The notes under the pieces are model-generated. The model worked only from the letters and a program-made list of their open reading frames with translations. It was not told where the DNA came from and made no database searches. From Baaleninema sp. (GTDB lineage Bacteria > Cyanobacteriota > Cyanobacteriia > Cyanobacteriales > Geitlerinemataceae), in NCBI RefSeq assembly GCF_049974805.1, contig NZ_JBNGCO010000001.1:23502-87501 (forward strand): a stretch of DNA of 64,000 nucleotides, in the 5' to 3' direction. The position numbers were made by a program, and so were the translations under genes. How positions within the stretch are numbered: the first letter of the stretch is position 1; each line of letters starts with the position of its first letter. This document shows, piece by piece, positions 1 through 64,000 of the stretch.

Positions 1-155
1 AATCTAGCCCCGAACCTGACGCCAGCGAACTGCGTCGCTTTGTCTTCGCTGAAGACGAGTAAGGTTGTTGCTGGGAAAGATGACAGGAAAACCCCGGTAT
101 CGCTGAGATATCGGGGTTGTTTTGGGGGGGGATCTGTCGTTGTGGGTCGATCGAT

Positions 156-1097
156 CTACCGCGACAGGGCGGCGAGAATTTCGTCGTCGGTGGAGAAATC
201 CACCTCGGCTTTATCTCGTCCGTTGGCGAGATAGTCGGTTTGGAAGGAATCTTTCAACCCGGAAATCAGGTCGAATGCTGGCGTCCAGTTCAACTCGTCT
301 TGGGCTTTGCGAATGTCGCAGAAGAAATGTTGCGATCGCAAGGGGAACGCCTTGCGTTTGCCGAAATCGAACTGTTTGGGGTCGTAATGCACCAGTTCTA
401 GGGAATCGGCCGATTTCCCCGCCGCCACCGCACAAGCCCTGGCTAAGCCGTCGAAGGTGATGTATCGATCGCCCGAGACGTTATAAATCTGACCGATGGC
501 GGTTTCGTTCCCCAACACCGCCACCATCGCTTTGGCTAAATCGCCGCAATGACCCAACTGGGTGATTTGCATTCCGCTGTCGGGAATGGGAATCGGTCGA
601 TCGCGGACGATGCGATCGAAAAACCAGGCTTCTAAAGGATTGTAGTTCAGCGGCCCGTAAATGTACGTCGGACGAATCGAGGTAAAGGGAACCCCCTGTT
701 TGGCTAAATACTCTTCCGTCTCGAATTTCCCGCGATGGCGACTTTCAGGATCGAGGGCGTCCCCTTCTCGGTGGGGCATTCGATCGGATTTGAGGTAAAC
801 CCCCGCCGAACTGACGTAGATAAAATGTTGGATTTTGTCTTTAAACAAATCCGCTAACGGTTGCGTGTCGCCGAGTTTGCGGCCGTTGTTGTCGAAAATG
901 GCGTCGAAGGACTCGCCAGAAAGCTTTTCGCGCAACTGTTCGGGGTCCGTTCGATCGCCGTGAATTTCCGAGACCCCCTCGACGGGGGCGCTTTTGTTCC
1001 CTCGGTTGAACAAAACCACCTCATGGCCGGCTTCGACTAATTGCTTCGTGAGGTAAACCCCGATAAAGCGGGTTCCACCCATGACTAAAATTCGCAT
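156..1097 (-). CDS. NAD-dependent epimerase/dehydratase family protein (CSP41-like Rossmann-fold protein)
   Basis: 313-aa ORF. N-terminal Rossmann motif MRILVMGGTRFIG. Full-length resemblance, from memory, to cyanobacterial/chloroplast CSP41-type epimerase-like proteins. Confidence 0.8.
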   Translation of the reverse strand: MRILVMGGTRFIGVYLTKQLVEAGHEVVLFNRGNKSAPVEGVSEIHGDRTDPEQLREKLSGESFDAIFDNNGRKLGDTQPLADLFKDKIQHFIYVSSAGVYLKSDRMPHREGDALDPESRHRGKFETEEYLAKQGVPFTSIRPTYIYGPLNYNPLEAWFFDRIVRDRPIPIPDSGMQITQLGHCGDLAKAMVAVLGNETAIGQIYNVSGDRYITFDGLARACAVAAGKSADSLELVHYDPKQFDFGKRKAFPLRSQHFFCDIRKAQDELNWTPAFDLISGLKDSFQTDYLANGRDKAEVDFSTDDEILAALSR

Positions 1098-1177
1098 CTG
1101 ATACCCGTTGAGTTTTTTCGATGAATACGATCGAGCCTGTTGTAGACGTTTGCATCGACGTTACTTGAGCGATCGTA

Positions 1178-2308
1178 TCAAAACTCGTCCGCCGTCCGGA
1201 GAAAACGCCGTTGAGAACGGGCGACGGGAAGGGAAAAGCGAAAGACACTCCCCCGTCCGAGTTCGCTTTCGACTTCGATGCGTCCCCCTTGCAGTTCCAC
1301 CAGTCGCCGGGTAATTGCTAAACCGATTCCCGTTCCTCCGGAATAGCGGTTTCGCGACTGTTCGGCCCGCCAAAATCGATCGAAGACGTAGGGTAAGTCT
1401 TCCTCGGCGATGCCGATTCCCCTGTCGCTGACTTCCACCCAGACGGTGGAACCGACCGCCTGCGCCCGCAAGCCGATTTTACCCTCGTCGGAGTAGCGAA
1501 CGGCGTTTCCGAGTAGGTTGACGAGGATTTGTTCGGTGCGATCGCGATCGGCCCGAACCTCCGGTAAATCCTCGGGACAGTCCAAATACAAACTCAACTC
1601 TTCGGGGAGTTGTTCTGAGAGGCGATCGACCAAAGACACTAACAACGGCTGTAACGGCATCGGTTTGGCGTCGATGGTGAGATACCCCGCCTCGGCTTTC
1701 GAGAGTTCTTGTAAATCGTTGACTAGCCGTTCCAGGCGTCGGGTTTCCTTGGCGAGTTTGTAATAGGTTTCTGGGGTGGGATTGAGGCGTCCGTCCGCCA
1801 GTTCCTCCAGATAGCCCCGCATTACCGTCAGCGGCGTTCGCAGTTCGTGCGTCATGTCGCTAATGAGGGTGCGGCGACGCTGTTCGATATCGATGATGCT
1901 GTCCGCCATGCGGTTGAAACTGAGGCTGAGTTGGTTGAATTCGGGAATTTCGCTTTTGGGCATCCGTTCGTCAAATTCGCCTGCGGCAAATTTCTGGGTG
2001 ATTTGTCGCATTCGCCGTAGGGGTTGGGTGATACGTTTGGAGAGCCAATAGCTGAGGATTCCGGCGGCGGAAGCCCCCGTGATGACCGACCAAAAGGTGC
2101 TGCGGTTCCAGGCGATTTCAAAGCCTTTGACGAGATAGGTTTTTACTGAACGCACGCTGAAAAATTCGGTGTGTTCCATGCGTTCGATTTGTAGGAGGAA
2201 TTGGCGCGGGGAGTAGATTTTGCTAATCAGGATAAAGCTCCCTAAGCCGACGAGCATCACGAGGAGATGGGAGAGAAATAAGCCTCGTCTGACGTTGAAT
2301 TTCACCAT
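1178..2308 (-). CDS. Membrane sensor histidine kinase (2 TM, HAMP, HisKA, HATPase_c)
   Basis: 376-aa ORF. Hydrophobic N-terminus, H-box MTHELRTPLT, N-box LLGNAVRYS, G-boxes DRGIGI and GGTGIGLAI. No response regulator gene is adjacent. Confidence 0.9.
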   Translation of the reverse strand: MVKFNVRRGLFLSHLLVMLVGLGSFILISKIYSPRQFLLQIERMEHTEFFSVRSVKTYLVKGFEIAWNRSTFWSVITGASAAGILSYWLSKRITQPLRRMRQITQKFAAGEFDERMPKSEIPEFNQLSLSFNRMADSIIDIEQRRRTLISDMTHELRTPLTVMRGYLEELADGRLNPTPETYYKLAKETRRLERLVNDLQELSKAEAGYLTIDAKPMPLQPLLVSLVDRLSEQLPEELSLYLDCPEDLPEVRADRDRTEQILVNLLGNAVRYSDEGKIGLRAQAVGSTVWVEVSDRGIGIAEEDLPYVFDRFWRAEQSRNRYSGGTGIGLAITRRLVELQGGRIEVESELGRGSVFRFSLPVARSQRRFLRTADEF

Positions 2309-3301
2309 TTTGGAGAGTTTTGGAGGGTTCGTAACAGAGGCACGGAAGACCGGGAGATTTTCAGGGTTTGAAGATTAATTTTTAGATATATTTTGAATAC
2401 ATTTTATGTGATTTTTATAAAAATTGTCGAGCTTTGATAAGATTGGTTAAATTATCCTTCTATCAGATCCCCCTAAACCCTAGCTTTTTCTGGGTTTAAT
2501 GAGTTATATTCATGAATTGATAATTAGATATTGTTTTGACGGGTAGTTTTGCGACGAAAAGGATTTTACAATTAATTATTTTACAATTAATTTAAAATTA
2601 TTTAAAATCAACCGAAACTGCAATCGAACGGCGGGTAATTTTATCCGGTATTTTTTGGCAGCAGTCGGAAGGAATCCGGTTCTTCTGAGATTACGGTGTC
2701 ATTTGTTAATTTAAATATAAAATCTGGGTAGGGTCGGACTGGGTATAAAATCCGCCGATCGCCTCAAACTCCGAATACCCAGGAATCCTCGAGATTTCAG
2801 GGGACGATCCCGGATTGCGCTTGTTCTTTATTGACGAAACGCTCTAATTTTTTAGACCATTTTTTATACCATCTTCCGAACAGGATTTACTTAAAACGAT
2901 TCTCGATCGAATTTTAGAACGCTATGGGTAAGAAATGGATATTCCGCTTCAGGGTATTTTGCGATCGCAATTAATTTAACGAGCGGCGGCGTCGATAATA
3001 CATGACAATCGATTGGCAATTTATCAAGGTTTTGTCATACCAAAAGTATGGATTTGACGGCGCGATCGATTGGCGTTTTACGCTGGAGAATAGAGAGCCA
3101 TACAGGAGGTCGATCGCAGTCTATTTTTGCCGGATATAGACGTTAATTGACGGGTGCATTTCCGGCGTCCGTTCGAGTAAATCCAAGCCGTAAAAGAGTT
3201 TTTAAAAGCAATGCGATCGCCATAAATTTAGCTGTTATTTTCACCCACCCCCAACCTCTCGATATCCTCGGTGTCTCTGAGGGTGAAAACACCAATTGAG
3301 G

Positions 3302-4450
3302 CTAAGCCAAATATTTCCCCGCCCACTGCGTCAAATCCCGTCCCTGAATCGCCGCCGCCATCAACTCCGGAAACCAATCCGGCGTACAAGCAAAACAGGG
3401 AACGCCCAAAGCGGTCAATCGTTCGGCATTCCCATGAGAAAAATCGGGGGCGCCATCGTCGTTTAACGCCAAAAGCGTCACCATCCGAACCCCCGATCGC
3501 ACTAAATTTTCGATACGATCGAACAGAGCCTCAACATTCCCCCCTTCAAACAAATCGCTAATTAACACCAAAATCGTATCGAGAGGGCGGTGAATCTGGC
3601 TCTGACAGTAGGCCAACGCCTGTTGAATGTCCGTTCCGCCGCCGAGTTGCAGTCCAAACAGCAGATCGACCGGATCGCCGAGATCCGCTGTCAAATCCAC
3701 CACCGACGTATCGAACGCCACAAAACGGACGTTGACCGCCGAGAGGGACGCCAAAACCGCCCCAAACACGCTGGCGTACACCAACGAGGTGGCCATCGAG
3801 CCGCTTTGGTCGAGACACAGCACGATATCCTGAAGAGACGACCGTTTCCGACCGTATCCAACGAGGGTTTCGGGAATTATCGTGCCGTATTCCGGTCGAT
3901 AGTGCTTCAAATTCGCGCGAATGGTGCGATCCCAGTTAATCTCTCGATAGCGGGGTCGGCGGTTGCGACGGGCGCGATCGAGACTTCCGACGACCGCTTG
4001 ACGGGTGGTTACAGCCAGACGGCGGTTGAGGTCTTCGACCACCTGACGCACCACCTGACGGGCAGTTTCTCGAGTTTCGACGGGCATGGCATCTTTGAGG
4101 GCGAGTAAGTCCCCCACCAAACGCACGTCCGGTTCTACCTGGTTCAGAAGCTCCGGTTCGAGGAGCATTTGCCGCAAATCCAGACGCTCGATCGCATCTT
4201 GTTGCAGGATTTTCACCACAGAATTGGGAAAATAGGATCGGATGTCACCAAGCCAACGAGCGATATTGGGAGAGGAACTTCCTAAGCCCCCGCGACGGTC
4301 CGAGTCGTACAAAGCTGATAAAGCGCGATCGAGTGCCTTATCGCGAGGGTCGAGTATTCCGTCGTCGGTTGTCCCTTCCTCGGCCTCAGAGCCGAGAACC
4401 AACCGCCAACGACGCCGATCTTGGGAGTCTGAAGTGGAAATCACGGGCAA
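3302..4450 (-). CDS. VWA domain protein, CoxE-like
   Basis: 382-aa ORF. MIDAS motif LDQSGSM followed by a VWA-like beta-alpha pattern. N-terminal region is typical of CoxE-type VWA proteins. No MoxR/CoxD ATPase gene next to it. Confidence 0.8.
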   Translation of the reverse strand: MPVISTSDSQDRRRWRLVLGSEAEEGTTDDGILDPRDKALDRALSALYDSDRRGGLGSSSPNIARWLGDIRSYFPNSVVKILQQDAIERLDLRQMLLEPELLNQVEPDVRLVGDLLALKDAMPVETRETARQVVRQVVEDLNRRLAVTTRQAVVGSLDRARRNRRPRYREINWDRTIRANLKHYRPEYGTIIPETLVGYGRKRSSLQDIVLCLDQSGSMATSLVYASVFGAVLASLSAVNVRFVAFDTSVVDLTADLGDPVDLLFGLQLGGGTDIQQALAYCQSQIHRPLDTILVLISDLFEGGNVEALFDRIENLVRSGVRMVTLLALNDDGAPDFSHGNAERLTALGVPCFACTPDWFPELMAAAIQGRDLTQWAGKYLA

Positions 4451-4612
4451 TATTGCTTGAATTAAGTATTAATTGTTGTGGGGCGCGAGTTACGAGTCCC
4501 CGGTAAATCTATACAATTTAGGCAGTAGGTATCCTTCGATACGCGATAGTTTTCTGGTTCCATCGGTGCATCTCGTTTCTGTTACAGACTGGTCGTCTTC
4601 TTCCACTCCGGC

Positions 4613-7600
4613 ATGAAATTACGCAAAAAAACCTTACTCATCGTCGGTGCGGCGTTGGTGGCGCTCAATTTAATGTTATACGCCACATCTTCGTTCGTTT
4701 TGCTGCGCGACTTCGATCGCCTTGAAGAACGATACGTTCGCCAAGATGTTGTCCACGCCCTCGGTGCGATCTCCTCGGAAATTGCCAGTACCAACACTAT
4801 GGCCCGCGACTATGCAGAGTGGGACGATACCTATGAGTTTATGAAAACGGGCAATCGAGAGTACGTGCGATCGAACCTCGTCGATTCGACGTTTTCTTAT
4901 CTCAATCTTAACGTAATGGTTTTCGTCGATGGCGAGGGAAAGATTCGATTTAGTAAAGGATTCGATCGCCGCCGTCAAACCGCTGCGCCCCTACCGGAAG
5001 ACTTGACGAGCCACCTGCAACCGGACAGTCCCCTTCTGCACCACGACGATCCCCAAGATAGCGTCAGCGGCATTCTCAAACTCGAGCGGGGGGCGATGAC
5101 CGTAGTCTCCCGTCCCATCGTCACCAGTAGCGCCACCGGCCCCTCTCGAGGCAGCCTCGTGGTCGCGCGAGATCTCGATCGCACCGAAATCCAAAAAATC
5201 GGCCACCGCACCCAACTCTCCCTCTACCTTTACGATGTCAGCGATGCCGAGCTTCCCGAAGACGCCCGACAAGCCCTGGCGACGATCGATCGCGGCGTCA
5301 ATATCTGCCAAAGCGCGACCCAACTGGCGGGAGACTTGGAACTCGACAGCCACGAGATCGCCATCGTTCCCCTAACGGCGAACCCCGACCCTCCTCCCCC
5401 GGACTCGAGACAGGAAACCACCGAACCCTCCTTCTGGCGATCGCCCCTCCCGCCGACCAATGTGGCGTTTTCCACCAAGGAACGAATTGCCGGATATACC
5501 CTCCTCAACGACATCTACGGCCAACCCACCCTGTTATTGCGGGTGGATTCCCCTCGCGTCATTTACCAACAGGGTCAAGCCAGCCTGAAATACTTCACCG
5601 TCATCCTCTCCGGGGTGGGCTTCGCCTTTAGCGGCTTGACGTTGCTGTTAGTGGAAAAACTGGTGCTGTCGCCCTTAGCGTCTCTCACCGAGAGTGTGAG
5701 TCGCGTCGGCGATCGCGGCGATTTGGAGATGCGCCTCGAACCGGTCGGTCAAGACGAACTTTCGAGCTTAGCCCAGAGTATCAACAAAATGCTCGACGCC
5801 TTGGGTCGATCGCAGTCCGAACGGCAGGAAACCGAGGAACGCTATCGCCTAATGGCGGAAAACTCCACCGATCTCATCGCCCGCCAGCGTCCCGATGGAA
5901 CCTTTATCTACGCCTCCCCCGCCTGCGAGGTTTTGTTGGGATACAAACCCGAAGAACTCGTCCACAAACAGGCGCGGGATCTCGTTCACCCAGAAGATTT
6001 AGAGAGTTTCCTCTCTTCGACAGTGGAAGCGCTCTCGTCTCCGGCAGCCCTCACCATCAGTTACCGCATTCGCCACAAAGACGGCCATTACGTTTGGTTC
6101 GAGACCACCAGTCGCGCCGTCTGCGACCCCAACACCCAAGAAGTGCGGGAAGTGGTCACCGTTTCCCGAGACATTACCGAACGCAAACTGGCCGAAGAAG
6201 ACCTGCGGGAAAGCGAAGCCTCCATTCGCGCCATTTACAAAGTCACCTCCTCTCGCCAGCTCGATTTCGAGGAGCGGTTGCAGGGATTGTTGGAGTTAGG
6301 ACGCCAGCGGTTCGGTATGGAAATCGGGATTTTGTCTCGGATTGAAGACGATCGATTCGAGGTGGTGGTCGCCCAATCTCCCGAGAACGCGATCGCACCG
6401 GGGGATGTGATGGATTTGGAAGAGACCTACTGCTATCGCACCATCGAAGCCCAAGACCCCCTGTACTTCGAGTTTCTGCTCATGTACGGGACGAACGTAC
6501 CGCCGAAATACGGGCCGTTCCGCATTCAAGCCTATATCGGTACGCCGCTGGTGGTGGCTGGAGAAGTCTACGGAACCTTGAGTTTTTCGAGTCGGATTCC
6601 CTTACGCGACCCCTTCAAACCGGTCGATCGTGAAATCCTCAAACTCATGGCTCAGTGGATTGGCGGAGAAATCGAACGGCAACAAACCGCCGCCGACCTA
6701 GCCCGCACCCGCGATCGCGCCCTGGCCGCCACCCAAGCCAAAAGCGAGTTTCTGGCCACCATGAGCCACGAAATCCGCACCCCCATGAACGCCGTCATCG
6801 GCATGACTGGCTTGCTGTTAGATACGCCCCTCTCGCCAGAACAGCGGGATTTTGTCGAAACCATTCGCAGTAGCGGCGATGCCTTGCTGACGATTATCAA
6901 CGATATTCTGGACTTTTCTAAAATCGAATCCGGCAAGCTCGAACTCGAACAGCATCCGTTTGATTTGCGGGCTTGCGTCGAACAATCCCTCGACTTACTG
7001 GCCTCGAAGGCATCTGGGAAAGGCTTGGAACTGGCCTATCTCATGGACGAGAACACCCCCGTCAGCATTTGCGGCGACGTGACCCGAGTGCGGCAGGTCT
7101 TGGTGAACCTGCTGAGTAACGCTGTGAAGTTTACTGACGCCGGGGAAGTGGTGATCTCGGTGACGGCCGAAGCCCTCGAGGGAGATCTCGAGTGTACCCG
7201 TTGTAACGGTCAGGGAAACGACGACCTTCCTCTCTACGAGATTCAGTTCTGCGTGCGCGATACCGGAATCGGCATTCCCTGCGATCGAATGCACCGCCTG
7301 TTCCGCTCCTTTACTCAGGTGGATTCCTCTACCACTCGTCAGTACGGCGGTACCGGACTCGGACTCGCCATCAGCAAACGCCTTGCAGAAATGATGGGCG
7401 GCCGGATGTGGGTCGAAAGTATGGGGGTTTGTACCGGAGATCCTCCAGAAGACTTCGCGATTACCACCTGCGCTGAAGATCGCGGCTCGATTTTCTATTT
7501 TACGACGGTTGCCCGCACTGCCCCCGCCCCCGCCGCCTTCGAGAACTTCGCTCCCGAAGTGGAACTGCGAGACAAGCGGCTGTTGGTGGTGGACGATAAC

Positions 7601-8812
7601 GAGACCAACCGTAAAATCCTCGCTGTGGCAACCCACGGTTGGGGTATGGACACCCACACTCTCGCCGACGGTTATGCAGCCTTAGAGGTGTTGGAATCCG
7701 AACCGCCCTTCGATTTGGCGATTCTGGATATGCAGATGCCCAAGTTGGACGGGTTGAGTCTGGCGCGGAAAATTCGCCAGCGGGAGAAAGGGAAAACGCT
7801 GCCGTTGGTGATGCTGACCTCGATGGGGTCGGACGTGAAGGATGCCAACGTGGATTTGGCGGCGTTCCTCAACAAACCCATCAAACACTCGCAACTTTAC
7901 GATGTACTCGTTAGCGTTTTGCAGGGGCGGCCGGTGTTGCGGGAATATACCGAAGCCCCGAAACTGGACGTTCATTTAGCCGAACGTCTACCCTTAAAGA
8001 TTTTGGTGGCGGAAGATAATGCGGTCAACCAGAAGGTGGCTACGCAAACCCTGGGACGTATGGGCTATCGTGCCGATGTGGTCAGCAACGGGTTGGAGGT
8101 TCTCGATGCCCTCCAGCGCCAGCATTACGATGTGGTGTTGATGGACGTGCAGATGCCGGTGATGGACGGTTTGGAGTCGGCGCGGCGTATTTGTCGGAAA
8201 TGGTCGTCCGAACGTCGGCCCTATTTGATTGCGGTGACGGCCAACGCCATGCAGGGCGATCGCGAAGAGTGCATTCAAGCGGGAATGGACGATTACATCA
8301 GTAAACCCATTCGCGTAGACGAACTGGTGGACGCCCTGAGTCGCTGTCCGGTGGCCAGCCATCTGGATGCGGCGGAATTGACCAACGGCAACGGGCCGAG
8401 TCCCTCTGTGGGCAACTGTACGGAGTCCTTAACGTCGCCGTCTCCTTCGCCTAAGCCGGAAGCTTACGCCACGCCGTTGAACGAGAAAACGTTGGAGGAT
8501 TTACGGGAAATCGAAGCGTTGGAGGAGTTGATCGAATTGTATTTCGAGGAAGCCCCGAAATTGCTCGATCGCATCGACAGGGCGATTCAAACGGACAATG
8601 CCGAACTCTTGCGAGATGCCGCCCACTCGATGAAATCTACCAGCGCCGCCCTCGGTGCGATGCCCCTCTCGGACATTGCCAAGCAACTCGAACGCATTGG
8701 CAAGGAAGGGGAGTTAGCGGATGCGCCGTCTCTTTGGACTCGCCTACAATCTCAATACCAACGCACCATCGAAGCCCTGGAACGGGAATCTCAGGTGACG
8801 GAAGCATCGTGA
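4613..8812 (+). CDS. Hybrid sensor histidine kinase/response regulator (CHASE4-like sensor, HAMP, PAS, GAF, HisKA, HATPase, 2x REC, Hpt)
   Basis: 1399-aa ORF. N-terminal TM plus periplasmic domain, then second TM and HAMP. PAS (MAENSTDLIARQ...), GAF-like segment, H-box MSHEIRTPMN, G-box GGTGLGLAI. Two receiver domains (DLAILDMQMPKLDG, DVVLMDVQMPVMDG). C-terminal Hpt (AHSMKSTSAALG). Confidence 0.95.
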   Translation: MKLRKKTLLIVGAALVALNLMLYATSSFVLLRDFDRLEERYVRQDVVHALGAISSEIASTNTMARDYAEWDDTYEFMKTGNREYVRSNLVDSTFSYLNLNVMVFVDGEGKIRFSKGFDRRRQTAAPLPEDLTSHLQPDSPLLHHDDPQDSVSGILKLERGAMTVVSRPIVTSSATGPSRGSLVVARDLDRTEIQKIGHRTQLSLYLYDVSDAELPEDARQALATIDRGVNICQSATQLAGDLELDSHEIAIVPLTANPDPPPPDSRQETTEPSFWRSPLPPTNVAFSTKERIAGYTLLNDIYGQPTLLLRVDSPRVIYQQGQASLKYFTVILSGVGFAFSGLTLLLVEKLVLSPLASLTESVSRVGDRGDLEMRLEPVGQDELSSLAQSINKMLDALGRSQSERQETEERYRLMAENSTDLIARQRPDGTFIYASPACEVLLGYKPEELVHKQARDLVHPEDLESFLSSTVEALSSPAALTISYRIRHKDGHYVWFETTSRAVCDPNTQEVREVVTVSRDITERKLAEEDLRESEASIRAIYKVTSSRQLDFEERLQGLLELGRQRFGMEIGILSRIEDDRFEVVVAQSPENAIAPGDVMDLEETYCYRTIEAQDPLYFEFLLMYGTNVPPKYGPFRIQAYIGTPLVVAGEVYGTLSFSSRIPLRDPFKPVDREILKLMAQWIGGEIERQQTAADLARTRDRALAATQAKSEFLATMSHEIRTPMNAVIGMTGLLLDTPLSPEQRDFVETIRSSGDALLTIINDILDFSKIESGKLELEQHPFDLRACVEQSLDLLASKASGKGLELAYLMDENTPVSICGDVTRVRQVLVNLLSNAVKFTDAGEVVISVTAEALEGDLECTRCNGQGNDDLPLYEIQFCVRDTGIGIPCDRMHRLFRSFTQVDSSTTRQYGGTGLGLAISKRLAEMMGGRMWVESMGVCTGDPPEDFAITTCAEDRGSIFYFTTVARTAPAPAAFENFAPEVELRDKRLLVVDDNETNRKILAVATHGWGMDTHTLADGYAALEVLESEPPFDLAILDMQMPKLDGLSLARKIRQREKGKTLPLVMLTSMGSDVKDANVDLAAFLNKPIKHSQLYDVLVSVLQGRPVLREYTEAPKLDVHLAERLPLKILVAEDNAVNQKVATQTLGRMGYRADVVSNGLEVLDALQRQHYDVVLMDVQMPVMDGLESARRICRKWSSERRPYLIAVTANAMQGDREECIQAGMDDYISKPIRVDELVDALSRCPVASHLDAAELTNGNGPSPSVGNCTESLTSPSPSPKPEAYATPLNEKTLEDLREIEALEELIELYFEEAPKLLDRIDRAIQTDNAELLRDAAHSMKSTSAALGAMPLSDIAKQLERIGKEGELADAPSLWTRLQSQYQRTIEALERESQVTEAS

Positions 8813-8814
8813 TT

Positions 8815-8917
8815 TAGAGGGGGAAATTGGGAAATTGGGAGATTGGGAGAGGGGGAGAGGGGGAGACTTGGGGAAATTCTCATTACCTCATCATCCCATC
8901 ATCCCATCATCTCCCGA
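8815..8917. repeat. Simple-sequence array: purine-rich GGGAAATT/GGGAGA repeats followed by a CATCATCCC array (GATGGG-family repeats in inverted arrangement)
   Basis: Read directly: gggaaattgggaaattgggagattgggagagggggagagggggag ... ctcatcatcccatcatcccatcatctccc. It fills the gap between two convergent gene ends. Confidence 0.7.
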
Positions 8918-10000
8918 TCACGACGCCACGACGGAAGCGTGGGGACGGGCGAAAATCATGCGTCCGGCGGAGGTTTGTAGGGCGCTGGTGACGACGACTC
9001 GCATTTCGCTGCCGATGGCGTCGGAACTGTCTTCGACGACCACCATCGTCCCGTCTTCGAGATACCCCACCCCTTGGGCGGGTTCTTTCCCGGTTTTGAG
9101 GATTTTTACCTCGAAGCTGTCGCCGGGAAGGTAGGACAACCGCACCGCTTGGGCGAGGTCGTTGACGTTGAGGACGGGGACTTTTTGCAGGGTGGCGACT
9201 TTGCTGAGGTTGAAGTCGTTCGTCAGCAGGGTTCCGTTGATTTCTGCCGCTAGTCGTACCAGTTTGGCATCGACGGTCATGGGTTCGTCGTAGTCCGCTG
9301 GGTGGATGGCGATGCGATCGGGGTAATCCTCTTTCATTTGGTTGAGGATGTCGAGACCCCGGCGTCCCCGTACCCGCTTGCGATCGTTCGACGCATCGGC
9401 CACCTGTTGCAGTTCTTCGAGGATGAACTGCGGGACGAGAAACTGACCTTCGATAAAGCCGGTATCCAGCAGGTTTTGAATGCGGCCGTCGATAATACAA
9501 CTGGTGTCGAGGATTTTCGTGGCGGCGGGTGTGAGCGTTCCTTCGGCTACCATCAGGGTTTCGACGCTGTTGGGGTTGAGCAAGCGCAAAAACGCTCGGC
9601 CGTGGGTGTCGGCGAGGGTGACGCCGAGAAATCCGAACATGACGCTTCCTAGGACGGCGAGGAAGGGTTTGATGAAGGTAAAGTCTTTGGGAACGGGAAC
9701 CAGGAAGACCGGCGCCAACATGAGGTTGGCTACGAGTAATCCTGCCACTAACCCGATCGCTCGGGTTAGCAGGACTTCGAGGGGCATTTCGCGAATGTTG
9801 GCTTCGATGCGGCGGTAGGTGGTTTGCACCGACAGGCCGATCATTCCGCCGACAATTGCGGTGAAGCTGGCTACGACCCAGCGCAAGCCGTCAATGTTGG
9901 TGACTTGCTGCATCGCACTACCCGGAAGCAGTTCGATACTGTAGAAGCCGATGCCTGCTCCCGCTATGATGAATGAGATGATGATGAGTGCGTCGAGCAT
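8918..10000 (-). CDS. PIN/TRAM domain-containing membrane protein (YacL-like)
   Basis: 360-aa ORF. Four hydrophobic N-terminal helices, PIN-like core (ILDTSCIIDGRI...), C-terminal TRAM-like segment (GDSFEVKILKTGKEPAQGVGYLEDGTMVVVED). Confidence 0.8.
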   Translation of the reverse strand: MLDALIIISFIIAGAGIGFYSIELLPGSAMQQVTNIDGLRWVVASFTAIVGGMIGLSVQTTYRRIEANIREMPLEVLLTRAIGLVAGLLVANLMLAPVFLVPVPKDFTFIKPFLAVLGSVMFGFLGVTLADTHGRAFLRLLNPNSVETLMVAEGTLTPAATKILDTSCIIDGRIQNLLDTGFIEGQFLVPQFILEELQQVADASNDRKRVRGRRGLDILNQMKEDYPDRIAIHPADYDEPMTVDAKLVRLAAEINGTLLTNDFNLSKVATLQKVPVLNVNDLAQAVRLSYLPGDSFEVKILKTGKEPAQGVGYLEDGTMVVVEDSSDAIGSEMRVVVTSALQTSAGRMIFARPHASVVAS

Positions 10001-10326
10001 CGTTCTAGCCGATTAGACGAATCGATCGGAGCGGAAAACGTTTCGGGGAAACGTTGGGGGTTTGAGAGGGAGAATGGTTCTCTGGCTCTCAAAAAAATTT
10101 GACATGGGTTTATTATAATGGTCGATCTCCCTGACGATCGCCCTCGATTTTAGGGGGCAAAACCGAACTCGTCTCGGGCCTCTGTTCTTTGACGAGTTGT
10201 CTGAGATAGGGTTGGTGTTGGAGAGCGAGACGGTCTTGGGGAAACTACAACGATACGATCGACCGTTCCTCAAATGTTGTTGATTTTTTGGGTTGAAATC
10301 CTCGATCGAGTTTTGGGATTGGATTT

Positions 10327-11625
10327 TTGTTGAACTTTTCTAGAACGGTTTACGATACCGTTAAGGCTGGGGACAATTGGCGTCAAATTGCTGTGACGCC
10401 GCCTGTTTCGGCTTACGTTCACGTCCCGTTTTGTCGGCGACGCTGTTTTTATTGCGATTTTCCGATTTCGGTCGTCGGCGATCGCAAACACGGTGAGAAT
10501 TCTCTGACGGTTCAAAGTTATGTGAAGCGTCTTTGTGCGGAGATTCAAGCGACGCCGCCGCGCGATCGACCTCTGGAAACGGTGTTTTTCGGCGGGGGAA
10601 CGCCGTCTCTGTTGTCGGTGTCTCAGCTCGATCGCATTTTAACGACTCTCGATCGACACTTCGGTATCGTCGGCGACGCGGAAATCTCCATCGAGATGGA
10701 TCCCGGTACGTTCGATCGCGCGAAACTTCGCGGGTTTCTCCAGGCGGGAATTACTCGCGTCAGTTTTGGCGCCCAGGCGTTTCAGGACGAGTTGCTTCAA
10801 TATTGCGGGCGATCGCACTCGGTGGCCGATATTTACGCTGCGTTTAATCTGTTAGATACCGAAGGTGTCGCCAACGTCAGTTTCGACCTCATGTCGGGAC
10901 TTCCCCACCAAACCCCCCAGCAGTGGGAAGACTCCCTCGACGCAGCGTTGAAACTCAATCCAGCCCATTTATCGCTGTACGATTTGATTCTGGAACCGGG
11001 GACGGTGTTCGATCGCTTCTACAAACCGGACGCCGAACCCTTCCCCGACAGCGAAACCGCCGCCAATTTCTACCGCCTCGCCCAGCAGCGATTGACAGCG
11101 GCGGGATACGGTCGTTACGAAATTAGCAATTACGCGAAACCGGGGTTCGAGTGTCGCCACAATCTCACTTATTGGTTCGATCGACCCTATTACGGTTTCG
11201 GACTCGGGGCGACGAGTTATGTCGGCGGTCAGCGGTTCGCCCGTCCCCGCACTCGCAAGGATTATGCTGACTGGGTGGAACGATACGTCAATTCTGGCGG
11301 TGAAATCGAGGGGGAAAGGGTTTCCGACAGCGATTTGATTTTGGAAACGCTGATGTTGCGGTTTCGCTTGGCGGAGGGGCTGGCGATAGACGAGTTACAG
11401 CGAAACGTCACCGAGGAGACGTTAAAGCGGTTTTGGCAGGCGATCGATCCGTATTTAAACTGTGGTTGGATGGAGGTTTATACCGCAGAGAATTCGTCAG
11501 AAGATGTCTCAAACGACAAGGAACACCGCCGAATTCGACTCACCGATCCCGAAGGGTTTTTATTCTCAAACGTTATTTTAGCGAAGCTGTTCGATAAACT
11601 GGAATCTGTTGCTGAATTGCCATAG
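10327..11625 (+). CDS. hemW: Radical SAM heme chaperone HemW (HemN-like, oxygen-independent coproporphyrinogen oxidase family)
   Basis: Radical-SAM CxxxCxxC motif in YVHVPFCRRRCFYCDF, plus GGGTPS motif. The ORF opens with TTG at 10327. An in-frame GTG at 10393 (VTPPVSAYVHVPFC) fits the usual N-terminus better. Confidence 0.85.
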   Translation: MLNFSRTVYDTVKAGDNWRQIAVTPPVSAYVHVPFCRRRCFYCDFPISVVGDRKHGENSLTVQSYVKRLCAEIQATPPRDRPLETVFFGGGTPSLLSVSQLDRILTTLDRHFGIVGDAEISIEMDPGTFDRAKLRGFLQAGITRVSFGAQAFQDELLQYCGRSHSVADIYAAFNLLDTEGVANVSFDLMSGLPHQTPQQWEDSLDAALKLNPAHLSLYDLILEPGTVFDRFYKPDAEPFPDSETAANFYRLAQQRLTAAGYGRYEISNYAKPGFECRHNLTYWFDRPYYGFGLGATSYVGGQRFARPRTRKDYADWVERYVNSGGEIEGERVSDSDLILETLMLRFRLAEGLAIDELQRNVTEETLKRFWQAIDPYLNCGWMEVYTAENSSEDVSNDKEHRRIRLTDPEGFLFSNVILAKLFDKLESVAELP

Positions 11626-11639
11626 TGTTTTTTACAGAT

Positions 11640-12395
11640 TTACGACTTTTGCGCGATATAAAAAACGTAGCCGTATTCGTCGGAATGTCGGCGATATAAA
11701 TCGATTTCTTGCTGTTCGCTCTCGATTATCGCCATCGCATCGGCGTCGTTTCCATACTGTTCTCGCAACATCGATAGTTTGGGTTCGATCGCGCTGTAAT
11801 AGTTATCCAACCAGTCGGATTCCGGAAGTACGAAATGACCGATTTCTCGATATCCCGCCCGAGCAATACTGTTTAGATTTGTGGCAATATCTTGCATTTG
11901 GGGATAGTTTGTGTTCCAGAATTGGGCGGCTTCGTCTGAAACGGGCGATCGCAGCCAGGAAATTTCCGTCACGGCGACATATCCCTTCGGTTTGAGAAAG
12001 GATTTCCAGTAATTTAATCCCGCTTCAAATCCAATGTTGTAAATCGCACCTTCGGACCAAATTAAATCGAATTCACCTTCAGAAAAGGGCAAATTGGACA
12101 TATCAAGGTTGCGGGTCAAAATGCGATTTTGTAAGTCTAATTTTTGGACTTGGTTCGAGAGGCGATCGATGTAGGGTTGATGGGTATCGATCGCCGTAAT
12201 CGTCCCCTCTGTCAACCGAGCTAAATCTAAGGTTTGCATTCCCGGCCCACAGCCTACATCGAGGATATTTGGCGACGAACTTAACTCGTCCAACATCGAA
12301 AAGGCTTTTTGCGTCGATTCAAAACTTCCCGGACTTTCTCGCGGGTTGTTACTGTGAATTTCAAAAAATAGCTGTTCTTGTTCGAGGTCGTTCAT
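11640..12395 (-). CDS. Class I SAM-dependent methyltransferase
   Basis: 251-aa ORF. SAM-binding motif I ILDVGCGPGMQT and downstream acidic loop. Confidence 0.85.
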   Translation of the reverse strand: MNDLEQEQLFFEIHSNNPRESPGSFESTQKAFSMLDELSSSPNILDVGCGPGMQTLDLARLTEGTITAIDTHQPYIDRLSNQVQKLDLQNRILTRNLDMSNLPFSEGEFDLIWSEGAIYNIGFEAGLNYWKSFLKPKGYVAVTEISWLRSPVSDEAAQFWNTNYPQMQDIATNLNSIARAGYREIGHFVLPESDWLDNYYSAIEPKLSMLREQYGNDADAMAIIESEQQEIDLYRRHSDEYGYVFYIAQKS

Positions 12396-12446
12396 GTTTT
12401 TAGGAAAAGACTTTAACAGATATTTGATAACAGATATTTAAAATTT

Positions 12447-12482
12447 GTCGGTTGGGTCGAGGGAAGTCAAAACCCAACCGAC
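12447..12482 (-). terminator. Putative intrinsic terminator hairpin downstream of the 137-aa ORF
   Basis: 10-bp perfect stem gtcggttggg/cccaaccgac with a 16-nt loop. On the minus strand it is followed by aaatttt. Confidence 0.4.
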
Positions 12483-12593
12483 GCAACTAAAATTATAGCA
12501 TTATAGCGGCGGTTGCGCCCCGAATCCAAAAGGATTTTGCTTGAGTCGGATCTCAAAAATGAGATTTGAATTCAACAAATCGAATCGAAATTA

Positions 12594-13007
12594 TTAGATC
12601 GATCGCGCCCCCGGTTTCTTAACGTTATAGGCTTCGTGAGACAACACCGACTGCGGAATCGCCACGCCGCCGTTATCGTGACAAATCATGCGATAGTTGC
12701 GCGTAATCGGAATACTGATAATCTGGCGGTTGTGACGCAGCCGTTTTCCGCCGAAGTCACGGTAATTTCGATCGTCGTTTAAGCCTGCAATAATATCGCG
12801 AGCTTTCGTCACCACATGGGGCGGTAAAGTGCGAAGGTCGATGGGATCGTTATCGAACGTGGCTTCCCATTCTCGCTTCTCTCGCTGTTTTTTCGCCCGA
12901 ACCTGTTCCTTTTGAGTTTCTAGAACCTTGGCTTGGGCGCATCGATGGCACACTTGACCGTAACCTTTGTGACCACAGGGAAATGTTTTCTTGCGTCTTC
13001 TAGGCAT
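12594..13007 (-). CDS. Hypothetical protein with N-terminal Cys/His zinc-ribbon-like motif and basic coiled segment; C-terminal half possibly ParE/RelE-like
   Basis: 137-aa ORF. CGHKGYGQVCHRCAQAK motif, Lys/Arg/Glu-rich helix, C-terminal RLRHNRQIISIPITRNYRMICHD. Family assignment is from weak recollection only. Confidence 0.55.
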   Translation of the reverse strand: MPRRRKKTFPCGHKGYGQVCHRCAQAKVLETQKEQVRAKKQREKREWEATFDNDPIDLRTLPPHVVTKARDIIAGLNDDRNYRDFGGKRLRHNRQIISIPITRNYRMICHDNGGVAIPQSVLSHEAYNVKKPGARSI

Positions 13008-13251
13008 AGACCCGCCAAACTGACTTCGTTCGCATCAGGCACGTACTTCGTGCCGAACAGTCGCAAATGGAACGTTACATTGCGATTGTTTTGAAAATTA
13101 AGTTAACTTTCATTGTAATTCATCAGTTGAGGTACTCTTGCCGGTCTAATTAATTCCTATATCTTGGCAATATCCTCGTAAATCTCGAAACCCTTGGTAG
13201 CATAGGCTCCGAGCCTGTAAATTTTTCCATAACTCACTGACGAACGACGAT

Positions 13252-13893
13252 ATGACTCAAACCGTTTGGATTGCACGCCACGGCCATCGCTACGATTTCG
13301 AGCGTCCTGAGTGGTTTGAAACTGCTACGAGGCGTTACGATCCGCCGTTATCCGCGAAAGGGGTACAGCAAGCGAAGGAACTCGGAAAACGGCTTCAAGG
13401 AGAAGGGATCGATCGCATCGTCGCTTCTCCGTTTCGACGCACCGCAGAAACGGCGTATCACGTCGCCGAAGCCCTCGATCTCCCGATTTATCTGGAATGG
13501 GGAATCTGCGAGTGGCTCAATCCCGACTGGATGACGGAAATGCCGGAAACTGCGCCAATTGAGGAGTTGAGCGCCGATTTTCCTCGGATCGATCGCACCT
13601 ATGACTCTCGAACCACCCCAACCTATCCCGAAACGCCCGAATCCGTCTGTTGGAAACGAACCGGAGACACGGCGAAACAACTCATCGAGGAGTTTTCCGG
13701 AAACCTGCTGTTGGTGGGACATGGCGCGACGCTGATGGGAATCGCCAAAGCCTTGATGGGAGGCGAACCGGAGATTCGCGCGGCGTTTTGCGCGGTGTTA
13801 AAATTCGTGCGTTCTGGGGACGGTTGGCGCATGGAACTCAACGGCGATACGTCCTATTTGAGCGAAAGTGAGTCGAAGATACGATTTAATTAA
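13252..13893 (+). CDS. Histidine phosphatase family protein (phosphoglycerate mutase-like)
   Basis: 213-aa ORF. Catalytic RHG motif in WIARHGHR and a second His in LLVGHGA. Confidence 0.85.
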   Translation: MTQTVWIARHGHRYDFERPEWFETATRRYDPPLSAKGVQQAKELGKRLQGEGIDRIVASPFRRTAETAYHVAEALDLPIYLEWGICEWLNPDWMTEMPETAPIEELSADFPRIDRTYDSRTTPTYPETPESVCWKRTGDTAKQLIEEFSGNLLLVGHGATLMGIAKALMGGEPEIRAAFCAVLKFVRSGDGWRMELNGDTSYLSESESKIRFN

Positions 13894-13930
13894 GCTGGGT
13901 CTATCCTTCTGAAGTGCGATCGAACTTTTT

Positions 13931-14950
13931 ATGAGTGTTGTTTTAGCTGGCGATATCGGCGGTACGAAAACCATTTTGCGCTTAGTTCGCGCCACGGAAA
14001 CCGATACCGCGTCCGAAGCCGTTCCCGAATTGGAGGTGTTGCACGAAAACACCTACCCCAGTCAGGACTACCCCGATTTAGTCCCCATCGTCCGCGAATT
14101 TCTCGCCGAAGCGGGAGATGACGCCACCCCCAAACGCGCCTGTTTCGGAATCGCCGGGCCGGTGGTGGAGAATACCTCGCAACTGACCAATTTAGCTTGG
14201 TCGCTGGACGGAACGCGGCTACAACAAGACTTACAGCTCGATCGCGTCACCCTGATTAACGATTTCGTCGCCGTCGGATACGGCGTCTTAGGACTGCAAG
14301 GGGACGATTTACACAGTCTGCAAACCGCAGAGGCGAAACCCGAAGCTCCGATCGCAGTCATTGGGGCGGGAACTGGGTTAGGAGAGTGTTTTCTCATCGG
14401 ACGGGGCGATCGCGCCTACGTGGGGGCGACAGAAGGCGGACATAGCGATTTCGCACCGCGATCGACCCTCGAATTCGAGCTACTCGAACATCTCAAAACC
14501 GCCAAATCCATCGATCGCGTTTCCGTCGAACGGGTGGTATCTGGTCAAGGAATCCTATCGATTTACGAATTTCTGTGCGATCGCCACTTTGCAGACCACC
14601 CCAACGCCCGTAAAATGCTCCAAGAGGCAGTACCCGCCGCAGCGATCGCCAACGCCGCCATCGACGAAACCGACGACATTTCCCAAAAAGCAATGGAACT
14701 GTTCGTCTCCGCCTACGGCGCAGAAGCCGGGAACCTCGCCTTAAAACTACTTCCCTACGGCGGACTCTACATCGCCGGAGGAATCGCCGCCAAAATCCTC
14801 CCCCTACTCCATCGCAACCAAACCTTCCTCAAATCCTATCTCGACAAAGGCCGAGTCAGTCCCCTTCTCAAACAAGTTCCCATCCACATCGTCCTCGAAC
14901 CGAAAGTTGGCCTCATCGGTGCCGCCATTCGTGCGGCGATGATGGGATGA
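13931..14950 (+). CDS. glk: Glucokinase
   Basis: 339-aa ORF. ATP-binding motif LAGDIGGTKT and ROK-less Glk-type layout (GAGTGLGE, GGHSDFAP). Confidence 0.9.
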   Translation: MSVVLAGDIGGTKTILRLVRATETDTASEAVPELEVLHENTYPSQDYPDLVPIVREFLAEAGDDATPKRACFGIAGPVVENTSQLTNLAWSLDGTRLQQDLQLDRVTLINDFVAVGYGVLGLQGDDLHSLQTAEAKPEAPIAVIGAGTGLGECFLIGRGDRAYVGATEGGHSDFAPRSTLEFELLEHLKTAKSIDRVSVERVVSGQGILSIYEFLCDRHFADHPNARKMLQEAVPAAAIANAAIDETDDISQKAMELFVSAYGAEAGNLALKLLPYGGLYIAGGIAAKILPLLHRNQTFLKSYLDKGRVSPLLKQVPIHIVLEPKVGLIGAAIRAAMMG

Positions 14951-15030
14951 TGGGGTGATGGGGTGATGGGGTGATGGGGGTGATGGGGTGATGGGATGAT
15001 GGGGTGATGGGGTGATGGGGTGATGAGCAA
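14941..15030. repeat. Tandem octamer array (TGATGGGG)n starting inside the last codons and stop of glk
   Basis: Read directly: gatgggatgatggggtgatggggtgatggggtgatgggggtgatggggtgatgggatgatggggtgatggggtgatggggtgatgag. Confidence 0.9.
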
Positions 15031-15040
15031 TGTACATTGG

Positions 15041-15136
15041 CGGTGCGTGACAATTTATAGGTCTCACGATCGACACCCTATTTTTCAAGTCACGCACCCT
15101 ACCAAAGCCCCACCCCATCATCTCATCATCTCATCA
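15041..15136. repeat. Dispersed hairpin element, copy A (stem ggtgcgtgac/gtcacgcacc), followed by a CCCATCATC array
   Basis: 10-bp inverted repeat at 15042-15051 and 15090-15099. The core cgacaccctatttttcaagtcacgcaccctacc is the reverse complement of 62231-62263, with 1 mismatch. Confidence 0.75.
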
Positions 15137-15595
15137 TCAATTCCTGCTGGCTTTCGCCTTCAACTGCGCCGCCATCGACTGTAAAAGGCGTTTTTCTCGT
15201 TTGAGTTTTTCCTCTAAAGCCTGAATTTGTTCGCGGCGAGTTTCCAGTTCCACAGTTCTCCTCGCTAAATCTTGACTTTGGAGAGTCAGCGATTGACGCC
15301 ACTGTTCGGCGCGTTCGGCTTCTTTTTGTAAAAATTCTGGCGTAAACCCTTTTCCGAGATATTGGGTAATTAACCCCAACACCCACTCTTTGGCTTCTTT
15401 AACGCTTTGGACCTGGCGGTTCGCACCCACATCTGCTAAGACCAATACACCCTCGCTGTAGGCGTTCGAGTCCACTTCCACGGTTTCGTCACCCGACAAA
15501 ACAGCCCAGGTTTCATCGGGTCGTCTGCGGGCTAAAAGTCGTAAGACTGTCTTACCAAGCAAACCTTTTTTCGTAACCTGGGCTAAATGTAGCAT
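15137..15595 (-). CDS. Hypothetical protein with C-terminal coiled coil
   Basis: 152-aa ORF with good coding look. The C-terminal half is heptad-like (EAERAEQWRQSLTLQSQDLARRTVELETRREQIQALEEKLKREKR). No family recognised. Confidence 0.6.
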   Translation of the reverse strand: MLHLAQVTKKGLLGKTVLRLLARRRPDETWAVLSGDETVEVDSNAYSEGVLVLADVGANRQVQSVKEAKEWVLGLITQYLGKGFTPEFLQKEAERAEQWRQSLTLQSQDLARRTVELETRREQIQALEEKLKREKRLLQSMAAQLKAKASRN

Positions 15596-15711
15596 AGGGC
15601 GATCGCTGTTGGGTTAGGAGGTATCTTAATGCAAACCATACCGCACGATCGCCGGGATTTTGGGTCAAATTGGCGGTTTTTGCGACTGTTTTTCAGGTCG
15701 TTTTGACAACC

Positions 15712-18435
15712 TTACAGCCGACTCAACCGATCTTGTAACATGGCGACCTGCGTTTCAGCTTCCGCTAAAGCGTCCCGCGCCCCTTGGACGACGGCTTCTG
15801 GGGCTTTGTTGACGAAGTTGGGATTTCCCAACCGTCCGGCGTAGGACTTGACTTCGGCTTGGGCTTTCTCGAGTCTTTTTTCTATTTTGGCGCGAATTGC
15901 ATCGATGTCCACAACTCCGGCCAAAGGAATTAACACTTGTACTGTACCCACAACGCCCGCAATGGTTTTTCCGGAATCGCCATTGAGGTTTTCGGCAATT
16001 GTAAGCTGGTCTTGACCGACTCGCGCCAGGTTTTCGATGTAAGGTGCGCCTTGGGTTAAAATGTCCCGTTCGCGATCGCTATCGCTTTGTAACATCGCCG
16101 CAATGCGAACGCTGGGTTTGATTTCCAATTCGGCGCGGAGGTTTCGCAGGGTGCGAATGGCGCCAATCACGAGGTCGAACGCTTCTTCTAAATCGGGATC
16201 GATCGCAGACTCCTCTGTTTTAGGATACCCTTGCACCGCCAAACAGGTTTCTTCTCCCGTTTGGGTCAAAGTGTGCCAAATTTCCTCAGTAATATGGGGG
16301 AGAAACGGATGCAGCAGTTTCAAAATCCCGTCGAGGACGAAAGCCAGGGTTTGCTGTGCGACGCGCTTGGTATCGGCGTCGTCTCCCTGTAAGCGGGGTT
16401 TGACGAGTTCGATGTACCAGTCGCAGAAGTCGCCCCAGATGAATTCGTACAGTCCCTTAGCCGCTTCTCCCAAGCCGTAATGACTGAGGTAGTCGTCGGT
16501 TTGACGAACCGTTTGGTTGAACCGCGACAGAATCCATTTGTCCGCCAGTTCTAACTTATCTGCGTCGGGATGTCCCAGTTGTTGAGGTGTCTGTTCCTCC
16601 AGGTTCATCATCACGAACCGCGCCGCGTTCCAGAGTTTGTTAGTGAAGTTGCGGGAAGCTTCGACGGAGGCGGATTCGTCTTTCTTTCGATCGTACTCTA
16701 ATCGAATGTCCTGACCCGCGCCCGCCACTTCTCGAATCATCGTATAGCGCAGAGAATCCGTCCCGTATTTATTAATGAGTAACAGCGGGTCGATGCCGTT
16801 TCCGGCAGATTTGGACATTTTCTTATTGTTTTCGTCCCGAACTAAGCCGTGGATGTAGACATCCTTAAACGGCATTTGTCCGGTAAAATGTCCCGCCATC
16901 ATCGTCATCCGGGCAACCCAGAAAAAGATGATATCGAAACCCGTCACCAGGGTTGTGGTGGGATAGTATTTCGCTAAATCTTTCGTTTCGTGAGGCCAAC
17001 CCATCGTTGAAAACGGCCACAATCCCGAAGAAAACCAGGTATCTAACACATCGGGGTCGCGCACCAATTCCACATCGTCGCCAAATTGAGATTTCGCCTT
17101 TTCTAAGGCTTCTTCGTCGCTTTTCGCCACCACGAAGGGGGTGCTGTCGGTGATTTCGCCGTTCGTTTCGCTGACAGCGTACCAGGCGGGAATTTGATGT
17201 CCCCACCAAAGCTGACGGGAAATGCACCAGTCTTTCAGGTTCACCAGCCAATCGCGATAGACCTTTTTCCAGCGTTCGGGGACGAAGTGAGGCGCGTCGG
17301 ATTCGTCGAGACAGTTGAGGGCGAAGTCCGCCAGGGGGTCGATTTTGACGAACCACTGGGTAGACATGAGGGGTTCTACGGGAACTTTACCGCGATCGCT
17401 GTAGGGAACGGTGTGGCTGTAGTCTTCGACTTTGACCAAAAAGCCTTCTTCCTCAAGGCGTTTGACGACGTTTTTCCGCGCCTCGAAACGGTCTTGTCCC
17501 TGGAACTCGCCTGCGTTCTCATTGAGCGAGCCGTCCTTATTCATTATGTTAATTTTGGGCAGTTGGTGCCGTTGCCCCATCTCGAAGTCGTTGGGGTCGT
17601 GGGCGGGGGTCACTTTCACGCATCCGGTGCCGAATTCGCGATCGACCAGTTCGTCGGCGATAATGGGAATCTCCCGTTTCATCAACGGCAACGTCACGGT
17701 TTTCCCGATAATGGACTGGTAGCGATCGTCTTCGGGATTCACCGCCACCGCCGTATCGCCTAACATGGTCTCGGGGCGCGTCGTCGCCACTTCCACATAT
17801 CCCGAACCGTCACTGAGGGGATAGCGGAAATGCCACAGATGACCTACCACTTCTTTCTGTTCGACTTCCAAATCGGACACCGCCGATTGACTTTCGGGAC
17901 ACCAGTTAACGAGATAGTTTCCGCGATAAATCAGTCCTTCGTTGTAGAGGCGCACGAAGGCTTCTAACACCGCTTCCGAGAGTCCTTCGTCCATAGTGAA
18001 GCGTTCCCGCGACCAATCCACGGACACCCCCAAACGGCGAAGTTGGTTGACGATTTTTCCGCCGGATTCGATTTTCCATTTCCAGGCGCGTTCGAGGAAT
18101 TTTTCCCGTCCGAGTTCGTGGCGATTCGTTCCTTCAGCTTTGAGTTGCTGGTCGAGAATGGTTTGGACGGCGATGCTGGCGTGGTCGGTTCCCGGTAGCC
18201 AAAGGGTGTTGCGTCCCTGCATCCGGTGGTAGCGAACCAGGGTGTCGATGAGCGCACTTTCAAAGGCGTGACCCATGTGCAAGCTTCCCGTCACGTTCGG
18301 CGGCGGTATGACGACGCAGTAGGGTTCGCCGGGGGCGTCGGGGTCGGCTTTAAAGACGTGGCGGTCTTCCCAGTATTGTTGCCATTTGGCTTCGGTTTCG
18401 GTGGGGTCGTACTGCGAGGGAAGATTGACGGTCAT
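15712..18435 (-). CDS. valS: Valine--tRNA ligase
   Basis: Class I HIGH motif ([13 protein letters not shown]) and KMSKS motif (KKMSKSAGN), plus C-terminal coiled coil. The ORF extends to 18603, but the conserved N-terminus [19 protein letters not shown] starts at the ATG at 18435. Confidence 0.95.
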
Positions 18436-19336
18436 CGTTAAGGTCGCGACAGTGAGTTTACGAAAATATGCAATCTTTTCGATTGTACCTTGTGGGGATG
18501 TCGGGGGGATGCGATCGGGGGATGCGATCTTTGGGATGAGATAGGGGGCGAGATAGGGCTGAAAACGGGCTGTTTCTGATGCGATCGATCCCACCCTTGC
18601 CATCCTCTCTGCCTGAACCTTGTGTTTATAGCGGTCGCCCTGTTCCGTTCGACCCTGCTGTAGACTCGCTTTTCTCTCCCTCGGAGCAGGCGAAATCCGG
18701 TGGTTTTGTGAACTTTTGTAATAATTCAGGACGTTTGACGTAAAACTCGCCGTTTTTTGCCGAGAGATATATAGAGCCTCTTAAGAGGTGACACCATCGT
18801 TTCTCTAACTCTGAACTGTACTGGTTTGGAGGAGGGACAAGTCACAGTTGGTGAGGAGAAACCAAATCATCATGAGTTAGCCATATTTATACGTAATTCG
18901 ATCGACCTAACATTTAAGTAGTTTTTCGTAAATACGAGAGTTAAATGTCAGGTTTTCTTAATAGGTGAAAGTCCAAATTCTTTCATTATTGTTTTGCTGC
19001 TTTTTTTTAATTTAAAAAGCATTAAATTTTTATAAAAAACACCAGTTATGGCTTGATTGCCTATAAAATAAAGGATATAAAAAAATGAGTTCTTCACGGG
19101 GCAGTTTTGGGGTTATAAAACCTCGGCGATCCGTGAAAAGATCGAGATTATCAAGCCCTTTTTATGACGAGAATACAAAAGTGATTTAGCACTGCTGTAG
19201 ATAGAGGTGTCTAAATACTGAGGATTTCTAGGGTTCTAAATGGGGGCTTATATGGTTTTCTTGAAACTACTGAATACAGCAAAGAAGAACTAGAATCACC
19301 AATAAAATCTAAAGCAATCACAACCCAAAACTAACC

Positions 19337-19660
19337 ATGTCACACGCTAGTAATGTTTCAAAAGCACGAATTTTAAAGTGGGTTTCTGGTGGGCTAGAAG
19401 CGGCTCTTGGTATTCCGGTTTTAGGCGGAACAATAATTGTAAGTCTTGCTTGGACTCCACTCATTGTTACCTTAGCCTTACACATTGTTACCGTTGTGTT
19501 ATCTAAGCAAGAGAATCGTCCGATCGCGGGCAATGTTCTCGGTATTGTGACATCTTGTATCGGATGGATTCCTGTTGTGGGCATGATTATGCACATTATT
19601 ACTGCGGTCTTTGTCTTGGTAGAAGCGGGTTCTAATAAAACCCTGGATTCGCGTAATTGA
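19337..19660 (+). CDS. Small hypothetical membrane protein (3-4 predicted TM helices)
   Basis: 107-aa ORF in an AT-rich islet. Alternating hydrophobic stretches (GIPVLGGTIIVSLAWTPLIVTLALHIVTVVL, GNVLGIVTSCIGWIPVVGMIMHIITAVFVLV). The antisense ORF looks non-coding. Confidence 0.5.
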   Translation: MSHASNVSKARILKWVSGGLEAALGIPVLGGTIIVSLAWTPLIVTLALHIVTVVLSKQENRPIAGNVLGIVTSCIGWIPVVGMIMHIITAVFVLVEAGSNKTLDSRN

Positions 19661-19981
19661 TAAGCATTGCCGGGTGCATCCCGGGGATATGGCTCACACT
19701 TAAATACATATTGCATGTATTTTGTCAATCCCCGATCTCGAAAAGTTTTCTGCACCACTGAGAGGCCGCAAGTGCTTGAGAACCAGTCGATCGAGGAGTT
19801 TGGGGGGTTGCGGTGTTTCGATCGCTCCAGCTACGGTAAAAGTCTCCAATATGGAGTATTATCCCACAACTGTGGGATAACCTCATAAGACCGAGGTGAA
19901 ACGCCCGCTTGTTCGCAAACATTTCTATATCAAAGATATGTTTGTTGAATTTTCAGTCACTTTTGAACAGGAGGATGAAGA

Positions 19982-20335
19982 GTGGATCGGATTGTAGATA
20001 AAATTGCTGCGTTAGGAGTGCCTGGTTTAGTTCTTCTAGTTGCTATGGCTGTTACAGGTTGGGCTGGCGCAGCAGCAATTACAGCCGCTTTAGCTATGCT
20101 TGGTGGTCCTTTTGGGATGTTAGGAGGAATTGCTGTACTTGGAATTTTGGCATTAATCTCTCAAGGGTTAACAGAATATGGATTTGAAAAAATATTTCAG
20201 GCAGTTGTAGACGAACTTCGCAGGCAGGGAAAGTCCATATATGATATTGAAAGAGAAGTTTTATCATATCCTATTTCACAAGATCTCAAGTTAAAAATAA
20301 AAAATTATCTTCAAGAAATTGACGAGAAAAAATGA
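19982..20335 (+). CDS. Small glycine-zipper membrane protein with charged C-terminal helix
   Basis: 117-aa ORF. GTG start 7 nt after a strong aggagg SD. Gly/Ala-rich TM region (AMLGGPFGMLGGIAVLGILALI). The stop overlaps the next start (ATGA). Confidence 0.6.
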   Translation: MDRIVDKIAALGVPGLVLLVAMAVTGWAGAAAITAALAMLGGPFGMLGGIAVLGILALISQGLTEYGFEKIFQAVVDELRRQGKSIYDIEREVLSYPISQDLKLKIKNYLQEIDEKK

Positions 20336-20781
20336 GTAATTATTTTGAGAGATTTGCACGTCAGTTAGCCCAAGATGCTTTCAAAAGAACAGGAGAATTA
20401 ATCATTGACGTTTGCCACGATCGAATCCCTGTTCTAAAACCCGCGATTGAAGAGTTACAGAATGGAACTCGTCGTTATCCTAAGTCAAAAACTTCCCAAA
20501 AGGAAAGAGTGATTCGCGATCGCTTGGCTGCAGGAATGTCTGGTAGTCGAACCGAAGTAAAAACTGCTACGGGAAAGATTGACATTCTGACAGCTTCTCA
20601 AGTAATCGAAGTAAAAAATGTTAGGCAGTATAAACACGCGATCGGGCAAGTTCTGAGCTACAGCCATTACTATCCCAAGCACGAACGATGTATTTACCTG
20701 TTTGGTAAAGTTTCTGCGAAACAGCGTAGATCGATTGAGAAGGAATGTAAGACGGCTAAAGTTACAGTTGTATTTGTGTAG
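20332..20781 (+). CDS. PD-(D/E)xK-type nuclease-like protein
   Basis: 149-aa ORF translationally coupled to the upstream gene. Motif E75...D84 (GKIDIL)...E93-V-K95 (VIEVK)...Q106 matches the restriction-endonuclease-like fold signature. Confidence 0.55.
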   Translation: MSNYFERFARQLAQDAFKRTGELIIDVCHDRIPVLKPAIEELQNGTRRYPKSKTSQKERVIRDRLAAGMSGSRTEVKTATGKIDILTASQVIEVKNVRQYKHAIGQVLSYSHYYPKHERCIYLFGKVSAKQRRSIEKECKTAKVTVVFV

Positions 20782-20888
20782 TTGCCTATTGTGTCTCATC
20801 ATTCAGTGCAGGGGACGGACGGGCGATCGCCGATCTTATAAGTTGGGTCGATCGATCCCGTAAAAGATTATTATCCGACAGGTACTCC

Positions 20889-21101
20889 ATGTGAATTACA
20901 CTCGATGTCGATGAATCCCTGGTCAGTGAAGCATTACAACTCACTAACCTGAGTACGCAAGAAGATTTGATAAAAGAAGATTTGATAAATCTTGCCTTGC
21001 AAGAACGGGTTTGATCGCGCCGCAAGAAAAACCTTCTCGACTTAGCCGGGAAAATTCAGTTCGCTTCCGAGTTTGATCGTAAGGCTCTACCTGCAACTCG
21101 T
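20889..21101 (+). pseudogene. Decayed VapB-type (DUF2191-like) antitoxin gene
   Basis: Reads M*ITLDVDESLVSEALQ, then a +1 shift, then LTNLSTQEDLIKEDLINLALQERV*SRRKKNLLDLAGKIQFASEFDRKAL. It has a stop at codon 2, one frameshift near 20940 and a TGA where the paralogue at 24.4 kb has CGA. Confidence 0.6.
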
Positions 21102-21172
21102 CTGTTTCAGGAGTCCGCGATCGCTTTTTGGCACGGTAAAATGGAGTAGATACACCGTTCCACGAGCGATCG
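21102..21172. repeat. About 70-nt dispersed repeat, copy 1 (second copy at 25221-25289)
   Basis: ctgt..ggagtccgcgatcgctttttggcacggtaaaatggagtagatacaccgttccacgagcgatcg. About 92% identical to the second copy over the 63-nt core. Confidence 0.75.
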
Positions 21173-21205
21173 CATCATGTCTGAAACCACCGAAAATCGG
21201 GGTTT

Positions 21206-21264
21206 GTAAGGGGTGGTCGGGGAGCCGCTGGCTTCAGACATGGGGAGGAACGACCACCCCTTAC
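21206..21264. other. Subterminal hairpin of the IS200/IS605 element
   Basis: Perfect inverted repeat gtaaggggtggtcg (21206-21219) / cgaccaccccttac (21251-21264), just downstream of the tnpA stop. Confidence 0.6.
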
Positions 21265-21289
21265 ATAGACAGCCGAGCGCAGCAGCGAG

Positions 21290-21703
21290 TCATTTGTTAT
21301 CTGCAACCCATTTCTGGTTTTCAATGTATTGCCTGACGATGGCGATAGGGGCACCCCCAACCGTTGCAACAAAGTAGCTGTTTGTCCAGAGGCTCGGCAG
21401 CCTTCGCTTCAACCAGGGGAACTCACTTCGCAGCAGCCTGGATGAGCGACCCTTTAGCTGCTTGACAATCCGGTGTATCCCAAATTGTGGGTCGCAGTCA
21501 ATAAGCAGGTGAACATGGTCAGGCATGACTTCCTGTTCAACAATTTCAAAACCCAGCTCTTCAGATAGCTCCAATGCAATTTGCTTGAATCGCTCGTCAA
21601 CACCATCCGTCAAAACCGGACGACGGTATTTTGGACAGAACACAACATGGTATTTGCAGCTAAATACAATGTTCTTGTTGCTTTTGTAGTTCCTTTGACT
21701 CAT
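21290..21703 (-). CDS. tnpA: IS200/IS605-family Y1 (HUH) transposase TnpA
   Basis: 137-aa ORF. HUH motif PDHVHLLI and catalytic Tyr region WTNSYFVATVGG. Confidence 0.95.
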   Translation of the reverse strand: MSQRNYKSNKNIVFSCKYHVVFCPKYRRPVLTDGVDERFKQIALELSEELGFEIVEQEVMPDHVHLLIDCDPQFGIHRIVKQLKGRSSRLLRSEFPWLKRRLPSLWTNSYFVATVGGAPIAIVRQYIENQKWVADNK

Positions 21704-21741
21704 TCGTGATAATATTAGATAGACTCTATCAATCTATCATC

Positions 21742-23340
21742 ATGCCCCGCAAGTCAACCCCAACATTTGTGACCGATATTCCTCTGGTGGTCACCCCATC
21801 AGAGGAGCGGGTGCTGCTGGCTCGACTGGAAGCAGGGCGTCAACTCTATAACGCCTGCTTAGGTGAGGCGATGCGTCGCGTCCGACTGGTGAAGCAGTCC
21901 AAGCTATTTCAATTCGCTCAGTCCCTCCCCAGGACGGTAGACGGTAGAGCCAACAAAACGCGCAGTGATGCGTTTAAGTTCGCCTGGGATGCGCATGAGT
22001 TCAGCGATTACGCGCTCCAGGGCTATGCAATCAAGATCCGTAATGGCGGCAATGGTTGGATTGGGGTGCATATTGATGCGGATACCGCTCAGAAGCTAGG
22101 CACCCGTGCGTTTCGTGCCGCTCGAAATGTGATGCTTGGACGCTCGAAGCGAGTCCGGTTTAAGGGCATCAACCAGATGGACTCCCTCGAAGGGAAGTCA
22201 AAGCGGTCACCGATGAAGTGGCAAAATGAAACCTTCATCTGGAAGGGGTTGGCGTTACAGTCCTACATCGACCGCAACGACCCGGTAATCCTGCATGGTC
22301 TGAACAGTCCCGTGAAGTATGTGCGCCTGGTCAGGCGAAAGGTAAACGGGAAGAACCTGTTCTATGCCCAACTCATCAATGAAGGAAAGCCTTTTCAGAA
22401 GCCAAAAAACAGGATTGGCGGTGATGTTGTTGGGGCAGACATTGGCCCATCAACGATTGCGGTGGTGGGAGAGGATGAGGCATTTCTGGAGCCGTTCTGT
22501 GATGCACTGGCCGACGCATCGAAGGTCATCGCACGACTGCAACGGCAGATGGCACGACAGCAGAGGGCGAACAACCCGGACTGCTTTGAGTCGTCCCGGT
22601 GTGACTTGCCCAAACCTGGGCAGAAGCACGGCAAGCGTAAGCTAGGTCGGTCTATCAAGGGGAAGAGGCACGTCAACCAATCGAAGCGCTACATGAAGAC
22701 CAGGACGCGCAAATCAAATATTGAACGGAAGTTGAGCGCTCACCGCAAATCGCTCCAGGGTGAGCTAGTGAACAGAATCTTGTCTATTGGGAAGTTCATC
22801 AACATTGAGAAGCTTTCCTATCGGGCATTGCAAAAGATGTTTGGTCGTTCAGTGGGTAAACGTGCCCCTGGAATGTTTGTCGAACGGCTGCGGCAAAAAG
22901 CTGAAAATGCTGGCGGCAGCGTCAATGAATTTCCAACCCAAACGACGAAACTATCCCAGCGCTGTATATGCGGACGCATCAACAAAAAGCCCCTCTCTCA
23001 ACGGGTACATGCCTGTGAGTGTGGGGTGGTGTCTCAGCGAGATTTATTCAGTGGATATCTCGCTCGGTTTGTCGATGCAGATGGCTGCTACCAAGCGGAA
23101 GCCGCTCGAAGCGGATTCCTGGGTGCGGACTCGCTCCTATGGTCGGCTTGGCAGCAAGCGGGAAACCAGTATAGACAATCTTCGATTGGCCGTCCTCGGA
23201 TTGCCAACGTTGCGGCAGTGCCAGCGTCAGAGAAGAACGACCGGGAAGCATGGTTGAACCCTGATAAGAGGCTGGATGGTGTAGGTCTATCCGAGAGCCA
23301 GTCAGAGTCAGGTGGATTCCATGAACCCCCGCCCTTCTAG
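21742..23340 (+). CDS. tnpB: TnpB (IS605 OrfB-family RNA-guided endonuclease)
   Basis: RuvC-I VGADIGPS, RuvC-II INIEKLS, zinc finger CICGRINKKPLSQRVHACECG, RuvC-III QRDLFSGY. The ORF opens at 21706, but the ATG at 21742 (MPRKSTPTF) is the likelier start. Confidence 0.9.
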   Translation: MPRKSTPTFVTDIPLVVTPSEERVLLARLEAGRQLYNACLGEAMRRVRLVKQSKLFQFAQSLPRTVDGRANKTRSDAFKFAWDAHEFSDYALQGYAIKIRNGGNGWIGVHIDADTAQKLGTRAFRAARNVMLGRSKRVRFKGINQMDSLEGKSKRSPMKWQNETFIWKGLALQSYIDRNDPVILHGLNSPVKYVRLVRRKVNGKNLFYAQLINEGKPFQKPKNRIGGDVVGADIGPSTIAVVGEDEAFLEPFCDALADASKVIARLQRQMARQQRANNPDCFESSRCDLPKPGQKHGKRKLGRSIKGKRHVNQSKRYMKTRTRKSNIERKLSAHRKSLQGELVNRILSIGKFINIEKLSYRALQKMFGRSVGKRAPGMFVERLRQKAENAGGSVNEFPTQTTKLSQRCICGRINKKPLSQRVHACECGVVSQRDLFSGYLARFVDADGCYQAEAARSGFLGADSLLWSAWQQAGNQYRQSSIGRPRIANVAAVPASEKNDREAWLNPDKRLDGVGLSESQSESGGFHEPPPF

Positions 23341-23350
23341 GGCTGGGGAG

Positions 23351-23619
23351 ATGTCAGAGCAGAACGGCAACATCTCATTGAGAGAATAAACGATCTACCT
23401 GATGAAGTGATAGGAGAGTTAGAAAATTTTCTGGATTACTTGCATTATAAAACAGCCCAGTGCAAGGAAATCGACAGTTCTCAGCAAAATGTCCTGCTCA
23501 GCATTGCAGGGTTAGGTGAGTCTGGACAACAGGACGTTTCTGAGTCTGATGAGGAGATTTTACGCAATGAAATCGATCCCATTTATGGCTGGAACAACCA
23601 GCCAAACGATCGCTCGTGA
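23351..23619 (+). pseudogene. DUF2281-like antitoxin gene with a 5' frameshift
   Basis: The ATG at 23351 gives MSEQNGNISLRE*. The next frame continues ERQHLIERINDLPDEVIGELENFLDYLHYK..., the typical antitoxin N-terminus. The stop overlaps the ATG of the following PIN gene. Confidence 0.55.
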
Positions 23620-24162
23620 TGGCAATACTCGACACAAGTTTTCTGTTTGCCTTAACCGATCGCAGCGATCGCAACCATCAGCGGGTACTGACTGTTGCTC
23701 AAAGTGCGAACGAGCCATTGGTGCTACCTGTCGTTGTTTTTGGGTCTCCGCCGTTTGCGGGGGAAAATGTATAGCAAAATACAAATACCTGGAGAATCGA
23801 GAGCCAAAACCCCTGAAATCTCGTGAAGTCAGTTTTTCTGTCACCCTAAACGGCGAAGAGCCTTGTTTTTCCTGAAGTTTGCTATCTCATTGCATCGAGA
23901 TTGGGACATCCAGCAATGCGCCGTTTTGTGTCCAGAATGACATCTGATGCGGTTCGAGTTGAGTCGATGACTACAGAAGATTTGGTGCGAGTGCATCAGA
24001 TATTGGAACAGTATTCTGATACTCAGCTTGATTTTACAGATGCGGCGATCGTTGCGATCGCAGAACGGCTAAATATCGCTCGCGTTTACACGCTCGATCT
24101 TCCTTCGAGATTTTTCGATCGTTCGTCCAAGCCATTGCGATTACTTTGAGTTATTCCCCTGA
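23619..24162 (+). pseudogene. PIN-domain (VapC-like) toxin gene disrupted by a MITE insertion and a 3' frameshift
   Basis: N-terminus MAILDTSFLFALTDRSDRNHQRVL...PLVLPVVV, then a 121-bp insert. It resumes EVCYLIASRLGHPAMRRFV...LDFTDAAIVAIAERLNIARVYTLD. The canonical C-terminus RDFSIVRPSHCDYFELFP is in another frame. Confidence 0.75.
23742..23862. mobile_element. 121-bp MITE with imperfect terminal inverted repeats and an 8-bp target-site duplication
   Basis: Left TIR is gggtctccgccgtttgcgggg. The reverse complement of the right end is ggctcttcgccgtttagggtg (about 17/21 match). Flanked by direct repeats ttgttttt at 23734-23741 and 23863-23870. Removing it restores LPVVVFPEVCYL. Confidence 0.7.
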
Positions 24163-24384
24163 ACAACCAGCTAACCCTGTAAAGCCGCGGACGGGTAACA
24201 GGCGGCACTTTCCGCTAGGCATCCTGTTGGTTCAGTTCTTTCCCCATCAGATAGCGATCGCACCTTTCGGTTAACCAATCTTTTCAAGTGAAAAATAGGT
24301 ATTGCCAGTCAGTAGATAGATTGAGAAACGCCATATTTAGCCGCCTGAAAACCTCAGCTAGACTAGAGCTATAGTCAATCCGTC

Positions 24385-24610
24385 AATCTAGCTTTGCACG
24401 AACGGGTTCGATCGCGCCGCAAGAAAAACCGTCTCGACTTAGCCGGGAAAATTCAGTTCGCTTCCGAGTTCGATCGTAAAGCTCTTCGCGCAACTCGTCA
24501 TGTTACCGATCGATACATCTGTTTGGATTAGCCTGTTTCGCGATCGCAGTGGTCGAGTTCGTCTGACCGAGAAGTTTGGAATGGATTCCACGGGATACAC
24601 TTGATGCATG
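24385..24610 (+). pseudogene. Remnant of a vapBC module: 3' part of vapB plus a truncated 5' part of vapC (PIN)
   Basis: ...NLALHERVRSRRKKNRLDLAGKIQFASEFDRKALRATRHV overlaps an ATG at 24500 giving MLPIDTSVWISLFRDRSGRV... (PIN N-terminus), which stops after 36 codons. No 5' half of vapB is present. Confidence 0.6.
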
Positions 24611-24897
24611 ATGGAAATTCGTCAAACATCGACTTATATTAAGTGGTTTGAATCCCTACGCGATCGCCAAGCCAGAGCGCGTATAGATATCGTATTCGTC
24701 GTTTATCGATAGGTAATCCAGGCGATGTTAAGCCAGTCGGTCAGGGTGCGTCAGAACTGCGAATTAATTATGGTCCGGGCTATCGAGTGTACTTTATACA
24801 ACGAGGTGAGACTTTGATTATCCTCTTGGCAGGAGGAGATAAACGAACTCAAAAACGAGACATTCAAACAGCATTAGATTTAGCAAAAGATTTATAG
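24607..24897 (+). pseudogene. RelE/ParE-superfamily addiction-module killer gene with a frameshift
   Basis: MMEIRQTSTYIKWFESLRDRQARARIDI, then a shift near 24700, then RIRRLSIGNPGDVKPVGQGASELRINYGPGYRVYFIQRGETLIILLAGGDKRTQKRDIQTALDLAKDL*. Confidence 0.7.
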
Positions 24898-24906
24898 GAG
24901 ATCCTC

Positions 24907-25197
24907 ATGGCTACCCTCAAAACCTATCCTTGGGATGCAGCAGAGCATCTAGAAACCCAAGAAGATATCGTTGCCTATCTCGAAGCTGCCCTTGAAGATG
25001 GCAATCCTAGCGTAGTGGTGGCTGCATTAGGCGATATTGTGCGTTCTCAAGGAATGACGCAGATTGCCCGTGAAACAGGTATAGAACGTGAAAGGCTCTA
25101 CAACGCTTTATCGAGTGAAGGCAATCCAGAGTTGGCTACAGTTCTGAAGGTTTTACAGGCACTCGGATTACGCCTCCGGGTTATACCGCTTGCCTAA
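24907..25197 (+). CDS. Addiction-module antidote protein (HigA-family HTH antitoxin)
   Basis: Intact 96-aa ORF, 9 nt after the killer pseudogene. HTH segment GMTQIARETGIERERLYNALS. Matches the family that pairs with the upstream killer. Confidence 0.8.
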   Translation: MATLKTYPWDAAEHLETQEDIVAYLEAALEDGNPSVVVAALGDIVRSQGMTQIARETGIERERLYNALSSEGNPELATVLKVLQALGLRLRVIPLA

Positions 25198-25220
25198 CAC
25201 TGCATTGGTGAAGGCTTCTC

Positions 25221-25289
25221 CTGTCGGGAGTCCGCGATCGCTTTTTGGCACAGTAAAATCGAGTAGATGCACTGTTGCACGAGCGATCG
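25221..25289. repeat. About 70-nt dispersed repeat, copy 2
   Basis: ctgtcgggagtccgcgatcgctttttggcacagtaaaatcgagtagatgcactgttgcacgagcgatcg. See copy 1 at 21102-21172. Confidence 0.75.
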
Positions 25290-25343
25290 AGTCCTCTCTC
25301 AAACAGTCGTTATTCTTGTTGTAACATTCTGAGGGTAGAAGCA

Positions 25344-25586
25344 ATGACTGAATTACTCGAACGGGCGATCGCGTAAGCGGTGCGTCGCACTATCGCGAAA
25401 TTGCAAGCCCGACCTGAAAGCGAGCAAAACGCGATCGCGACTATGATTTTAGAGGAAATTGAGGACGAGCGGCGGTGGGATGAAGCCTTCTCCCGTTCTC
25501 CAGATAGACTTGCGAAACTCGCAGCTTCAGCAATGGCTGAGTATCATGCTGGTGAAACCCAAGAACTCGACCCAGATAAGCTGTGA
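25344..25586 (+). pseudogene. Antitoxin gene interrupted by a 24-nt in-frame insertion carrying a TAA stop, followed by a truncated toxin stub
   Basis: MTELLERAIA*AVRRTIAKLQARPESEQNAIATMILEEIEDERRWDEAF... The insert taagcggtgcgtcgcactatcgcg ends in the same ATCGCG that precedes it. The downstream reading VKSRTTAQFRKLFVDLSKPVQV* stops after 22 codons. Confidence 0.55.
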
Positions 25587-25749
25587 AGTCACGCACGACT
25601 GCCCAATTCCGTAAGCTGTTTGTGGATTTGTCGAAGCCAGTTCAAGTTTGAATTGGCGAAAAATCAGCCAGTTAGCAGCGTGATAGATGACGATCGACCC
25701 TTCTAAGAAGCCGATTGTTTAAAGTAACGACAATATTTTTTGAGAAAGT

Positions 25750-27333
25750 TTGTCAGTGAAATCAAATCTTAAAAATATTTATTATTTCTCAACTATTTTT
25801 ATTATTTATTTGGGTATATTTTTTCGATTTTACGGACTCGATCGATCCATTTTTTGGGTCGATGAAGTCTCCACCGCTATTCGCGTTTCGGGATTCACTA
25901 AAGAAACCGTAATTCGAGAAATTTATAAAGATAAAACTTCCAATTTAGAAGAATTACAATTCTATCAAATATCGCCCCAAAATGCAAATTTTCGAGAAGT
26001 ATTTTCGGCGCTGTCGCAAAGTCCAGAACACGCACCGCTTTATTTTATTTTAACCCGATTTTGGGTCGATCGAGTTGGCGGAACGCCTGGGGCGATGCGA
26101 TCGCTGTCCGTCCTTTTCGGAATTCTGGCGATTCCCTGCGCTTATGCTTTAGCCTGGGAACTGTTTCAAACTCGTCTAGCTGCGAGTTTCGCCGCCGTTC
26201 TCATGGCAATTTCGCCGTTTCAAATTGGCTATTCTCAGGAAGCAAGACCCTATAGTTTGTGGACGGTGGCGGTGTTGTTGTCGGGACTGTTTTTGCTGCG
26301 GTCTCTTAAGTCTAACTCTGGGAAAGATTGGATAGGTTACGGCTTGAGTTTGACGCTGGCTTGGTATACCTCATTATTGTCGGGTTTGATGGCGATCGCA
26401 CATGGGCTTTTTGTTGAGATTTTCTCAGAAGAGAAGTCACCCCAGAAACACAGAAGACACAGAAAATTTTGGGTGGCGGTGGGGGCGAGTTTGGTTTTGT
26501 TTTCGCCGTGGTTGCTGGTGTTTCTGCGTGGTTGGGGACGGTTTCAGGAAAATACGACTTGGACGGGAGACGGGGAAAGTTGGGGGGCGATCGTGGGAAT
26601 TTGGATTTATAGTTTTATCGCGCAATTTGTGGATTTACCGTTTCCAAAAACGCCCTATATTCTTGTTTTGGGGAGTTTGGTGGCGCTTTGGGTGTTGGCG
26701 CTTATCGGTGTTTCTTTGGTTTGGGTGGTGCGCCGAACTTCTGCGAACACTCGGTCTTTTATTTTAATTTCTATGGTAACGCCACTGTTGATTTTAGGGG
26801 CGATCGATCTCCTCCGTGGCGGTCGGGTTTCGGCGACACCTCGCTATCTGGTTCCGTCCCTGGTGATGGTTCAAATGGCGGTGGCGGGTTTTTTGGGAAG
26901 CGGAAGGCTGGACAATTGGAAAAAGTCCGTTGCGGTGATGGTTTTGGTTTTGGGAATTGCATCGGGAATTCACAATCTAGACGCGGTTCCGATGTATCTC
27001 AAAGGTCGAAACCAACATAATCCGCCGATTGCAGAAATTCTCAATGATGCGATCGATCCGGTTTTGTACGCCGAACCCTCCCAAATCCCCGATTTGATGT
27101 CCTTGAGTCACCATCTCGATAATTCAGTCCGAATTGACTTCCTGACGCCAGAGGCGATCGATTCCGATATCGAAGGATTTCTCTTCAATCCCTCTCCCGA
27201 ACTTCTCGAAGTCTTACAACAAGAATCATCGAGATCGATGGCCGAAATCTACCAACCCCAACTCCTCACCCCCAACGACACCTATTTATCTCTGTGGACC
27301 GTCGTATCTGGCGAACCTTATCCCCAAAACTGA
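25750..27333 (+). CDS. GT-C fold glycosyltransferase (family 39 / ArnT-PMT-like polytopic membrane protein)
   Basis: 527-aa ORF with about 11 hydrophobic helices. First-loop motif SIFWVDEVSTA resembles the acidic DE loop of ArnT/PMT_2 enzymes. TTG start at 25750 (GTG at 25756 is an alternative). Confidence 0.7.
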   Translation: MSVKSNLKNIYYFSTIFIIYLGIFFRFYGLDRSIFWVDEVSTAIRVSGFTKETVIREIYKDKTSNLEELQFYQISPQNANFREVFSALSQSPEHAPLYFILTRFWVDRVGGTPGAMRSLSVLFGILAIPCAYALAWELFQTRLAASFAAVLMAISPFQIGYSQEARPYSLWTVAVLLSGLFLLRSLKSNSGKDWIGYGLSLTLAWYTSLLSGLMAIAHGLFVEIFSEEKSPQKHRRHRKFWVAVGASLVLFSPWLLVFLRGWGRFQENTTWTGDGESWGAIVGIWIYSFIAQFVDLPFPKTPYILVLGSLVALWVLALIGVSLVWVVRRTSANTRSFILISMVTPLLILGAIDLLRGGRVSATPRYLVPSLVMVQMAVAGFLGSGRLDNWKKSVAVMVLVLGIASGIHNLDAVPMYLKGRNQHNPPIAEILNDAIDPVLYAEPSQIPDLMSLSHHLDNSVRIDFLTPEAIDSDIEGFLFNPSPELLEVLQQESSRSMAEIYQPQLLTPNDTYLSLWTVVSGEPYPQN

Positions 27334-29138
27334 CGCCAATAACCGCGAAGTACCGCCAAATACCGACGGAGATGGAGGCGAGGATCGAGGTAGCGACGAA
27401 CCGTCGAAGTCAGATCGATCGCATCGGAGGATTTCCAACTTCCCAAACACTCAAATTCTTCCCTTTCAAACAATTCCCGACAGCGACGGCGTTGGATTTT
27501 TCCGCTAGAGGTGCGCGGGAGACGACCCGGCGAAAGAACGACGATGGCGAACACTTCCGCGAAATGTTCCTGAAACACCGACCAGCGCACCGTTTCCACG
27601 ATATCCTCGAGGACGAATTGCTTGCGATAGCTGCGATCGATCTCGCAAGCCACCACCAAACGGTCTTCCCCGTCAATTTCGACTGAAAACGCCGCCACGC
27701 CGTTTTTCCGCAGTCCCCGATGACTGGCTTCGATGGTTTGTTCGAGATGTTGGGGGTAGTGGTTGAGTCCCCACAACACCATCACTTCGTGGAGACGACC
27801 CGTGACGAAGAGTTCGCCGTCTCGCCAAAATCCCAAATCTCCCGTTCTCAGAAATCGCGTTCCGTCACCGCCGCGAATTTCGCCGCCAAAGCTGCGTTCG
27901 GTTTCCTGGGGTCGTTTCCAATATCCCTGACAGATGGTCGAACCCGCCACCCAAATCTCGCCGATGCGGTTTTCTCTGACGGGGGTGTGGGTGTGGGAAT
28001 CGACGATGGCGATGGTTCGATTTCCCCAAGTTCGACCGCAACCGACGACCTCGCGGACGCCGGGTTTGTCGGGAGAGAGGGGAACGACGCGATTTTCTCG
28101 CAACGCCGCTTCGTCCAGGGACAAGATGCGCGGTGGGGTGAGTTTGGGACCTCCCGAGACGAACAGCGTCGCTTCCGCCATTCCGTAACAGGGGTAAAAG
28201 GCGTCTCGCCGAAACCCGCAGGCTGCAAAGGTTTCGCTGAATCGATCGAGGGTGGCCGGACGAATGGGTTCGGCGCCGGAAAACGCTACTTCCCAAGAAC
28301 TGAGATCTAAGGTGGCGATTTGGTCGGGGGTGACGTGGCGACAGAGGAGATCGTAGGCGAAGTTGGGGGCGCCGCTGGTGGTGGCGCGATAGCGGGAAAT
28401 GGCGTTCAACCAGCGAATCGGCTTTTGGACGAAATCGATGGGGGAGAAGAAGATGCAGGGACGACCGAGATATAAGGCTTGGATTACCGTTCCGATGAGT
28501 CCCATGTCGTGGAACATGGGAAGCCAACTGACGCCGATGGAGGTGTCGTCGTGACCGAACGCCTGTTTCAGCATGGCTTGGCTGGTGAGGAGGTCGTTGT
28601 GGGTGACGATGACGCCTTTGGGTTGTCCGGTAGACCCCGAGGTGTATTGCAAGAAGGCGATCGTGTCGGGGGCTTGGGAGGCTGGAATCCAGTCGTAATC
28701 AGGGATGAGGCTATCGGTGGCTAGACCGGGAACGGGAAGTTCGGCGGTGAGTTTGGGGAGTTGGGTTTGGGTACTCAGCAGGAGTTTGGCCTCGGCGTCG
28801 CCGAGGCGCTGTTGTAAGTCGATGGCGGTCCGTCGGTTTTGGGGAGGGTGACAGGGTACGGCGATCGATCCGGCGTAGAGACAGCCGAAAAAGGCGGCGA
28901 TGAAGTCCAGTCCGCGAGAGTAGGGGTAGACGAGTAAGATGCGTTCGCCGCTGAGTTGTTGCTGTTGGAGGTGGGAGGCGATCGATCGGGCTTGGCGATC
29001 GAGGTCGCGGTAGGTGAGGGAAATTTCTTCGGTTTCGCCGTTTTTTAGGAAGAGATATGCGGTGCGATCGGGGAATTGTTCGGCGCGATCGCGGAGGAGA
29101 TCGATCGTGGTTTTTGGGGGTGCGACTGCGGCGGCCAT
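27318..29138 (-). CDS. Fatty acyl-AMP ligase (FAAL, adenylate-forming superfamily)
   Basis: 606-aa ORF. AMP-binding motif LQYTSGSTGQPKGV and FAAL-type N-terminus (TIDLLRDRAEQFPDRTAYLFL...SLTYRDLD), plus C-terminal SSGKIQRR. No ACP/PKS gene is adjacent. Confidence 0.9.
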   Translation of the reverse strand: MAAAVAPPKTTIDLLRDRAEQFPDRTAYLFLKNGETEEISLTYRDLDRQARSIASHLQQQQLSGERILLVYPYSRGLDFIAAFFGCLYAGSIAVPCHPPQNRRTAIDLQQRLGDAEAKLLLSTQTQLPKLTAELPVPGLATDSLIPDYDWIPASQAPDTIAFLQYTSGSTGQPKGVIVTHNDLLTSQAMLKQAFGHDDTSIGVSWLPMFHDMGLIGTVIQALYLGRPCIFFSPIDFVQKPIRWLNAISRYRATTSGAPNFAYDLLCRHVTPDQIATLDLSSWEVAFSGAEPIRPATLDRFSETFAACGFRRDAFYPCYGMAEATLFVSGGPKLTPPRILSLDEAALRENRVVPLSPDKPGVREVVGCGRTWGNRTIAIVDSHTHTPVRENRIGEIWVAGSTICQGYWKRPQETERSFGGEIRGGDGTRFLRTGDLGFWRDGELFVTGRLHEVMVLWGLNHYPQHLEQTIEASHRGLRKNGVAAFSVEIDGEDRLVVACEIDRSYRKQFVLEDIVETVRWSVFQEHFAEVFAIVVLSPGRLPRTSSGKIQRRRCRELFEREEFECLGSWKSSDAIDLTSTVRRYLDPRLHLRRYLAVLRGYWRQFWG

Positions 29139-29179
29139 AGTGGAGTTAACGGAGGGGGTACCCGGGAAGGTTGGCGATT

Positions 29180-29220
29180 AACGTATGATAGTTCAACGTA
29201 TGATAGTTCAACGTATGATA
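29180..29220. repeat. Tandem 15-mer direct repeats (aacgtatgatagttc x2.7) about 40 nt upstream of the FAAL start
   Basis: Read directly: aacgtatgatagttc aacgtatgatagttc aacgtatgata. Confidence 0.85.
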
Positions 29221-29461
29221 CAACTGCGGCGCAACGGTGGAAACTCTCTAGGGAACAACAATGTTTTTTAGGGTAATTTCGATCGCGCTGCTTGCTAAGC
29301 TTATTGTTTGAAGCGTCGAGTAATGTAAATAATTTTATCGTTTTTTAAAGAGTTTCGATCGCAATTTCATAATATTAAAAAACATTAAAATTTCACCTCT
29401 AGTCAATCGGGAATATATTAGAGATAATAGAGTTATGTGTAGCATTTTTTAGGGAATTTCC

Positions 29462-30418
29462 ATGATATTTAAAATCTTGAAATCGCCTCGATTGTGGTGG
29501 TCTCTCGGCGCGATCGCGTTGGTGGCGACACCCGCAATTTCAGAAGATCCGCGAGATTTAGTCAAACTGCGGAACGACGGTGTCTGTTCCGGTTGCGATT
29601 TATCCGGCGCCGATTTAGAAAATGCGGAATTTCCTAACGTCAATTTAGAAGACGCCAATTTAGTCGGGGCGGATTTAAGTGAAGCCAAGCTGACGGGGGG
29701 AAATTTAAGCGGCGCGAATTTAGAAATGGCGTCGTTGTGGAGTGCGGATTTATCGGGCGCGAATTTGGAAGGGGCGCGTTTGTTTAAAGCAAATCTCGCG
29801 CGGGCGAATTTATCCAACGCCAATTTACAAATTGCTAACCTTTCGGAATCTCATTTAGAAGCGACGATTTTAACCGGGGCGAGTCTCAGAGGGGCGAATT
29901 TAGAAGGGGCGGATTTACAAGGGGCGAATTTAGAAGGGGCGAACCTTGAAAATGCTATCTTCGAACACGCTGATTTGGAACAAGTGAATTTAGCCCAAGC
30001 GAATTTGTCGGGGGTGAATTTCAATTCTAGCGACTTGTCGGGGGCGAATCTGGAAGGGGCGACGTTACGGGCGGTATCCTTGGATGGAACCAACTTTCAA
30101 TACGCCGATTTGGAAGATGCGATTATCACTGAAGCGGATTTAAATGGAATCGATTTTAAAGGGGCGGATTTGCAAAATGTCGATTTTTCCGGTGTGGATT
30201 TGGAAGGTTCGATTTTTGAAGGGGCGGATTTGAGAAATGCGAATTTCTCCAATTCTAATTTGGAAGGATCAGATTTGGAAGGGGCGAATTTGGAAGGCGT
30301 CTCGCTTCAAGGGGCAAATTTGGAAGATGTGAATTTAACGGGGGTGATATTGGGCGATCGAATTTGTACGGATACGGAAGATTGTATGGCGATTTTAGCG
30401 ACGAACGGACAACTTTAG
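29462..30418 (+). CDS. Pentapeptide-repeat protein with N-terminal signal peptide
   Basis: 318-aa ORF. Signal-like [27 protein letters not shown], then continuous A(D/N)LxG-type pentapeptides ([21 protein letters not shown]...). Confidence 0.9.
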
Positions 30419-30446
30419 GTTTGAAGGGTCAAAGTCCTTGAAAGTC

Positions 30447-30480
30447 CCTATAGGTGCGTTTCACGCAACGCACCTATAGG
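30447..30480. terminator. Putative bidirectional terminator hairpin between convergent genes
   Basis: Perfect 12-bp stem cctataggtgcg/cgcacctatagg with a 10-nt loop. It overlaps the stop codon of the 637-aa ORF. Confidence 0.45.
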
Positions 30481-32387
30481 GGAGATTGGGTTACACAGTT
30501 GGCGTCGATTAACTGCGATCGATCGGTTTTGACAACCACGCAGCTATCGCCCTTTTTCAGTAAAACGGGACGTTTCCCTCGTTCTAACTCTGAAATTACC
30601 TCAGATACCACGGGATTCAATAAACTGTTAAACAGCCAATCTTTTTGTTTTAAGGGTTGTTTTAAAAAATCTCGATTAAAGGTATTGTTGTCGATAAAAA
30701 AGAAATCGATGTTTCGCTGGCGAACGAGGTCTGAAAATTCCGTTTCGTCGTCGGTGTAATGAGCGCGAATTACGTCTTTTGCGGTATTTCTAAAGTCTCG
30801 GTAATATTCCACCTGATGGGGGATGGCGAACTCTCTCCCGACGAGGATCGATCGACCGGAAAACGCCGGGATATTGTTCGCTTCGGGTAATAGCGACGCC
30901 ACCTTAGTATCTATGGGTTGCTGCGCTAAAAACTCGTAAATTTCGGGAGATTTACCAATTTGCCATCCTTGATAGTTTAAGAATACCACGGGAATCAAGG
31001 GACCCAGGAGTGAGACGATCGAAAAGATTAGGAATAGTCGCACGCCAATGATGTGGAATTTGGGGAATTTTAAGGATGGATTTTGAAGGTTTGCTTTGGC
31101 TAAATCGAGAAAACTGGCGAAGGCGATGGCGGAGGCGATCGAGAGGACAAAACGAAAGCTATGATAGGTGTAGCGACTGGGAAAATGGAATTTGAGTAAG
31201 AATATATGGGCGATTGTAAATAATACTAATGAAGCGAGAATTAAATATAAAATTAAAGCGATTTTTTGAGTGTAATATTTATTTTTAAGGTAAAATATTA
31301 AAATGGGTAACGCCAAGCCCAGGGGTAAAATAGAGGGGAAAATGGGAATTCTTAAGCCGCTCGATCCGTGAAACAGAAAGCGAAACCAAGAGACGCCGAA
31401 ATACTCGTTTCGTCCGCCGAATCCGTACTCGGGCATGGTTTTCATTTGCGAAGTGGTGACGACAGTTCCCGATTCGGAGAAGTTGAGGAAAAACGGGAGT
31501 AAAACCAGAAAACTCACCAGAGAGGCGGCGATAAAAAAACGATATTTTGGGGGGTTTCGAGTTAAAGTAATGCTGTTTTTCGGTCTGTTGGAGAGCTTGC
31601 GATAAGACGAGTTGATGAAATTCCGAAACCGTTGGCGTAGGGGCGAACGGCCGTTCGCCCCTACCTGGGTAGGGGAATCGTAGGAGATCGAATTATACTG
31701 CAATTCTAAGAGACCCCGTTTTGGGCGAATTTCCAACAATCGAACCCCTAAAATTGCAATTTCTAAAAGCATAATTTGCGGATAAAATAAACCCTGTAAG
31801 GCAATGCAAATTAAGAGTAAAATTAAATTTTCTCGAAGTAAAAAATAGCAAAATGCCGCAAAGAGAGGATAGAGAAACGCCCGAGGTGTCGCCGAACTGA
31901 GATCGTCGTTCATCCAAATGGTTTCGTTGAGAACGGTAGCGGATAAAAACGCCAAACTGGGAAGCGAAACCAGTTCCAACGAGGCGGAAAACCAAAACCC
32001 CGTTGTCAGTAAAGACAAGCCGAGGGGGACGAACTTGGCGAAAACTAACGGTTCGAGTCCGAATTGGGCGGGAATTGCGTAAAAGCTGCGGTATCCTAAC
32101 GGGGCGACGGAGAGAAAATAATCGGCGATCGCATCGTTGGGAAACAACGCCGGATCGATAAAGCGTTGCAACCCAACGATATGCTGGCGGGCGTCGTCTT
32201 GAACGATATAGTCGAAACTGAAGGCGTAAACGAGAGAAACCAGTCCGAAATAGAGAGAGACGCCGAGACTGGCGCATCCCCAAAAGTAGCGATCGCCCGA
32301 TTTGTAGTGCAGCCAAGTTTCGAGGATATCGAGTTGTCGTCGCAGCCGATTCATGGAATTACGAGAGTTTTTGGAATTTGGCGACAA
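30474..32387 (-). CDS. Large polytopic membrane protein of unknown function (GT-C-like topology with C-terminal soluble domain)
   Basis: 637-aa ORF with more than 12 hydrophobic helices and an about 150-aa hydrophilic C-terminus. It overlaps the upstream SDR gene by 29 nt, or starts at Met12 (32354), 4 nt after the SDR stop. Confidence 0.7.
   Translation of the reverse strand: MSPNSKNSRNSMNRLRRQLDILETWLHYKSGDRYFWGCASLGVSLYFGLVSLVYAFSFDYIVQDDARQHIVGLQRFIDPALFPNDAIADYFLSVAPLGYRSFYAIPAQFGLEPLVFAKFVPLGLSLLTTGFWFSASLELVSLPSLAFLSATVLNETIWMNDDLSSATPRAFLYPLFAAFCYFLLRENLILLLICIALQGLFYPQIMLLEIAILGVRLLEIRPKRGLLELQYNSISYDSPTQVGANGRSPLRQRFRNFINSSYRKLSNRPKNSITLTRNPPKYRFFIAASLVSFLVLLPFFLNFSESGTVVTTSQMKTMPEYGFGGRNEYFGVSWFRFLFHGSSGLRIPIFPSILPLGLALPILIFYLKNKYYTQKIALILYLILASLVLFTIAHIFLLKFHFPSRYTYHSFRFVLSIASAIAFASFLDLAKANLQNPSLKFPKFHIIGVRLFLIFSIVSLLGPLIPVVFLNYQGWQIGKSPEIYEFLAQQPIDTKVASLLPEANNIPAFSGRSILVGREFAIPHQVEYYRDFRNTAKDVIRAHYTDDETEFSDLVRQRNIDFFFIDNNTFNRDFLKQPLKQKDWLFNSLLNPVVSEVISELERGKRPVLLKKGDSCVVVKTDRSQLIDANCVTQSPL
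31637..31664. repeat. Perfect 28-nt palindrome GTAGGGGCGAACGGCCGTTCGCCCCTAC inside the coding sequence
   Basis: Read directly. It is translated as VGANGRSPL within a hydrophilic loop of the 637-aa protein. Confidence 0.85.
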
Positions 32388-33156
32388 CGCGATCGAAATA
32401 CCCCTCTAACAGCGGATCGATCGCCCCGTGAAATCGCGCCAACATCCCCATCATCAACCCCGGCGCAATCACAAAGCGATTTTGACGAACGCCCTTGACA
32501 ATTTCTCGGGCGATGGCGTCAGGCGTCCAGAGTTTCGCCGTCGCCGTAATCGCCTGAGTTTCCGGGGGTTTGGTGCGGTTTTCCTCCGCCAGTTGCGGCG
32601 TATCCGTATCGGGCGGATACACCACCGAAACGCCGATTCCCTGGGGTTTCAACTCGCCCCGCAAGGATTCCGCCAAACCGCGAACGGCGAATTTACTGGG
32701 ACTGTAGGCACTATAACCGAACAAGCCCACCAATCCCGCCCCGGAAGAGAGAAAGACCAAGTGACCGCGACGGCGTTGTATCATCGCGGGGAGAACGGCG
32801 CGAGTGCAGTAGAGGGAACCGAAGTAATTCACCGACATGGCGCGTTCGTAGGTGTCGGTGTCTAAGTCGGTGACGTAACCCGGTTGGGCGATTCCGGCGG
32901 ATAAGACGAGGAGATCGGGGATTCCCTGACGATCGATCGCTGTTTGGATGGCGGTTTCGGCGGCGGTTCGATCGCTGACATCGGCGGACAGGGCGAGAAC
33001 CTGTTGGGATGTCACCGCTTCGAGTTCGGCTTTGGCGGCGTCGAGTTTGGCGGAATCTCGCGCGAGGATGGAGAGTTTGGCGTTTTGTTGGGCGAATTTG
33101 AGGGCGGTAGCTTTTCCGATTCCACTCGATCCTCCGGTGATGATGATGTGTTGCAT
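32359..33156 (-). CDS. SDR-family oxidoreductase, 3-ketodihydrosphingosine reductase (KDSR/FVT1/Tsc10)-like
   Basis: 265-aa ORF. [10 protein letters not shown] cofactor motif and YSPSK catalytic YxxxK. The stretch [15 protein letters not shown]...[23 protein letters not shown] closely parallels the KDSR segment YSASKFAIRGLAEAL...[23 protein letters not shown] as I recall it. Confidence 0.8.
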   Translation of the reverse strand: [265 protein letters not shown]

Positions 33157-33226
33157 GGGGTTTGGGGATGGGGCGTATGGTTGGCCTGTTCACTGTAAAC
33201 GAACCCGCTCCTCGAACTGAGGGACA

Positions 33227-35338
33227 ATGTTACGATATCGATCGATCCTGTCTCTGCGTGAGAAGCCAGAGGTATTGGTGATGAGGAGAGATCGAGGTGT
33301 GCCGTTGAATCGCAAGAACGTCCGTAAGGACTCCGTACCGTCTAAACGAACGGCTTCGCAATCCCAAGACGCCTTGCAATCGGCATCGCCGGCGTCGTCT
33401 TCGTCTCGGCGCCGTCGCCGCAAGTCTTCCAAATCTGCCAAGTCTCAGCAACGCAAATGGCAACTTCCCCCCTGGCAAGTCTGGGCGTTGTTGTTCGGTC
33501 TCGGTACGATGGGTACTGGAATTACCGCCACAGCGTTGTTGTTGCGGTTGCCCGCCGTTCCGAACTGTCCGTCAATTTTCTGGCCGACGGCTTCGGCGTC
33601 GATGCGGCTTTACTGCGGACAACTGGCGGCAAACAAGAACAATCCCGAGGATTTACTCGAAGCGATCGAACTCGTCAGTAGCGTTTCGGAAGATGCGGGA
33701 TTGCGCCCCACCATCGACCAACATTTGGAACTCTGGACGCAAGATTTACTCGATTTAGCGGAAACGTCCTTTCAAAACGGCAAACTCGTCGAAGCGATCG
33801 ACATCGCCCGTCGCGTTCCCACCGATACTTTACCGCCCCAACCGCGACAAACCTTAGAACGCACCATCGAACTTCGCATCGAGTCTTGGAAAAAGGTTTG
33901 GGCGGAAGGAGAAGACATTTACGAAGCGATCGAAAACCACCTAAAAAACCAACGGTGGACGGCAGCGTTTCGAGAAGCGACGAACCTGTTGGAGGTGGAC
34001 AACCAATATTGGGCGACGACGAAATATCAAGAAATTACCCAGCGCGTCCAACAAGCCCGAGACGATACGAACAAACTCGCCAACGCTCGAAATCTAGCCA
34101 ATCGCGGCGATGTCGATAGTATTCTCGAAGCGATCGCCCTGGCCGAACAAATCGGCTTAGAAAGTCCCGCCTATCCCGTCGCCCAAGACGCCCTGGAAGA
34201 CTACGGAAAGCAACTCCTCGATTTGGCAGATGCCGCGTTGGAGGTGCGAAACCTCACCGAAGCCATTTCCATCGCCCGTCGGGTTCCGGCGAGTACGCAA
34301 CTGAAGGACGAAGCGCGAGATTTCGTGACTCTGGCGCGGGCGCGGTTCTTGGTGTGGCAACCGACGGTGACGAATTTGGAAAACGCCATCGCCCAGGCGC
34401 AAAAGTTGGAAGTGGACAGTCCTTTATATAACGAAGCCCAGCAGTTAATCGGTCAGTGGCGACAAGCCATCGATCGGGTGGCGTTACTGGAACGGGCGCG
34501 AAACACGGCGCGGACGGGCAGCGTGGCGGATTTGACCGCCGCCATCGCCCAGGCGGAACTGGTGTCGAATTCGACGCCGCTGTACGATGAAGCTCAGGAA
34601 GAGATTTCCCGTTGGCGCGATCGCCTGGAAACTTTGGAAGACCGCCCGATTTTGCGGAAAGCCCAAGAGTTGGCGCAACAGGGGGATTACCAATCTGCCA
34701 TCGCCCAAGCGAGTCAGATTTCGCGCGATCGCGCCCTCTACGACGAAGCGCAACAGTGGATTTATCAGTGGCAAAGTGCCATCGCCGAACGGGAAGACCG
34801 ACCGATTCTCAACCGCGCCCAACAGTTGGCGAATCTGGGGAATCTCAACGACGCGATCGCCACCGCCGGGCAAATTCCTTCGAGTAGTCCCCTCTACGAT
34901 GACGCCCAGGCTTCGATCGCGCAATGGTCGGGAAGGATTCGCGATCGCAAACTCCTTGACGAAGCCTACAACATTGCCCGTGGCGGTTCGCCGGAAGCCC
35001 TAGAAGCGGCGATTCGCACGGCCAACGGGATTTCGTCTTATGGCGGTTGGCGCAGCCAAGCCGACGGCGCGATTCGCGATTGGAGTTGGCAGATTTTGGA
35101 GGTAGCCCGCGATCGGGCAACCTACGACCTTTTCGGCGCGATTTCTGCCGCCGAACGAATTCCCTCGTTTAGCGACGCCTACCCGGAGGCGCAACGACTC
35201 ATCGCCGATTGGGACACGGAGTTAAATCCGCCCCCGACGCGGGAAGTGGCGCCAGAGTCCAACGAACTGAAACCCGAAGAAAGTAGTTCGTTTGACGAAC
35301 AAATTCCGGTTCGCGAGTTCGGCCGTCCCCTGGATTGA
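33227..35338 (+). CDS. Membrane-anchored protein with basic N-terminus and at least five tandem repeats of about 53 aa
   Basis: 703-aa ORF. Ser/Arg/Lys-rich N-terminus and one TM (WALLFGLGTMGTGITATALLL). Recurring module ...SPLY(D/N)EAQ..I..W...I......L..A...A..G....AI..A..I. The start could instead be Met19 (33281). Confidence 0.7.
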   Translation: MLRYRSILSLREKPEVLVMRRDRGVPLNRKNVRKDSVPSKRTASQSQDALQSASPASSSSRRRRRKSSKSAKSQQRKWQLPPWQVWALLFGLGTMGTGITATALLLRLPAVPNCPSIFWPTASASMRLYCGQLAANKNNPEDLLEAIELVSSVSEDAGLRPTIDQHLELWTQDLLDLAETSFQNGKLVEAIDIARRVPTDTLPPQPRQTLERTIELRIESWKKVWAEGEDIYEAIENHLKNQRWTAAFREATNLLEVDNQYWATTKYQEITQRVQQARDDTNKLANARNLANRGDVDSILEAIALAEQIGLESPAYPVAQDALEDYGKQLLDLADAALEVRNLTEAISIARRVPASTQLKDEARDFVTLARARFLVWQPTVTNLENAIAQAQKLEVDSPLYNEAQQLIGQWRQAIDRVALLERARNTARTGSVADLTAAIAQAELVSNSTPLYDEAQEEISRWRDRLETLEDRPILRKAQELAQQGDYQSAIAQASQISRDRALYDEAQQWIYQWQSAIAEREDRPILNRAQQLANLGNLNDAIATAGQIPSSSPLYDDAQASIAQWSGRIRDRKLLDEAYNIARGGSPEALEAAIRTANGISSYGGWRSQADGAIRDWSWQILEVARDRATYDLFGAISAAERIPSFSDAYPEAQRLIADWDTELNPPPTREVAPESNELKPEESSSFDEQIPVREFGRPLD

Positions 35339-35364
35339 GATTCTCCCCCTCTCCCCTGCTTCCT

Positions 35365-37785
35365 CTAGCGCCAATGTCCCACCAAAACGAACGGCGCCCA
35401 AAAATGGGGACTGGAAAACCCCTCGCTGTGGAGTAAGTTGAGTTGTGCTTGTCGTAAGGCTTCGGCTTTGTTGGGGCGGTTCTGTTGGCTGAGATGGCGT
35501 AGCGATCGATAAAACTGCGCCATCAGTCGCGCGGTGGAGCGATCGTTGACGTGCCACAAACTGCCGAGGGTACTGCGGGCGCCGGCGCGAATCCCCATTC
35601 CGGCTAAGCCTAAGACGGTGCGATCGCTCCCTTCGGCGGTTTGACAAGCACTCAACACCAACAGTTCTAACGGCGTTCTCGGACGAGCGCCGTTTCCTTG
35701 CAACATCTGCGCCAGTCGATCGAGGGTTAGGGGACGATCCCAAGCCAGGACGAAGGTATTTTCGGCGAAGGCGTCGAATTGGGCGTGCGTGGCGATGTGA
35801 ACGGCACTGAAACGGTGAGAGTTGAGAGCAGATGCGAGGCGGTGGCTGAGAAATTCCTCGTCAAACAGGGTTTCGCTGGACACTAAGGATTCGATCGCCT
35901 CCAGTTCGTCGCCGACGTAGGGTAAATCTGACCAGGTGGTGCGATCGAGTTGGGGGAACTGTTTCCAATCAGTTTGGCTGAAACTGGCGCGTCCAGCGGC
36001 TAACAGCTTCGACTGGGGAAACTCCCGCGACGCCCACGGCGGCAGTTTCCAACTGGGGGCGATGGCGATGGCGTAGCGTTCGATTAAGTAGCGATCGCCA
36101 TCGTACAACGCCGCAACAGGGATATTTCGTAAAGGTCCATCGAGAACGAAGGCGACCGTGGTGCCGTCTCGGGCGTTTAAATCCTCCTCGAGGGGGCGAA
36201 ACAGGAAATCGTAAGCCTGTTCGAGGACGGGTTGCCAGTTGAAATTTTGTGCGAGAGCTTGATAGGTGATGTTGGCGAAAGTTTCGAGATTGGGGTCGGG
36301 AAGGGGCGATCGATAGTGGCGTAACGGTTGGTGGGGAACTGAGACGATGGCGTGCAAGCCGTCGGGGAGGACGATGGTATAAACGGCGTTGATATTTGGG
36401 TCGAGGTCTTGCAGCGGGCGTTCTGCGGCTTCGATGCAGGCGTCGCCGAAAAAGTTATCCAGTTCCGCCAGTTGCAGGGCTTCGATGGCATCTCGCGCCT
36501 GGGTCAGTTCCTCGGGGGTGGGGGAGGGTTCGGACAACAGCAACCCCACCCATTCTCGATAGACGGGTTCGACTTCATCGCGAAAGTCGTATTGTACGTC
36601 TGGGTTGAGGGCAGCGAGATCGCGACGCAGGGCTTGTAGGGTTTCGATCGATCCCCGATACGCCTCTAACGCCGCTGTTCGATCGCCGCCTCGGTAGGAC
36701 AACCGCCCCAGTTGCCATTGCCAGCGATAACTCACGCTGGGGGCGTTGATGGCGTAGGACAGTGCCAAGGCTTCTCGGGTTAGGCGTCGGGCGTCCTCGA
36801 ACCGTCCGGCGATTTCGTAGAGTTCCCCCAACTGTCCCAAGGCGTAGGCTTCTCCCCAGCGATCGCCGAGACTTCGGGCTTGATTGGCGGCGTGGCTGAT
36901 GATTTCCGCGAGGTCGGTGAAGGAAACGGGGTCGATCGTCGGTGAAGGGGGGCGACAGTGGCGCACGACGGGCGCCACGTAACTGAGGGGGCGCGGGCTA
37001 TCCTCAGCGGCCAGTTTCAGACAGGTGAGGCTGTGGGCGAAGTTCAATTGTTCGGTGATGCTGTCGCGACTCGGCGGTTGGGCGGCGAGGCTTTGGGAGA
37101 TCGATCGCTGTAACGGCCGCAAGTCGTCACGACTGTGAGTCTCGGCGGCTAAACTCAATAGGTTCAGTTGCGTTCGCCGTCGTACCGTTTCCGAGGTGGA
37201 AATCTCCAAGGCTTGGCGGTAAAAACGGGCGGCGGTGTCGTGGGCGGGAACCGTCGATCGACCGTAACCGCGATACCGTTGGGCGATGGTGCGATGGAGG
37301 TTTCCCAAACTCACGAAGATGTCGGCGATCGATGGATTTTCTAACTGTTGCGAGTTTAGCTGTTGCGAGAGGGTCAACGCCGTATGTAAAACGGGTTCGG
37401 CGGCGCGAACCGCTCCCAATTCAGTTAAAACTTCCCCGAATTGCTGTAGCCACCGGATACGTTCTTCCGTGACGGGAACGGTTTCTAAGTCGTTGAGTCG
37501 ATGGAGTTGTCGATCGCTGACGATGGCCTGAAGGCTTTCCCGGGACAATCCCAGAACTTCCCCGAGTCGAAACGCCGCCTGTCGGTATCGGCCGTCTCGT
37601 CGCAGCGATCGAACCTCTTGTAACAGGTCGAATCGCACCGGTTCTTGAGGTAACGCTTCCCAGGTTTCGATCGCCGTTACCGGATCGATCGAACCCCCGT
37701 AAATCGCCACGGACAACCACAACGCCACCGCGAACCACAGCACCCAAACCCACCTGCGACGCTGTTTCATCAAATTTCGCGACAA
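35365..37785 (-). CDS. CHAT-domain (caspase-like) protease with N-terminal signal/TM anchor and TPR-like repeats
   Basis: 806-aa ORF. N-terminus RRRWVWVLWFAVALWLSVAIYG. Helical repeat region. C-terminal CHAT with His in AVHIATHAQF and Cys in LVLSACQTAEG. Confidence 0.9.
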   Translation of the reverse strand: MSRNLMKQRRRWVWVLWFAVALWLSVAIYGGSIDPVTAIETWEALPQEPVRFDLLQEVRSLRRDGRYRQAAFRLGEVLGLSRESLQAIVSDRQLHRLNDLETVPVTEERIRWLQQFGEVLTELGAVRAAEPVLHTALTLSQQLNSQQLENPSIADIFVSLGNLHRTIAQRYRGYGRSTVPAHDTAARFYRQALEISTSETVRRRTQLNLLSLAAETHSRDDLRPLQRSISQSLAAQPPSRDSITEQLNFAHSLTCLKLAAEDSPRPLSYVAPVVRHCRPPSPTIDPVSFTDLAEIISHAANQARSLGDRWGEAYALGQLGELYEIAGRFEDARRLTREALALSYAINAPSVSYRWQWQLGRLSYRGGDRTAALEAYRGSIETLQALRRDLAALNPDVQYDFRDEVEPVYREWVGLLLSEPSPTPEELTQARDAIEALQLAELDNFFGDACIEAAERPLQDLDPNINAVYTIVLPDGLHAIVSVPHQPLRHYRSPLPDPNLETFANITYQALAQNFNWQPVLEQAYDFLFRPLEEDLNARDGTTVAFVLDGPLRNIPVAALYDGDRYLIERYAIAIAPSWKLPPWASREFPQSKLLAAGRASFSQTDWKQFPQLDRTTWSDLPYVGDELEAIESLVSSETLFDEEFLSHRLASALNSHRFSAVHIATHAQFDAFAENTFVLAWDRPLTLDRLAQMLQGNGARPRTPLELLVLSACQTAEGSDRTVLGLAGMGIRAGARSTLGSLWHVNDRSTARLMAQFYRSLRHLSQQNRPNKAEALRQAQLNLLHSEGFSSPHFWAPFVLVGHWR

Positions 37786-37867
37786 AATCCGTAGAAGAGG
37801 CTTCTAGCCCGTGGAAACCCCTTAAAAACTCACGTTCTCACCGAACGCGACTTTGAATCACCTCCTC

Positions 37868-37905
37868 GATTTCACCAACCTGATTTCACCAACCTGATTT
37901 CACCA
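37868..37905. repeat. Tandem 14-mer (gatttcaccaacct x2.7) abutting and overlapping the DUF427 stop codon
   Basis: Read directly: gatttcaccaacct gatttcaccaacct gatttcacca. The last unit contains the TGA (tca on the plus strand) of the gene. Confidence 0.8.
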
Positions 37906-38403
37906 TCCCCAGGTTCCCGGTTCTCCTTTAAAAGGTCCGACGATATCCTTCGTAATCCAACCCCCGTAAAAATCTCCCGCTTGGGCTTGCACCCGTTCGT
38001 CATCGACGTAACAAGCCTCCATGCGACTCGGATAAAACGCCACGTATCCCCGTAAACTGGCAAAAGCTGGCGTGGGGTTGGCATAAAACCAAGCGGCGTT
38101 TTCAGCGGTTTTATCTCCCACTTTGACCGTGTAATATCCCGCCGACCCTTTCCACTCGCAAAAGGAGGCGCGGGCGGTTTTGACGAGATACTCAGTTTTA
38201 ATATCTTCCGGGGGAATGTAGTAAACCGGAGGATGGCTGGTTTCGAGGACGCGCTTAGCCTGTTGGGTGTCGGTGAGGGTTTCGCCGTTGAAGACGACGC
38301 GAATGCGTTTGGAGGAGTCTTCAAGTCGCGGCGGACGGGGATAGTCCCAAACGGATTCTTGACCCGCGCCGGGTTCGATGCGTTGCGGCGGTTTTCTGAA
38401 CAT
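37900..38403 (-). CDS. DUF427 domain protein
   Basis: 167-aa ORF. Characteristic VLETSHPPVYYIPPEDI and FCEWKGSAGYY motifs. Confidence 0.85.
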   Translation of the reverse strand: MFRKPPQRIEPGAGQESVWDYPRPPRLEDSSKRIRVVFNGETLTDTQQAKRVLETSHPPVYYIPPEDIKTEYLVKTARASFCEWKGSAGYYTVKVGDKTAENAAWFYANPTPAFASLRGYVAFYPSRMEACYVDDERVQAQAGDFYGGWITKDIVGPFKGEPGTWGW

Positions 38404-38546
38404 AACGGTAGAAATATCGAGCGATCGCGATCGAACTGCTATTCCGTGATTCCGGAAATTTTACAGCGATCGCCTGTTCAAATATTGTACGGTTGCGAAC
38501 CTTGAAGAGGGTGCAAAATACTGATTCGATTCGATCGTAAAAGATT

Positions 38547-39011
38547 TCAGGCGATGGTTGTCAAGCCCTCGAGATAGTCTTTCAGTTGACGTTCGTGGTC
38601 GTGACAGAGATTGTCGAACGGTAACGCCTCGAGGGGAAACGATCGCACGTCGAGAATTTCGTGAGTATCTCGGGCGCCGAGTTTCCCGTCTGCTTCCACT
38701 TCCAATAAAATCGAAATCGAATGAATGCGCGGGTCGCGATCGGGATGGGAATACACCCCCACCAACCGACACAACCGCCGCAAGTCCAGACCCGTTTCCT
38801 CCCGTAATTCCCGTTTGGCGGCGTGGGGAATATCTTCCCCCCAGTCGATAATCCCGCCGGGAAGTCCCCACTCTTTCGTATCCCGTCGCAGGATTAACAC
38901 GATTTCACCGTTGGGAAGCAGCGGAATTAACGTGGTTCCGGTAATCGGATGCCGGAAAATCACGCCTAACACGGTTTTGACGTACTGCCAAATTCGCCCG
39001 ATCGTACTCAT
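38547..39011 (-). CDS. NUDIX hydrolase
   Basis: 154-aa ORF. Nudix box GGIIDWGEDIPHAAKRELREETGL. Confidence 0.9.
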   Translation of the reverse strand: MSTIGRIWQYVKTVLGVIFRHPITGTTLIPLLPNGEIVLILRRDTKEWGLPGGIIDWGEDIPHAAKRELREETGLDLRRLCRLVGVYSHPDRDPRIHSISILLEVEADGKLGARDTHEILDVRSFPLEALPFDNLCHDHERQLKDYLEGLTTIA

Positions 39012-39182
39012 GGGTATATATTTTTACGAAGATTGAGTGGAAGATTTCCAACCCAGAGGTTGTATTCTTTTAGCGGAATTGAAAAAGTATTAAAGTTTGA
39101 ATATAGCACGGTTGATTCAAACCGACCGGAATTTCTGGTAATTCAAAAACCGCGAACGATAGGTTTATTTGAGCAAACTGAT

Positions 39183-39264
39183 TTTAAATCATTAATTCAA
39201 ATCAAGTTTTAAATCATTAATTCAAATCAAGTTTTAAATCAAGTTTTAAATCAAGTTTTAAACC
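39183..39264. repeat. Nested AT-rich tandem repeat (25-mer x2, then 12-mer x2.6)
   Basis: ttttaaatcattaattcaaatcaag x2, then ttttaaatcaag x2, then ttttaaac. Confidence 0.85.
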
Positions 39265-39349
39265 TCGGGTTCGATCGCCATTCCATCGGATCGATTAGAT
39301 CCCCGGCATATTGGAGATGCCGGGGATATGACGGGAGCCAACCCAACCG

Positions 39350-40357
39350 CTACGGAATTCGTTGTAACAACTGCTGCGTAGTATTCGCCCACTGAAGTAA
39401 ACCCTGTTGTGAGTATAACTGTCGCGCGTATTCCAACACTTCCCGAGCGCGATCGAACTGCTGACGTTCCAAAAACACCAACCCCGCACCGTAATAGGCG
39501 TTCGGATATTGAGGGTTGGCATCTCTGGCACGACGAAACGCATTTAAAGCATCTTCCAAATCCCCATCCGCAAAGAAAATCGATCCCAATTGATAGTGCG
39601 CTTCGGCATAATTTGGATTGAGTTCGATCGCCCGTTGCAATTCCGACCGCGCCCGTCTCAACCGTCCCTGTTGCGTATACAAAACCCCCAAATAATAGGA
39701 CGGTTCGGCAGCATTTTCACTGTAGCGTTTGGCCTGACGAAATCTCTCGATCGCCTCCTCCACGTTCCCTTGTTGGAAACGAACCAAACCCAAATTATAG
39801 TAAGCCAAACCCAACTGCGGATCGAGTTCGATCGCCCGTTCCAAATACTGAGTCGCCCGTTCCAAATTATTAGCTTCCAGCAACACCGCCCCCAAATTCC
39901 CGTAAGCCAACGCAAACCCCGGATCGGTTTCCGTCGCGCGATAAAACGCATCGGCGGCGGCTTGAAACTGTCCCGTCTGACGCAACGCCAACCCTAAATT
40001 ATAGTATGCCGGAGAAAACTGCGGGTCGATGGCGATGGCCGACTCGAAGGCGGCGATGGCTTGTTGCAACTGTCCCTGCTGCACGTATTGCAACCCTTGA
40101 TTTAACTGAGGTTCCGCTGGAGAGCGTACCGGAACTTGCTGCGCCGCCGTCGGCGGTACGACGAGGTTTCCGCCGACAGTTCCCAGCCATAGCAACGCCC
40201 CCATTGCGACGCTCAAACCTTTCATATAAGAGAGTTTTGGAATTAACAAGACAGACACGACAGGAGTCGATCGCATCGATTGTAACTTTCCTATCTCGGC
40301 TTTTGGGGAACGTCCTCGGACCAAACGCCAAAAAAACGCCCGTACTGAAACCAGCAC
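39350..40357 (-). CDS. TPR-repeat protein with signal peptide
   Basis: Seven or more 34-aa TPR units (AIAIDPQFSPAYYNLGLAL, AIELDPQLGLAYYNLGLV, AIELNPNYAEAHYQLGSI...). The true start is probably an internal Met (MKGLSVAMGALLWLGTV). Confidence 0.85.
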   Translation of the reverse strand: MLVSVRAFFWRLVRGRSPKAEIGKLQSMRSTPVVSVLLIPKLSYMKGLSVAMGALLWLGTVGGNLVVPPTAAQQVPVRSPAEPQLNQGLQYVQQGQLQQAIAAFESAIAIDPQFSPAYYNLGLALRQTGQFQAAADAFYRATETDPGFALAYGNLGAVLLEANNLERATQYLERAIELDPQLGLAYYNLGLVRFQQGNVEEAIERFRQAKRYSENAAEPSYYLGVLYTQQGRLRRARSELQRAIELNPNYAEAHYQLGSIFFADGDLEDALNAFRRARDANPQYPNAYYGAGLVFLERQQFDRAREVLEYARQLYSQQGLLQWANTTQQLLQRIP

Positions 40358-40440
40358 AGGCGTATTGTCCGTTGGGAGGCGGACGCCAAAGAAACGTCCG
40401 TTACGTGGCTGAAAATTCCAACCCAGAAAATCTCAAAGAA

Positions 40441-41466
40441 TTAGCGAGAAATCACCTGTTCGGGGTCGTAATCCGGCTCGTGAGACGTGACCGCCTTCAT
40501 GTACTGCGCCCGTTCGTAAGCGGACTTATCGGGACAGTGCATCTGGCTCATACTTCCCTGCATCTGCTGAATGGACTCGTACTCGTTTTCGTCCATCCAA
40601 TGCTGGATTTCCCGTTCCAGGGTGCGAATGTACCCGACACCGTGGCGCAACAACACCGAACAAATCTGAGTAATCTTCGCCCCCGCCATCATCATTTTAA
40701 TAACGTCGGTTCCCCGTTGAATGCCGCTGGTGGCGGCCAAATCCGCTTGAATTTGACCGTACAGCAGCGCAATCCAGCGCATGGGAAGCCGCATTTCGTG
40801 AGGCGTACTCAGCAAAACGTGGGGATAAACTTCCAGGTTGTCCAAATCGATGTCCGGTTGGTAGAAACGGTTGAACAACACCAACCCTTTCGCCCCCGCG
40901 TCGTCGAGGCGTTGCGCCATGTTGGCGAAGTTGCTGAAAAAGGGACTGAGTTTCAACGACACGGGAAGGGAAACTTCCGCTTCGACGTCCCGCAGGGTGT
41001 CGATATAGTTGCGTTCGACCTGTTCCCCCGTCATGTTGGGGTCCGTGGGAACGTAGTAAATGTTGAGTTCGATCGCATCTGCCCCCGCTTCCTGCATCAG
41101 TTGGGCGTATTCGACCCAACCGCCGGAGGAAAAGCCGTTCAAACTGGCGATGATAGGAATGTCAACGCTGGCTTTGGCTTGGCGGATATGTTCGAGGTAC
41201 AGTTCCGGCCCCACGTGGTACTCGTCCGGTTCGGGAAAGTACGTCAGGGCTTCGGCGAAACTCTCAGTTCCGTATTGCAAGTGGTGGTGTAACTCGAATT
41301 TTTCCCGCAGAAGCTGTTCTTCAAACAACGAGTGCAACACCACCGCCGCCGCACCGGAGTCTTCCATGCGTTTAATGTTGTCGATGTCTTCCGTGAGGGG
41401 GGCGGCTGCGGAGGGAACCAAGGGAGATTTGAGGTTCAGTCCCAGGTAAGTCGTGGTTAAGTCCAT
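40441..41466 (-). CDS. Dihydroorotate dehydrogenase-like protein (class 1 DHOD/TIM-barrel flavoprotein family)
   Basis: 341-aa ORF. N-terminus MDLTTTYLGLNLKSPLVPSA and TIM-barrel pattern typical of the DHOD-like proteins found beside PFOR genes. Confidence 0.85.
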   Translation of the reverse strand: MDLTTTYLGLNLKSPLVPSAAAPLTEDIDNIKRMEDSGAAAVVLHSLFEEQLLREKFELHHHLQYGTESFAEALTYFPEPDEYHVGPELYLEHIRQAKASVDIPIIASLNGFSSGGWVEYAQLMQEAGADAIELNIYYVPTDPNMTGEQVERNYIDTLRDVEAEVSLPVSLKLSPFFSNFANMAQRLDDAGAKGLVLFNRFYQPDIDLDNLEVYPHVLLSTPHEMRLPMRWIALLYGQIQADLAATSGIQRGTDVIKMMMAGAKITQICSVLLRHGVGYIRTLEREIQHWMDENEYESIQQMQGSMSQMHCPDKSAYERAQYMKAVTSHEPDYDPEQVISR

Positions 41467-41498
41467 AGTCCTTCTCTCTGTTTACTCGATCGCCGTCA

Positions 41499-41599
41499 GG
41501 GGTGAGGTGAGGTGATGAGGCGGTGAAGTGATGAGGAAGTGAAGTGATTTCTCATCATCCCATCATCTGGTCATCCCATCATCTCCCCACCTCCTCACC
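41499..41599. repeat. Imperfect long inverted array of GGTGA(G/T)G repeats and their complement between nifJ and the DHOD-like gene
   Basis: ggtgaggtgaggtgatgaggcggtgaagtgatgaggaagtgaagtga ... ctcatcatcccatcatctggtcatcccatcatctccccacctcctcacc. Confidence 0.7.
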
Positions 41600-41605
41600 G
41601 GGAAA

Positions 41606-44600
41606 CTACGCTTTCACCGAGGGCGGTTGCGTTTCGTCCGAGGCCGCCGCGTCTTCTTGGCTGTGTCCGTTGTGACCCTGGCCGTTGCCTTTGACCTTGC
41701 CATCGTCCACGGGACGGGCGGCGAGATATTGATACATCTGCCAGCGGGTATCCACGTCGGCTTGGGCTTCTTGTAACAACCGCTTCGCGTCTTGGGGTTT
41801 GGTTTTGGTGAGCATCTTGAAGCGGTTTTCGGCGTACATGGAATCCCGTACCCCTTTCTTGGGCGATCGCGAATCGATGTGTAAGGGGTTCTTGCCTTCG
41901 GCTTTCAAGTCGGGGTTGTAGCGATACAACAACCAACGTCCGCTTTCGACCAGGGCTTTTTGGTGGCTCATCGCGGTGGTCATGTTGATGCCGTGGGCGA
42001 TGCAGTGACTGTAGGCGATGATGAGCGAAGGTCCGTCGTAGGCTTCGGCTTCGAGGAAGGCTTTCAGGGTATGTTCGTCCCGCGCCCCCATAGCCACGGA
42101 GGCCACGTAGACGTTGCCGTAGGTCATGGCAATTAAGCCCAGGTCTTTCTTGGGTGCGGGTTTGCCCCCGGCGGCGAATTTGGCGACGGCACCGCGCGGC
42201 GTGGCTTTGGAAGACTGTCCGCCGGTGTTGGAGTAGACTTCGGTGTCCATCACCAAGATGTTGACGTTGCGTCCGCTGGCAATCACGTGGTCGAGTCCGC
42301 CGAAGCCGATGTCGTAAGCCCAACCGTCACCGCCGACAATCCAAACGTCTTTTTTGACCAGGTAATCAGCTAGAGAACGCAGTTGTTTGGCGTCGGGACT
42401 GTCGATGTTTTCGAGGGCTTGTTTCAACTGCTGGACGTATTCCCGCTGTTCCCAAATGTCGGCTTCGGATTTTTGCGGGTTGTCGAGGATGTTTTGAACT
42501 AGGTTGTCCCCGATTTGTCCGGCCAGTTTTTGCAGTAGTTCGCTGGCGAAGGCGGTATGTTTGTCGAGGGACATTCGGAAGCCGAAGCCAAATTCGGCGT
42601 TGTCTTCAAAGAGGCTGTTCGACCAAGCCGGTCCCCGTCCGTCGGCGTTTTGCGCCCAGGGGGTGGTGGGGAGGTTGCCGCCGTAGATGGAGGAACATCC
42701 GGTGGCGTTGGCGATGACGCTGCGATCGCCGAACAGTTGGGAGATGAGTTTGAGGTACGGGGTTTCGCCGCATCCGGCGCAGGCTCCGGAGAACTCAAAC
42801 AGGGGTTCTTGCCATTGTTGTTGGCGAATGCGATCGAGGTGCAAATGACGGCGATCGGGATTCGGCAATTCCATGAAGAAATCCCAGTTTTCCCGTTCCG
42901 GTTCCCGCAACGGCAGTTGCGATTCCATGTTGATGGCTTTCTTCGAGGGCATGGATTTGTTTTTGGCGGGGCAAACGTCCACGCACACGCCGCATCCGGT
43001 GCAGTCTTCGGGTGAAACTTGGATGGTGAATTTCTGGCCGCCGAAGTTGGGGTCTTTGTCTTTCAAGTCGGTGAACTTGAAGGTACTGGGCGCGTTGGCT
43101 AACTCGCCTTCGTCGTAGGCTTTGGCGCGAATGACGGCGTGGGGGCAAACCATGACGCATTTACCGCACTGCACGCAAACGTCGGGGTCCCACACGGGGA
43201 TTTCTTGGGCGACGTTGCGTTTTTCCCATTTGGAGGTTCCGGTGGGATAGGTTCCGTCGCAGGGGAGGGCGCTGACGGGCAGTTCGTCCCCTTGTCGGGC
43301 CAGCATTTTGCCTTCGATGTCGCGCACGAAGTCGGGGGCGGCGTCGGGAATCGGCGGGCGCATCCGAACGGTGGAGTTGGCTTGGCCGACGTTGACTTCG
43401 TAAAGGTTGTCTAGGGTGGCGTCTACGGCGTTGAGGTTCATTTGGACGATTTCCCGTCCTTTTTTGCCGTAGGTTTTTTCGATGGCTTTTTTGATTTGGC
43501 CGATGGCTTCGTCCCGAGGCAAGACGCCGGAGAGGGCGAAGAAACAAGTCTGCATGACGGTGTTAATCCGTCCGCCCATGCCGTTTTCTCGCGCCACTTG
43601 ATAGGCGTTGATGACGTAGAACTTCAGGTTCTTGCGGACGATTTCTTCTTGGATTTCCAGCGGCAGCCGATCCCAGACTTCTTCGGGTCCGTAGGGGCTG
43701 TTGAGGAGGAACGTGGCGCCGGGGGCTGCGGCTTTGAGGACGTTAAGTTTTTCGAGGAACGTCCATTGGTGACAGCCGACGAAGTTGGCTTGGTCGATGA
43801 GGTAGGTCGATCGAATGCGATCGGGTCCGAAACGCAGGTGCGATACGGTGACGGCGCCGGATTTTTTGGAGTCGTAAACGAAGTACCCTTGGGCGTAGTT
43901 GTCGGTTTCGGAACCGATGATTTTGATGGAGTTTTTGTTGGCGCCTACGGTGCCGTCTGACCCTAAGCCGTAGAATACGGAACGGACGACGCTCTCGGGT
44001 TCGGTGCTGAAGTCGGGGTCGTATTCGATCGAGCTGTTCGTCAGGTCGTCGTGAATGCCGACGGTAAAGTGGTTTTTGGGCTTGTCTTGGGACAGGTTGT
44101 CGAAGACGCCCTTAACCATTGCGGGGCTGAATTCTTTGGAGGACAAGCCGTAACGTCCGCCGACGATTTTCGGCATTTCGCCTTTCCAGGCTTCGTTGAA
44201 GGCGGACACCACGTCGAGATAGAGGGGTTCGCCACTGGCGCCGGGTTCTTTGGTTCGATCGAGGACTGCGATTTTTTTGACGGTTTTGGGGAAGGACGCC
44301 AGGAGTTTTTCGACGTCCCAGGGGCGATACAACCGCACTTTCAACACGCCCACTTTTTCGCCCTGTTGGTTGAGATAGGCGACGGCTTCGTGGGCGGTTT
44401 CGCAGCCGGACCCCATCAACACCACGACGCGATCGGCATCGGGAGCGCCGTGATATTCGTAGATGTGATAGCGGCGCCCGGTGAGAGAGGCGAATTGGTC
44501 CATGGCCGCTTCCACCATACCCGGGCAGGCGCTATAGAAGGGGTTGACGCTTTCGCGGGCTTGGAAGAAGACGTCGGGGTTTTGGGCGGTTCCCCGCAAC

Positions 44601-45253
44601 ACGGGGCGATCGGGCGTCATGCCACGGGAACGATGGGCGTATACCCAATCGTCGTTTATCATCTCCCGCAATACCGATTCGTCGAGTTCTTCGATTTTTT
44701 GGATTTCGTGGGAGGTGCGGAACCCGTCGAAGAAGTGGATGAAGGGAACCCGCGATTCCATGGTCGCCACTTGGGAGATGAGGGCGAAATCGTGGGCTTC
44801 TTGCACCGACGCCGAACACATCAGGGCGAATCCGGTGGCGCGGGCTGCCATGACGTCGCTGTGATCGCCGAAAATGGAGAGGGCTTGGGCAGCAACGGAA
44901 CGCGCCGCCACGTGAATGACGGCGCTACTGAGTTCCCCGGCGATTTTGTAGAGGTTGGGAACCATCAACAGCAAGCCTTGGGATGCGGTGAAGGTGGTCG
45001 TCAGGGACCCGGTTTGTAGCGATCCGTGAACGGCCCCGGCTGCGCCGCCTTCGCTTTGCATTTCGACGACGGAGGGAACAGTACCCCACAGGTTCGGACG
45101 CCCTTCGGACATCCAAGCGTCCGCCCATTCGCCCATGGGAGAGGCGGGGGTGATGGGATAAATGGCGATAACTTCGTTGAGTCGGTAGGCAACGCGGGCA
45201 ACGGCTTCGTTTCCGTCTAGGGTGGCGTAGGTTTTGGCGTTCATCCTCTTCAA
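41606..45253 (-). CDS. nifJ: Pyruvate:ferredoxin (flavodoxin) oxidoreductase
   Basis: 1215-aa ORF. Two ferredoxin-type 4Fe-4S motifs (CVQCGKCVMVCP, CTGCGVCVDVCP), TPP-binding GGDGWAYDIG, and the canonical N-terminus TLDGNEAVARVAY. Confidence 0.97.
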   Translation of the reverse strand: MKRMNAKTYATLDGNEAVARVAYRLNEVIAIYPITPASPMGEWADAWMSEGRPNLWGTVPSVVEMQSEGGAAGAVHGSLQTGSLTTTFTASQGLLLMVPNLYKIAGELSSAVIHVAARSVAAQALSIFGDHSDVMAARATGFALMCSASVQEAHDFALISQVATMESRVPFIHFFDGFRTSHEIQKIEELDESVLREMINDDWVYAHRSRGMTPDRPVLRGTAQNPDVFFQARESVNPFYSACPGMVEAAMDQFASLTGRRYHIYEYHGAPDADRVVVLMGSGCETAHEAVAYLNQQGEKVGVLKVRLYRPWDVEKLLASFPKTVKKIAVLDRTKEPGASGEPLYLDVVSAFNEAWKGEMPKIVGGRYGLSSKEFSPAMVKGVFDNLSQDKPKNHFTVGIHDDLTNSSIEYDPDFSTEPESVVRSVFYGLGSDGTVGANKNSIKIIGSETDNYAQGYFVYDSKKSGAVTVSHLRFGPDRIRSTYLIDQANFVGCHQWTFLEKLNVLKAAAPGATFLLNSPYGPEEVWDRLPLEIQEEIVRKNLKFYVINAYQVARENGMGGRINTVMQTCFFALSGVLPRDEAIGQIKKAIEKTYGKKGREIVQMNLNAVDATLDNLYEVNVGQANSTVRMRPPIPDAAPDFVRDIEGKMLARQGDELPVSALPCDGTYPTGTSKWEKRNVAQEIPVWDPDVCVQCGKCVMVCPHAVIRAKAYDEGELANAPSTFKFTDLKDKDPNFGGQKFTIQVSPEDCTGCGVCVDVCPAKNKSMPSKKAINMESQLPLREPERENWDFFMELPNPDRRHLHLDRIRQQQWQEPLFEFSGACAGCGETPYLKLISQLFGDRSVIANATGCSSIYGGNLPTTPWAQNADGRGPAWSNSLFEDNAEFGFGFRMSLDKHTAFASELLQKLAGQIGDNLVQNILDNPQKSEADIWEQREYVQQLKQALENIDSPDAKQLRSLADYLVKKDVWIVGGDGWAYDIGFGGLDHVIASGRNVNILVMDTEVYSNTGGQSSKATPRGAVAKFAAGGKPAPKKDLGLIAMTYGNVYVASVAMGARDEHTLKAFLEAEAYDGPSLIIAYSHCIAHGINMTTAMSHQKALVESGRWLLYRYNPDLKAEGKNPLHIDSRSPKKGVRDSMYAENRFKMLTKTKPQDAKRLLQEAQADVDTRWQMYQYLAARPVDDGKVKGNGQGHNGHSQEDAAASDETQPPSVKA

Positions 45254-45611
45254 TCCTTTGCGAGCGGCTTAGAGGTTCGTGAGCGGGAGGGGAACGACGA
45301 AAAGGGTCGGTTCCACGATGGCAACTCCGCGAGGGGCGATCGAACTCCTCTTTGCACAAACCCAGGTTGAGACACCGTGGGAATTAGAAACTCCCGATTC
45401 GGCTCGAGTTCGTTGTTCGGTTTTTTGAACCTTTTAAACAACCTGCTAAAACAATGGTTGGGTTGCTTTAAGGAACGGCGATCGATCGGTAACTTTTCGG
45501 CGGTTCGACGTCGGTTTTCAACGTCACGATTTCGTTACAATCGAGCGATTAACGAACTCTATTTCGATTATGGAATAAATCTCGGTTTGCGGGAGGGGAT
45601 AGTTACGTTTT

Positions 45612-45845
45612 TTAACTGAAGTTTGCCATCTGTTGTAAATCGCTTAATGTTTGTTTGGCTGCCTCTTCGTCAATTTTACTGAGGGCAAACCCCACGTGAA
45701 CCACCACGTAATCCCCCACTTCAACCTCGGGAACATACGCTAAACTCACGGTTTTGACCATTCCTCCAAAGCTGACTTTCCCGCTTTTGGTCAGGGGATC
45801 GTCACCGGAGATTTCGAGGATTTTTCCGGGTACGGCTAAACACAT
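45612..45845 (-). CDS. hypC: Hydrogenase maturation chaperone HypC
   Basis: 77-aa ORF with the signature N-terminus MCLAVPGKI. Confidence 0.9.
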   Translation of the reverse strand: MCLAVPGKILEISGDDPLTKSGKVSFGGMVKTVSLAYVPEVEVGDYVVVHVGFALSKIDEEAAKQTLSDLQQMANFS

Positions 45846-45964
45846 TTTGGTTTTACTTTTGCGTCAGAACGTAAAGATTTGCAACAATTTTAATCAATAT
45901 AAAGCCTTATTTTAAGGCGGCAATATTGTAACTCTATATGTCTAATTATTCTCTAATTTTAACA

Positions 45965-48325
45965 TTATTTTTGGCTACCTTTCAAGGTGGCAGCGAGAAT
46001 TTGGCCGACGGCAATTCCGCCGTCGTTAGGCGGGATTTTCTGATGCCAAACGGGGCGAAAATTCGCCCGTTGTAGCCGTTCGATCGACCCTTCGAGCAAA
46101 ATTTTATTTTGGAAACACCCCCCAGTTAAAACCACGGGAACGTTATTTGACAAACGGTCTTCAAACAAACGGGCGACGGCCACGATCGACTCAGCCAGGG
46201 TATTGTGAAACTTCGCCGCAATTTCCGACACGGCTCGATCGCTGCGCCAATCCAACAACAACGCCCGCAGCATCGGTTCCCAATCCAAAGCCGGACAAGC
46301 ACAGCGACGATCGACAGAAAACGGATAGTGCGCCCGCGTCTGAGTCTCTCGGGCGGCGAACTCCAACGCCATCGCCCCTTGTCCCTCAAAACTGAGTCGC
46401 TGTCGCAAGTCCAACAACGACGCCACCGCATCGAACCCCCGCCCCAAACTGGAAGTGCGCGGCGTATTGACGCGACGGCGCAACATCGACCCCAACAGGG
46501 CGAGTTCCTGGGACGAAAACGCCCGTATCGTCGGAGATTGCGTCAGGGAAAACGCCGCTTCGCCAAACAACTCGTACAGCATTCCCAACGCCGCCCGACG
46601 GGGTTCCTTCACGGCGCGATCGCCCCCCGGAAGGGGAAACGATCGAAACCGGGCCACTCTCTCGAACCCCGTCTCTGTCACCCAAAGAAACTCGCCGCCC
46701 CAAATCGTCCCGTCGAGACCGTACCCCGTCCCGTCCCAGGCTACCCCCAACAGGGGCGGTTTCAAGCCATGTTCCGCCATACAAGCGAGAACGTGGGCGT
46801 AATGGTGTTGAACCTGCACCAGGGGAAGGTTTTGCGCTTGGGCGAACTCCGTCGAGGCGTAGTCGGGATGTAAATCGCAGGCGATCGCTTGCGGTTGAAA
46901 ATCGTAAATACAACACAGGCGATCGATGGTGTATTCAAAGGTTCGTCGAGTTTCGGGAGAATCCAAATCCCCCACGTGCTGGCTGGGAAAGATTTTGTCG
47001 TCGAAGGCGATCGCAACGCTGTTTTTCAAATGTCCCCCCACGGCGAGGGTGGGTTGGGGCGAACGGCGTTCGCCCCGGATGGGGAGGGGGGCGTAGCCTC
47101 GGGCCCGTCGTAGAATCACGGGCGTTCCCGCCATGACGCGGACGATGGAATCGTCTACGGGGCGGGCGATGGGGCGGTTGTGAACCAGGAAGACATCGGC
47201 GATGTCCCCCAACCGTTCTAAGGCGTCTTGGTTGTCGATACAAATGGGTTCGTTGGAGAGGTTCCCGCTGGTGGCGACCACGGGAAAGCCTAAATCCGAC
47301 AGTAATAAATAATGTAGGGGTGTGTAGGGAAGCATCGCCCCCAGGTTGGGATTCTCGGGAGATACGGCGGAGGCCAGGGGTTGTTCGGGAGAGGGAAACC
47401 GGGTTTGTAAAATGACGATGGGGGATTGGGGCGATCGCAGCAGTTGCGCTTCGACCTGGCTGACGTGACAGTGGCGATACAGGGCTTCTAGGGTGGGATA
47501 CATCACCGCGAAGGGTTTGTCCGGGCGATGTTTGCGATCGCGCAATTCTCGAACCGCCGTTTCGTTGCGGGCGTCTACCAGCAGTTGAAAGCCTCCCAAG
47601 CCTTTGAGGGCGACGATTTTACCGTTCCGCAGGGCGGTTTCGGCTTGTTGTAAGGCTTCCTCGTGGGTGGCGAGAACTTCTCCATCTCGCCGCCAGAGTT
47701 CGAGATGAGGTCCGCATTGGGGACAAGCGTTCGGTTGGGCGTGAAATCGGCGATCGCCTGGGTTTTCGTATTCGTCCTGACAGTGGGAACAGAGGGGAAA
47801 ATCCCGCATCGTCGTCAGGGGTCGATCGTAAGGAAGGGTTTCGACGATACTGTATCGCGGTCCGCAGTTGGTGCAATTAATAAAGGGATAGCGATAGCGG
47901 CGGTTGTTTCGATCGAACAATTCCGCCACGCAGTCGGAACAGGTGGCTAAATCGGGGAGAACCAGGGCGGTTTTCTGCTGGGGACGTTCTTCGGAAGTGC
48001 GGATTTCAAAGGCTGTATAGCCAATCGGTTCGTCCCAGCGGAGGGTGAGGCGATCGATCTGGGCGTGGGGCGGTTTGTCGCGACGAACGCGGTGGCGAAA
48101 TTCCAGTAATTTCCCCGTCTCTCCTTCCACCTCCACGAACACCCCTTCAGCGGTATTGTTCGCCCATCCCGTCAACCCCAATTCCACCGCCAAGCGATAC
48201 AGAAACGGGCGAAATCCCACCCCTTGAACCAATCCCTGGATTTGCAAGTGCAACCGTTTCCGTCCGCGAGATGCTGTCTCGACGGATTGGGACTTCGGTG
48301 TTAGGGGTTGGGGGGATACAGCCAT
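45965..48325 (-). CDS. hypF: Carbamoyltransferase HypF
   Basis: 786-aa ORF. Acylphosphatase-like N-terminus (VQGVGFRPF), four CxxC zinc-finger motifs (CSDC, CTNCGPRY, CSHC, CPQCGP), YrdC-like and Kae1-like C-terminal domains. Confidence 0.95.
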   Translation of the reverse strand: MAVSPQPLTPKSQSVETASRGRKRLHLQIQGLVQGVGFRPFLYRLAVELGLTGWANNTAEGVFVEVEGETGKLLEFRHRVRRDKPPHAQIDRLTLRWDEPIGYTAFEIRTSEERPQQKTALVLPDLATCSDCVAELFDRNNRRYRYPFINCTNCGPRYSIVETLPYDRPLTTMRDFPLCSHCQDEYENPGDRRFHAQPNACPQCGPHLELWRRDGEVLATHEEALQQAETALRNGKIVALKGLGGFQLLVDARNETAVRELRDRKHRPDKPFAVMYPTLEALYRHCHVSQVEAQLLRSPQSPIVILQTRFPSPEQPLASAVSPENPNLGAMLPYTPLHYLLLSDLGFPVVATSGNLSNEPICIDNQDALERLGDIADVFLVHNRPIARPVDDSIVRVMAGTPVILRRARGYAPLPIRGERRSPQPTLAVGGHLKNSVAIAFDDKIFPSQHVGDLDSPETRRTFEYTIDRLCCIYDFQPQAIACDLHPDYASTEFAQAQNLPLVQVQHHYAHVLACMAEHGLKPPLLGVAWDGTGYGLDGTIWGGEFLWVTETGFERVARFRSFPLPGGDRAVKEPRRAALGMLYELFGEAAFSLTQSPTIRAFSSQELALLGSMLRRRVNTPRTSSLGRGFDAVASLLDLRQRLSFEGQGAMALEFAARETQTRAHYPFSVDRRCACPALDWEPMLRALLLDWRSDRAVSEIAAKFHNTLAESIVAVARLFEDRLSNNVPVVLTGGCFQNKILLEGSIERLQRANFRPVWHQKIPPNDGGIAVGQILAATLKGSQK

Positions 48326-48351
48326 GAGTTTCGCAAGAGGGGGAGATGGAT

Positions 48352-48750
48352 TTAGGTTGGGGATTCTGAGGGGGTTAAGAGGACGACAATAAAGGGAGAA
48401 ATTGCTTCAGACAGCAATACCAATATCCAGAGATGTCCTTCCCAGAATCGATAATTTTCCAGTAGAGTCGCCCAGGAGTCTCCGGCGATGTAATGTCCGA
48501 AGACGAACTCGAAGAGGATGGTGAGTCCAACCCAGGTGGTGGCGGCGATAACGGCGGCTTTACGGGGGCGATCGCGATTTTGACGCATATATATCCACGC
48601 CATTGCGAAAATCCCCGTCACGATAACCACGACTTTGTACGGTTCTACCCAGGCTTCCCCGAATTGGGATAACACCCAGGTACTCCCGATGTAGCCGTTC
48701 GTCACCGCTAGAACGGCTAACGCACACCACAGTAAAAATGCAAGTCTCAT
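48352..48750 (-). CDS. Hypothetical 4-TM membrane protein embedded in the hyp operon
   Basis: The ORF opens at 48906 but that part overlaps hypB. The hydrophobic protein begins at the ATG at 48750 (MRLAFLLWCALAVLAV...), giving 132 aa. No family recognised. Confidence 0.6.
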   Translation of the reverse strand: MRLAFLLWCALAVLAVTNGYIGSTWVLSQFGEAWVEPYKVVVIVTGIFAMAWIYMRQNRDRPRKAAVIAATTWVGLTILFEFVFGHYIAGDSWATLLENYRFWEGHLWILVLLSEAISPFIVVLLTPSESPT

Positions 48751-48848
48751 AGTTGAGATGAGGTGTTGATGAGATGATGAGGTCGTTCTGACTTCGACCC
48801 GGTTTTCTGGCCGCGTCACACCCCCTACGACATCGCTAATTCTGGGCG

Positions 48849-49712
48849 CTACAACATCGCTAATTCTGGGGTTTGACTGACTTGGCGATCGAGGTAGTCG
48901 TACCACGCTTCTAAGCCTTCTCCTGTTCTCGCGGAAACTTCCAGGATTTGGGCTTGGGGGGCGACGCGACGGATGTTGTCGAGGGCGGTGTCGCGATCGA
49001 ATCCCACCACTTCGGCGATGTCGATTTTGTTCAATACCACCACATCGGCGGATTTGAACATTGTGGGATATTTCAGGGGTTTGTCTTCTCCTTCTGTCGT
49101 GGAAAGGAGGACGATGCGGCCGGTTTCCCCTAAGTCGTAAGCCGCCGGACAGACTAGGTTTCCGACGTTTTCGATAAAGAGCAGTTTCGCGCCCTCCAGG
49201 TTCAATTTGGCGACGGCGTTCGCCACCATGTTCGCTTCGAGGTGACAGACGTTTTCGGTGACGATTTGCACCACTTGCGCCCCGCTTTGTCGCAGTCGCT
49301 GGGCGTCGTTGTCGGTTTCGAGATCCCCGACGATTACGGCGGTCGGAATTCGCGATCGCAGTTCGGTTAAAGTCCGTTCGAGGAGGGCGGTTTTACCGGA
49401 ACCGGGAGAGGAAAGCAGGTTCAAAACGGCGAGGTTTTTCGCGGCGAAAAAGCCGCGATTCCGTTCGGCGAGGCGATCGTTTTTCGACAAAATCGCTTCG
49501 TGAATTTCTAGGGTATGGGTTCGATCGCCTTCGCTGTGATGGTGGTGATGTCCGTCGTGGTGATGGTGTTCGTCGTGATGATGATGATGTCCGTTGTGAT
49601 GGTGCTGATGGTGGTGTTCGTGGGCGCCTTCGTGGGCGTGAGACGGCGAACCTTCGGCGTCGAATATTTTTACGTTTCCTGGGGTCGTTGCACAGCCGCA
49701 ATTTTCACACAT
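48849..49712 (-). CDS. hypB: Hydrogenase nickel-incorporation GTPase HypB
   Basis: 287-aa ORF. His-rich N-terminal tract ([29 protein letters not shown]) and P-loop SSPGSGKT. Confidence 0.95.
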
Positions 49713-49719
49713 ACGCGAT

Positions 49720-50061
49720 TTATGAAACCTCCATCGACGACAGTTCTAGTTCTTTTCCGCTGATGACTTTCGAGACAATTTGATGACAGTTTGGACATTC
49801 AAAAATTATGTCTTCCGGTTGAAACTCCGTCTGACATTGGGGACAATGACATCGGGCGGGGATTTTTTCGATTTCAAAGCGGGCGTTTTGCGCCATCGTC
49901 CCCTCGGACACCACGTCAAAGGCAAAATTTAACGCTTCGGGAACGACGCCGGATAACACGCCAACGCGCATTTTCAATCGATGAATTGTGGTCGCACCGC
50001 TAGATTTAGCGCGATCGATCGCGATTTCTAGGGTACGCTCCATAAGGCCGACTTCGTGCAT
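49720..50061 (-). CDS. hypA: Hydrogenase nickel-insertion protein HypA
   Basis: 113-aa ORF. N-terminal MHE motif and zinc site CPQC...CPNC. Confidence 0.9.
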
Positions 50062-50411
50062 GGGATGTTTCGATCGAACAAACTAGCAGGAATGTTAACG
50101 AAACCCGATCGCACGGGAAGCCGTCGCTCTCTCTTAACTTGCCAGGTCGAGCGGACGAATCCGAGGTTTAACGGCAGATTAAATCTGAGTTAACACAAGG
50201 CCGTCCTCTTCAGTCCTACTATAAAAAACTTCGGCAAGGGTCGTAAGAATTTTTATAAAAACTATATGTTTCGCACGAAATTTCTTCGCTAATATAAGAA
50301 TGGAGGAGCAGACACTCATTGTTTTATCGCTAAAAATCGCGATATCCTTTTGTTCTGGCGTTCTCACTTCAAGTCTTTCTGACTCGCCCCGTTACAGTTT
50401 GCAACATTGTT

Positions 50412-51536
50412 ATGAAATTTGTCAGCGAGTACCGCGATCCGACGTTAGCCCAACACTACGCCGACGCCATCGCCGATTTGGTGACGCAACCCTGGACGAT
50501 TATGGAAATCTGCGGGGGACAAACCCACTCGATCGTCAAATACGGGATCGATCGCCTGTTACCGGAAACTGTTACCCTGGTTCACGGCCCCGGTTGTCCG
50601 GTATGCGTGACGCCCATCGAACTCATCGATCGCGCCATCGACATCGCCCGTCGCCCCGACGCCATTCTCTGTTCCTTTGGGGATATGTTGCGAGTTCCGG
50701 GTTCGGACACCGATCTCCTCAGCCTTAAAGCCCTGGGGGGACAAGTACAAATCGTCTATTCCCCCCTCGACATCCTCAACATCGCCCGCAAAAACCCCGA
50801 CAAAGAAGTAGTCTTTTTCGCCGTGGGCTTTGAAACCACCGCCCCCGCGACGGCGATGGCGGTATATCAAGCCGCCCAGCAGAACCTCACCAACGTCTCG
50901 TTACTGGTGTCTCACGTCTTGGTTCCCCCCGCGATGGAGACGATTCTCTCTTCCCCCAACTGTCGGGTTCAAGGGTTTTTAGCAGCGGGTCACGTTTGTA
51001 CGGTGATGGGCTATACCGAATACGAACCCATCGTCAAAAAGTACGAGATTCCCATCGTGGTCACGGGATTCGAGCCTGTAGACATTTTGCAGGGCATTTA
51101 TATGTGTTTGCAACAACTCGAACGCGGCCAGGCGAAATTGGAAAACCAATACACGCGATCGGTGTCTCGGGAAGGAAATCAACCCGCACAAAACTTGATT
51201 TCTCGGGTGTTTGAAGTGGTTCCCCGTCGCTGGCGAGGCTTGGGGGAAATTGCGCGAAGTGGTTTGGGTTTGAAAGCGGAATTCGCCGCCTTCGACGCCG
51301 ATCGCAAATTCGGTTTCGATACCCAGTCGGAAACGATCGAAACTGAAACCGACTGTATTAGCGGCGAGATTTTACAAGGGTTGAAAAAACCTCACAACTG
51401 TCCGGCGTTCGGAACTCACTGCACCCCAGAACGTCCCCTCGGTGCGCCGATGGTATCCTCAGAAGGGGCTTGCGCGGCCTATTACCGCTGGCGTGGAGAA
51501 GTGGAAAAACCTGAAGTCGTTTCGTCTGGTTCTTAG
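50412..51536 (+). CDS. hypD: Hydrogenase maturation protein HypD
   Basis: 374-aa [13 protein letters not shown]-terminus and the conserved CGG, GPGCPVC and GFETT motifs. Confidence 0.95.
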
Positions 51537-51655
51537 ACTTTATTTGCTTTGAATAGTTAGCTTCGGGTAGTTGTTAGCTTCGAGTAGGTTGAGAGGAACG
51601 GAGTGCCAATTTTTAGAAGCCCGGCATTTCTAATATCTGACTTGATAAAATACGA

Positions 51656-52525
51656 CTATAAATTTAACTTTAATTGAACGGCTGTTTCGTCTTTTTTTTG
51701 CGTCTCAAAACTCTCAAAAGCGGAATAATTGGTAATAAATAACTCTGCCCCTTTCTCTGCTTTTCCCTGTTTGTAATTGTTCATGCCATACTGAAGCTGC
51801 CATTCATAAAGATTGGCAAATTCAAAGTCTTGGCGAACCTCTTCGCAATCGTCGTAGGTAATTAACCAATTGTGAGAACAGGCTTTTAAATCCTTTGCAA
51901 AACGTTGGTGGTCGAAATTGGCGTGTAACGCGCCTCGTTTTCCATAGAGTTTAGATTTTGTGGCGGTAAAATAGGGCGGATCGAGGAAAATCAAGACATT
52001 TCGACCGGGTTTTTTGAGTAATTCGCTGTAATCTAAGTTGGTGATTTTGACGTTTTTTAAGACGCTTTTTAGCTGCGACAAACGGGCGATTGAAGAGTCT
52101 GTAAAACGTTCCTCAAATGACTTTTGAGAATAGCCTCCCGCTTCGATGGTTCCGGAAAAGGTGATGCGATTTAAGACGAAAAAGCGAACGGCTCGATCGA
52201 CCTCCGATAATTCCTCAACATCTACGTTCGCCAGTTCCTCGAATAATTCCCGTCCGTCTTGACGATTGGCTTTGATATCTCGCACTTTTTCCACCAATTC
52301 GGGAAGTTGTGACTGTGCAGCTTTCCAAAAACAGTATACTTCTGGATTGAGGTCGTTAATCCAAACGGGAATTTGAGGATACAAGCGTTTGAATTCAATA
52401 AATACGGAACCGCCTCCGACAAACGGCTCGCGAAATTCCTCGATTTGAGGGGGAAATTTGGCAAAAATGCGGCGGAGTGCGCGGGATTTTCCGCCGGGAT
52501 AGCGTAGGGGACTGCGAAGGTTCAT
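51656..52525 (-). CDS. Dam-type N6-adenine DNA methyltransferase (D12 class), solitary
   Basis: RYPGGKS N-terminal motif, FVGGGS SAM motif, catalytic DPPY (IFLDPPYF). The ORF can extend to a GTG at 52540. The gene is visibly more AT-rich than its neighbours, and no endonuclease gene is adjacent. Confidence 0.88.
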   Translation of the reverse strand: MNLRSPLRYPGGKSRALRRIFAKFPPQIEEFREPFVGGGSVFIEFKRLYPQIPVWINDLNPEVYCFWKAAQSQLPELVEKVRDIKANRQDGRELFEELANVDVEELSEVDRAVRFFVLNRITFSGTIEAGGYSQKSFEERFTDSSIARLSQLKSVLKNVKITNLDYSELLKKPGRNVLIFLDPPYFTATKSKLYGKRGALHANFDHQRFAKDLKACSHNWLITYDDCEEVRQDFEFANLYEWQLQYGMNNYKQGKAEKGAELFITNYSAFESFETQKKDETAVQLKLNL

Positions 52526-52751
52526 GGGGGAGTTCACCACAGAGACACAGAGGACATAGAGAAAATAACAAGACTCATTTTGTCAAGGGTTTGTTAGGTT
52601 TTTTAAAATAAAAGCAATGGAATCTCTAGAGAGGTCTGAAAAACGGGTTTTATTGTAACGAATTTGCCAGAGAGATCTGACGGAGACCGCGACCTGATAT
52701 AGTAGTCGAATAGAAAACTTTCAAGTCGTTCGTTAGAATTCGGGGTTATCC

Positions 52752-53528
52752 GTGGCGATCGTAGCAATTGCCAGTCCGAAAGGTGGCGTCGGAAAAACCA
52801 CGTCCGCTATTGCACTCGCGGGGTTGCTGGCCGAAAAGCAATCCTGTTTGGCTGTCGATCTCGACCCGCAGGGAAACCTGACGATGGGGTTGGGAGTGGA
52901 ACTCGCACCGGACCAAATCGGGAGTTACGACGTGATGACGCAGCAACTCGATGCGGAAGAACCCATCGTGGATACCGACTGCGGCGTCGATCTCATCCCC
53001 ACAGACAGCACTCTCGCGGAAGCGGAAAAGGAAATTTCCGACGACCCCGATCGCTTCTTCGTCCTCAAACGACAACTCGACCCCCTCAAAGCCAAGTATC
53101 GAACCATCCTCATCGACTGTCCTCCCAACATGGGACTGTTGACCCTCAACGCCTTAGCCGCCGCCGATGCGGTGTTGGTTCCGGTACAGTGTCAGTTCTT
53201 CTCGCTTCGGGGACTCGATCGACTCCTCGAGGAAATTTCGCAAATTCGCAGCCAGTACAACCTACGGCTTCGCCTGCTGGGGGTTCTCCCCACGATGGCG
53301 GAAAATACCATCATCACGCGCAAAGTGCTGCGGGAACTCAAAGACCGTCACAAGCAGGTTAGCGTGTTTTACCCAGTCCCCAAATCCGTCAAGTTCGCCG
53401 AAGCCAGCTTCGTCGGGAAACCCATCCACCGCTACACGAAAAACCAAAAACTGGTGAAGCCTTACGAACGGGTGATGCGATCGATCGTCCCGCGATCGAA
53501 AAACGCTCCCAAAGAATATCTATTATAG
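52752..53528 (+). CDS. ParA/MinD-family ATPase (orphan, no parB)
   Basis: 258-aa ORF, GTG start. Deviant Walker A SPKGGVGKTT and Walker B ILIDCPP. Confidence 0.9.
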   Translation: MAIVAIASPKGGVGKTTSAIALAGLLAEKQSCLAVDLDPQGNLTMGLGVELAPDQIGSYDVMTQQLDAEEPIVDTDCGVDLIPTDSTLAEAEKEISDDPDRFFVLKRQLDPLKAKYRTILIDCPPNMGLLTLNALAAADAVLVPVQCQFFSLRGLDRLLEEISQIRSQYNLRLRLLGVLPTMAENTIITRKVLRELKDRHKQVSVFYPVPKSVKFAEASFVGKPIHRYTKNQKLVKPYERVMRSIVPRSKNAPKEYLL

Positions 53529-53545
53529 AGGCATCTCCCGAAGCC

Positions 53546-56500
53546 CTATTCTAGAAAATCGTCCGAGACCTCCTCTTCAGGGTCGCAGTCCTGGCTAAAG
53601 TGGAATCGATCGAGAATTCCATCGCAGAGATGACGATCGCTGTGACTGAGTTCCGGCGAGTATTTCAAATAGTTTTCAATGCGGCGACAGCCCACCTCCA
53701 GAACCCGATCGAACGAGATCGCCTCCTCCAAATTCCACAAAATCGCCGTTCGATCGTCCGATCCCGAGGCTAAAAATTTCCCGTCCGGCGAAAACGCCAA
53801 GGCCAACACCGTACTCTTGTGTTCGAGGAACGTCGCCACAGGCGTCCCGTCCCAGCGCCAGAGTTTCACCACTCCGTCGTCGCCTCCCGTGGCCAACAAC
53901 GCCCCGTCAAAACGGGTGGCGATCGACCAAATTCCCTTCTCATGGGCCTCTTCGATGGCGCGAATGAGTTTTCCTTCCCGGTTCCAAATCAGTATTCGGC
54001 CGTCGTCCGACACCGACGCGAGTCGGTCTCCCTCGGGATGCCACACCACATCGAAGACGATGGAACGATGACCCATCAACACCCGTTGAAACCTGCCGTC
54101 TCGCGACCAAATCCGCACCGTGGAATCGCCACTTCCGGCGGCGAGAAGTTCCCCGTCCGGCGACCAAGACACCCCCCAAACCCCCGCTTTATGTCCTTTC
54201 AAGATAGTGATCGCTTCGCCTTCTTGCGTCCACAAGCGAACCGTCTTATCGCTACTGGTCGAGGCGAGAATTCGACCGTCCGGGGAAAATTCCACATCCC
54301 GCACGTCCGCTTGATGGGCTGACCAAGATCGAATTTCCCGTCCCTCCGGAGTCGCCAAGACGATGGCGTTTCCACTTTGGGCGGCGGCGATTACCTGGCC
54401 GTCGGGACTGATATCGAGGCGGCCGTAAAGGGGAAAATTCCTAGCGAACTGACCGATCGAAGTGCCGTCGATCGATCGTAAAGCGAGAGTCCCCGCATCG
54501 AGAACGGCGAAAGCTTGACTTTTCGGGCAGAACTCAACTCCCGTGACGCTGCTTCCCTGTTCCCTCAACGGAAGCATCAGTGGGTTGTACAGTCGAAACA
54601 TGCGACTGACGTCGTTCCAAGCGGCGGTGGCAAATTCCTCGCCGTCGGGACTGAACACGATATCCATAATTTTGCCGCCGTATCCTGCGATGCGATTGAG
54701 TAGAATTCCCTCTTCCACAGACCAAAACTTGACGACTTTGGTATCAGACCCCGACAACAGCATTTGACTGTCGGGACTGAACGTCACCGCCCAAATTCCG
54801 GCATTGTCGGCGATTATGGTTTGTCTGAGGGTTCCATCTCCGTTCCACAGACGTACTGTTCCGTCCCCGAACCCCGCCGCCATCTTCTGTCCGTCAGGAC
54901 TGAACGCTACAGACAGGGCGGGAACCTCGGCTTGGAAAAGCACTCGGTCTAAGATGCCGTCTAACCGCCACAGAGCCACCGTTCCGTCTTCGTTGGCGGT
55001 GAGGACGGCGGTGCCGTCGGGACTGAAGACGGCTTTGCGCACGGTTCCCCCCTGTTGGAGGGTGGCCAGCAGGGTTCCGTCCTGTCGCCAGATGCGGGCG
55101 GTTCGATCGAGACTGGCCGACAGGAGTAAGGTTCCGTCGGGACTAAATTCGACGCTGTAAATGGGGGCTTGGTGTCCGGTGAAGGTACGAATTAGGGTGC
55201 CGTCCCGCCGCCAGAGTTTGAGGGTGGCGTCACCGCTGGCGGTGGCGATGGTTTGGCTGTCCGGACTGACGCTGACCCCGAGAACGGGGCCTTGATGTGA
55301 GGTCAACTGGTGCAGCGGTTTTCCGTCCCGTCCTTGAACTTGCAGGCCCCTATCGCTGACAAACACCATATATTCGCCGTCGGGACTGTAATCGATGCCG
55401 TTGAAGCCGATTCCTGCGGCTAAATGGTTGGTTTCCAGGGAACCGTAGACCGCCTGACGGATGGTGTGTTCGACCATTGCTTGGGTTTTGGCATCGGCGG
55501 TTCGATCGAGCTGTTGCAAGTGCTGGCGGGCCCGCAGGGCGTTAATTTGAGCCTCGAGTTGTCGGTCTAAGGTAAACAGGGCGTTGGAATATCGCGCCAG
55601 TTGGCGAATTGCGCCGATGCGTTCGTTGTACTGACTTTCGGAAACTTGGCGGTAGGCGGACAATAATGCCAGACTCAGCAGGGTGACGATGGTTAAGGCG
55701 GAGGTGAGAAGTACGATAAAGATCTGTTGGCGTCGCGCTGTCTCTTGTTTGAGTTCGCATTGTTGGCGTTCGGCCATGAGTTTGTCTTCGATCGCCCGCG
55801 TCCGTTCGGCTTCTAAGGCTTGTTGGGTTTCCCGGCGATCGACCCCATCGCTGGCGGCGAGAAATTGATAGTCGAGGCTGCTGAGGTTTTTTCCGCTGAC
55901 CCAGGTTTTGGCGTCGGCGAGGGCTTGTCCCCGCAACAGGCGCGATTCGTCTTGAAACTGAGATTTTTCCCAGGCGGTGAGGGCTTCGGCGTAGGGACGC
56001 AACCGTTTGAGTTGTTTTTCGACCCAGAATCGATCGAACACTTGGCGATAGATGGGGTTTTTTATCTGTAGTTGTCCCTCTTCTTTAATCACTAATCCCG
56101 ACAGCAGCAGTTCCAGTTGTTCGCGGCTGTCGTCGCTGGGAATCTCTACCCCATTGAGGAGGCTTTGGTACAGTCCCAGCAAGCGGCCGGCGCGGTTTTC
56201 GTCGTACAGCAGGCGATCGCGCAGGGTTCGCAGGTGGGGCGGTTCGTCTTGGCTGTCCCAACGTTCGATAACTCGCGATCGCACTAAGTCGTTTACCCAA
56301 TCGATTTCTTTGTCCGGACAAATGGAAATCTGTTCGACTTCCCGAACTGCCAGTTGACAGAGTTTTTGGGTTAAAAACGGCTGTCCGTTCGTCCAGGCGA
56401 GGATTTGTCGAAACACCGCCTCGGGAGATTCAAACCATCCGTTCAATCCTTTGAGTAACGGTTGTCCGCTGTCGAAATTCAACGGTTTTAGGTCGATGGC

Positions 56501-57118
56501 GGTGCCGATATTGAACGGTGTCCGGGTTCGATCGACGATAAGATCCGACGGTGCTGCCACGCCGAAAATGGCGAAGTGCAACCGTCGGTATTCGGAATTG
56601 ACAGCTTGTTGGTTGTAACAAAAGCGAATCCAGGCGAACAGGTCGTCTGTGGAAAAGTCCAGGCTGAGAACGCTGTCGATTTCGTCGAAAAAAATCGCCA
56701 AATGTTGGTCGGGAAACTGAGGTAATAATAAATCCTCGACGAACTGACTCAGGGAATGGAGCGGCGTGAGTCCTTCTACCTCCGACCACCACTGTTTCAA
56801 GTTGAAGCGACCGAACAGCCCCAACCCCCGCACCAACTCCACGATAATGCTTTTGTACCACTGTTTCGGCGTCAGGTTATGGCTGCCGATGCGGGTCATA
56901 TCGAGGCTGGTGCAGCGAAAGCCGTCTTGCTGCAAGCGATGGCGAGTTCGTACCAGTAGGGAGGATTTCCCCACCTGACGGCAGTTGAGAACGTAACAAA
57001 ATTCCCCGCCATGCAGGGCTTGGTACAACTGGCGATCGGCATCCCGTTCCACGTAGGTGGCCGTCTCGATTCCCAGGCTCCCGCCAACTTGATAGTCTGT
57101 TTGCGCCTTCGCCATCAA
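53546..57118 (-). CDS. AAA_35/STAND-like ATPase - coiled coil - TM helix - about 14 WD40 repeats
   Basis: 1190-aa ORF. Walker A CRQVGKSS, Walker B AIFFDEID, TPFNIG sensor-like motif. Hydrophobic helix IFIVLLTSALTIVTLLSLALLSAY. Then repeated ...SPDG..(L/I)A(S/T)...D.T(V/A)(K/R)LW units. Confidence 0.9.
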   Translation of the reverse strand: MMAKAQTDYQVGGSLGIETATYVERDADRQLYQALHGGEFCYVLNCRQVGKSSLLVRTRHRLQQDGFRCTSLDMTRIGSHNLTPKQWYKSIIVELVRGLGLFGRFNLKQWWSEVEGLTPLHSLSQFVEDLLLPQFPDQHLAIFFDEIDSVLSLDFSTDDLFAWIRFCYNQQAVNSEYRRLHFAIFGVAAPSDLIVDRTRTPFNIGTAIDLKPLNFDSGQPLLKGLNGWFESPEAVFRQILAWTNGQPFLTQKLCQLAVREVEQISICPDKEIDWVNDLVRSRVIERWDSQDEPPHLRTLRDRLLYDENRAGRLLGLYQSLLNGVEIPSDDSREQLELLLSGLVIKEEGQLQIKNPIYRQVFDRFWVEKQLKRLRPYAEALTAWEKSQFQDESRLLRGQALADAKTWVSGKNLSSLDYQFLAASDGVDRRETQQALEAERTRAIEDKLMAERQQCELKQETARRQQIFIVLLTSALTIVTLLSLALLSAYRQVSESQYNERIGAIRQLARYSNALFTLDRQLEAQINALRARQHLQQLDRTADAKTQAMVEHTIRQAVYGSLETNHLAAGIGFNGIDYSPDGEYMVFVSDRGLQVQGRDGKPLHQLTSHQGPVLGVSVSPDSQTIATASGDATLKLWRRDGTLIRTFTGHQAPIYSVEFSPDGTLLLSASLDRTARIWRQDGTLLATLQQGGTVRKAVFSPDGTAVLTANEDGTVALWRLDGILDRVLFQAEVPALSVAFSPDGQKMAAGFGDGTVRLWNGDGTLRQTIIADNAGIWAVTFSPDSQMLLSGSDTKVVKFWSVEEGILLNRIAGYGGKIMDIVFSPDGEEFATAAWNDVSRMFRLYNPLMLPLREQGSSVTGVEFCPKSQAFAVLDAGTLALRSIDGTSIGQFARNFPLYGRLDISPDGQVIAAAQSGNAIVLATPEGREIRSWSAHQADVRDVEFSPDGRILASTSSDKTVRLWTQEGEAITILKGHKAGVWGVSWSPDGELLAAGSGDSTVRIWSRDGRFQRVLMGHRSIVFDVVWHPEGDRLASVSDDGRILIWNREGKLIRAIEEAHEKGIWSIATRFDGALLATGGDDGVVKLWRWDGTPVATFLEHKSTVLALAFSPDGKFLASGSDDRTAILWNLEEAISFDRVLEVGCRRIENYLKYSPELSHSDRHLCDGILDRFHFSQDCDPEEEVSDDFLE

Positions 57119-57185
57119 GGAACTCCGATCGGGTTATTGCTTTTTTTGGTGAAATATGATATAATTTAATGTTAGCCCAAAAACG

Positions 57186-59249
57186 TCAATATCGATCGCG
57201 ATGGCTAGAAGAAGCATCCGATCGATCGCCGAAGGAATCGCCACTGGCGGTCTCGTCAGCTTCCCAACCAAAGCGATGGCTGTTGCTGAGGGTGACGCGA
57301 TCGCGTCCGTTTTGTTTCGACTCGTACAACGCCACATCCGCCGCTTCCTGAATGTTGGCGGGTTCGGCTGTTTCGTCGGGGACGATGCTGGCAACGCCCA
57401 CGCTGACGGTCATCGTCGTGCGATGGTTCCGCCCGCCCTCGCCCCGTGGAATGCTTAACCTCCGAATCTCCTGACAAATCTTTTCAGCCATTGCCATGGC
57501 CGCTTTGGCGTCAGTATTCAACAGCAACACGAGAAATTCCTCGCCGCCGTAGCGAGCCACGACCCGGTCGTGAGTCCAGTCTCCGGTGACGCTAACGATT
57601 CCCAAGGCCACCTGCTGCAAACAAATATCTCCGAGAGGATGACCGTAGGTATCGTTATAAGATTTAAAAAAGTCGATATCGCAGGAGAGGATCGACAAGG
57701 ATTGTCCGTTGGCGCTAGATTCTTGCCAAGCGTCTTCTAAGCGTAAGTCGAAATAGCGTCGGTTGGGAATTTGCGTGAGTTCGTCGATATAACAGAGTTG
57801 TTGCAGGGTTTGATTTTCCCGTTCCAAGGCTATGAGTCGATCGCCCACCATAGAGGTATTGAAGGTCTTGTCCGGTAAGCAGGCGAAGGGACTCGATTGG
57901 CTCTGTTGGGACAAGCGAGAACTCTCGTAAATTTGCAGCCGCTCTTGAAAATACTGGCGGTACAGATGAGAACTGAGAACCACGGTGTTTCCTTGAAACT
58001 TCACCAGTCCCAGGCTGTCGAGTTTGTAGGCCAAGGCGGGTTCGAGTTCCACGCCTTCAGGGGAGCGCAAGACGAGGGCTAGGGCTTTCAACAACAGGGG
58101 TTGTTCTTGGAGGATATGCCACAGTTGTTGTAGATAATTGCGGTAAATCCCGCTGAGGGTGGAGGCTTCTGCTAAAAGTCGATCGAGGTCTTTTTCGCTT
58201 TGGTGTAGGTGGTACAGTGCTAGAGATACGAGATAAGGATGACCCCCTACCATCTCCACGATTTTCCGAGCGGGTCGATCGTCACTCCAATGTAACCCGT
58301 ACCGCTGGGCTAAGTCGCAGACGCGATCGATAGTGAACGGCGGCAACACCACGGGCAGCCCCACGTTAAAGGGGGATTGGTTGATGTCGAGGGGAACGTA
58401 GACTTCTGTGGAGTGAACCACCACCAGCCGCAGTTTCTGCCAAGTTTCCACCTGTTTGGCTTCTTCATGCCACGATCGCAACATGGGTAGGAATTCTTGA
58501 GCCACTTCGGGAAACTCGAACAGGCGGTTGACTTCTTGCAGGGCTAAGATGAGGGGTCGATCGATGGTCTCGAGAACGCAATGCTGCATATAAAGGGTAC
58601 AGCTAACCTTCGAGCCGATATCGTCGTCCCAAACCTCATGGAGGGGACTCGAGAGATGTAACATTTGCTTGAGATTGGCGCAAAACCAGCGCAGCAATTT
58701 GTTTAAATCCCCTAAAACATAGGTTTCAGCCCGTTGGAAATCCAGGGTGACGGTGGCATATCCCGATTCTTTACCGTGGTGGAGCAGTCGCAGCAGCAGC
58801 GAACTTTTTCCCATGCGCCGACTGCCGCGAACGCGAACGGCACAGCCGGGTTTGTGCAGTTCTTGTTGGGTCAGGCGTTCGATGGGCGGTCGTTCGACGT
58901 ACAGGGGCGAATTTAAGGGTACCGGAGCGCCGGGATATTCGATTTCGGGGCTTGGGTGGATGGGTCGATCGCTCAATTCGTCGAGCAGCAGACGTTCCTG
59001 GGAGGTTAGCGATCGCGGCTCTAGAATGGCGCGGAAGTTGGCTTTGGAAATCGACTCGTCAAAGACTTCCGATAGGGTTCGCCACAGTTGAGACGCGACG
59101 TTTCGCAAATAGTGAGCGTCGTATCCTAGCTCGGCTTCCATGCGGGTATAGGTAGCCCCTTTCCACGATTGGCGCAGTACGCTTTCCTGAACCGGAGACA
59201 TGGTTTCGCCAATGGCACGAACGAGTTCGACGATCTCGTCAATAGTCAT
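57186..59249 (-). CDS. HTH-like N-domain - AAA_35/STAND-like ATPase - coiled coil - GGDEF diguanylate cyclase
   Basis: 687-aa ORF. N-terminal LuxR/sigma-r4-like helix pattern, Walker A GSRRMGKSS, Walker-B position LILALQEV (Gln where Asp is expected), SPFNVG. C-terminal GGDEF with intact RYGGEEF and DIDFFKSYND. Confidence 0.9.
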   Translation of the reverse strand: MTIDEIVELVRAIGETMSPVQESVLRQSWKGATYTRMEAELGYDAHYLRNVASQLWRTLSEVFDESISKANFRAILEPRSLTSQERLLLDELSDRPIHPSPEIEYPGAPVPLNSPLYVERPPIERLTQQELHKPGCAVRVRGSRRMGKSSLLLRLLHHGKESGYATVTLDFQRAETYVLGDLNKLLRWFCANLKQMLHLSSPLHEVWDDDIGSKVSCTLYMQHCVLETIDRPLILALQEVNRLFEFPEVAQEFLPMLRSWHEEAKQVETWQKLRLVVVHSTEVYVPLDINQSPFNVGLPVVLPPFTIDRVCDLAQRYGLHWSDDRPARKIVEMVGGHPYLVSLALYHLHQSEKDLDRLLAEASTLSGIYRNYLQQLWHILQEQPLLLKALALVLRSPEGVELEPALAYKLDSLGLVKFQGNTVVLSSHLYRQYFQERLQIYESSRLSQQSQSSPFACLPDKTFNTSMVGDRLIALERENQTLQQLCYIDELTQIPNRRYFDLRLEDAWQESSANGQSLSILSCDIDFFKSYNDTYGHPLGDICLQQVALGIVSVTGDWTHDRVVARYGGEEFLVLLLNTDAKAAMAMAEKICQEIRRLSIPRGEGGRNHRTTMTVSVGVASIVPDETAEPANIQEAADVALYESKQNGRDRVTLSNSHRFGWEADETASGDSFGDRSDASSSHRDRY

Positions 59250-59681
59250 GTGACACTGAAAAAAAAGTAAGCGAACAGCGGACGGGAAACGAAAAGTTAT
59301 CTAAAATTGCCTCGAGTTACCTGAGTTCGCCAATATAACCAATGCGGTCTAGGATCGGCAATTGAATAGATCGCGAGGCTCCCCAACCATTGTAACCAAA
59401 CCCTGTGACCGAAGTCACTGACTGAACGGCGCTACTTATGTATCGAGGTTTATGGCGGTTCGGAAAAAGAGTGATTTTTTGTCACTTGACAGTTCCGGGT
59501 TAGTTTGATGTATTGGAACCACTTCGTAAGGTAACAAATTTTATTATCAAGTTTTAAATATCTTAAATGACTCGAAACATATGGCGATGGCTTCCCAGTC
59601 AACTGGAATTTTCTGCATATAATCGATAAGACGACTTTTGGATTGGGGATTCCCAAAAGCGAAATCTTGGGAACAAAGGAT

Positions 59682-62186
59682 ATGTCAGGATATGCCCATG
59701 CAGTTGTCGGTCAACTTCGTGAAGTACTCGATCGTGTTGAAGACGCCTTGGGAGGCTTGGCCGACGGGATTGCTTGGACGGACGAAACGGGACGAGTTCA
59801 GTGGTGCAACCTACGCTTCGCCCAGTTAGTCGGTCGGCCGCGTTCGGAACTTTGCTCGATCGATGTTGTTAAATTATTTCCTCTCGAACGGGATAGAACT
59901 TGCCAAAAGTTCCCCCAACATCCCTTTCGTTTGGCTCTAACAGGTTCGAACTATACCCGGCAAGTTTATCGCAGTCGAGACCCGAACGGTCGTTCGGGTC
60001 TCCTCGAAGTGTTTTATATCGTCTTATCCATCGTTTCTCCCCGGCGGAACGTCCTGTTAGTGATGCGAGAATTGAACTCGCGGTTCCAGGAGCCGGGAGA
60101 GCCAAAGTTAGAAAACGCTGACATTTCCACCCTGTACCAGCTCCTCGCCGACCATTCCACCGATTGGATTTCCCGCCAGACCTCCGACGGCGTGTTTCTT
60201 TACACCTCGCCAGCGGGACAGCGGTTGCTCGGTTACAATCCCGATCGGTCGATCGGTCGCTCGGCCTTCGAGCTGTACCATCCCAGCGACATCGACAAAC
60301 TGCGTCGCGTGTACGAAGAAGTGGTTCGCCATCCCGAAACCCCCATCTCCCTCGCCCACCGCATCCGCCACCAAAACGAATATTACCTCTGGTTCGAGAC
60401 CACCTTCAACGCCGTTCGATCGCCCCAAGGAGAAGTCACGCAGGAAATCGTCACCGTCTCCCGAGATGTGACCGATCGACTCTCCTATCAAACCACTCTG
60501 CAACGAAACGAAAAACGCTTTCGCGCCCTCATCGAAAACGTCACCGACGCCATTTTTATTTTTGACGCTCGAGGAAAGTTACGCTACGCCAGTCCCTCCG
60601 CCGAAAAACTCCTCGGCTACGCCAGCGAGAAATATCTCGGACAGTTCCCGTTTCAATTCCTCGAAAAACGGGAAATTCCCCAGGTCAAACGGGCGTTCTA
60701 CAAAGCCAGACGCTTCCCGGGACAGTGCGAAATCCTCAAAGAATTCACCATTTACCACGCCGACGGAACCCCCCTCATCTTCGAGGCCGCGATTACCAAT
60801 CTCCTCTCGGAACCCGCCCTCGAAGGGATCGTCGTCAACTGTCACAACATCACCGAACGCAAACAGGCGGAAGTACAACTGCGTCACGACGCCCTTCACG
60901 ACCCCTTGACGGGACTTCCCAATCGCACTCTGTTCATGGAACGGCTGTCTCAAGCTATCGCCGAAAAACAACGACAGCAGACTTATAAATTCGCCGTTCT
61001 CTATCTCGATCTCGATCGATTTAAATCTATTAACGACAGTTTGGGACATCTGGCCGGCGATCGACTGTTAATCGAAGTGGCCAAACGCCTCAAATCCCTA
61101 GTTCGTCAAAACGACACAGTGGCGCGACTCAGCGGCGACGAATTCGCCATCTTGCTCCAAGATATGATTGACGACTCCAACGCGCAACTGCTGGCCGATC
61201 GCTTACAAACCGCCTTACAAGACCCCCTAGAACTGGAATATCAAGAAGTCTTCGTCACCGCCAGCATCGGTATCGTCCTCGCCGACGACCTCTATCAAAC
61301 TCCTTCCGACATCCTGCGCGACGCCGATACCGCCATGTATCGCGCCAAGCAACTGGGAAAAGCCCGTCAAGAAACTTTCGACATCACCATGTCGAAGAAC
61401 AACCTCAAACAGCTTCGTTTGGGGGTGGATTTGCGCCACGCCCTCGATCGCAACGAGTTAGAACCGTTCTATCAACCCATCGTCTCTCTTAAAACAGGAC
61501 GAATCAGCGGTTTCGAGGTGTTGTTGCGTTGGAATCACGACGAATTCGGCCGCGTCTCCCCGGACGAGTTCATCCCCATTGCCGAAGAAACCGGCGCCAT
61601 CGTTCCTTTAGGATGGTGGGTTCTCTCACGAGCCTGTCATCAAATGAAACGCTGGCGCAAACAGTTCCCTACGCGACGGCTGATGGTGTGCGTGAATCTC
61701 TCCGGACGCCAGTTTTCCCAGCCTTCCATCGTCGAACGAGTCGAACAAGCCTTAAAAGTCACTCATCTCGACCCCTGTTATTTGAAATTAGAAATCACTG
61801 AAACCACCATCGTCGAAAACGAAGCCACAGTAATGAATACGCTACAGCGGCTCAAAAAAATGGGGGTCAAGTTGAGTATCGACGACTTCGGAACCGGGTA
61901 TTCCTCGTTATCTCGCCTGCGCAATTTCCCCATCGATACTCTGAAAATCGATAAGTCCTTCGTTCAAACTATGGAACGCGATCGTGGCAATCTCGCCATT
62001 ACCAAGTCGATCGTCATGTTAGCGGAAACCCTAGACATCTCCACCGTCGCCGAAGGCGTCGAAATCCCCGAACACCTCCACCAACTCCGACAACTCGGCT
62101 GCGAATATGCCCAAGGCTATCTCTTTTCCCGTCCCGTCAACGCCGAACAAGCCAGCGAGTTGATTGCTGATAATCCGCAGTGGTAA
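59682..62186 (+). CDS. PAS-PAS-PAS-GGDEF-EAL signalling protein (degenerate SGDEF; EVL-type phosphodiesterase)
   Basis: The ORF opens at a TTG at 59643; the ATG at 59682 is preceded by aaagga. It has PAS modules, the GGDEF-domain motif RLSGDEFAIL, and EAL-domain motifs EVLLRW, DDFGTGYSS, KIDKSF and EGVE. Confidence 0.9.
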   Translation: MSGYAHAVVGQLREVLDRVEDALGGLADGIAWTDETGRVQWCNLRFAQLVGRPRSELCSIDVVKLFPLERDRTCQKFPQHPFRLALTGSNYTRQVYRSRDPNGRSGLLEVFYIVLSIVSPRRNVLLVMRELNSRFQEPGEPKLENADISTLYQLLADHSTDWISRQTSDGVFLYTSPAGQRLLGYNPDRSIGRSAFELYHPSDIDKLRRVYEEVVRHPETPISLAHRIRHQNEYYLWFETTFNAVRSPQGEVTQEIVTVSRDVTDRLSYQTTLQRNEKRFRALIENVTDAIFIFDARGKLRYASPSAEKLLGYASEKYLGQFPFQFLEKREIPQVKRAFYKARRFPGQCEILKEFTIYHADGTPLIFEAAITNLLSEPALEGIVVNCHNITERKQAEVQLRHDALHDPLTGLPNRTLFMERLSQAIAEKQRQQTYKFAVLYLDLDRFKSINDSLGHLAGDRLLIEVAKRLKSLVRQNDTVARLSGDEFAILLQDMIDDSNAQLLADRLQTALQDPLELEYQEVFVTASIGIVLADDLYQTPSDILRDADTAMYRAKQLGKARQETFDITMSKNNLKQLRLGVDLRHALDRNELEPFYQPIVSLKTGRISGFEVLLRWNHDEFGRVSPDEFIPIAEETGAIVPLGWWVLSRACHQMKRWRKQFPTRRLMVCVNLSGRQFSQPSIVERVEQALKVTHLDPCYLKLEITETTIVENEATVMNTLQRLKKMGVKLSIDDFGTGYSSLSRLRNFPIDTLKIDKSFVQTMERDRGNLAITKSIVMLAETLDISTVAEGVEIPEHLHQLRQLGCEYAQGYLFSRPVNAEQASELIADNPQW

Positions 62187-62290
62187 CGGAGATGATGGGA
62201 TGGGGAGATGATGGGGTGATGGGGTGATGGGTAGGGTGCGTGACTTGAAAAATCGGGTGTCGCCATGAAACCGAGAAATCGTCACGAACC
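62186..62290. repeat. Dispersed hairpin element, copy B, preceded by a GATGGGG array
   Basis: ggagatgatgggatggggagatgatggggtgatggggtgatgggtagggtgcgtgacttgaaaaatcgggtgtcg...gtcacgaacc. The stem ggtgcgtgac/gtcacgaacc overlaps the GH3 stop codon. Confidence 0.75.
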
Positions 62291-63964
62291 GCTGCTAATC
62301 TCAACATCTTCCAAGAGCGGTAAATCGGCGAGAAACTGACGGTCTTCGCTGATGTGGGGAAATTTTAATTGGGAGTCGGGAATGCCTTTTTTCACTTGAC
62401 GCTGGCGTAGAATGTCGTAACTTCCCGGTTTTAGGATTCGCAGGCGCGGCGGTGGAATGTCGCTGCGGCGAGAAATGGCGTAATGGGTGTTTTCTTCCCC
62501 TAACCTTTCGTCGAACCGCTTTAAAAAGGCTTCGGGATTCTCCAACTTCTCCCCCGGCGCCAGTTCGATATTGACTAGATATCGCGCTGGAAAGTCGTTT
62601 TCCGATAAGGTCAAGCAAAAGTCTTCGAGACGCACGCCGAATTCTTCTTGTAAGCTGTCCATGACTCGCGTGGCGTGGTCTTCGGTGGTTTTTTCGGTGG
62701 TGGCGGAAATTAATCCCCCGGCCCGGTGTTTGAAGACGATGAGCGGCGCTTGGTTGTAGAATCCTACTACTTCCACCACGTCGCCGATGTCGTAGCGGAA
62801 GAAGCCGCCGTAGCTGCTGAGGAGGATGCGATAGCATTTTCCGGCTTCGACTTCCCTCGGAAGCAGGGTTTCCGGCTGGTCGAGGTGCCATTGTTCTTCG
62901 GGGATAAACTCGAAAAATCCGGTTTCGATGGATAATATACTGCCGTCGGTGTCTACGTCGGGGTAAATGCTGAAGGTGCCTTCGGCGGAGGAAAATACAG
63001 CCCCGAAAATTGGCCGGTCGCCGAAGTATTCGGGAAAACGGCGGAAGTAGAAATCTGAGGTTCCCCCTCGCGCGGCGGTGACGAATAGGGAATCGGGCCA
63101 GGCGGATTTGGGGGTGAGGCGTCCTTCGGTTTTCAGGATGTGGCGCAGTTCGGCGGCTCGATCGATATCGGCGTCCCACTTGGATTCGAGTTGTTGTCGC
63201 AGCTGGGGTTCGAGGTTCAGCCAGTCGGCGATCGATCCGGTTTCGATATCCCGCACCATCTCTTCGCCGTATCGATCGAGATAGTTGCAAATTCGTAAAA
63301 TCAACATGGGGAAGTTGGCGACGATTCCCCGGGTGGTTCGATCGCGCAGCGCAAACAAAATCGCCAGGTAATGACGCGCCACGCTGTCAGCCACCAACAG
63401 CGTTTCAAACGGGTTAGAAAAGATAGTATTGTAAAGCCGTTTGTCCATCCGCATTACGCCGACGCTGGCGGGTCCGAACTCGATGCCGCCCTCCGTTTCT
63501 CCCCAAATTAAGGCGGAATTCGTCAGTAAAATCTTACCAAATTCTAACCCCCGACGCTGTAAGCCCCGCGTTAAAAAGCCGAGACTGGTCAAATTGGCGC
63601 GACGCAGCACGCTTTGAGACTTGCGACTGGTGGGAATCAGTTTTTTCTTACCTGTCGAGCCGCTGGTCAAGGTTAGATAAACCACCGGATCGGGAAGTAA
63701 AACGTTCGGTTCTCCCTTGGCGATTCGATCGATATAGGGTTCGTAACTTTTATACGGCAGAATCGGCATTTTTTGCCGAAATTCCGCCAGAGTTTTAATA
63801 TCTTTAAACCCGTAATCTTTACCGAATTCAGTATTTTGATACTCCCTTAAGAGTTTCAATAAAAACTGTTTTTGAAATTGTTCTAAGTCACGAGTTTTTT
63901 GAACGAATCGTTCTCGCGAAAACCCCGTTACAACGTTCAACAAAGACAACGCAAAGTTGGACAT
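62282..63964 (-). CDS. GH3-family acyl-acid amido synthetase-like protein (adenylate-forming)
   Basis: 560-aa ORF. N-terminal pattern FQKQFLLKLLREYQNTEFGKDYGF...YLTLTSGSTGKKKLIPTS is typical of bacterial GH3 auxin-responsive-promoter family proteins. Confidence 0.85.
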   Translation of the reverse strand: MSNFALSLLNVVTGFSRERFVQKTRDLEQFQKQFLLKLLREYQNTEFGKDYGFKDIKTLAEFRQKMPILPYKSYEPYIDRIAKGEPNVLLPDPVVYLTLTSGSTGKKKLIPTSRKSQSVLRRANLTSLGFLTRGLQRRGLEFGKILLTNSALIWGETEGGIEFGPASVGVMRMDKRLYNTIFSNPFETLLVADSVARHYLAILFALRDRTTRGIVANFPMLILRICNYLDRYGEEMVRDIETGSIADWLNLEPQLRQQLESKWDADIDRAAELRHILKTEGRLTPKSAWPDSLFVTAARGGTSDFYFRRFPEYFGDRPIFGAVFSSAEGTFSIYPDVDTDGSILSIETGFFEFIPEEQWHLDQPETLLPREVEAGKCYRILLSSYGGFFRYDIGDVVEVVGFYNQAPLIVFKHRAGGLISATTEKTTEDHATRVMDSLQEEFGVRLEDFCLTLSENDFPARYLVNIELAPGEKLENPEAFLKRFDERLGEENTHYAISRRSDIPPPRLRILKPGSYDILRQRQVKKGIPDSQLKFPHISEDRQFLADLPLLEDVEISSGS

Positions 63965-64000
63965 TATCTAAAATAATAAATTTAAGGTAATTTTTATTCA

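Follow-up and report, generated by a model that had tools for sequence, protein, structure and literature searches.

A horizontally acquired two-gene operon of Baaleninema sp. that may encode a membrane-tethered nuclease

Background

The question posed by this locus is whether the small genes that lie in an AT-rich stretch next to valS in Baaleninema sp. act together and, if so, which of them do so and to what end. Three such genes, called here tm107, tm117 and nuc149 (Table 1), are present in the window, by which we mean the whole stretch of 64,000 nucleotides that was analysed. A preliminary description had taken them for a single cassette of small pore-like membrane proteins and a nuclease, set in an island of defence and toxin-antitoxin (TA) genes and typical of abortive-infection or toxin-immunity modules. 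It recognised no named system at this place, and the same outcome is reached with PADLOC, Pfam, NCBIfam and PHROGs, all of whose matches are sub-threshold.

Layout and composition of the locus

All three open reading frames are real genes, with homologue clusters that number 242 for tm107, more than 516 for tm117 and 43 for nuc149, and the Shine-Dalgarno (SD) sequence, the GTG start and the ATGA overlap are where they had been described. The GTG start of tm117 is backed by the homologous loci, which share its SD and begin at the same codon, as ATG or as GTG, and over 71 nt the leader upstream of it shows 80% identity to the same region of the pair in a Symploca MAG (L017). The AT-rich composition is evident as a dip in GC at ~18.8-21.0 kb (0.34-0.45, as compared to 0.52-0.58 in the flanks) and in the low GC3 of tm107 (0.21), tm117 (0.35) and nuc149 (0.35) as compared to valS (0.63). 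The inverted repeats at the ends of the AT-rich segment (arms at 18898-18918 and 20835-20855) are the sole two copies within the window, where none is expected from 100 shuffles, and the segment showed no target-site duplication. A stretch of ~733 bp without a credible ORF does separate the start of valS from tm107, although it is the upstream side of valS, and not the region after it as first described, because valS is on the minus strand. The hairpin spacer is likewise present, and the stretch that contains it (window positions 19850-19892) has a folding energy of -15.4 kcal/mol; there is no U-tract 3' of the palindrome, and the terminator scan made no call there. Promoter and terminator counts in the region are not above those of shuffles, an Rfam scan of the region gave no match and a tRNA scan gave none. 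A search for RNA-seq runs that contain this stretch also came back empty.

Table 1. Features of the tm117-nuc149 locus (window positions) and of the two encoded proteins (residues)
Feature	Position	Strand	Description
tm107	19337-19660	+	107 aa, small multi-TM protein
tm117	19982-20335	+	117 aa, GTG start, membrane-hairpin protein
nuc149	20332-20781	+	149 aa, predicted PD-(D/E)xK nuclease
tm117/nuc149 stop/start overlap	20332-20335	+	ATGA
Leader/promoter region of the pair	19910-19981	+	kept in a relative; includes the SD
SD	19970-19975	+	AGGAGG, 6 nt 5' of the tm117 GTG
Palindrome	19860-19879	.	tatcccaca-ac-tgtgggata, 20 bp, hairpin, between tm107 and the pair
AT-rich segment	18898-20855	.	21-nt imperfect inverted repeats at its ends; encloses tm107, tm117 and nuc149
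tm117 membrane part	residues ~13-66		predicted glycine-zipper hairpin
tm117 C-terminal domain	residues ~68-116		predicted cytosolic three-helix domain
nuc149 N-terminal region	residues 1-52		conserved, helical, family-specific
nuc149 nuclease domain	residues 53-149		predicted minimal PD-(D/E)xK domain

Genes that stay together

The proposal that the 117-aa and 149-aa genes make up a two-gene unit is borne out by comparison with other genomes. tm117 and nuc149 are a conserved two-gene unit: a gene of the tm114 family, the family of ~114-aa proteins to which tm117 belongs, lies directly upstream of the nuc149 homologue in all 22 other loci with upstream DNA, and the flanking genes differ between pair loci, being common only to near-identical genomes. 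The ATGA overlap suggests that translation of nuc149 is coupled to that of tm117, and elsewhere, at 15 loci, 0-8 nt lie between the stop codon of tm114 and the ATG of nuc149 downstream, and nuc149 shows no visible SD of its own. The two proteins also co-diverge (Mantel r=0.78 on pairwise distances, with 0 of 5000 permutations as high), and on one metagenomic contig (L106) tm114 and nuc149 are joined in a single in-frame ORF that is open to the contig edge. Paired and unpaired tm114 proteins can be told apart by five residues, of which four are in the C-terminal domain. A homologous adaptor domain shared by this domain of tm117 and the N-terminal region of nuc149, on the pattern of homotypic effector-associated domains, was considered and rejected (hhalign probability 0.1%), a MAFFT alignment of the two regions being an artefact.

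A small coupled operon of this kind invites comparison with TA or addiction modules, in which case nuc149 would be a DNase toxin that tm117 sequesters at the membrane, and the pair would be kept by post-segregational killing and not for defence. A neutraliser gene in first place together with ATGA coupling is typical of type II TA operons, and the order and coupling seen here are compatible with that type. The small AT-rich two-gene inserts at non-syntenic sites amid housekeeping genes, the decayed TA cluster beside the window pair and the two genomes in which nuc149 is broken while tm114 is intact (L007, through a nonsense codon, and L018, through a frameshift) fit the TA account as well. We nevertheless regard it as unlikely. 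Of the two proteins, tm114 is the more conserved (mean distance 0.25, vs 0.32 for nuc149), and alone it is far more widespread, the reverse of the usual pattern for antitoxins; moreover, tm117 lacks a DNA-binding or autoregulatory domain, and the natural in-frame fusion would have joined an "antitoxin" to its "toxin".

tm107, in turn, is a real but unrelated neighbour of the pair. It was rejected as a third component on the ground that it adjoins tm117 and nuc149 in this window alone and is absent from all other pair loci; in a related strain it adjoins valS. Its homologues are mostly from Bacillaceae, with a few from cyanobacteria, and several of them are named DUF4190-containing in UniRef, whereas tm107 itself has no Pfam DUF4190 match at E<=1. 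The three-gene cassette first described, with pore-forming tm107 and tm117 acting alongside the nuclease in abortive infection within a defence island, could still draw on the single AT-rich block with its inverted repeat that holds all three genes and on the abundance of glycine zippers in tm117. Given the absence of tm107 elsewhere, the mainly Bacillaceae membership of its family, a defence-island context that is not conserved and fusion partners (see below) that point to an anchor with cytoplasmic termini and not to a pore, we give this explanation very little credence.

nuc149, a predicted nuclease with viral and plasmid relatives

From its conserved residues and its modelled fold, nuc149 is a predicted PD-(D/E)xK nuclease. 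The signature noted in the preliminary description (E75, D84-x8-E93-x-K95 and Q106) is present and is invariant in an alignment of 28 sequences, which takes in close and distant homologues, KilA-N and HNH fusions included. Invariant in the same alignment are E58, K101, H102 and Y110, the last of which completes a Q106-x3-Y110 motif that follows the D84-x8-E93-x-K95 spacing. nuc149 thus carries the conserved motif of the superfamily, namely an acidic residue in helix 1, a D in strand 2 and (D/E)-x-K in strand 3, and the strict invariance of all of its catalytic residues argues for the predicted protein being an active enzyme. Structure prediction, which had been called for, gave an AF2 model that matches the nuclease fold, with pLDDT >90 for residues 61-149 and the topology alpha-beta-beta-beta-alpha-beta-alpha-beta (helices 53-67 and 97-110; strands 73-77, 82-86, 90-96 and 118-124), in which the alpha-beta-beta-beta-alpha-beta core of the PD-(D/E)xK superfamily is found.

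Fold searches of BFVD with nuc149 return the C-domains of giant-virus KilA-N proteins (E 6e-11 to 3e-4) and, more weakly (E 0.002-0.05), phage PD-(D/E)XK, Vsr, endonuclease I and restriction-endonuclease entries. A fold search of the PDB gave nothing below E 0.04, with mixed folds among the matches and weak ones to ERCC1, Mus81 and Avs4, and sequence and profile searches of the PDB gave no match. Among curated nuclease families none gives a match above threshold, and no Pfam PDDEXK family is matched; the best profile matches are to NucS (E 5e-4, at 19 bits vs a cut-off of 216) and Cas4b (E 7e-3). The NucS nuclease domain is weakly matched by 16 of the 28 aligned members, and single members match Cas4, XisH, UPF0102 and SfsA. 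What nuc149 has in common with NucS/EndoMS and the Cas4/RecB group is the constellation of E, D and E-x-K followed by Q-x3-Y on the next helix, and the Q and Y of the Cas4/RecB motif (Q106 and Y110) are invariant in nuc149. Cas4, however, has a four-cysteine Fe-S cluster, whereas nuc149 has none: C139 is nearly invariant, and there is no C-x2-C-x5-C cluster in the alignment. NucS has a DNA-binding domain at its N-terminus and a tail that binds the clamp, whereas nuc149 lacks this two-domain architecture, its N-region is unrelated, and residues 67-136 alone can be aligned, to positions 146-225 of the 250 in the NucS model. At ~95 residues the nuc149 domain is also smaller than the NucS and Cas4/RecB-like domains.

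The true homologues of the nuclease domain are the C-domains of KilA-N and Bro-N proteins of giant viruses and cyanobacterial plasmids, some of the latter conjugative, which are 38-47% identical in the aligned parts (between roughly a half and three quarters of nuc149) and have the same residues invariant. In these relatives, which lack a membrane partner, a DNA-binding domain (KilA-N, Bro-N or HNH) is present at the N-terminus; nuc149, which is coupled to tm114 in every case, has a short helical N-region at that place. Such kinship raises the prospect that nuc149 is a selfish homing-type endonuclease that has settled downstream of tm114 and spreads with it, the function of tm117 being unrelated. 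The KilA-N, Bro-N and HNH fusions in giant viruses and on conjugative plasmids would suit such an element, as would a neighbour that is always the same and the patchiness of nuc149 in the cyanobacterial tm114 clade, for which the tree needs 4 gains or losses (at least 2 of them forced by well-supported branches). nuc149 has, however, lost the DNA-binding N-domain borne by such elements, lacks its own start signals and relies on translation of tm117, with which it co-diverges and is found fused in frame. Among the sampled loci, no gain or loss of nuc149 in place at a syntenic tm114 locus was seen; no flanks are common to paired and unpaired tm114 loci, which indicates that the pair moves as a unit and has not arisen by invasion of resident tm114 genes. 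A selfish endonuclease is accordingly an improbable explanation in our view.

tm117 and the tm114 family

tm117 scores with the tm114 family profile, is 63-90% identical to 27 family members and has the motifs LGVPGL, GW-GAAA-T, LGGP-GMLGG and YPIS--LK-KI, which are invariant or nearly so in the family. The family, with 574 representatives at 50% identity, ranges over Cyanobacteriota, Myxococcota, a Chloroflexaceae MAG and many metagenomic lineages without assigned origin. Pfam and NCBIfam have no family for tm117, its AF2 model is all-helical (pLDDT 82), and a fold search against the PDB gave nothing below E 7. Some tm114 proteins are fused to a C-terminal Mrr_cat nuclease or to AIG1/MMR_HSR1 GTPases, others to N-terminal HTH_3 or ankyrin domains, and all of these partners are cytoplasmic domain types, which indicates that tm114 is an anchor with cytoplasmic termini. 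The membrane part of tm117, "pore-like" in the preliminary description, looks instead like an anchor made of a two-helix hairpin, the two ends of which are cytoplasmic. The Mrr_cat fusions (for example P0210), in which the hairpin module is joined to a PD-(D/E)xK (Mrr) nuclease, are a single-chain counterpart of the pair, although the nuclease is of another family (Pfam Mrr_cat, E 7e-33) and the fusions are single genes outside the cyanobacterial pair loci.

tm114 without nuc149 is far commoner than tm114 with it, and so there is a function of tm114 that needs no nuclease. Unpaired members adjoin genes for an OLD nuclease (with a 23-nt gap), DarT, ABC-3C with a Cap4-like nuclease, BrnT and PIN proteins, the ABC-3C genes being those next to a Sorangium homologue; around the window pair there is no ABC-3C set of adjacent ABC ATPase, middle component and CTD-effector. 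Nearly all tm114 members (27 of 28) weakly match the glycine-rich hydrophobic C-terminal part of LeoBC (best E 6e-4), to positions 458-556 of the 601 in its model in the case of tm117, which is far below family significance. LeoBC is a dynamin-like defence protein of ~600 aa, whereas tm117 has no GTPase domain and does not qualify as a member of the Dynamins defence system (LeoA/LeoBC). The weak tm114 matches to the PADLOC candidates BnzA and PDC-M09A are also far below family significance.

Distribution and genomic setting of the pair

The pair is a horizontally acquired operon. Its occurrence is rare and patchy, with 15 loci in the species genomes of GTDB, and in all 16 loci compared it has a higher AT content than its flanks; this rarity, patchiness, lack of synteny and AT-richness fit an accessory gene and not a core function. 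The defence and TA island of the preliminary description is particular to this genome: the window pair has valS, IS200/IS605 and the remnants of a decayed TA cluster for neighbours, whereas the flanks in 13 other loci are mainly housekeeping genes, so that guilt by association with defence is weak. Co-occurrence of the two genes is thus upheld across loci, but not in defence islands, and both conserved synteny and a defence-island setting were rejected as properties of the pair. No homologues of tm117 or nuc149 were found in 50,697 phage records, a result that is neutral as to defence.

Housekeeping flanks might equally be expected of genes with a role outside conflict, be it DNA processing at the membrane (in repair, in chromosome or plasmid handling or in DNA uptake) or, for nuc149, DNA-binding regulation in place of nuclease activity. 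Such a role is favoured by the neighbours of the plasmid relatives of nuc149, namely a 3'-5' exonuclease gene, a 2OG-Fe(II) oxygenase gene and genes for Bro-N proteins that carry the annotation "DNA-damage-inducible". Rare, patchy and non-syntenic AT-rich inserts speak against it, as does the strict invariance of all catalytic residues, and we think that it has little chance of being correct.

A candidate membrane-tethered nuclease

The explanation that we prefer, and hold with about as much confidence as doubt, is that tm117 and nuc149 form a horizontally mobile operon for a two-part membrane-tethered nuclease. tm117 would insert its glycine-rich two-helix hairpin in the inner membrane, with both ends cytoplasmic, and would present its small three-helix C-terminal domain to the cytoplasm. 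nuc149, produced by coupled translation, would consist of a helical N-region and a minimal DNase domain, and its N-region may dock on the C-terminal domain of tm117, which would keep the nuclease at the membrane and off the nucleoid. Tethered in this way it could cut phage or plasmid DNA as this enters or touches the membrane; alternatively, the nuclease might be freed upon membrane perturbation. Nuclease activity of nuc149 and a role of the pair in conflict with mobile DNA are both things that we infer. Judging by the genes beside unpaired tm114 members and by its own rare, patchy and AT-rich occurrence, the pair is probably conflict-related and may guard against foreign DNA. The abortive-infection or toxin-immunity role envisaged earlier is possible, although the tethered nuclease is the better fit because of the fusions.

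A nuclease held at the membrane is the working principle of SNIPE (PD-lambda-1) of E. coli, an inner-membrane enzyme whose anchoring prevents self-cleavage and puts it at the site of phage DNA entry (PMC13190303), and the same principle is proposed here for tm117-nuc149. SNIPE is a single chain that consists of a single-pass TM segment, DUF4041 and a GIY-YIG nuclease (PMC13190303), whereas tm117 and nuc149 are separate proteins, fused in one natural variant only, with a two-helix hairpin and a PD-(D/E)xK domain. Neither tm117 nor nuc149 has a DUF4041 or GIY-YIG match, and the pair is analogous, not homologous, to SNIPE, with no relationship in sequence or fold.

Conclusions

A broader reading, which we put forward tentatively and consider doubtful, is that tm114 serves prokaryotic conflict systems widely as a membrane anchor or sensor that has gone undescribed, and that tm117-nuc149 is a new two-component immune system. 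Its nuclease family would then have been borrowed from KilA-N or Bro-N proteins of viruses or plasmids, and incoming DNA would be destroyed at the membrane without a self/non-self test based on sequence or modification. tm117-nuc149 is in any event an uncharacterised module. The tm114 family, for which there is no annotation, is worth characterising, and its varied fusion partners suggest that it is a reusable membrane module. The nuclease domain links bacterial chromosomal genes to a C-terminal domain that is expanded in giant-virus KilA-N proteins and carries no annotation. Spatial discrimination between self and non-self by a nuclease was established only in 2026, by SNIPE. Should tm117-nuc149 indeed prove to be a DNase tethered to the membrane, such discrimination would have a second instance of independent origin, in a split two-protein form that would make the tethering genetically separable, and one from the cyanobacteria, whose defence has been little studied.

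Organization of the AT-rich segment

The three ORFs near valS, designated tm107, tm117 and nuc149 after the lengths of their products, lie where the preliminary description had placed them, and their AT-richness is borne out by a GC content of 0.34-0.45 across ~18.8-21.0 kb, as compared to 0.52-0.58 outside, and a GC3 of 0.21-0.35 in the three genes, as compared to 0.63 in valS. GCGATCGC motifs are abundant in the window DNA, which all the homologues found mark as cyanobacterial. Homology searches returned many homologues for each ORF, and by this measure all three are therefore taken to be real genes. The 733-bp gap beside valS is present, though, given the minus-strand orientation of valS, on the upstream side rather than "after" the gene. 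As listed, the valS ORF extends ~56 residues further at the N-terminus than the orthologue of a related strain (907 aa as called); its start is probably an internal Met instead, which would make the intergenic region longer. The hairpin reported between tm107 and tm117 exists as a palindrome, within a stretch that has a folding energy of -15.4 kcal/mol; it has no U-tract, and the terminator scan made no call there.

A 21-nt imperfect inverted repeat (18/21 bases) encloses the entire 1.96-kb AT-rich block, including all three genes. Only these two copies occur within the window, with none expected in shuffles, and neither a target-site duplication nor a transposase is evident at the repeat, which may delimit a stretch of acquired DNA. 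The DNA just 3' of nuc149 is itself repeated twice in the window (91% over 120 nt and 86% over 81 nt).

Features of the locus and of homologous loci from other genomes or metagenomes
Feature	Sequence	Position	Strand	Remark
valS ORF	window	15712-18603	-	963 aa as listed
21-nt inverted repeat, first copy	window	18898-18918		
tm107	window	19337-19660		107 aa
Palindrome-bearing stretch	window	19850-19892		
Palindrome	window	19860-19879		
Two-gene module	window	about 19910 to 20781		
tm117	window	19982-20335		117 aa, GTG start
nuc149	window	20332-20781		149 aa
21-nt inverted repeat, second copy	window	20835-20855		
Repeated DNA 3' of nuc149	window	20988-21187		
Repeat of this DNA	window	24385-24504		91% over 120 nt
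Repeat of this DNA	window	25224-25304		86% over 81 nt
Broken nuc149 homologue	L007 (Lyngbya MAG)	5001-5450		
Broken nuc149 homologue	L018 (Dapis genome)	1355-1729		
tm114 homologue and ABC-3C system	L024 (Sorangium sp. So ce375)	5001-9122		
tm114-nuc149 fusion	L106 (metagenomic contig)	1-664		

A two-gene unit

A homologue of tm117 (~114 aa; hereafter the tm114 family) is the next gene upstream, in the same orientation, in all 22 further loci from GTDB genomes, assemblies and metagenomes that include a nuc149 homologue and its upstream DNA, so that the two genes are indeed conserved together. No third gene is common to these loci, except between near-identical genomes, and tm107 was never found at any of them; the single three-gene cassette first proposed thus gives way to a unit of tm117 and nuc149, and we regard a pore-plus-nuclease abortive-infection cassette of three genes as very improbable. 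Of the 242 homologues of tm107, some of which UniRef names DUF4190-containing, the great majority are Bacillaceae proteins of about 60% identity, and only a handful are from cyanobacteria, e.g., Geitlerinema sp. P-1104 at 81%; tm107 adjoins valS in a related strain in DNA that is 94% identical. On these comparisons tm107 is a separate gene, whose distribution suggests a small membrane protein that has moved between phyla.

The AGGAGG 6 nt 5' of the tm117 GTG and the ATGA overlap with nuc149 are as described, and the GTG start is confirmed by homologous loci, in which an ATG or GTG stands at this start codon and is preceded by the same Shine-Dalgarno sequence. Across the pair loci, the tm114 stop lies 0-8 nt 5' of the nuc149 ATG or overlaps it, and no separate ribosome-binding site is evident for the nuc149 homologues, which points to translational coupling. 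Since a 70-nt leader is 80% conserved with a Symploca locus, the module begins at about 19910. Pairwise distances in the two families are correlated (Mantel r=0.78; 0/5000 permutations as high). In contig L106 both genes occupy one frame, open up to the contig edge, which reads "...VLGVLTMMSQGLVEYGFEQ...YLNDDWEDTAPPVPFPRMG..." and then the nuclease; a proline-rich linker joins the membrane-hairpin protein to the nuclease, in what is by its reading frame a natural fusion of the pair.

Evolution and genomic setting

In the tm114 tree, every nuclease-paired member falls inside one cyanobacterial clade that has unpaired members as well, and pairing takes four gains or losses, at least two of which are forced by well-supported branches. 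Paired and unpaired loci in our sample have no flanks in common, and the pair therefore moves as a unit; it is AT-richer than its own flanks in 16/16 loci. In two genomes nuc149 is broken and tm114 intact, by a nonsense codon at residue 62 (Lyngbya) or a frameshift after about residue 56 (Dapis). That nuc149 is a selfish, homing-type nuclease carried along with tm114 we consider improbable. Positions that discriminate paired from unpaired tm114 proteins (4/5 in the C-domain, none in the hairpin) form a weak pattern that phylogeny confounds.

The proposed setting in a defence or toxin-antitoxin (TA) island did not hold up: in 13 other loci the pair is flanked for the most part by housekeeping genes, e.g., PPK2, FtsW, NADH dehydrogenase, MutS and RtcB, besides a few Uma2 and IS200 genes, and the TA/IS neighbourhood in the window is therefore incidental. 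A TA-like addiction module is in our estimate unlikely.

The predicted nuclease and its relatives

The 43 homologue clusters of nuc149 are all cyanobacterial where a full-length (~150-aa) member has a named source. An alignment of 20 close and 8 distant homologues has E58, E75, G81, D84, I92-E93-V94-K95, K101-H102-A103, G105-Q106 and Y110 invariant. The AlphaFold2 model (pLDDT 91-97 over residues 61-149) runs helix 53-67, strands 73-77, 82-86 and 90-96, helix 97-110, strand 118-124, helix 129-141 and strand 145-148, a predicted topology that is the PD-(D/E)xK core. The conserved residues take up the catalytic places of this fold, E58 in its first helix, D84 in its second strand and E93 with K95 in its third; the nuclease signature read from the sequence is thereby upheld. 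No curated family model matches above threshold, and the sub-threshold matches converge on PD-(D/E)xK families: the NucS nuclease domain in 16/28 members (best E 5e-4), SfsA in two, and Cas4, XisH and UPF0102 in one member each. The best nuclease-fold matches in the PDB (ERCC1, Mus81-Eme1 and Avs4) are weak, at E 0.07-0.3.

In the BFVD fold search, strong matches (E 6e-11 to 3e-4) fell on a Tetraselmis virus protein (rmsd 1.2 Å at 39% identity) and on the C-terminal portions of mimivirus, moumouvirus and phycodnavirus KilA-N proteins; weaker ones fell on phage entries annotated as PD-(D/E)XK nuclease, Vsr, endonuclease I or restriction endonuclease. Sequence searches agree, yielding distant relatives with an N-terminal KilA-N or HNH-like motif, and cyanobacterial plasmids, mostly conjugative, encode ~200-aa proteins with a Bro-N or unassigned N-domain followed by a nuc149-type domain. 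Whereas the KilA-N, Bro-N and HNH-like relatives carry a DNA-binding N-domain, nuc149 has in its place a conserved, helical N-terminal region (~52 residues) for which the model has low confidence. Such ~200-aa proteins occur on plasmids of Gloeothece PCC 7822, Calothrix NIES-22 and Anabaena sp. 90 (L108-L110), with a 3'-5' exonuclease gene nearby in Gloeothece, and a 2OG-Fe(II) oxygenase gene together with another Bro-N gene nearby in Calothrix; the arrangement looks like a plasmid DNA-handling module. For the chromosomal pair, a DNA-processing role outside conflict has, in our view, a small chance of being correct.

The tm114 family

The tm114 family is far larger than that of nuc149 (>516 clusters at 90% identity; 574 representatives at 50%), with sources that include many cyanobacteria, Sorangium, a Chloroflexaceae MAG and diverse metagenomes. 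tm117 matches neither a Pfam nor an NCBIfam family and lacks structural neighbours in the PDB. Its model is helical throughout (pLDDT 82), with a short N-helix followed by a glycine-rich hairpin (13-39, 43-66) and a C-domain of three helices (68-116). Family members are fused to a C-terminal Mrr_cat nuclease (E 7e-33), to AIG1/MMR_HSR1 GTPases, or to N-terminal HTH_3 or ankyrin repeats; because every one of these partners is of a cytoplasmic type, the protein should have both ends on the cytoplasmic side, with the hairpin as anchor. Two homologues of 183-184 aa depart from this plan: P0092 has its cytosolic C-terminal helical domain tandemly duplicated, with a weak DUF6074 match, and P0164 has two separate matches to the tm114 profile, suggestive of a like arrangement.

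The glycine-rich C-terminal part of LeoBC, a dynamin-like defence protein, is weakly matched by 27/28 members, and PADLOC BnzA and PDC-M09A by many of the 28; the membrane paddle of dynamin-like proteins is hydrophobic and glycine-rich (PMC4159319). These matches are leads, not membership. Genes downstream of unpaired tm114 are highly diverse and include an OLD-family nuclease (gap 23 nt), DarT, a DUF4062 protein, BrnT (three loci) and PIN, and many further neighbours have no relation to conflict systems. In Sorangium sp. So ce375, 110 nt separate a homologue (67% identity to the cyanobacterial protein) from an ABC-3C system downstream of it, made up of MC3, an LmuB-like ABC ATPase and a CTD7 protein whose N-domain is a Cap4-like nuclease.

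A proposed membrane-tethered nuclease

As first noted, the pair is not a recognised system: no PADLOC system fits it. We favor, at somewhat better than even odds, physical tethering in a two-part membrane-bound PD-(D/E)xK nuclease, a reading supported by two single-chain counterparts, the Mrr_cat and tm114::nuc149 fusions. In such an arrangement tm117 would be the membrane anchor, the N-region of nuc149 a putative docking surface and its C-domain the presumed seat of catalysis. [quoted passage not shown] That the pair acts against incoming DNA is a tentative proposal, somewhat short of even odds; the combined explanation, a tethered nuclease with a role against incoming DNA, we hold to be evenly balanced. 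The tm114 and nuc149 families are both undescribed in the libraries searched, and the principle of a membrane-tethered nuclease already has one recent precedent, built from different parts.

Follow-up and report, generated by a model that had tools for sequence, protein, structure and literature searches.

A tandem pair of AAA_35 ATPase genes in Baaleninema, a plausible variant of a cyanobacterial two-protein signalling cassette

Organization and products of the gene pair

Two intact ORFs, hereafter gene A (upstream) and gene B (downstream), lie in tandem on the minus strand of the window, the whole 64,000-nt stretch of Baaleninema sp. DNA that was analysed. Their features and a divergent neighbour are as follows.

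57186..59249, minus strand: gene A, 687 aa; HTH_VMAP-M9, A-type AAA_35, stalk helix and GGDEF (ORF, Pfam, precomputed PF26355)
58965..59249, minus strand: N-terminal helix-turn-helix (HTH) domain, residues about 1-95 (PF26355 HTH_VMAP-M9; LuxR/sigma-r4-like helices)
57942..58934, minus strand: A-type AAA_35 ATPase module, residues 106-436 (Pfam, 456 bits)
58803-58826, minus strand: gene A Walker A, G142-S149
58533-58550, minus strand: gene A degenerate Walker B, ILALQE, residues 234-239
57795..57851, minus strand: predicted stalk helix, residues 467-485, leading into GGDEF (AF2 model)
57297..57791, minus strand: GGDEF diguanylate cyclase domain, residues 487-651 (Pfam, 150 bits; TIGR00254, 141 bits)
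57534-57548, minus strand: GGEEF motif of the GGDEF domain, residues 568-572
57119..57185, minus strand: AT-rich A-B spacer (sequence scan)
53546..57118, minus strand: gene B, 1190 aa; B-type AAA_35, long helix, transmembrane (TM) helix, 14 WD40 blades and conserved tail (ORF, Pfam)
55829..57082, minus strand: B-type AAA_35 module with a conserved B-specific extension, residues 13-430 (Pfam, alignment invariants)
56963-56986, minus strand: gene B Walker A, CRQVGKSS
56681-56698, minus strand: gene B Walker B, AIFFDE, an hhhhDE motif
55724..55879, minus strand: charged, coiled-coil-like helical segment, residues about 414-465, running into the TM helix (model, sequence)
55658..55723, minus strand: single TM helix, residues 466-487, predicted N-in/C-out (KD19 = 2.5)
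53699..55426, minus strand: 14 WD40 blades with SPDG motifs, predicted extracytoplasmic (Pfam, 343 bits; blade register)
53621..53641, minus strand: conserved motif SDRHLCD in the C-terminal tail (shared by B-type proteins that have WD40 and those that lack it)
59643..62186, plus strand: PAS-GGDEF(SGDEF)-EAL(EVL) gene, divergently transcribed (ORF, synteny)

Gene A ends with a stop codon at 57186-57188, and the first start codon of gene B is a TTG at 57118, 67 nt downstream. Since GGAG lies 9 nt upstream of a second candidate, the ATG at 57115, the latter is the more likely start, which would bring the gap to 70 nt. A scan of the spacer found no terminator-like site between the two genes and one weak promoter-like match, which overlaps the gene A stop codon. 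The PAS-GGDEF-EAL neighbour accompanies gene A in both Baaleninema and SID2 (synteny; 81% and 67% identity).

The gene A product is predicted to be a soluble effector subunit, and its sequence hydrophobicity revealed no TM segment (AF2 model, mean pLDDT 82.6). PF26355 is among the precomputed annotations of P0001, which is identical to the gene A product, and of gene A orthologues; the HTH domain was modelled with helices at residues 19-29, 34-41 and 45-63, and its residues W29, L55 and W56 are invariant in the orthologue alignment. The ATPase module also contains SPFNVG and GGHPYL motifs, and its Walker B motif reads Q-E, the Asp being lost. Across 104 A-type sequences, GK is invariant (104/104), the Walker B Glu is retained in 98, and the Asp position holds N in 63, D in 32 and Q in 4, so that 72/104 carry N, Q or another residue there. 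As read from its sequence, the diguanylate cyclase has an intact GGEEF catalytic motif; D524, D526, N532 and K645 are invariant and D541 and R649 near-invariant in the alignment, and no RxxD I-site was found in register. WspR and PleD are PDB relatives of this domain, and the gene A model matched the coiled-coil+GGDEF structures 3i5c and 6ttr in Foldseek.

The gene B product matched AAA_35 in Pfam with 88.5 bits (residues 13-361, cutoff 27) and also carries the TPFNIG and GQPFL motifs; DE and GKSS are each found in 47/47 B-type sequences. Its AF2 model shows one helix across residues 414-516. Nearly all B-type ORFs encode a helix equivalent to the TM helix, flanked by 5.0 K+R on the N side versus 2.4 on the C side. 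Because the N side is the richer in 29/34 cases, as expected from the positive-inside rule, and because CHASE2 and peptidoglycan-binding domains fill the post-TM position in B-type paralogues, an N-in topology is predicted. The WD40 array, separated from the cytoplasmic ATPase by this single helix, is therefore predicted to face away from the cytoplasm, a position that the sequence-only reading did not mention. A regex recovered thirteen blades with a period of about 41 residues, and another, the 14th, sits near residue 1068; the array spans residues about 565 to 1140, sufficient for two 7-bladed propellers, and shows a weak TolB propeller match. Homologues with the gene B architecture are abundant.

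BLASTP aligned the two products at 24% identity over 257 residues (E=3e-10), covering Walker A, Walker B, (S/T)PFN(I/V)G and the GxP motif. The model of the gene B N-terminus (pLDDT 75.7) matched the archaeal AAA+ proteins 2fna and 2qen, ORC/Cdc6, plant NLRs and Avs3 in Foldseek, which by modelled fold places AAA_35 in the ORC/Cdc6-STAND clade. Among solved structures, those closest in fold to the two AAA_35 modules are the archaeal Arch_ATPase proteins SSO1545 (2fna) and PAB2304 (2qen); these are single-domain, share 14-16% sequence identity and have PDB entry titles that state no function. Since the modules are only 24% identical, A-type and B-type are best explained as two anciently diverged AAA_35 subfamilies. 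All intramolecular AAA_35 duplications found were homotypic, either A-A or B-B, and none was an A-B fusion. These results bear out the sequence-only reading of two same-strand genes 67 nt apart (counted from the TTG) that share one STAND-like ATPase family, as yet uncharacterised, the upstream product with a small HTH-like N-domain and a C-terminal diguanylate cyclase, the downstream one with a coiled coil, a strongly hydrophobic helix and two propellers' worth of WD40 repeats. The module is not rare, as had been supposed: a profile of the gene B AAA_35 plus helical mid-region retrieved 10,846 cluster representatives (clustering at 50% identity) with E<=1e-3.

Linkage and domain partners of A- and B-type genes

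In a sample of about 100 non-redundant cyanobacterial loci, picked via A-type sequence patterns and including possibly phylogenetically redundant metagenome contigs, a B-type ORF lay directly downstream and on the same strand of 24/103 A-type ORFs. The local density of other B ORFs predicts only 0.45 such cases (Poisson P = 4e-33), and the pairing is thus non-random. Adjacency of a GGDEF-bearing A gene and a B-type gene was seen in about ten independent lineages; the flanking genes differ from one lineage to the next, and in nine of them B is directly downstream. Such pairs occur in Baaleninema (the window, L081), Lusitaniella (4-nt overlap, unrelated flanks), Crinalium PCC 9333 (11-nt gap) and Mastigocladopsis, as well as at loci L008, L010, L016, L022, L030 and L140; an A-B pair is also carried by a mobilizable plasmid. 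Conversely, of four B proteins picked irrespective of context, three were encoded directly behind an A-type gene. Gene order, common strand and close spacing thus persist across orders, on plasmids and amid unrelated flanks, and this conservation well beyond the genus removes the objection, anticipated by the sequence-only reading, that the adjacency might not be conserved in related genomes.

The domains fused to each subfamily differ. B-type modules are joined to TM+WD40, TM+CHASE2, TM+GUN4+PG_binding, Pkinase-AAA_16-GAF, GAF, REC-PAS and PAS, and A-type modules to HTH_VMAP-M9, XRE-type HTH, GGDEF, Guanylate_cyc (cNMP cyclase), CHAT and CHAT-TIR, with no exception to inputs on B and outputs on A among the fusions examined. 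Judged from domain content, this is the partition expected of a split sensor/effector pair, and on balance we favour a signalling cassette of two proteins, widespread in cyanobacteria and based on the two AAA_35 subfamilies, of which the A-B pair would be one variant. In many B partners the chain stops shortly after the TM helix (about 40 residues further or tail-anchored) and has no sensor domain, suggesting that the core role of B may be anchoring instead of sensing. B could then be a membrane anchor that keeps A inactive, much like an anti-sigma factor, until either a signal or the hydrolysis of ATP in B frees A for DNA binding via its HTH and for c-di-GMP synthesis. That HTH is the commonest A-type output and that the hydrolytic Walker B is canonical in B and mostly degenerate in A-type proteins would suit such a release, but the long B forms with obvious sensor domains (WD40, CHASE2, PG-binding, GAF/PAS) do not, and we regard it as possible but unlikely, the present evidence fitting recruitment-activation and release-activation alike.

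An adjacent B is lacking at about 20 of 24 non-redundant HTH-AAA_35-GGDEF loci, the close orthologues of gene A, and the A-B coupling is therefore facultative. The SID2 orthologue, 66% identical to gene A, has no adjacent B yet sits beside a divergent PDE gene, and evidently A does not depend on a linked B to function. The sensor/effector split proposed by the sequence-only reading is partly supported, through the shared family, the A-then-B order and the partition of inputs and outputs. The distance matrices of the A and B modules are correlated (r = 0.76, reached by 0/2000 Mantel permutations), a co-variation that speaks for the cassette but can be explained by co-inheritance alone. Solo orthologues, the loss of B in SID2 and the homotypic fusions would also be compatible with independent paralogues, each AAA_35 homo-oligomerising and signalling alone and the adjacency being a tandem-duplication relic or mere co-regulation. 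We consider this improbable: order, strand and tight spacing have been maintained despite the ancient split, and the strict input/output partition is hard to explain without functional coupling.

Least probable is an NLR-like defence function, in which B would detect an invader or envelope damage and c-di-GMP made by A would signal alarm or growth arrest: the STAND-clade fold with its Avs3 and NLR matches, the HTH domain common to VMAP conflict proteins, the CHAT family members (including an A-type CHAT-TIR beside a caspase-FGE gene and restriction enzymes), the AIPR, Uma2 and RHH genes near the Lusitaniella pair and tandem B-WD40 paralogue arrays resembling receptor diversification all speak for it, but neither protein matches PADLOC models, the window neighbours (hypothetical genes, ParA, GH3 and the PAS-GGDEF-EAL gene) form no defence island, the outputs of this pair are regulatory, the predicted location of its sensor is extracytoplasmic, and B-type modules are also joined to ordinary inputs (REC, PAS, GAF, CHASE2). 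The link to conflict systems raised earlier from sequence therefore applies to the family, but a defence role is not indicated for this pair.

Relation to known systems

Linked STAND paralogues that divide sensor and executor roles and hetero-oligomerise, often one with degenerate nucleotide motifs, are known as paired or sensor-helper NLRs in plants (RGA4/RGA5, RRS1/RPS4, NRC network) and animals (NAIP/NLRC4). The A-B pair resembles them in this division, and NRC3 was among the Foldseek matches of the gene B N-terminus; paired NLRs differ in being eukaryotic, cytosolic and cell-death-inducing, with genes usually head-to-head.

Bacterial STAND ATPases of the MalT, AfsR/SARP and GutR type (Leipe et al. 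2004, cited in PMC8195603) carry sensor and effector on one polypeptide; the likenesses to A-B comprise an ORC/Cdc6-STAND-type NBD, a GxP helical domain, a winged helix, repeat-type sensors, HTH outputs and nucleotide-dependent oligomerisation as the switch. In contrast, the A-B pair splits sensor and effector over two AAA_35 paralogues, one of them membrane-spanning. Neither product has a Pfam match to NB-ARC or NACHT, placing AAA_35 outside the classical STAND clades. The nSTAND2 two-gene operon (Kaur, Iyer, Burroughs and Aravind 2021, PMC8195603) likewise encodes a common STAND-type module in both products, one with eroded NTPase motifs, and was predicted to form a hetero-multimeric ring with variable effectors attached. 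However, it is a mobile conflict system of another NTPase family with GT4 and HEPN effectors, and a transmembrane receptor subunit and c-di-GMP or HTH outputs are not described there.

Two-component c-di-GMP systems (WspE/WspR, PleC-DivJ/PleD and CdgK/CdgS in Anabaena; PMC13075795) follow a like logic, combining a membrane-bound or multi-domain sensor and a cognate soluble GGDEF/HTH partner in one operon, with interchangeable inputs and outputs, and WspR and PleD are closest to the gene A GGDEF domain. Unlike them, the A-B pair has no HisKA, HATPase or REC domains, and its coupling would be NTP-dependent assembly with no phosphotransfer. The antiviral STAND proteins Avs and bNACHT share the STAND-clade fold and C-terminal repeat sensors (Avs3, 8dgc, among the Foldseek matches), but each works in the cytosol as a one-chain sensor that carries a nuclease or another toxic effector.

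A proposed signalling scheme

In the cassette that we favour, B would act as a single-pass membrane receptor or anchor with a catalytically canonical AAA_35 in the cytoplasm, its double propeller binding a putative ligand or envelope component in the periplasm or in the lumen of the thylakoids. Changes at the propeller would be relayed across the membrane via the long helix and shift the nucleotide or oligomeric state of the B AAA_35, which would then recruit, template or release soluble A through direct AAA_35-AAA_35 contacts. GGDEF domains work as dimers, often driven by helical stalks; assembly of A could thus bring stalk helices together and let the GGDEF domains dimerise productively, activating the cyclase by proximity and yielding c-di-GMP, presumably free of product feedback since the I-site is absent. 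The N-terminal HTH may provide a second, DNA-binding output. Heteromeric ORC/STAND assemblies show asymmetric ATPase motifs, and by analogy the canonical Walker B of B and the degenerate one of A match such an arrangement. We found no published description of a paired AAA_35 scheme; given its wide recurrence, A-B pairing looks like an undescribed two-protein signalling scheme.

Architecture of the two adjacent AAA_35 proteins

Genes A and B are intact on the minus strand (57186-59249, coding for 687 aa, and 53546-57118, coding for 1190 aa, respectively) and lie 67 nt apart, as the sequence-only reading had described, when the AT-rich spacer is measured to a TTG, or 70 nt apart when it is measured to a better ATG with GGAG 9 nt upstream. 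One weak promoter-like match lies over the stop codon of A, and no terminator-like site was found in the spacer; an Rfam scan of the whole window returned no riboswitch and no other RNA family. The two proteins carry the following features.

A, first ~95 residues, minus strand: HTH_VMAP-M9 (PF26355 annotation of an identical database protein and of all orthologues)
A, residues 106-436, minus strand: AAA_35 (Pfam PF14516, 456.4 bits, model positions 2-331)
A, residues 467-485, minus strand: stalk helix just before GGDEF, predicted from the model
A, residues 487-651, minus strand: GGDEF (Pfam, 150 bits)
A, residues 568-572, minus strand: GGEEF motif of the GGDEF domain
B, residues 13-361, minus strand: AAA_35 (Pfam PF14516, 88.5 bits, model positions 4-329)

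These assignments agree with the HTH-like N-domain and C-terminal diguanylate cyclase proposed earlier for A. The window belongs to a Baaleninema species, a filamentous member of the Oscillatoriales, and the NCBI Baaleninema sp. protein carrying the PF26355 annotation is 100% identical to A; a homology search with the 93-residue HTH alone returned no match. Within the GGDEF domain, the metal- and GTP-binding residues D524, D526, N532 and K645 are invariant in the family, and D541 and R649 are nearly so. By its GG(D/E)EF motif and these residues, A is predicted to be an active diguanylate cyclase. An RxxD I-site in register is absent from the GGDEF domain of A and present in some orthologues. 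The solved structures nearest to this domain are WspR and PleD, and a Foldseek search with A matched coiled-coil-plus-GGDEF structures.

The claim that A and B share an ATPase module was confirmed by Pfam. PF14516 membership requires 27 bits (gathering threshold) across the full model, and by this profile both proteins are assigned to AAA_35, B as part of a diverged subfamily whose other members score 69-122 bits. The two modules align directly over 257 residues (24% identity, E = 3e-10), a span that includes Walker A, Walker B, (S/T)PFN(I/V)G and the GxP motif. Taking GxxxxGK[ST] (Walker A) and hhhhDE (Walker B) as the P-loop/AAA+ signature, we found Walker A (GK[ST]S) in both proteins, and the canonical Walker B in B and in all 47 of 47 sampled B-type modules (A-type and B-type denote the two diverged subfamilies typified by A and B). 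In A, Walker B reads Q-E; among 104 A-type modules the Asp position is occupied by N (63), D (32) or Q (4), and the Glu is kept in 98.

A sequence search of the PDB detected no solved AAA_35 relative. The fold class was assigned from an AF2 model of the B N-terminus (pLDDT 75.7), the Foldseek search with full-length A being swamped by GGDEF; the first ATPase match of A was likewise PAB2304. With probability 1.0, the B N-terminus model matched 2fna (SSO1545), 2qen (PAB2304), archaeal ORC2 (1w5t) and human and fly ORC/Cdc6, and also the plant NLRs NRC3, Roq1 and RPP1 and Avs3, with TM-scores that are low (0.2-0.35) because the domains differ in orientation. The STAND definition used here calls for a nucleotide-binding domain, a GxP helical domain and a winged helix, with structural likeness to ORC/Cdc6 and NLRs. 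The Foldseek matches, together with the GxP motifs (GGHPYL in A, GQPFL in B), thus place AAA_35, by fold, in the ORC/Cdc6-STAND clade of AAA+ proteins, complete with the helical (GxP) and winged-helix domains. The label "STAND-like" given in the sequence-only reading therefore holds for fold and motif but not for profile: neither A nor B matched the NB-ARC, NACHT or MalT-type Pfam/NCBIfam profiles, and relatives gave only weak overlapping matches to AAA_22, AAA_14, NPHP3_N and ATPase_2. We consider "STAND-like" a fair name; assignment to one of the classical clades (NB-ARC/AP-ATPase, NACHT, SWACOS, MalT, MNS) would take a profile match. AAA_35 proteins are abundant in filamentous cyanobacteria, and a profile of the B N-terminal region, which also detects diverged A-type modules, returned over 10,000 clusters (50% identity).

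Predicted membrane topology of B, and the surrounding genes

Both the WD40 array and the single hydrophobic helix noticed earlier in B were recovered. The array scores 343 bits in Pfam and comprises 14 blades in register with a period of ~41 residues; such tandem repeats of about 40 residues, in sufficient number for closed propellers, identify a predicted WD40 beta-propeller region. The one very hydrophobic helix spans residues 466-487 (KD19 = 2.5), and no second hydrophobic segment was found in B. Nearly all B-type proteins have a helix at the equivalent position, ~60 residues past the ATPase module, flanked by a mean of 5.0 K+R on the N side versus 2.4 on the C side (N side richer in 29/34 B-type proteins). 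The position after this helix is occupied in paralogues of B by CHASE2 or peptidoglycan-binding domains, which are extracytoplasmic domain types. Since the ATPase needs cytoplasmic ATP, the single transmembrane helix, the K+R bias and the domains of the paralogues together make it most likely that the 14-blade array is periplasmic or lumenal; an extracytoplasmic location would also suit the SPDG-type blades and the weak TolB match. In the AF2 model of B, one continuous helix (residues 414-516) runs through the membrane and could plausibly act as a signalling rod. Close to the C-termini of B-type proteins (~10-30 residues away) is a conserved tail motif, SDRHLCD (53621-53641, residues 1160-1166 of B), which also occurs at the loci L005, L086, L090, L097 and L115 and is kept with or without a WD40 array.

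The genes around the pair are listed below.

45965-51536: hydrogenase maturation genes hypF (minus), His-rich hypB (minus), hypA (minus) and hypD (plus)
51656-53528: Dam-like D12 methyltransferase (minus) and ParA/CbiA-like ATPase (plus, convergent on B)
59643-62186, plus strand: PAS-PAS-GGDEF(SGDEF)-EAL(EVL) gene, divergent from A
62282-63964, minus strand: GH3 auxin-responsive-promoter-family gene, acyl-amido synthetase-like

A 184-aa ORF between hypF and hypB presumably codes for a membrane protein, judging by the look of its sequence. The methyltransferase and ParA/CbiA-like genes adjoin the pair in Baaleninema simplex PCC 7105 (L081) too, where the GH3-family gene is likewise near. The divergent spacer between A and the PAS-GGDEF-EAL gene is 393 nt long and AT-rich, with several promoter-like matches. 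This gene also lies beside A in B. simplex (81% identity) and in SID2, a cyanobacterium that has an orthologue of A and lacks B (67%), and together with A it looks like a pair that makes and breaks c-di-GMP.

Conservation of the pair and partition of fused domains

In B. simplex (78% identity) the whole neighbourhood is syntenic, which is weak evidence because the genus is the same. SID2 (66% identity) keeps A and the divergent PAS-GGDEF-EAL gene and has a convergent protein kinase in place of B, and Gloeothece PCC 7424 has A alone. In Lusitaniella coriacea (47% identity), the surrounding genes are all different, and an HTH-AAA_35-GGDEF gene shares a 4-nt overlap with the gene for a 1177-aa AAA_35-TM-WD40 protein.

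We examined the adjacency, whose conservation the sequence-only reading had left to a survey of relatives, across 80 genome and 80 metagenome loci fetched via A-type patterns, their ORFs classed by BLAST against the domains of the window. The genome scan was diluted by GGDEF-only matches; the metagenome scan used an alignment without GGDEF. We define a pair as two genes in the same orientation, A-type first and B-type next, with little space between them, as in the window (67-70 nt). Within -200 to +300 nt, a B-type gene came directly downstream on the same strand for 24 of 103 sampled A-type ORFs (104 non-redundant modules), where the frequency of other B-type ORFs in these flanks predicts 0.45 (Poisson P = 4e-33).

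Table. A-type architectures with and without an adjacent B-type gene
HTH-AAA_35: B-type adjacent, 21; no adjacent B, 30
HTH-AAA_35-GGDEF: B-type adjacent, 4; no adjacent B, 20
AAA_35-GGDEF without HTH: B-type adjacent, 2, plus 2 truncated cases; no adjacent B, 4

Seen from the B side, with four B proteins picked from named genomes, the gap between the genes is 11 nt in Crinalium PCC 9333 (AAA_35-GGDEF followed by B-WD40), 62 nt in Mastigocladopsis repens (AAA_35-GGDEF followed by a short B) and 70 nt in Calothrix NIES-2100 (HTH-AAA_35 followed by a short B); in the fourth genome, of 8.3 Mb, B stands alone. An A-then-B pair is also present on a mobilizable Crinalium plasmid. Across 22 pairs, the A-module and B-module distance matrices are correlated with r = 0.76, a value reached by 0/2000 Mantel permutations, which shows that A and B are inherited as a unit and is compatible with no contact between the proteins. 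The A-B feature is thus real and statistically robust, and the window pair fits a conserved A-type/B-type arrangement; adjacency is conserved in related genomes, contrary to the refuting case named in the sequence-only reading, but coupling to B is facultative for the GGDEF-bearing orthologues of A.

Every A- or B-type ORF with an unexplained extension was then considered by Pfam scan, except those of L013 and L148, taken as homologues of L011.

Table. Domains fused to the two module types (L, loci; P, database proteins)
B-type, TM, WD40: archetype; most top representatives 1150-1240 aa
B-type, TM, CHASE2: L019, L162
B-type, TM, GUN4, three peptidoglycan-binding domains: Nostoc HK-01 plasmid
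B-type as the C-terminal module of Pkinase-AAA_16-TPR-GAF(-PAS) giants: L011, L147, L157
B-type with GAF (L150), REC-PAS (L118) or PAS (P0125)
B-type short forms: ~520 aa, ending after the TM helix
A-type with HTH_VMAP-M9 or XRE-type HTH
A-type with GGDEF
A-type with class III cyclase (Guanylate_cyc): L030
A-type with CHAT (L024) or CHAT-TIR (Nostoc HK-01 plasmid)

No A-type module with an input domain and no B-type module with an output domain was seen in the scanned sample, a partition that the split sensor/effector design first suggested for this pair predicts, here extended to the whole family. These data bear on the reading of A and B as independent paralogues, which we judge improbable: solo A orthologues and homotypic A-A and B-B fusions speak for it, but the linkage statistics and the partition of fused domains speak against it. 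A fusion of A with B, which would constitute Rosetta-stone evidence, was sought and none was seen, fusions being homotypic only.

Several proteins and loci depart from the simple pair. Two B-type modules precede a TM helix in one polypeptide in P0121, P0124 and P0128, and an XRE-type HTH precedes two A-type modules in P0052, P0064 and P0110. In the arrays of L005, L090/L092 and L097, two or three B-WD40 paralogues come after a single HTH-A gene, and L030 has the order short B gene, A-Guanylate_cyc gene, A-GGDEF gene. The kinase-bearing giants (~1950 aa; L011, L013, L147, L148, L157) have an HTH-A-type gene 3' on the same strand in L011 (147 nt), L013 (440 nt) and L148 (1.2 kb); in L147 and L157 that gene is 2.6-3.5 kb off, either upstream of the giant or encoded on the other strand. 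The Nostoc sp. HK-01 plasmid1 locus (L172, 175459-181165) codes for CHAT-TIR-A-type AAA_35 then B-type AAA_35-TM-GUN4-3xPG_binding, with a caspase-FGE gene before the pair and restriction genes of types II and III flanking the group; it is a cell-death-type version of the A-B pair. In Lusitaniella (L086, 2122-5246) AIPR, Uma2 and RHH_5 genes are close to the pair, and in Crinalium (L168, 8234-8467) a HigB toxin gene adjoins it; these surroundings hint weakly at a neighbourhood rich in defence or toxin-antitoxin genes.

A candidate route from an extracytoplasmic signal to c-di-GMP

We lean, somewhat cautiously, towards B being a transmembrane receptor or anchor whose cytoplasmic AAA_35 controls the assembly of A and hence c-di-GMP synthesis. 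From the topology onwards, each step is conditional: the AAA_35 module of B, hydrolysis-competent by motif, would set the assembly state of its soluble paralogue A; assembly would align the stalk helices and dimerise the GGDEF domains, so that c-di-GMP is made; the HTH of A may be a second output; and in Baaleninema and SID2 the opposing activity would come from the divergent PAS-GGDEF-EAL gene, a likely phosphodiesterase. A less probable account is that B serves mainly as an anchor that sequesters and then releases A. An NLR-like defence role, recalling the link to conflict systems raised earlier, has CHAT/TIR variants in the family and a restriction-gene context on one plasmid in its favour, but for the window pair it is improbable given its regulatory context and the lack of any PADLOC-DB v2 defence-protein model match for A or the N-terminal 573 residues of B.

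Extending the receptor reading to the family, we tentatively propose that A/B pairs form a previously unrecognised, cyanobacteria-wide two-protein scheme that would share its logic with histidine-kinase/response-regulator systems and run on the nucleotide-dependent assembly of STAND-like ATPase paralogues with each other. B-type proteins would be transmitters on interchangeable inputs (periplasmic WD40, CHASE2, peptidoglycan-binding, GAF, PAS, REC, kinase) and A-type proteins receivers on interchangeable outputs (HTH, GGDEF, cNMP cyclase, CHAT, TIR), and the window pair would be the variant turning an extracytoplasmic signal into c-di-GMP.

Known systems resemble the pair in part. EACC1 and VMAP systems (Kaur et al. 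2020) were considered and rejected as its identity: syntenic loci and the 48-64 kb part of the window contain no MoxR, vWA or VMAP-C gene of the VMAP ternary conflict system, and HTH_VMAP-M9 is the only part that A has in common with it. A two-component phosphorelay was likewise rejected, Pfam finding no HisKA/HATPase_c and no REC in A or B; two-component systems with GGDEF outputs are alike in logic only. Nor is A the Anabaena cyclase All2874/CdgS, a response regulator of the CdgK two-component system from a different family. MalT-type bacterial STAND regulators are near in concept but single-chain. Also near are plant and animal sensor/helper NLR pairs and the nSTAND2 two-gene operon of paired STAND NTPases, in which one partner is eroded and a hetero-ring is predicted (PMC8195603). 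The domain abbreviations in the Fig 1A legend for 16 Anabaena c-di-GMP proteins name no AAA domain (PMC13075795), and Agostoni 2013 lists no ATPase partner domain for GGDEF (PMC3747582). Consistent with the earlier statement that no such pair had been characterised, a literature search for AAA_35, PF14516 and AAA-like domain found no paper on AAA_35 function or A-B pairing, and the pairing is absent under AAA_35-type names from the Aravind-lab surveys defining VMAP-M domains and related systems. Among paired STAND-like ATPases, what would set this pair apart is that sensor and effector reside on separate paralogues, with a membrane receptor as one of the two.

The interest of the pair lies in pointing to a signalling scheme that would be common to the family and is open to direct test, and Crinalium PCC 9333, Mastigocladopsis repens and Calothrix NIES-2100 are tractable carriers. 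If the pairing works as proposed, it would explain many "AAA-like domain-containing" and "WD40 repeat" genes of these genomes. It would also constitute a bacterial counterpart of plant and animal sensor/helper NLR pairs and a new input route to cyanobacterial c-di-GMP, in which an extracytoplasmic beta-propeller receptor acts via an ATPase switch rather than a kinase. In some genomes CHAT and TIR effectors are found on the same platform, which joins ordinary signalling and cell-death-type outputs on one scaffold.
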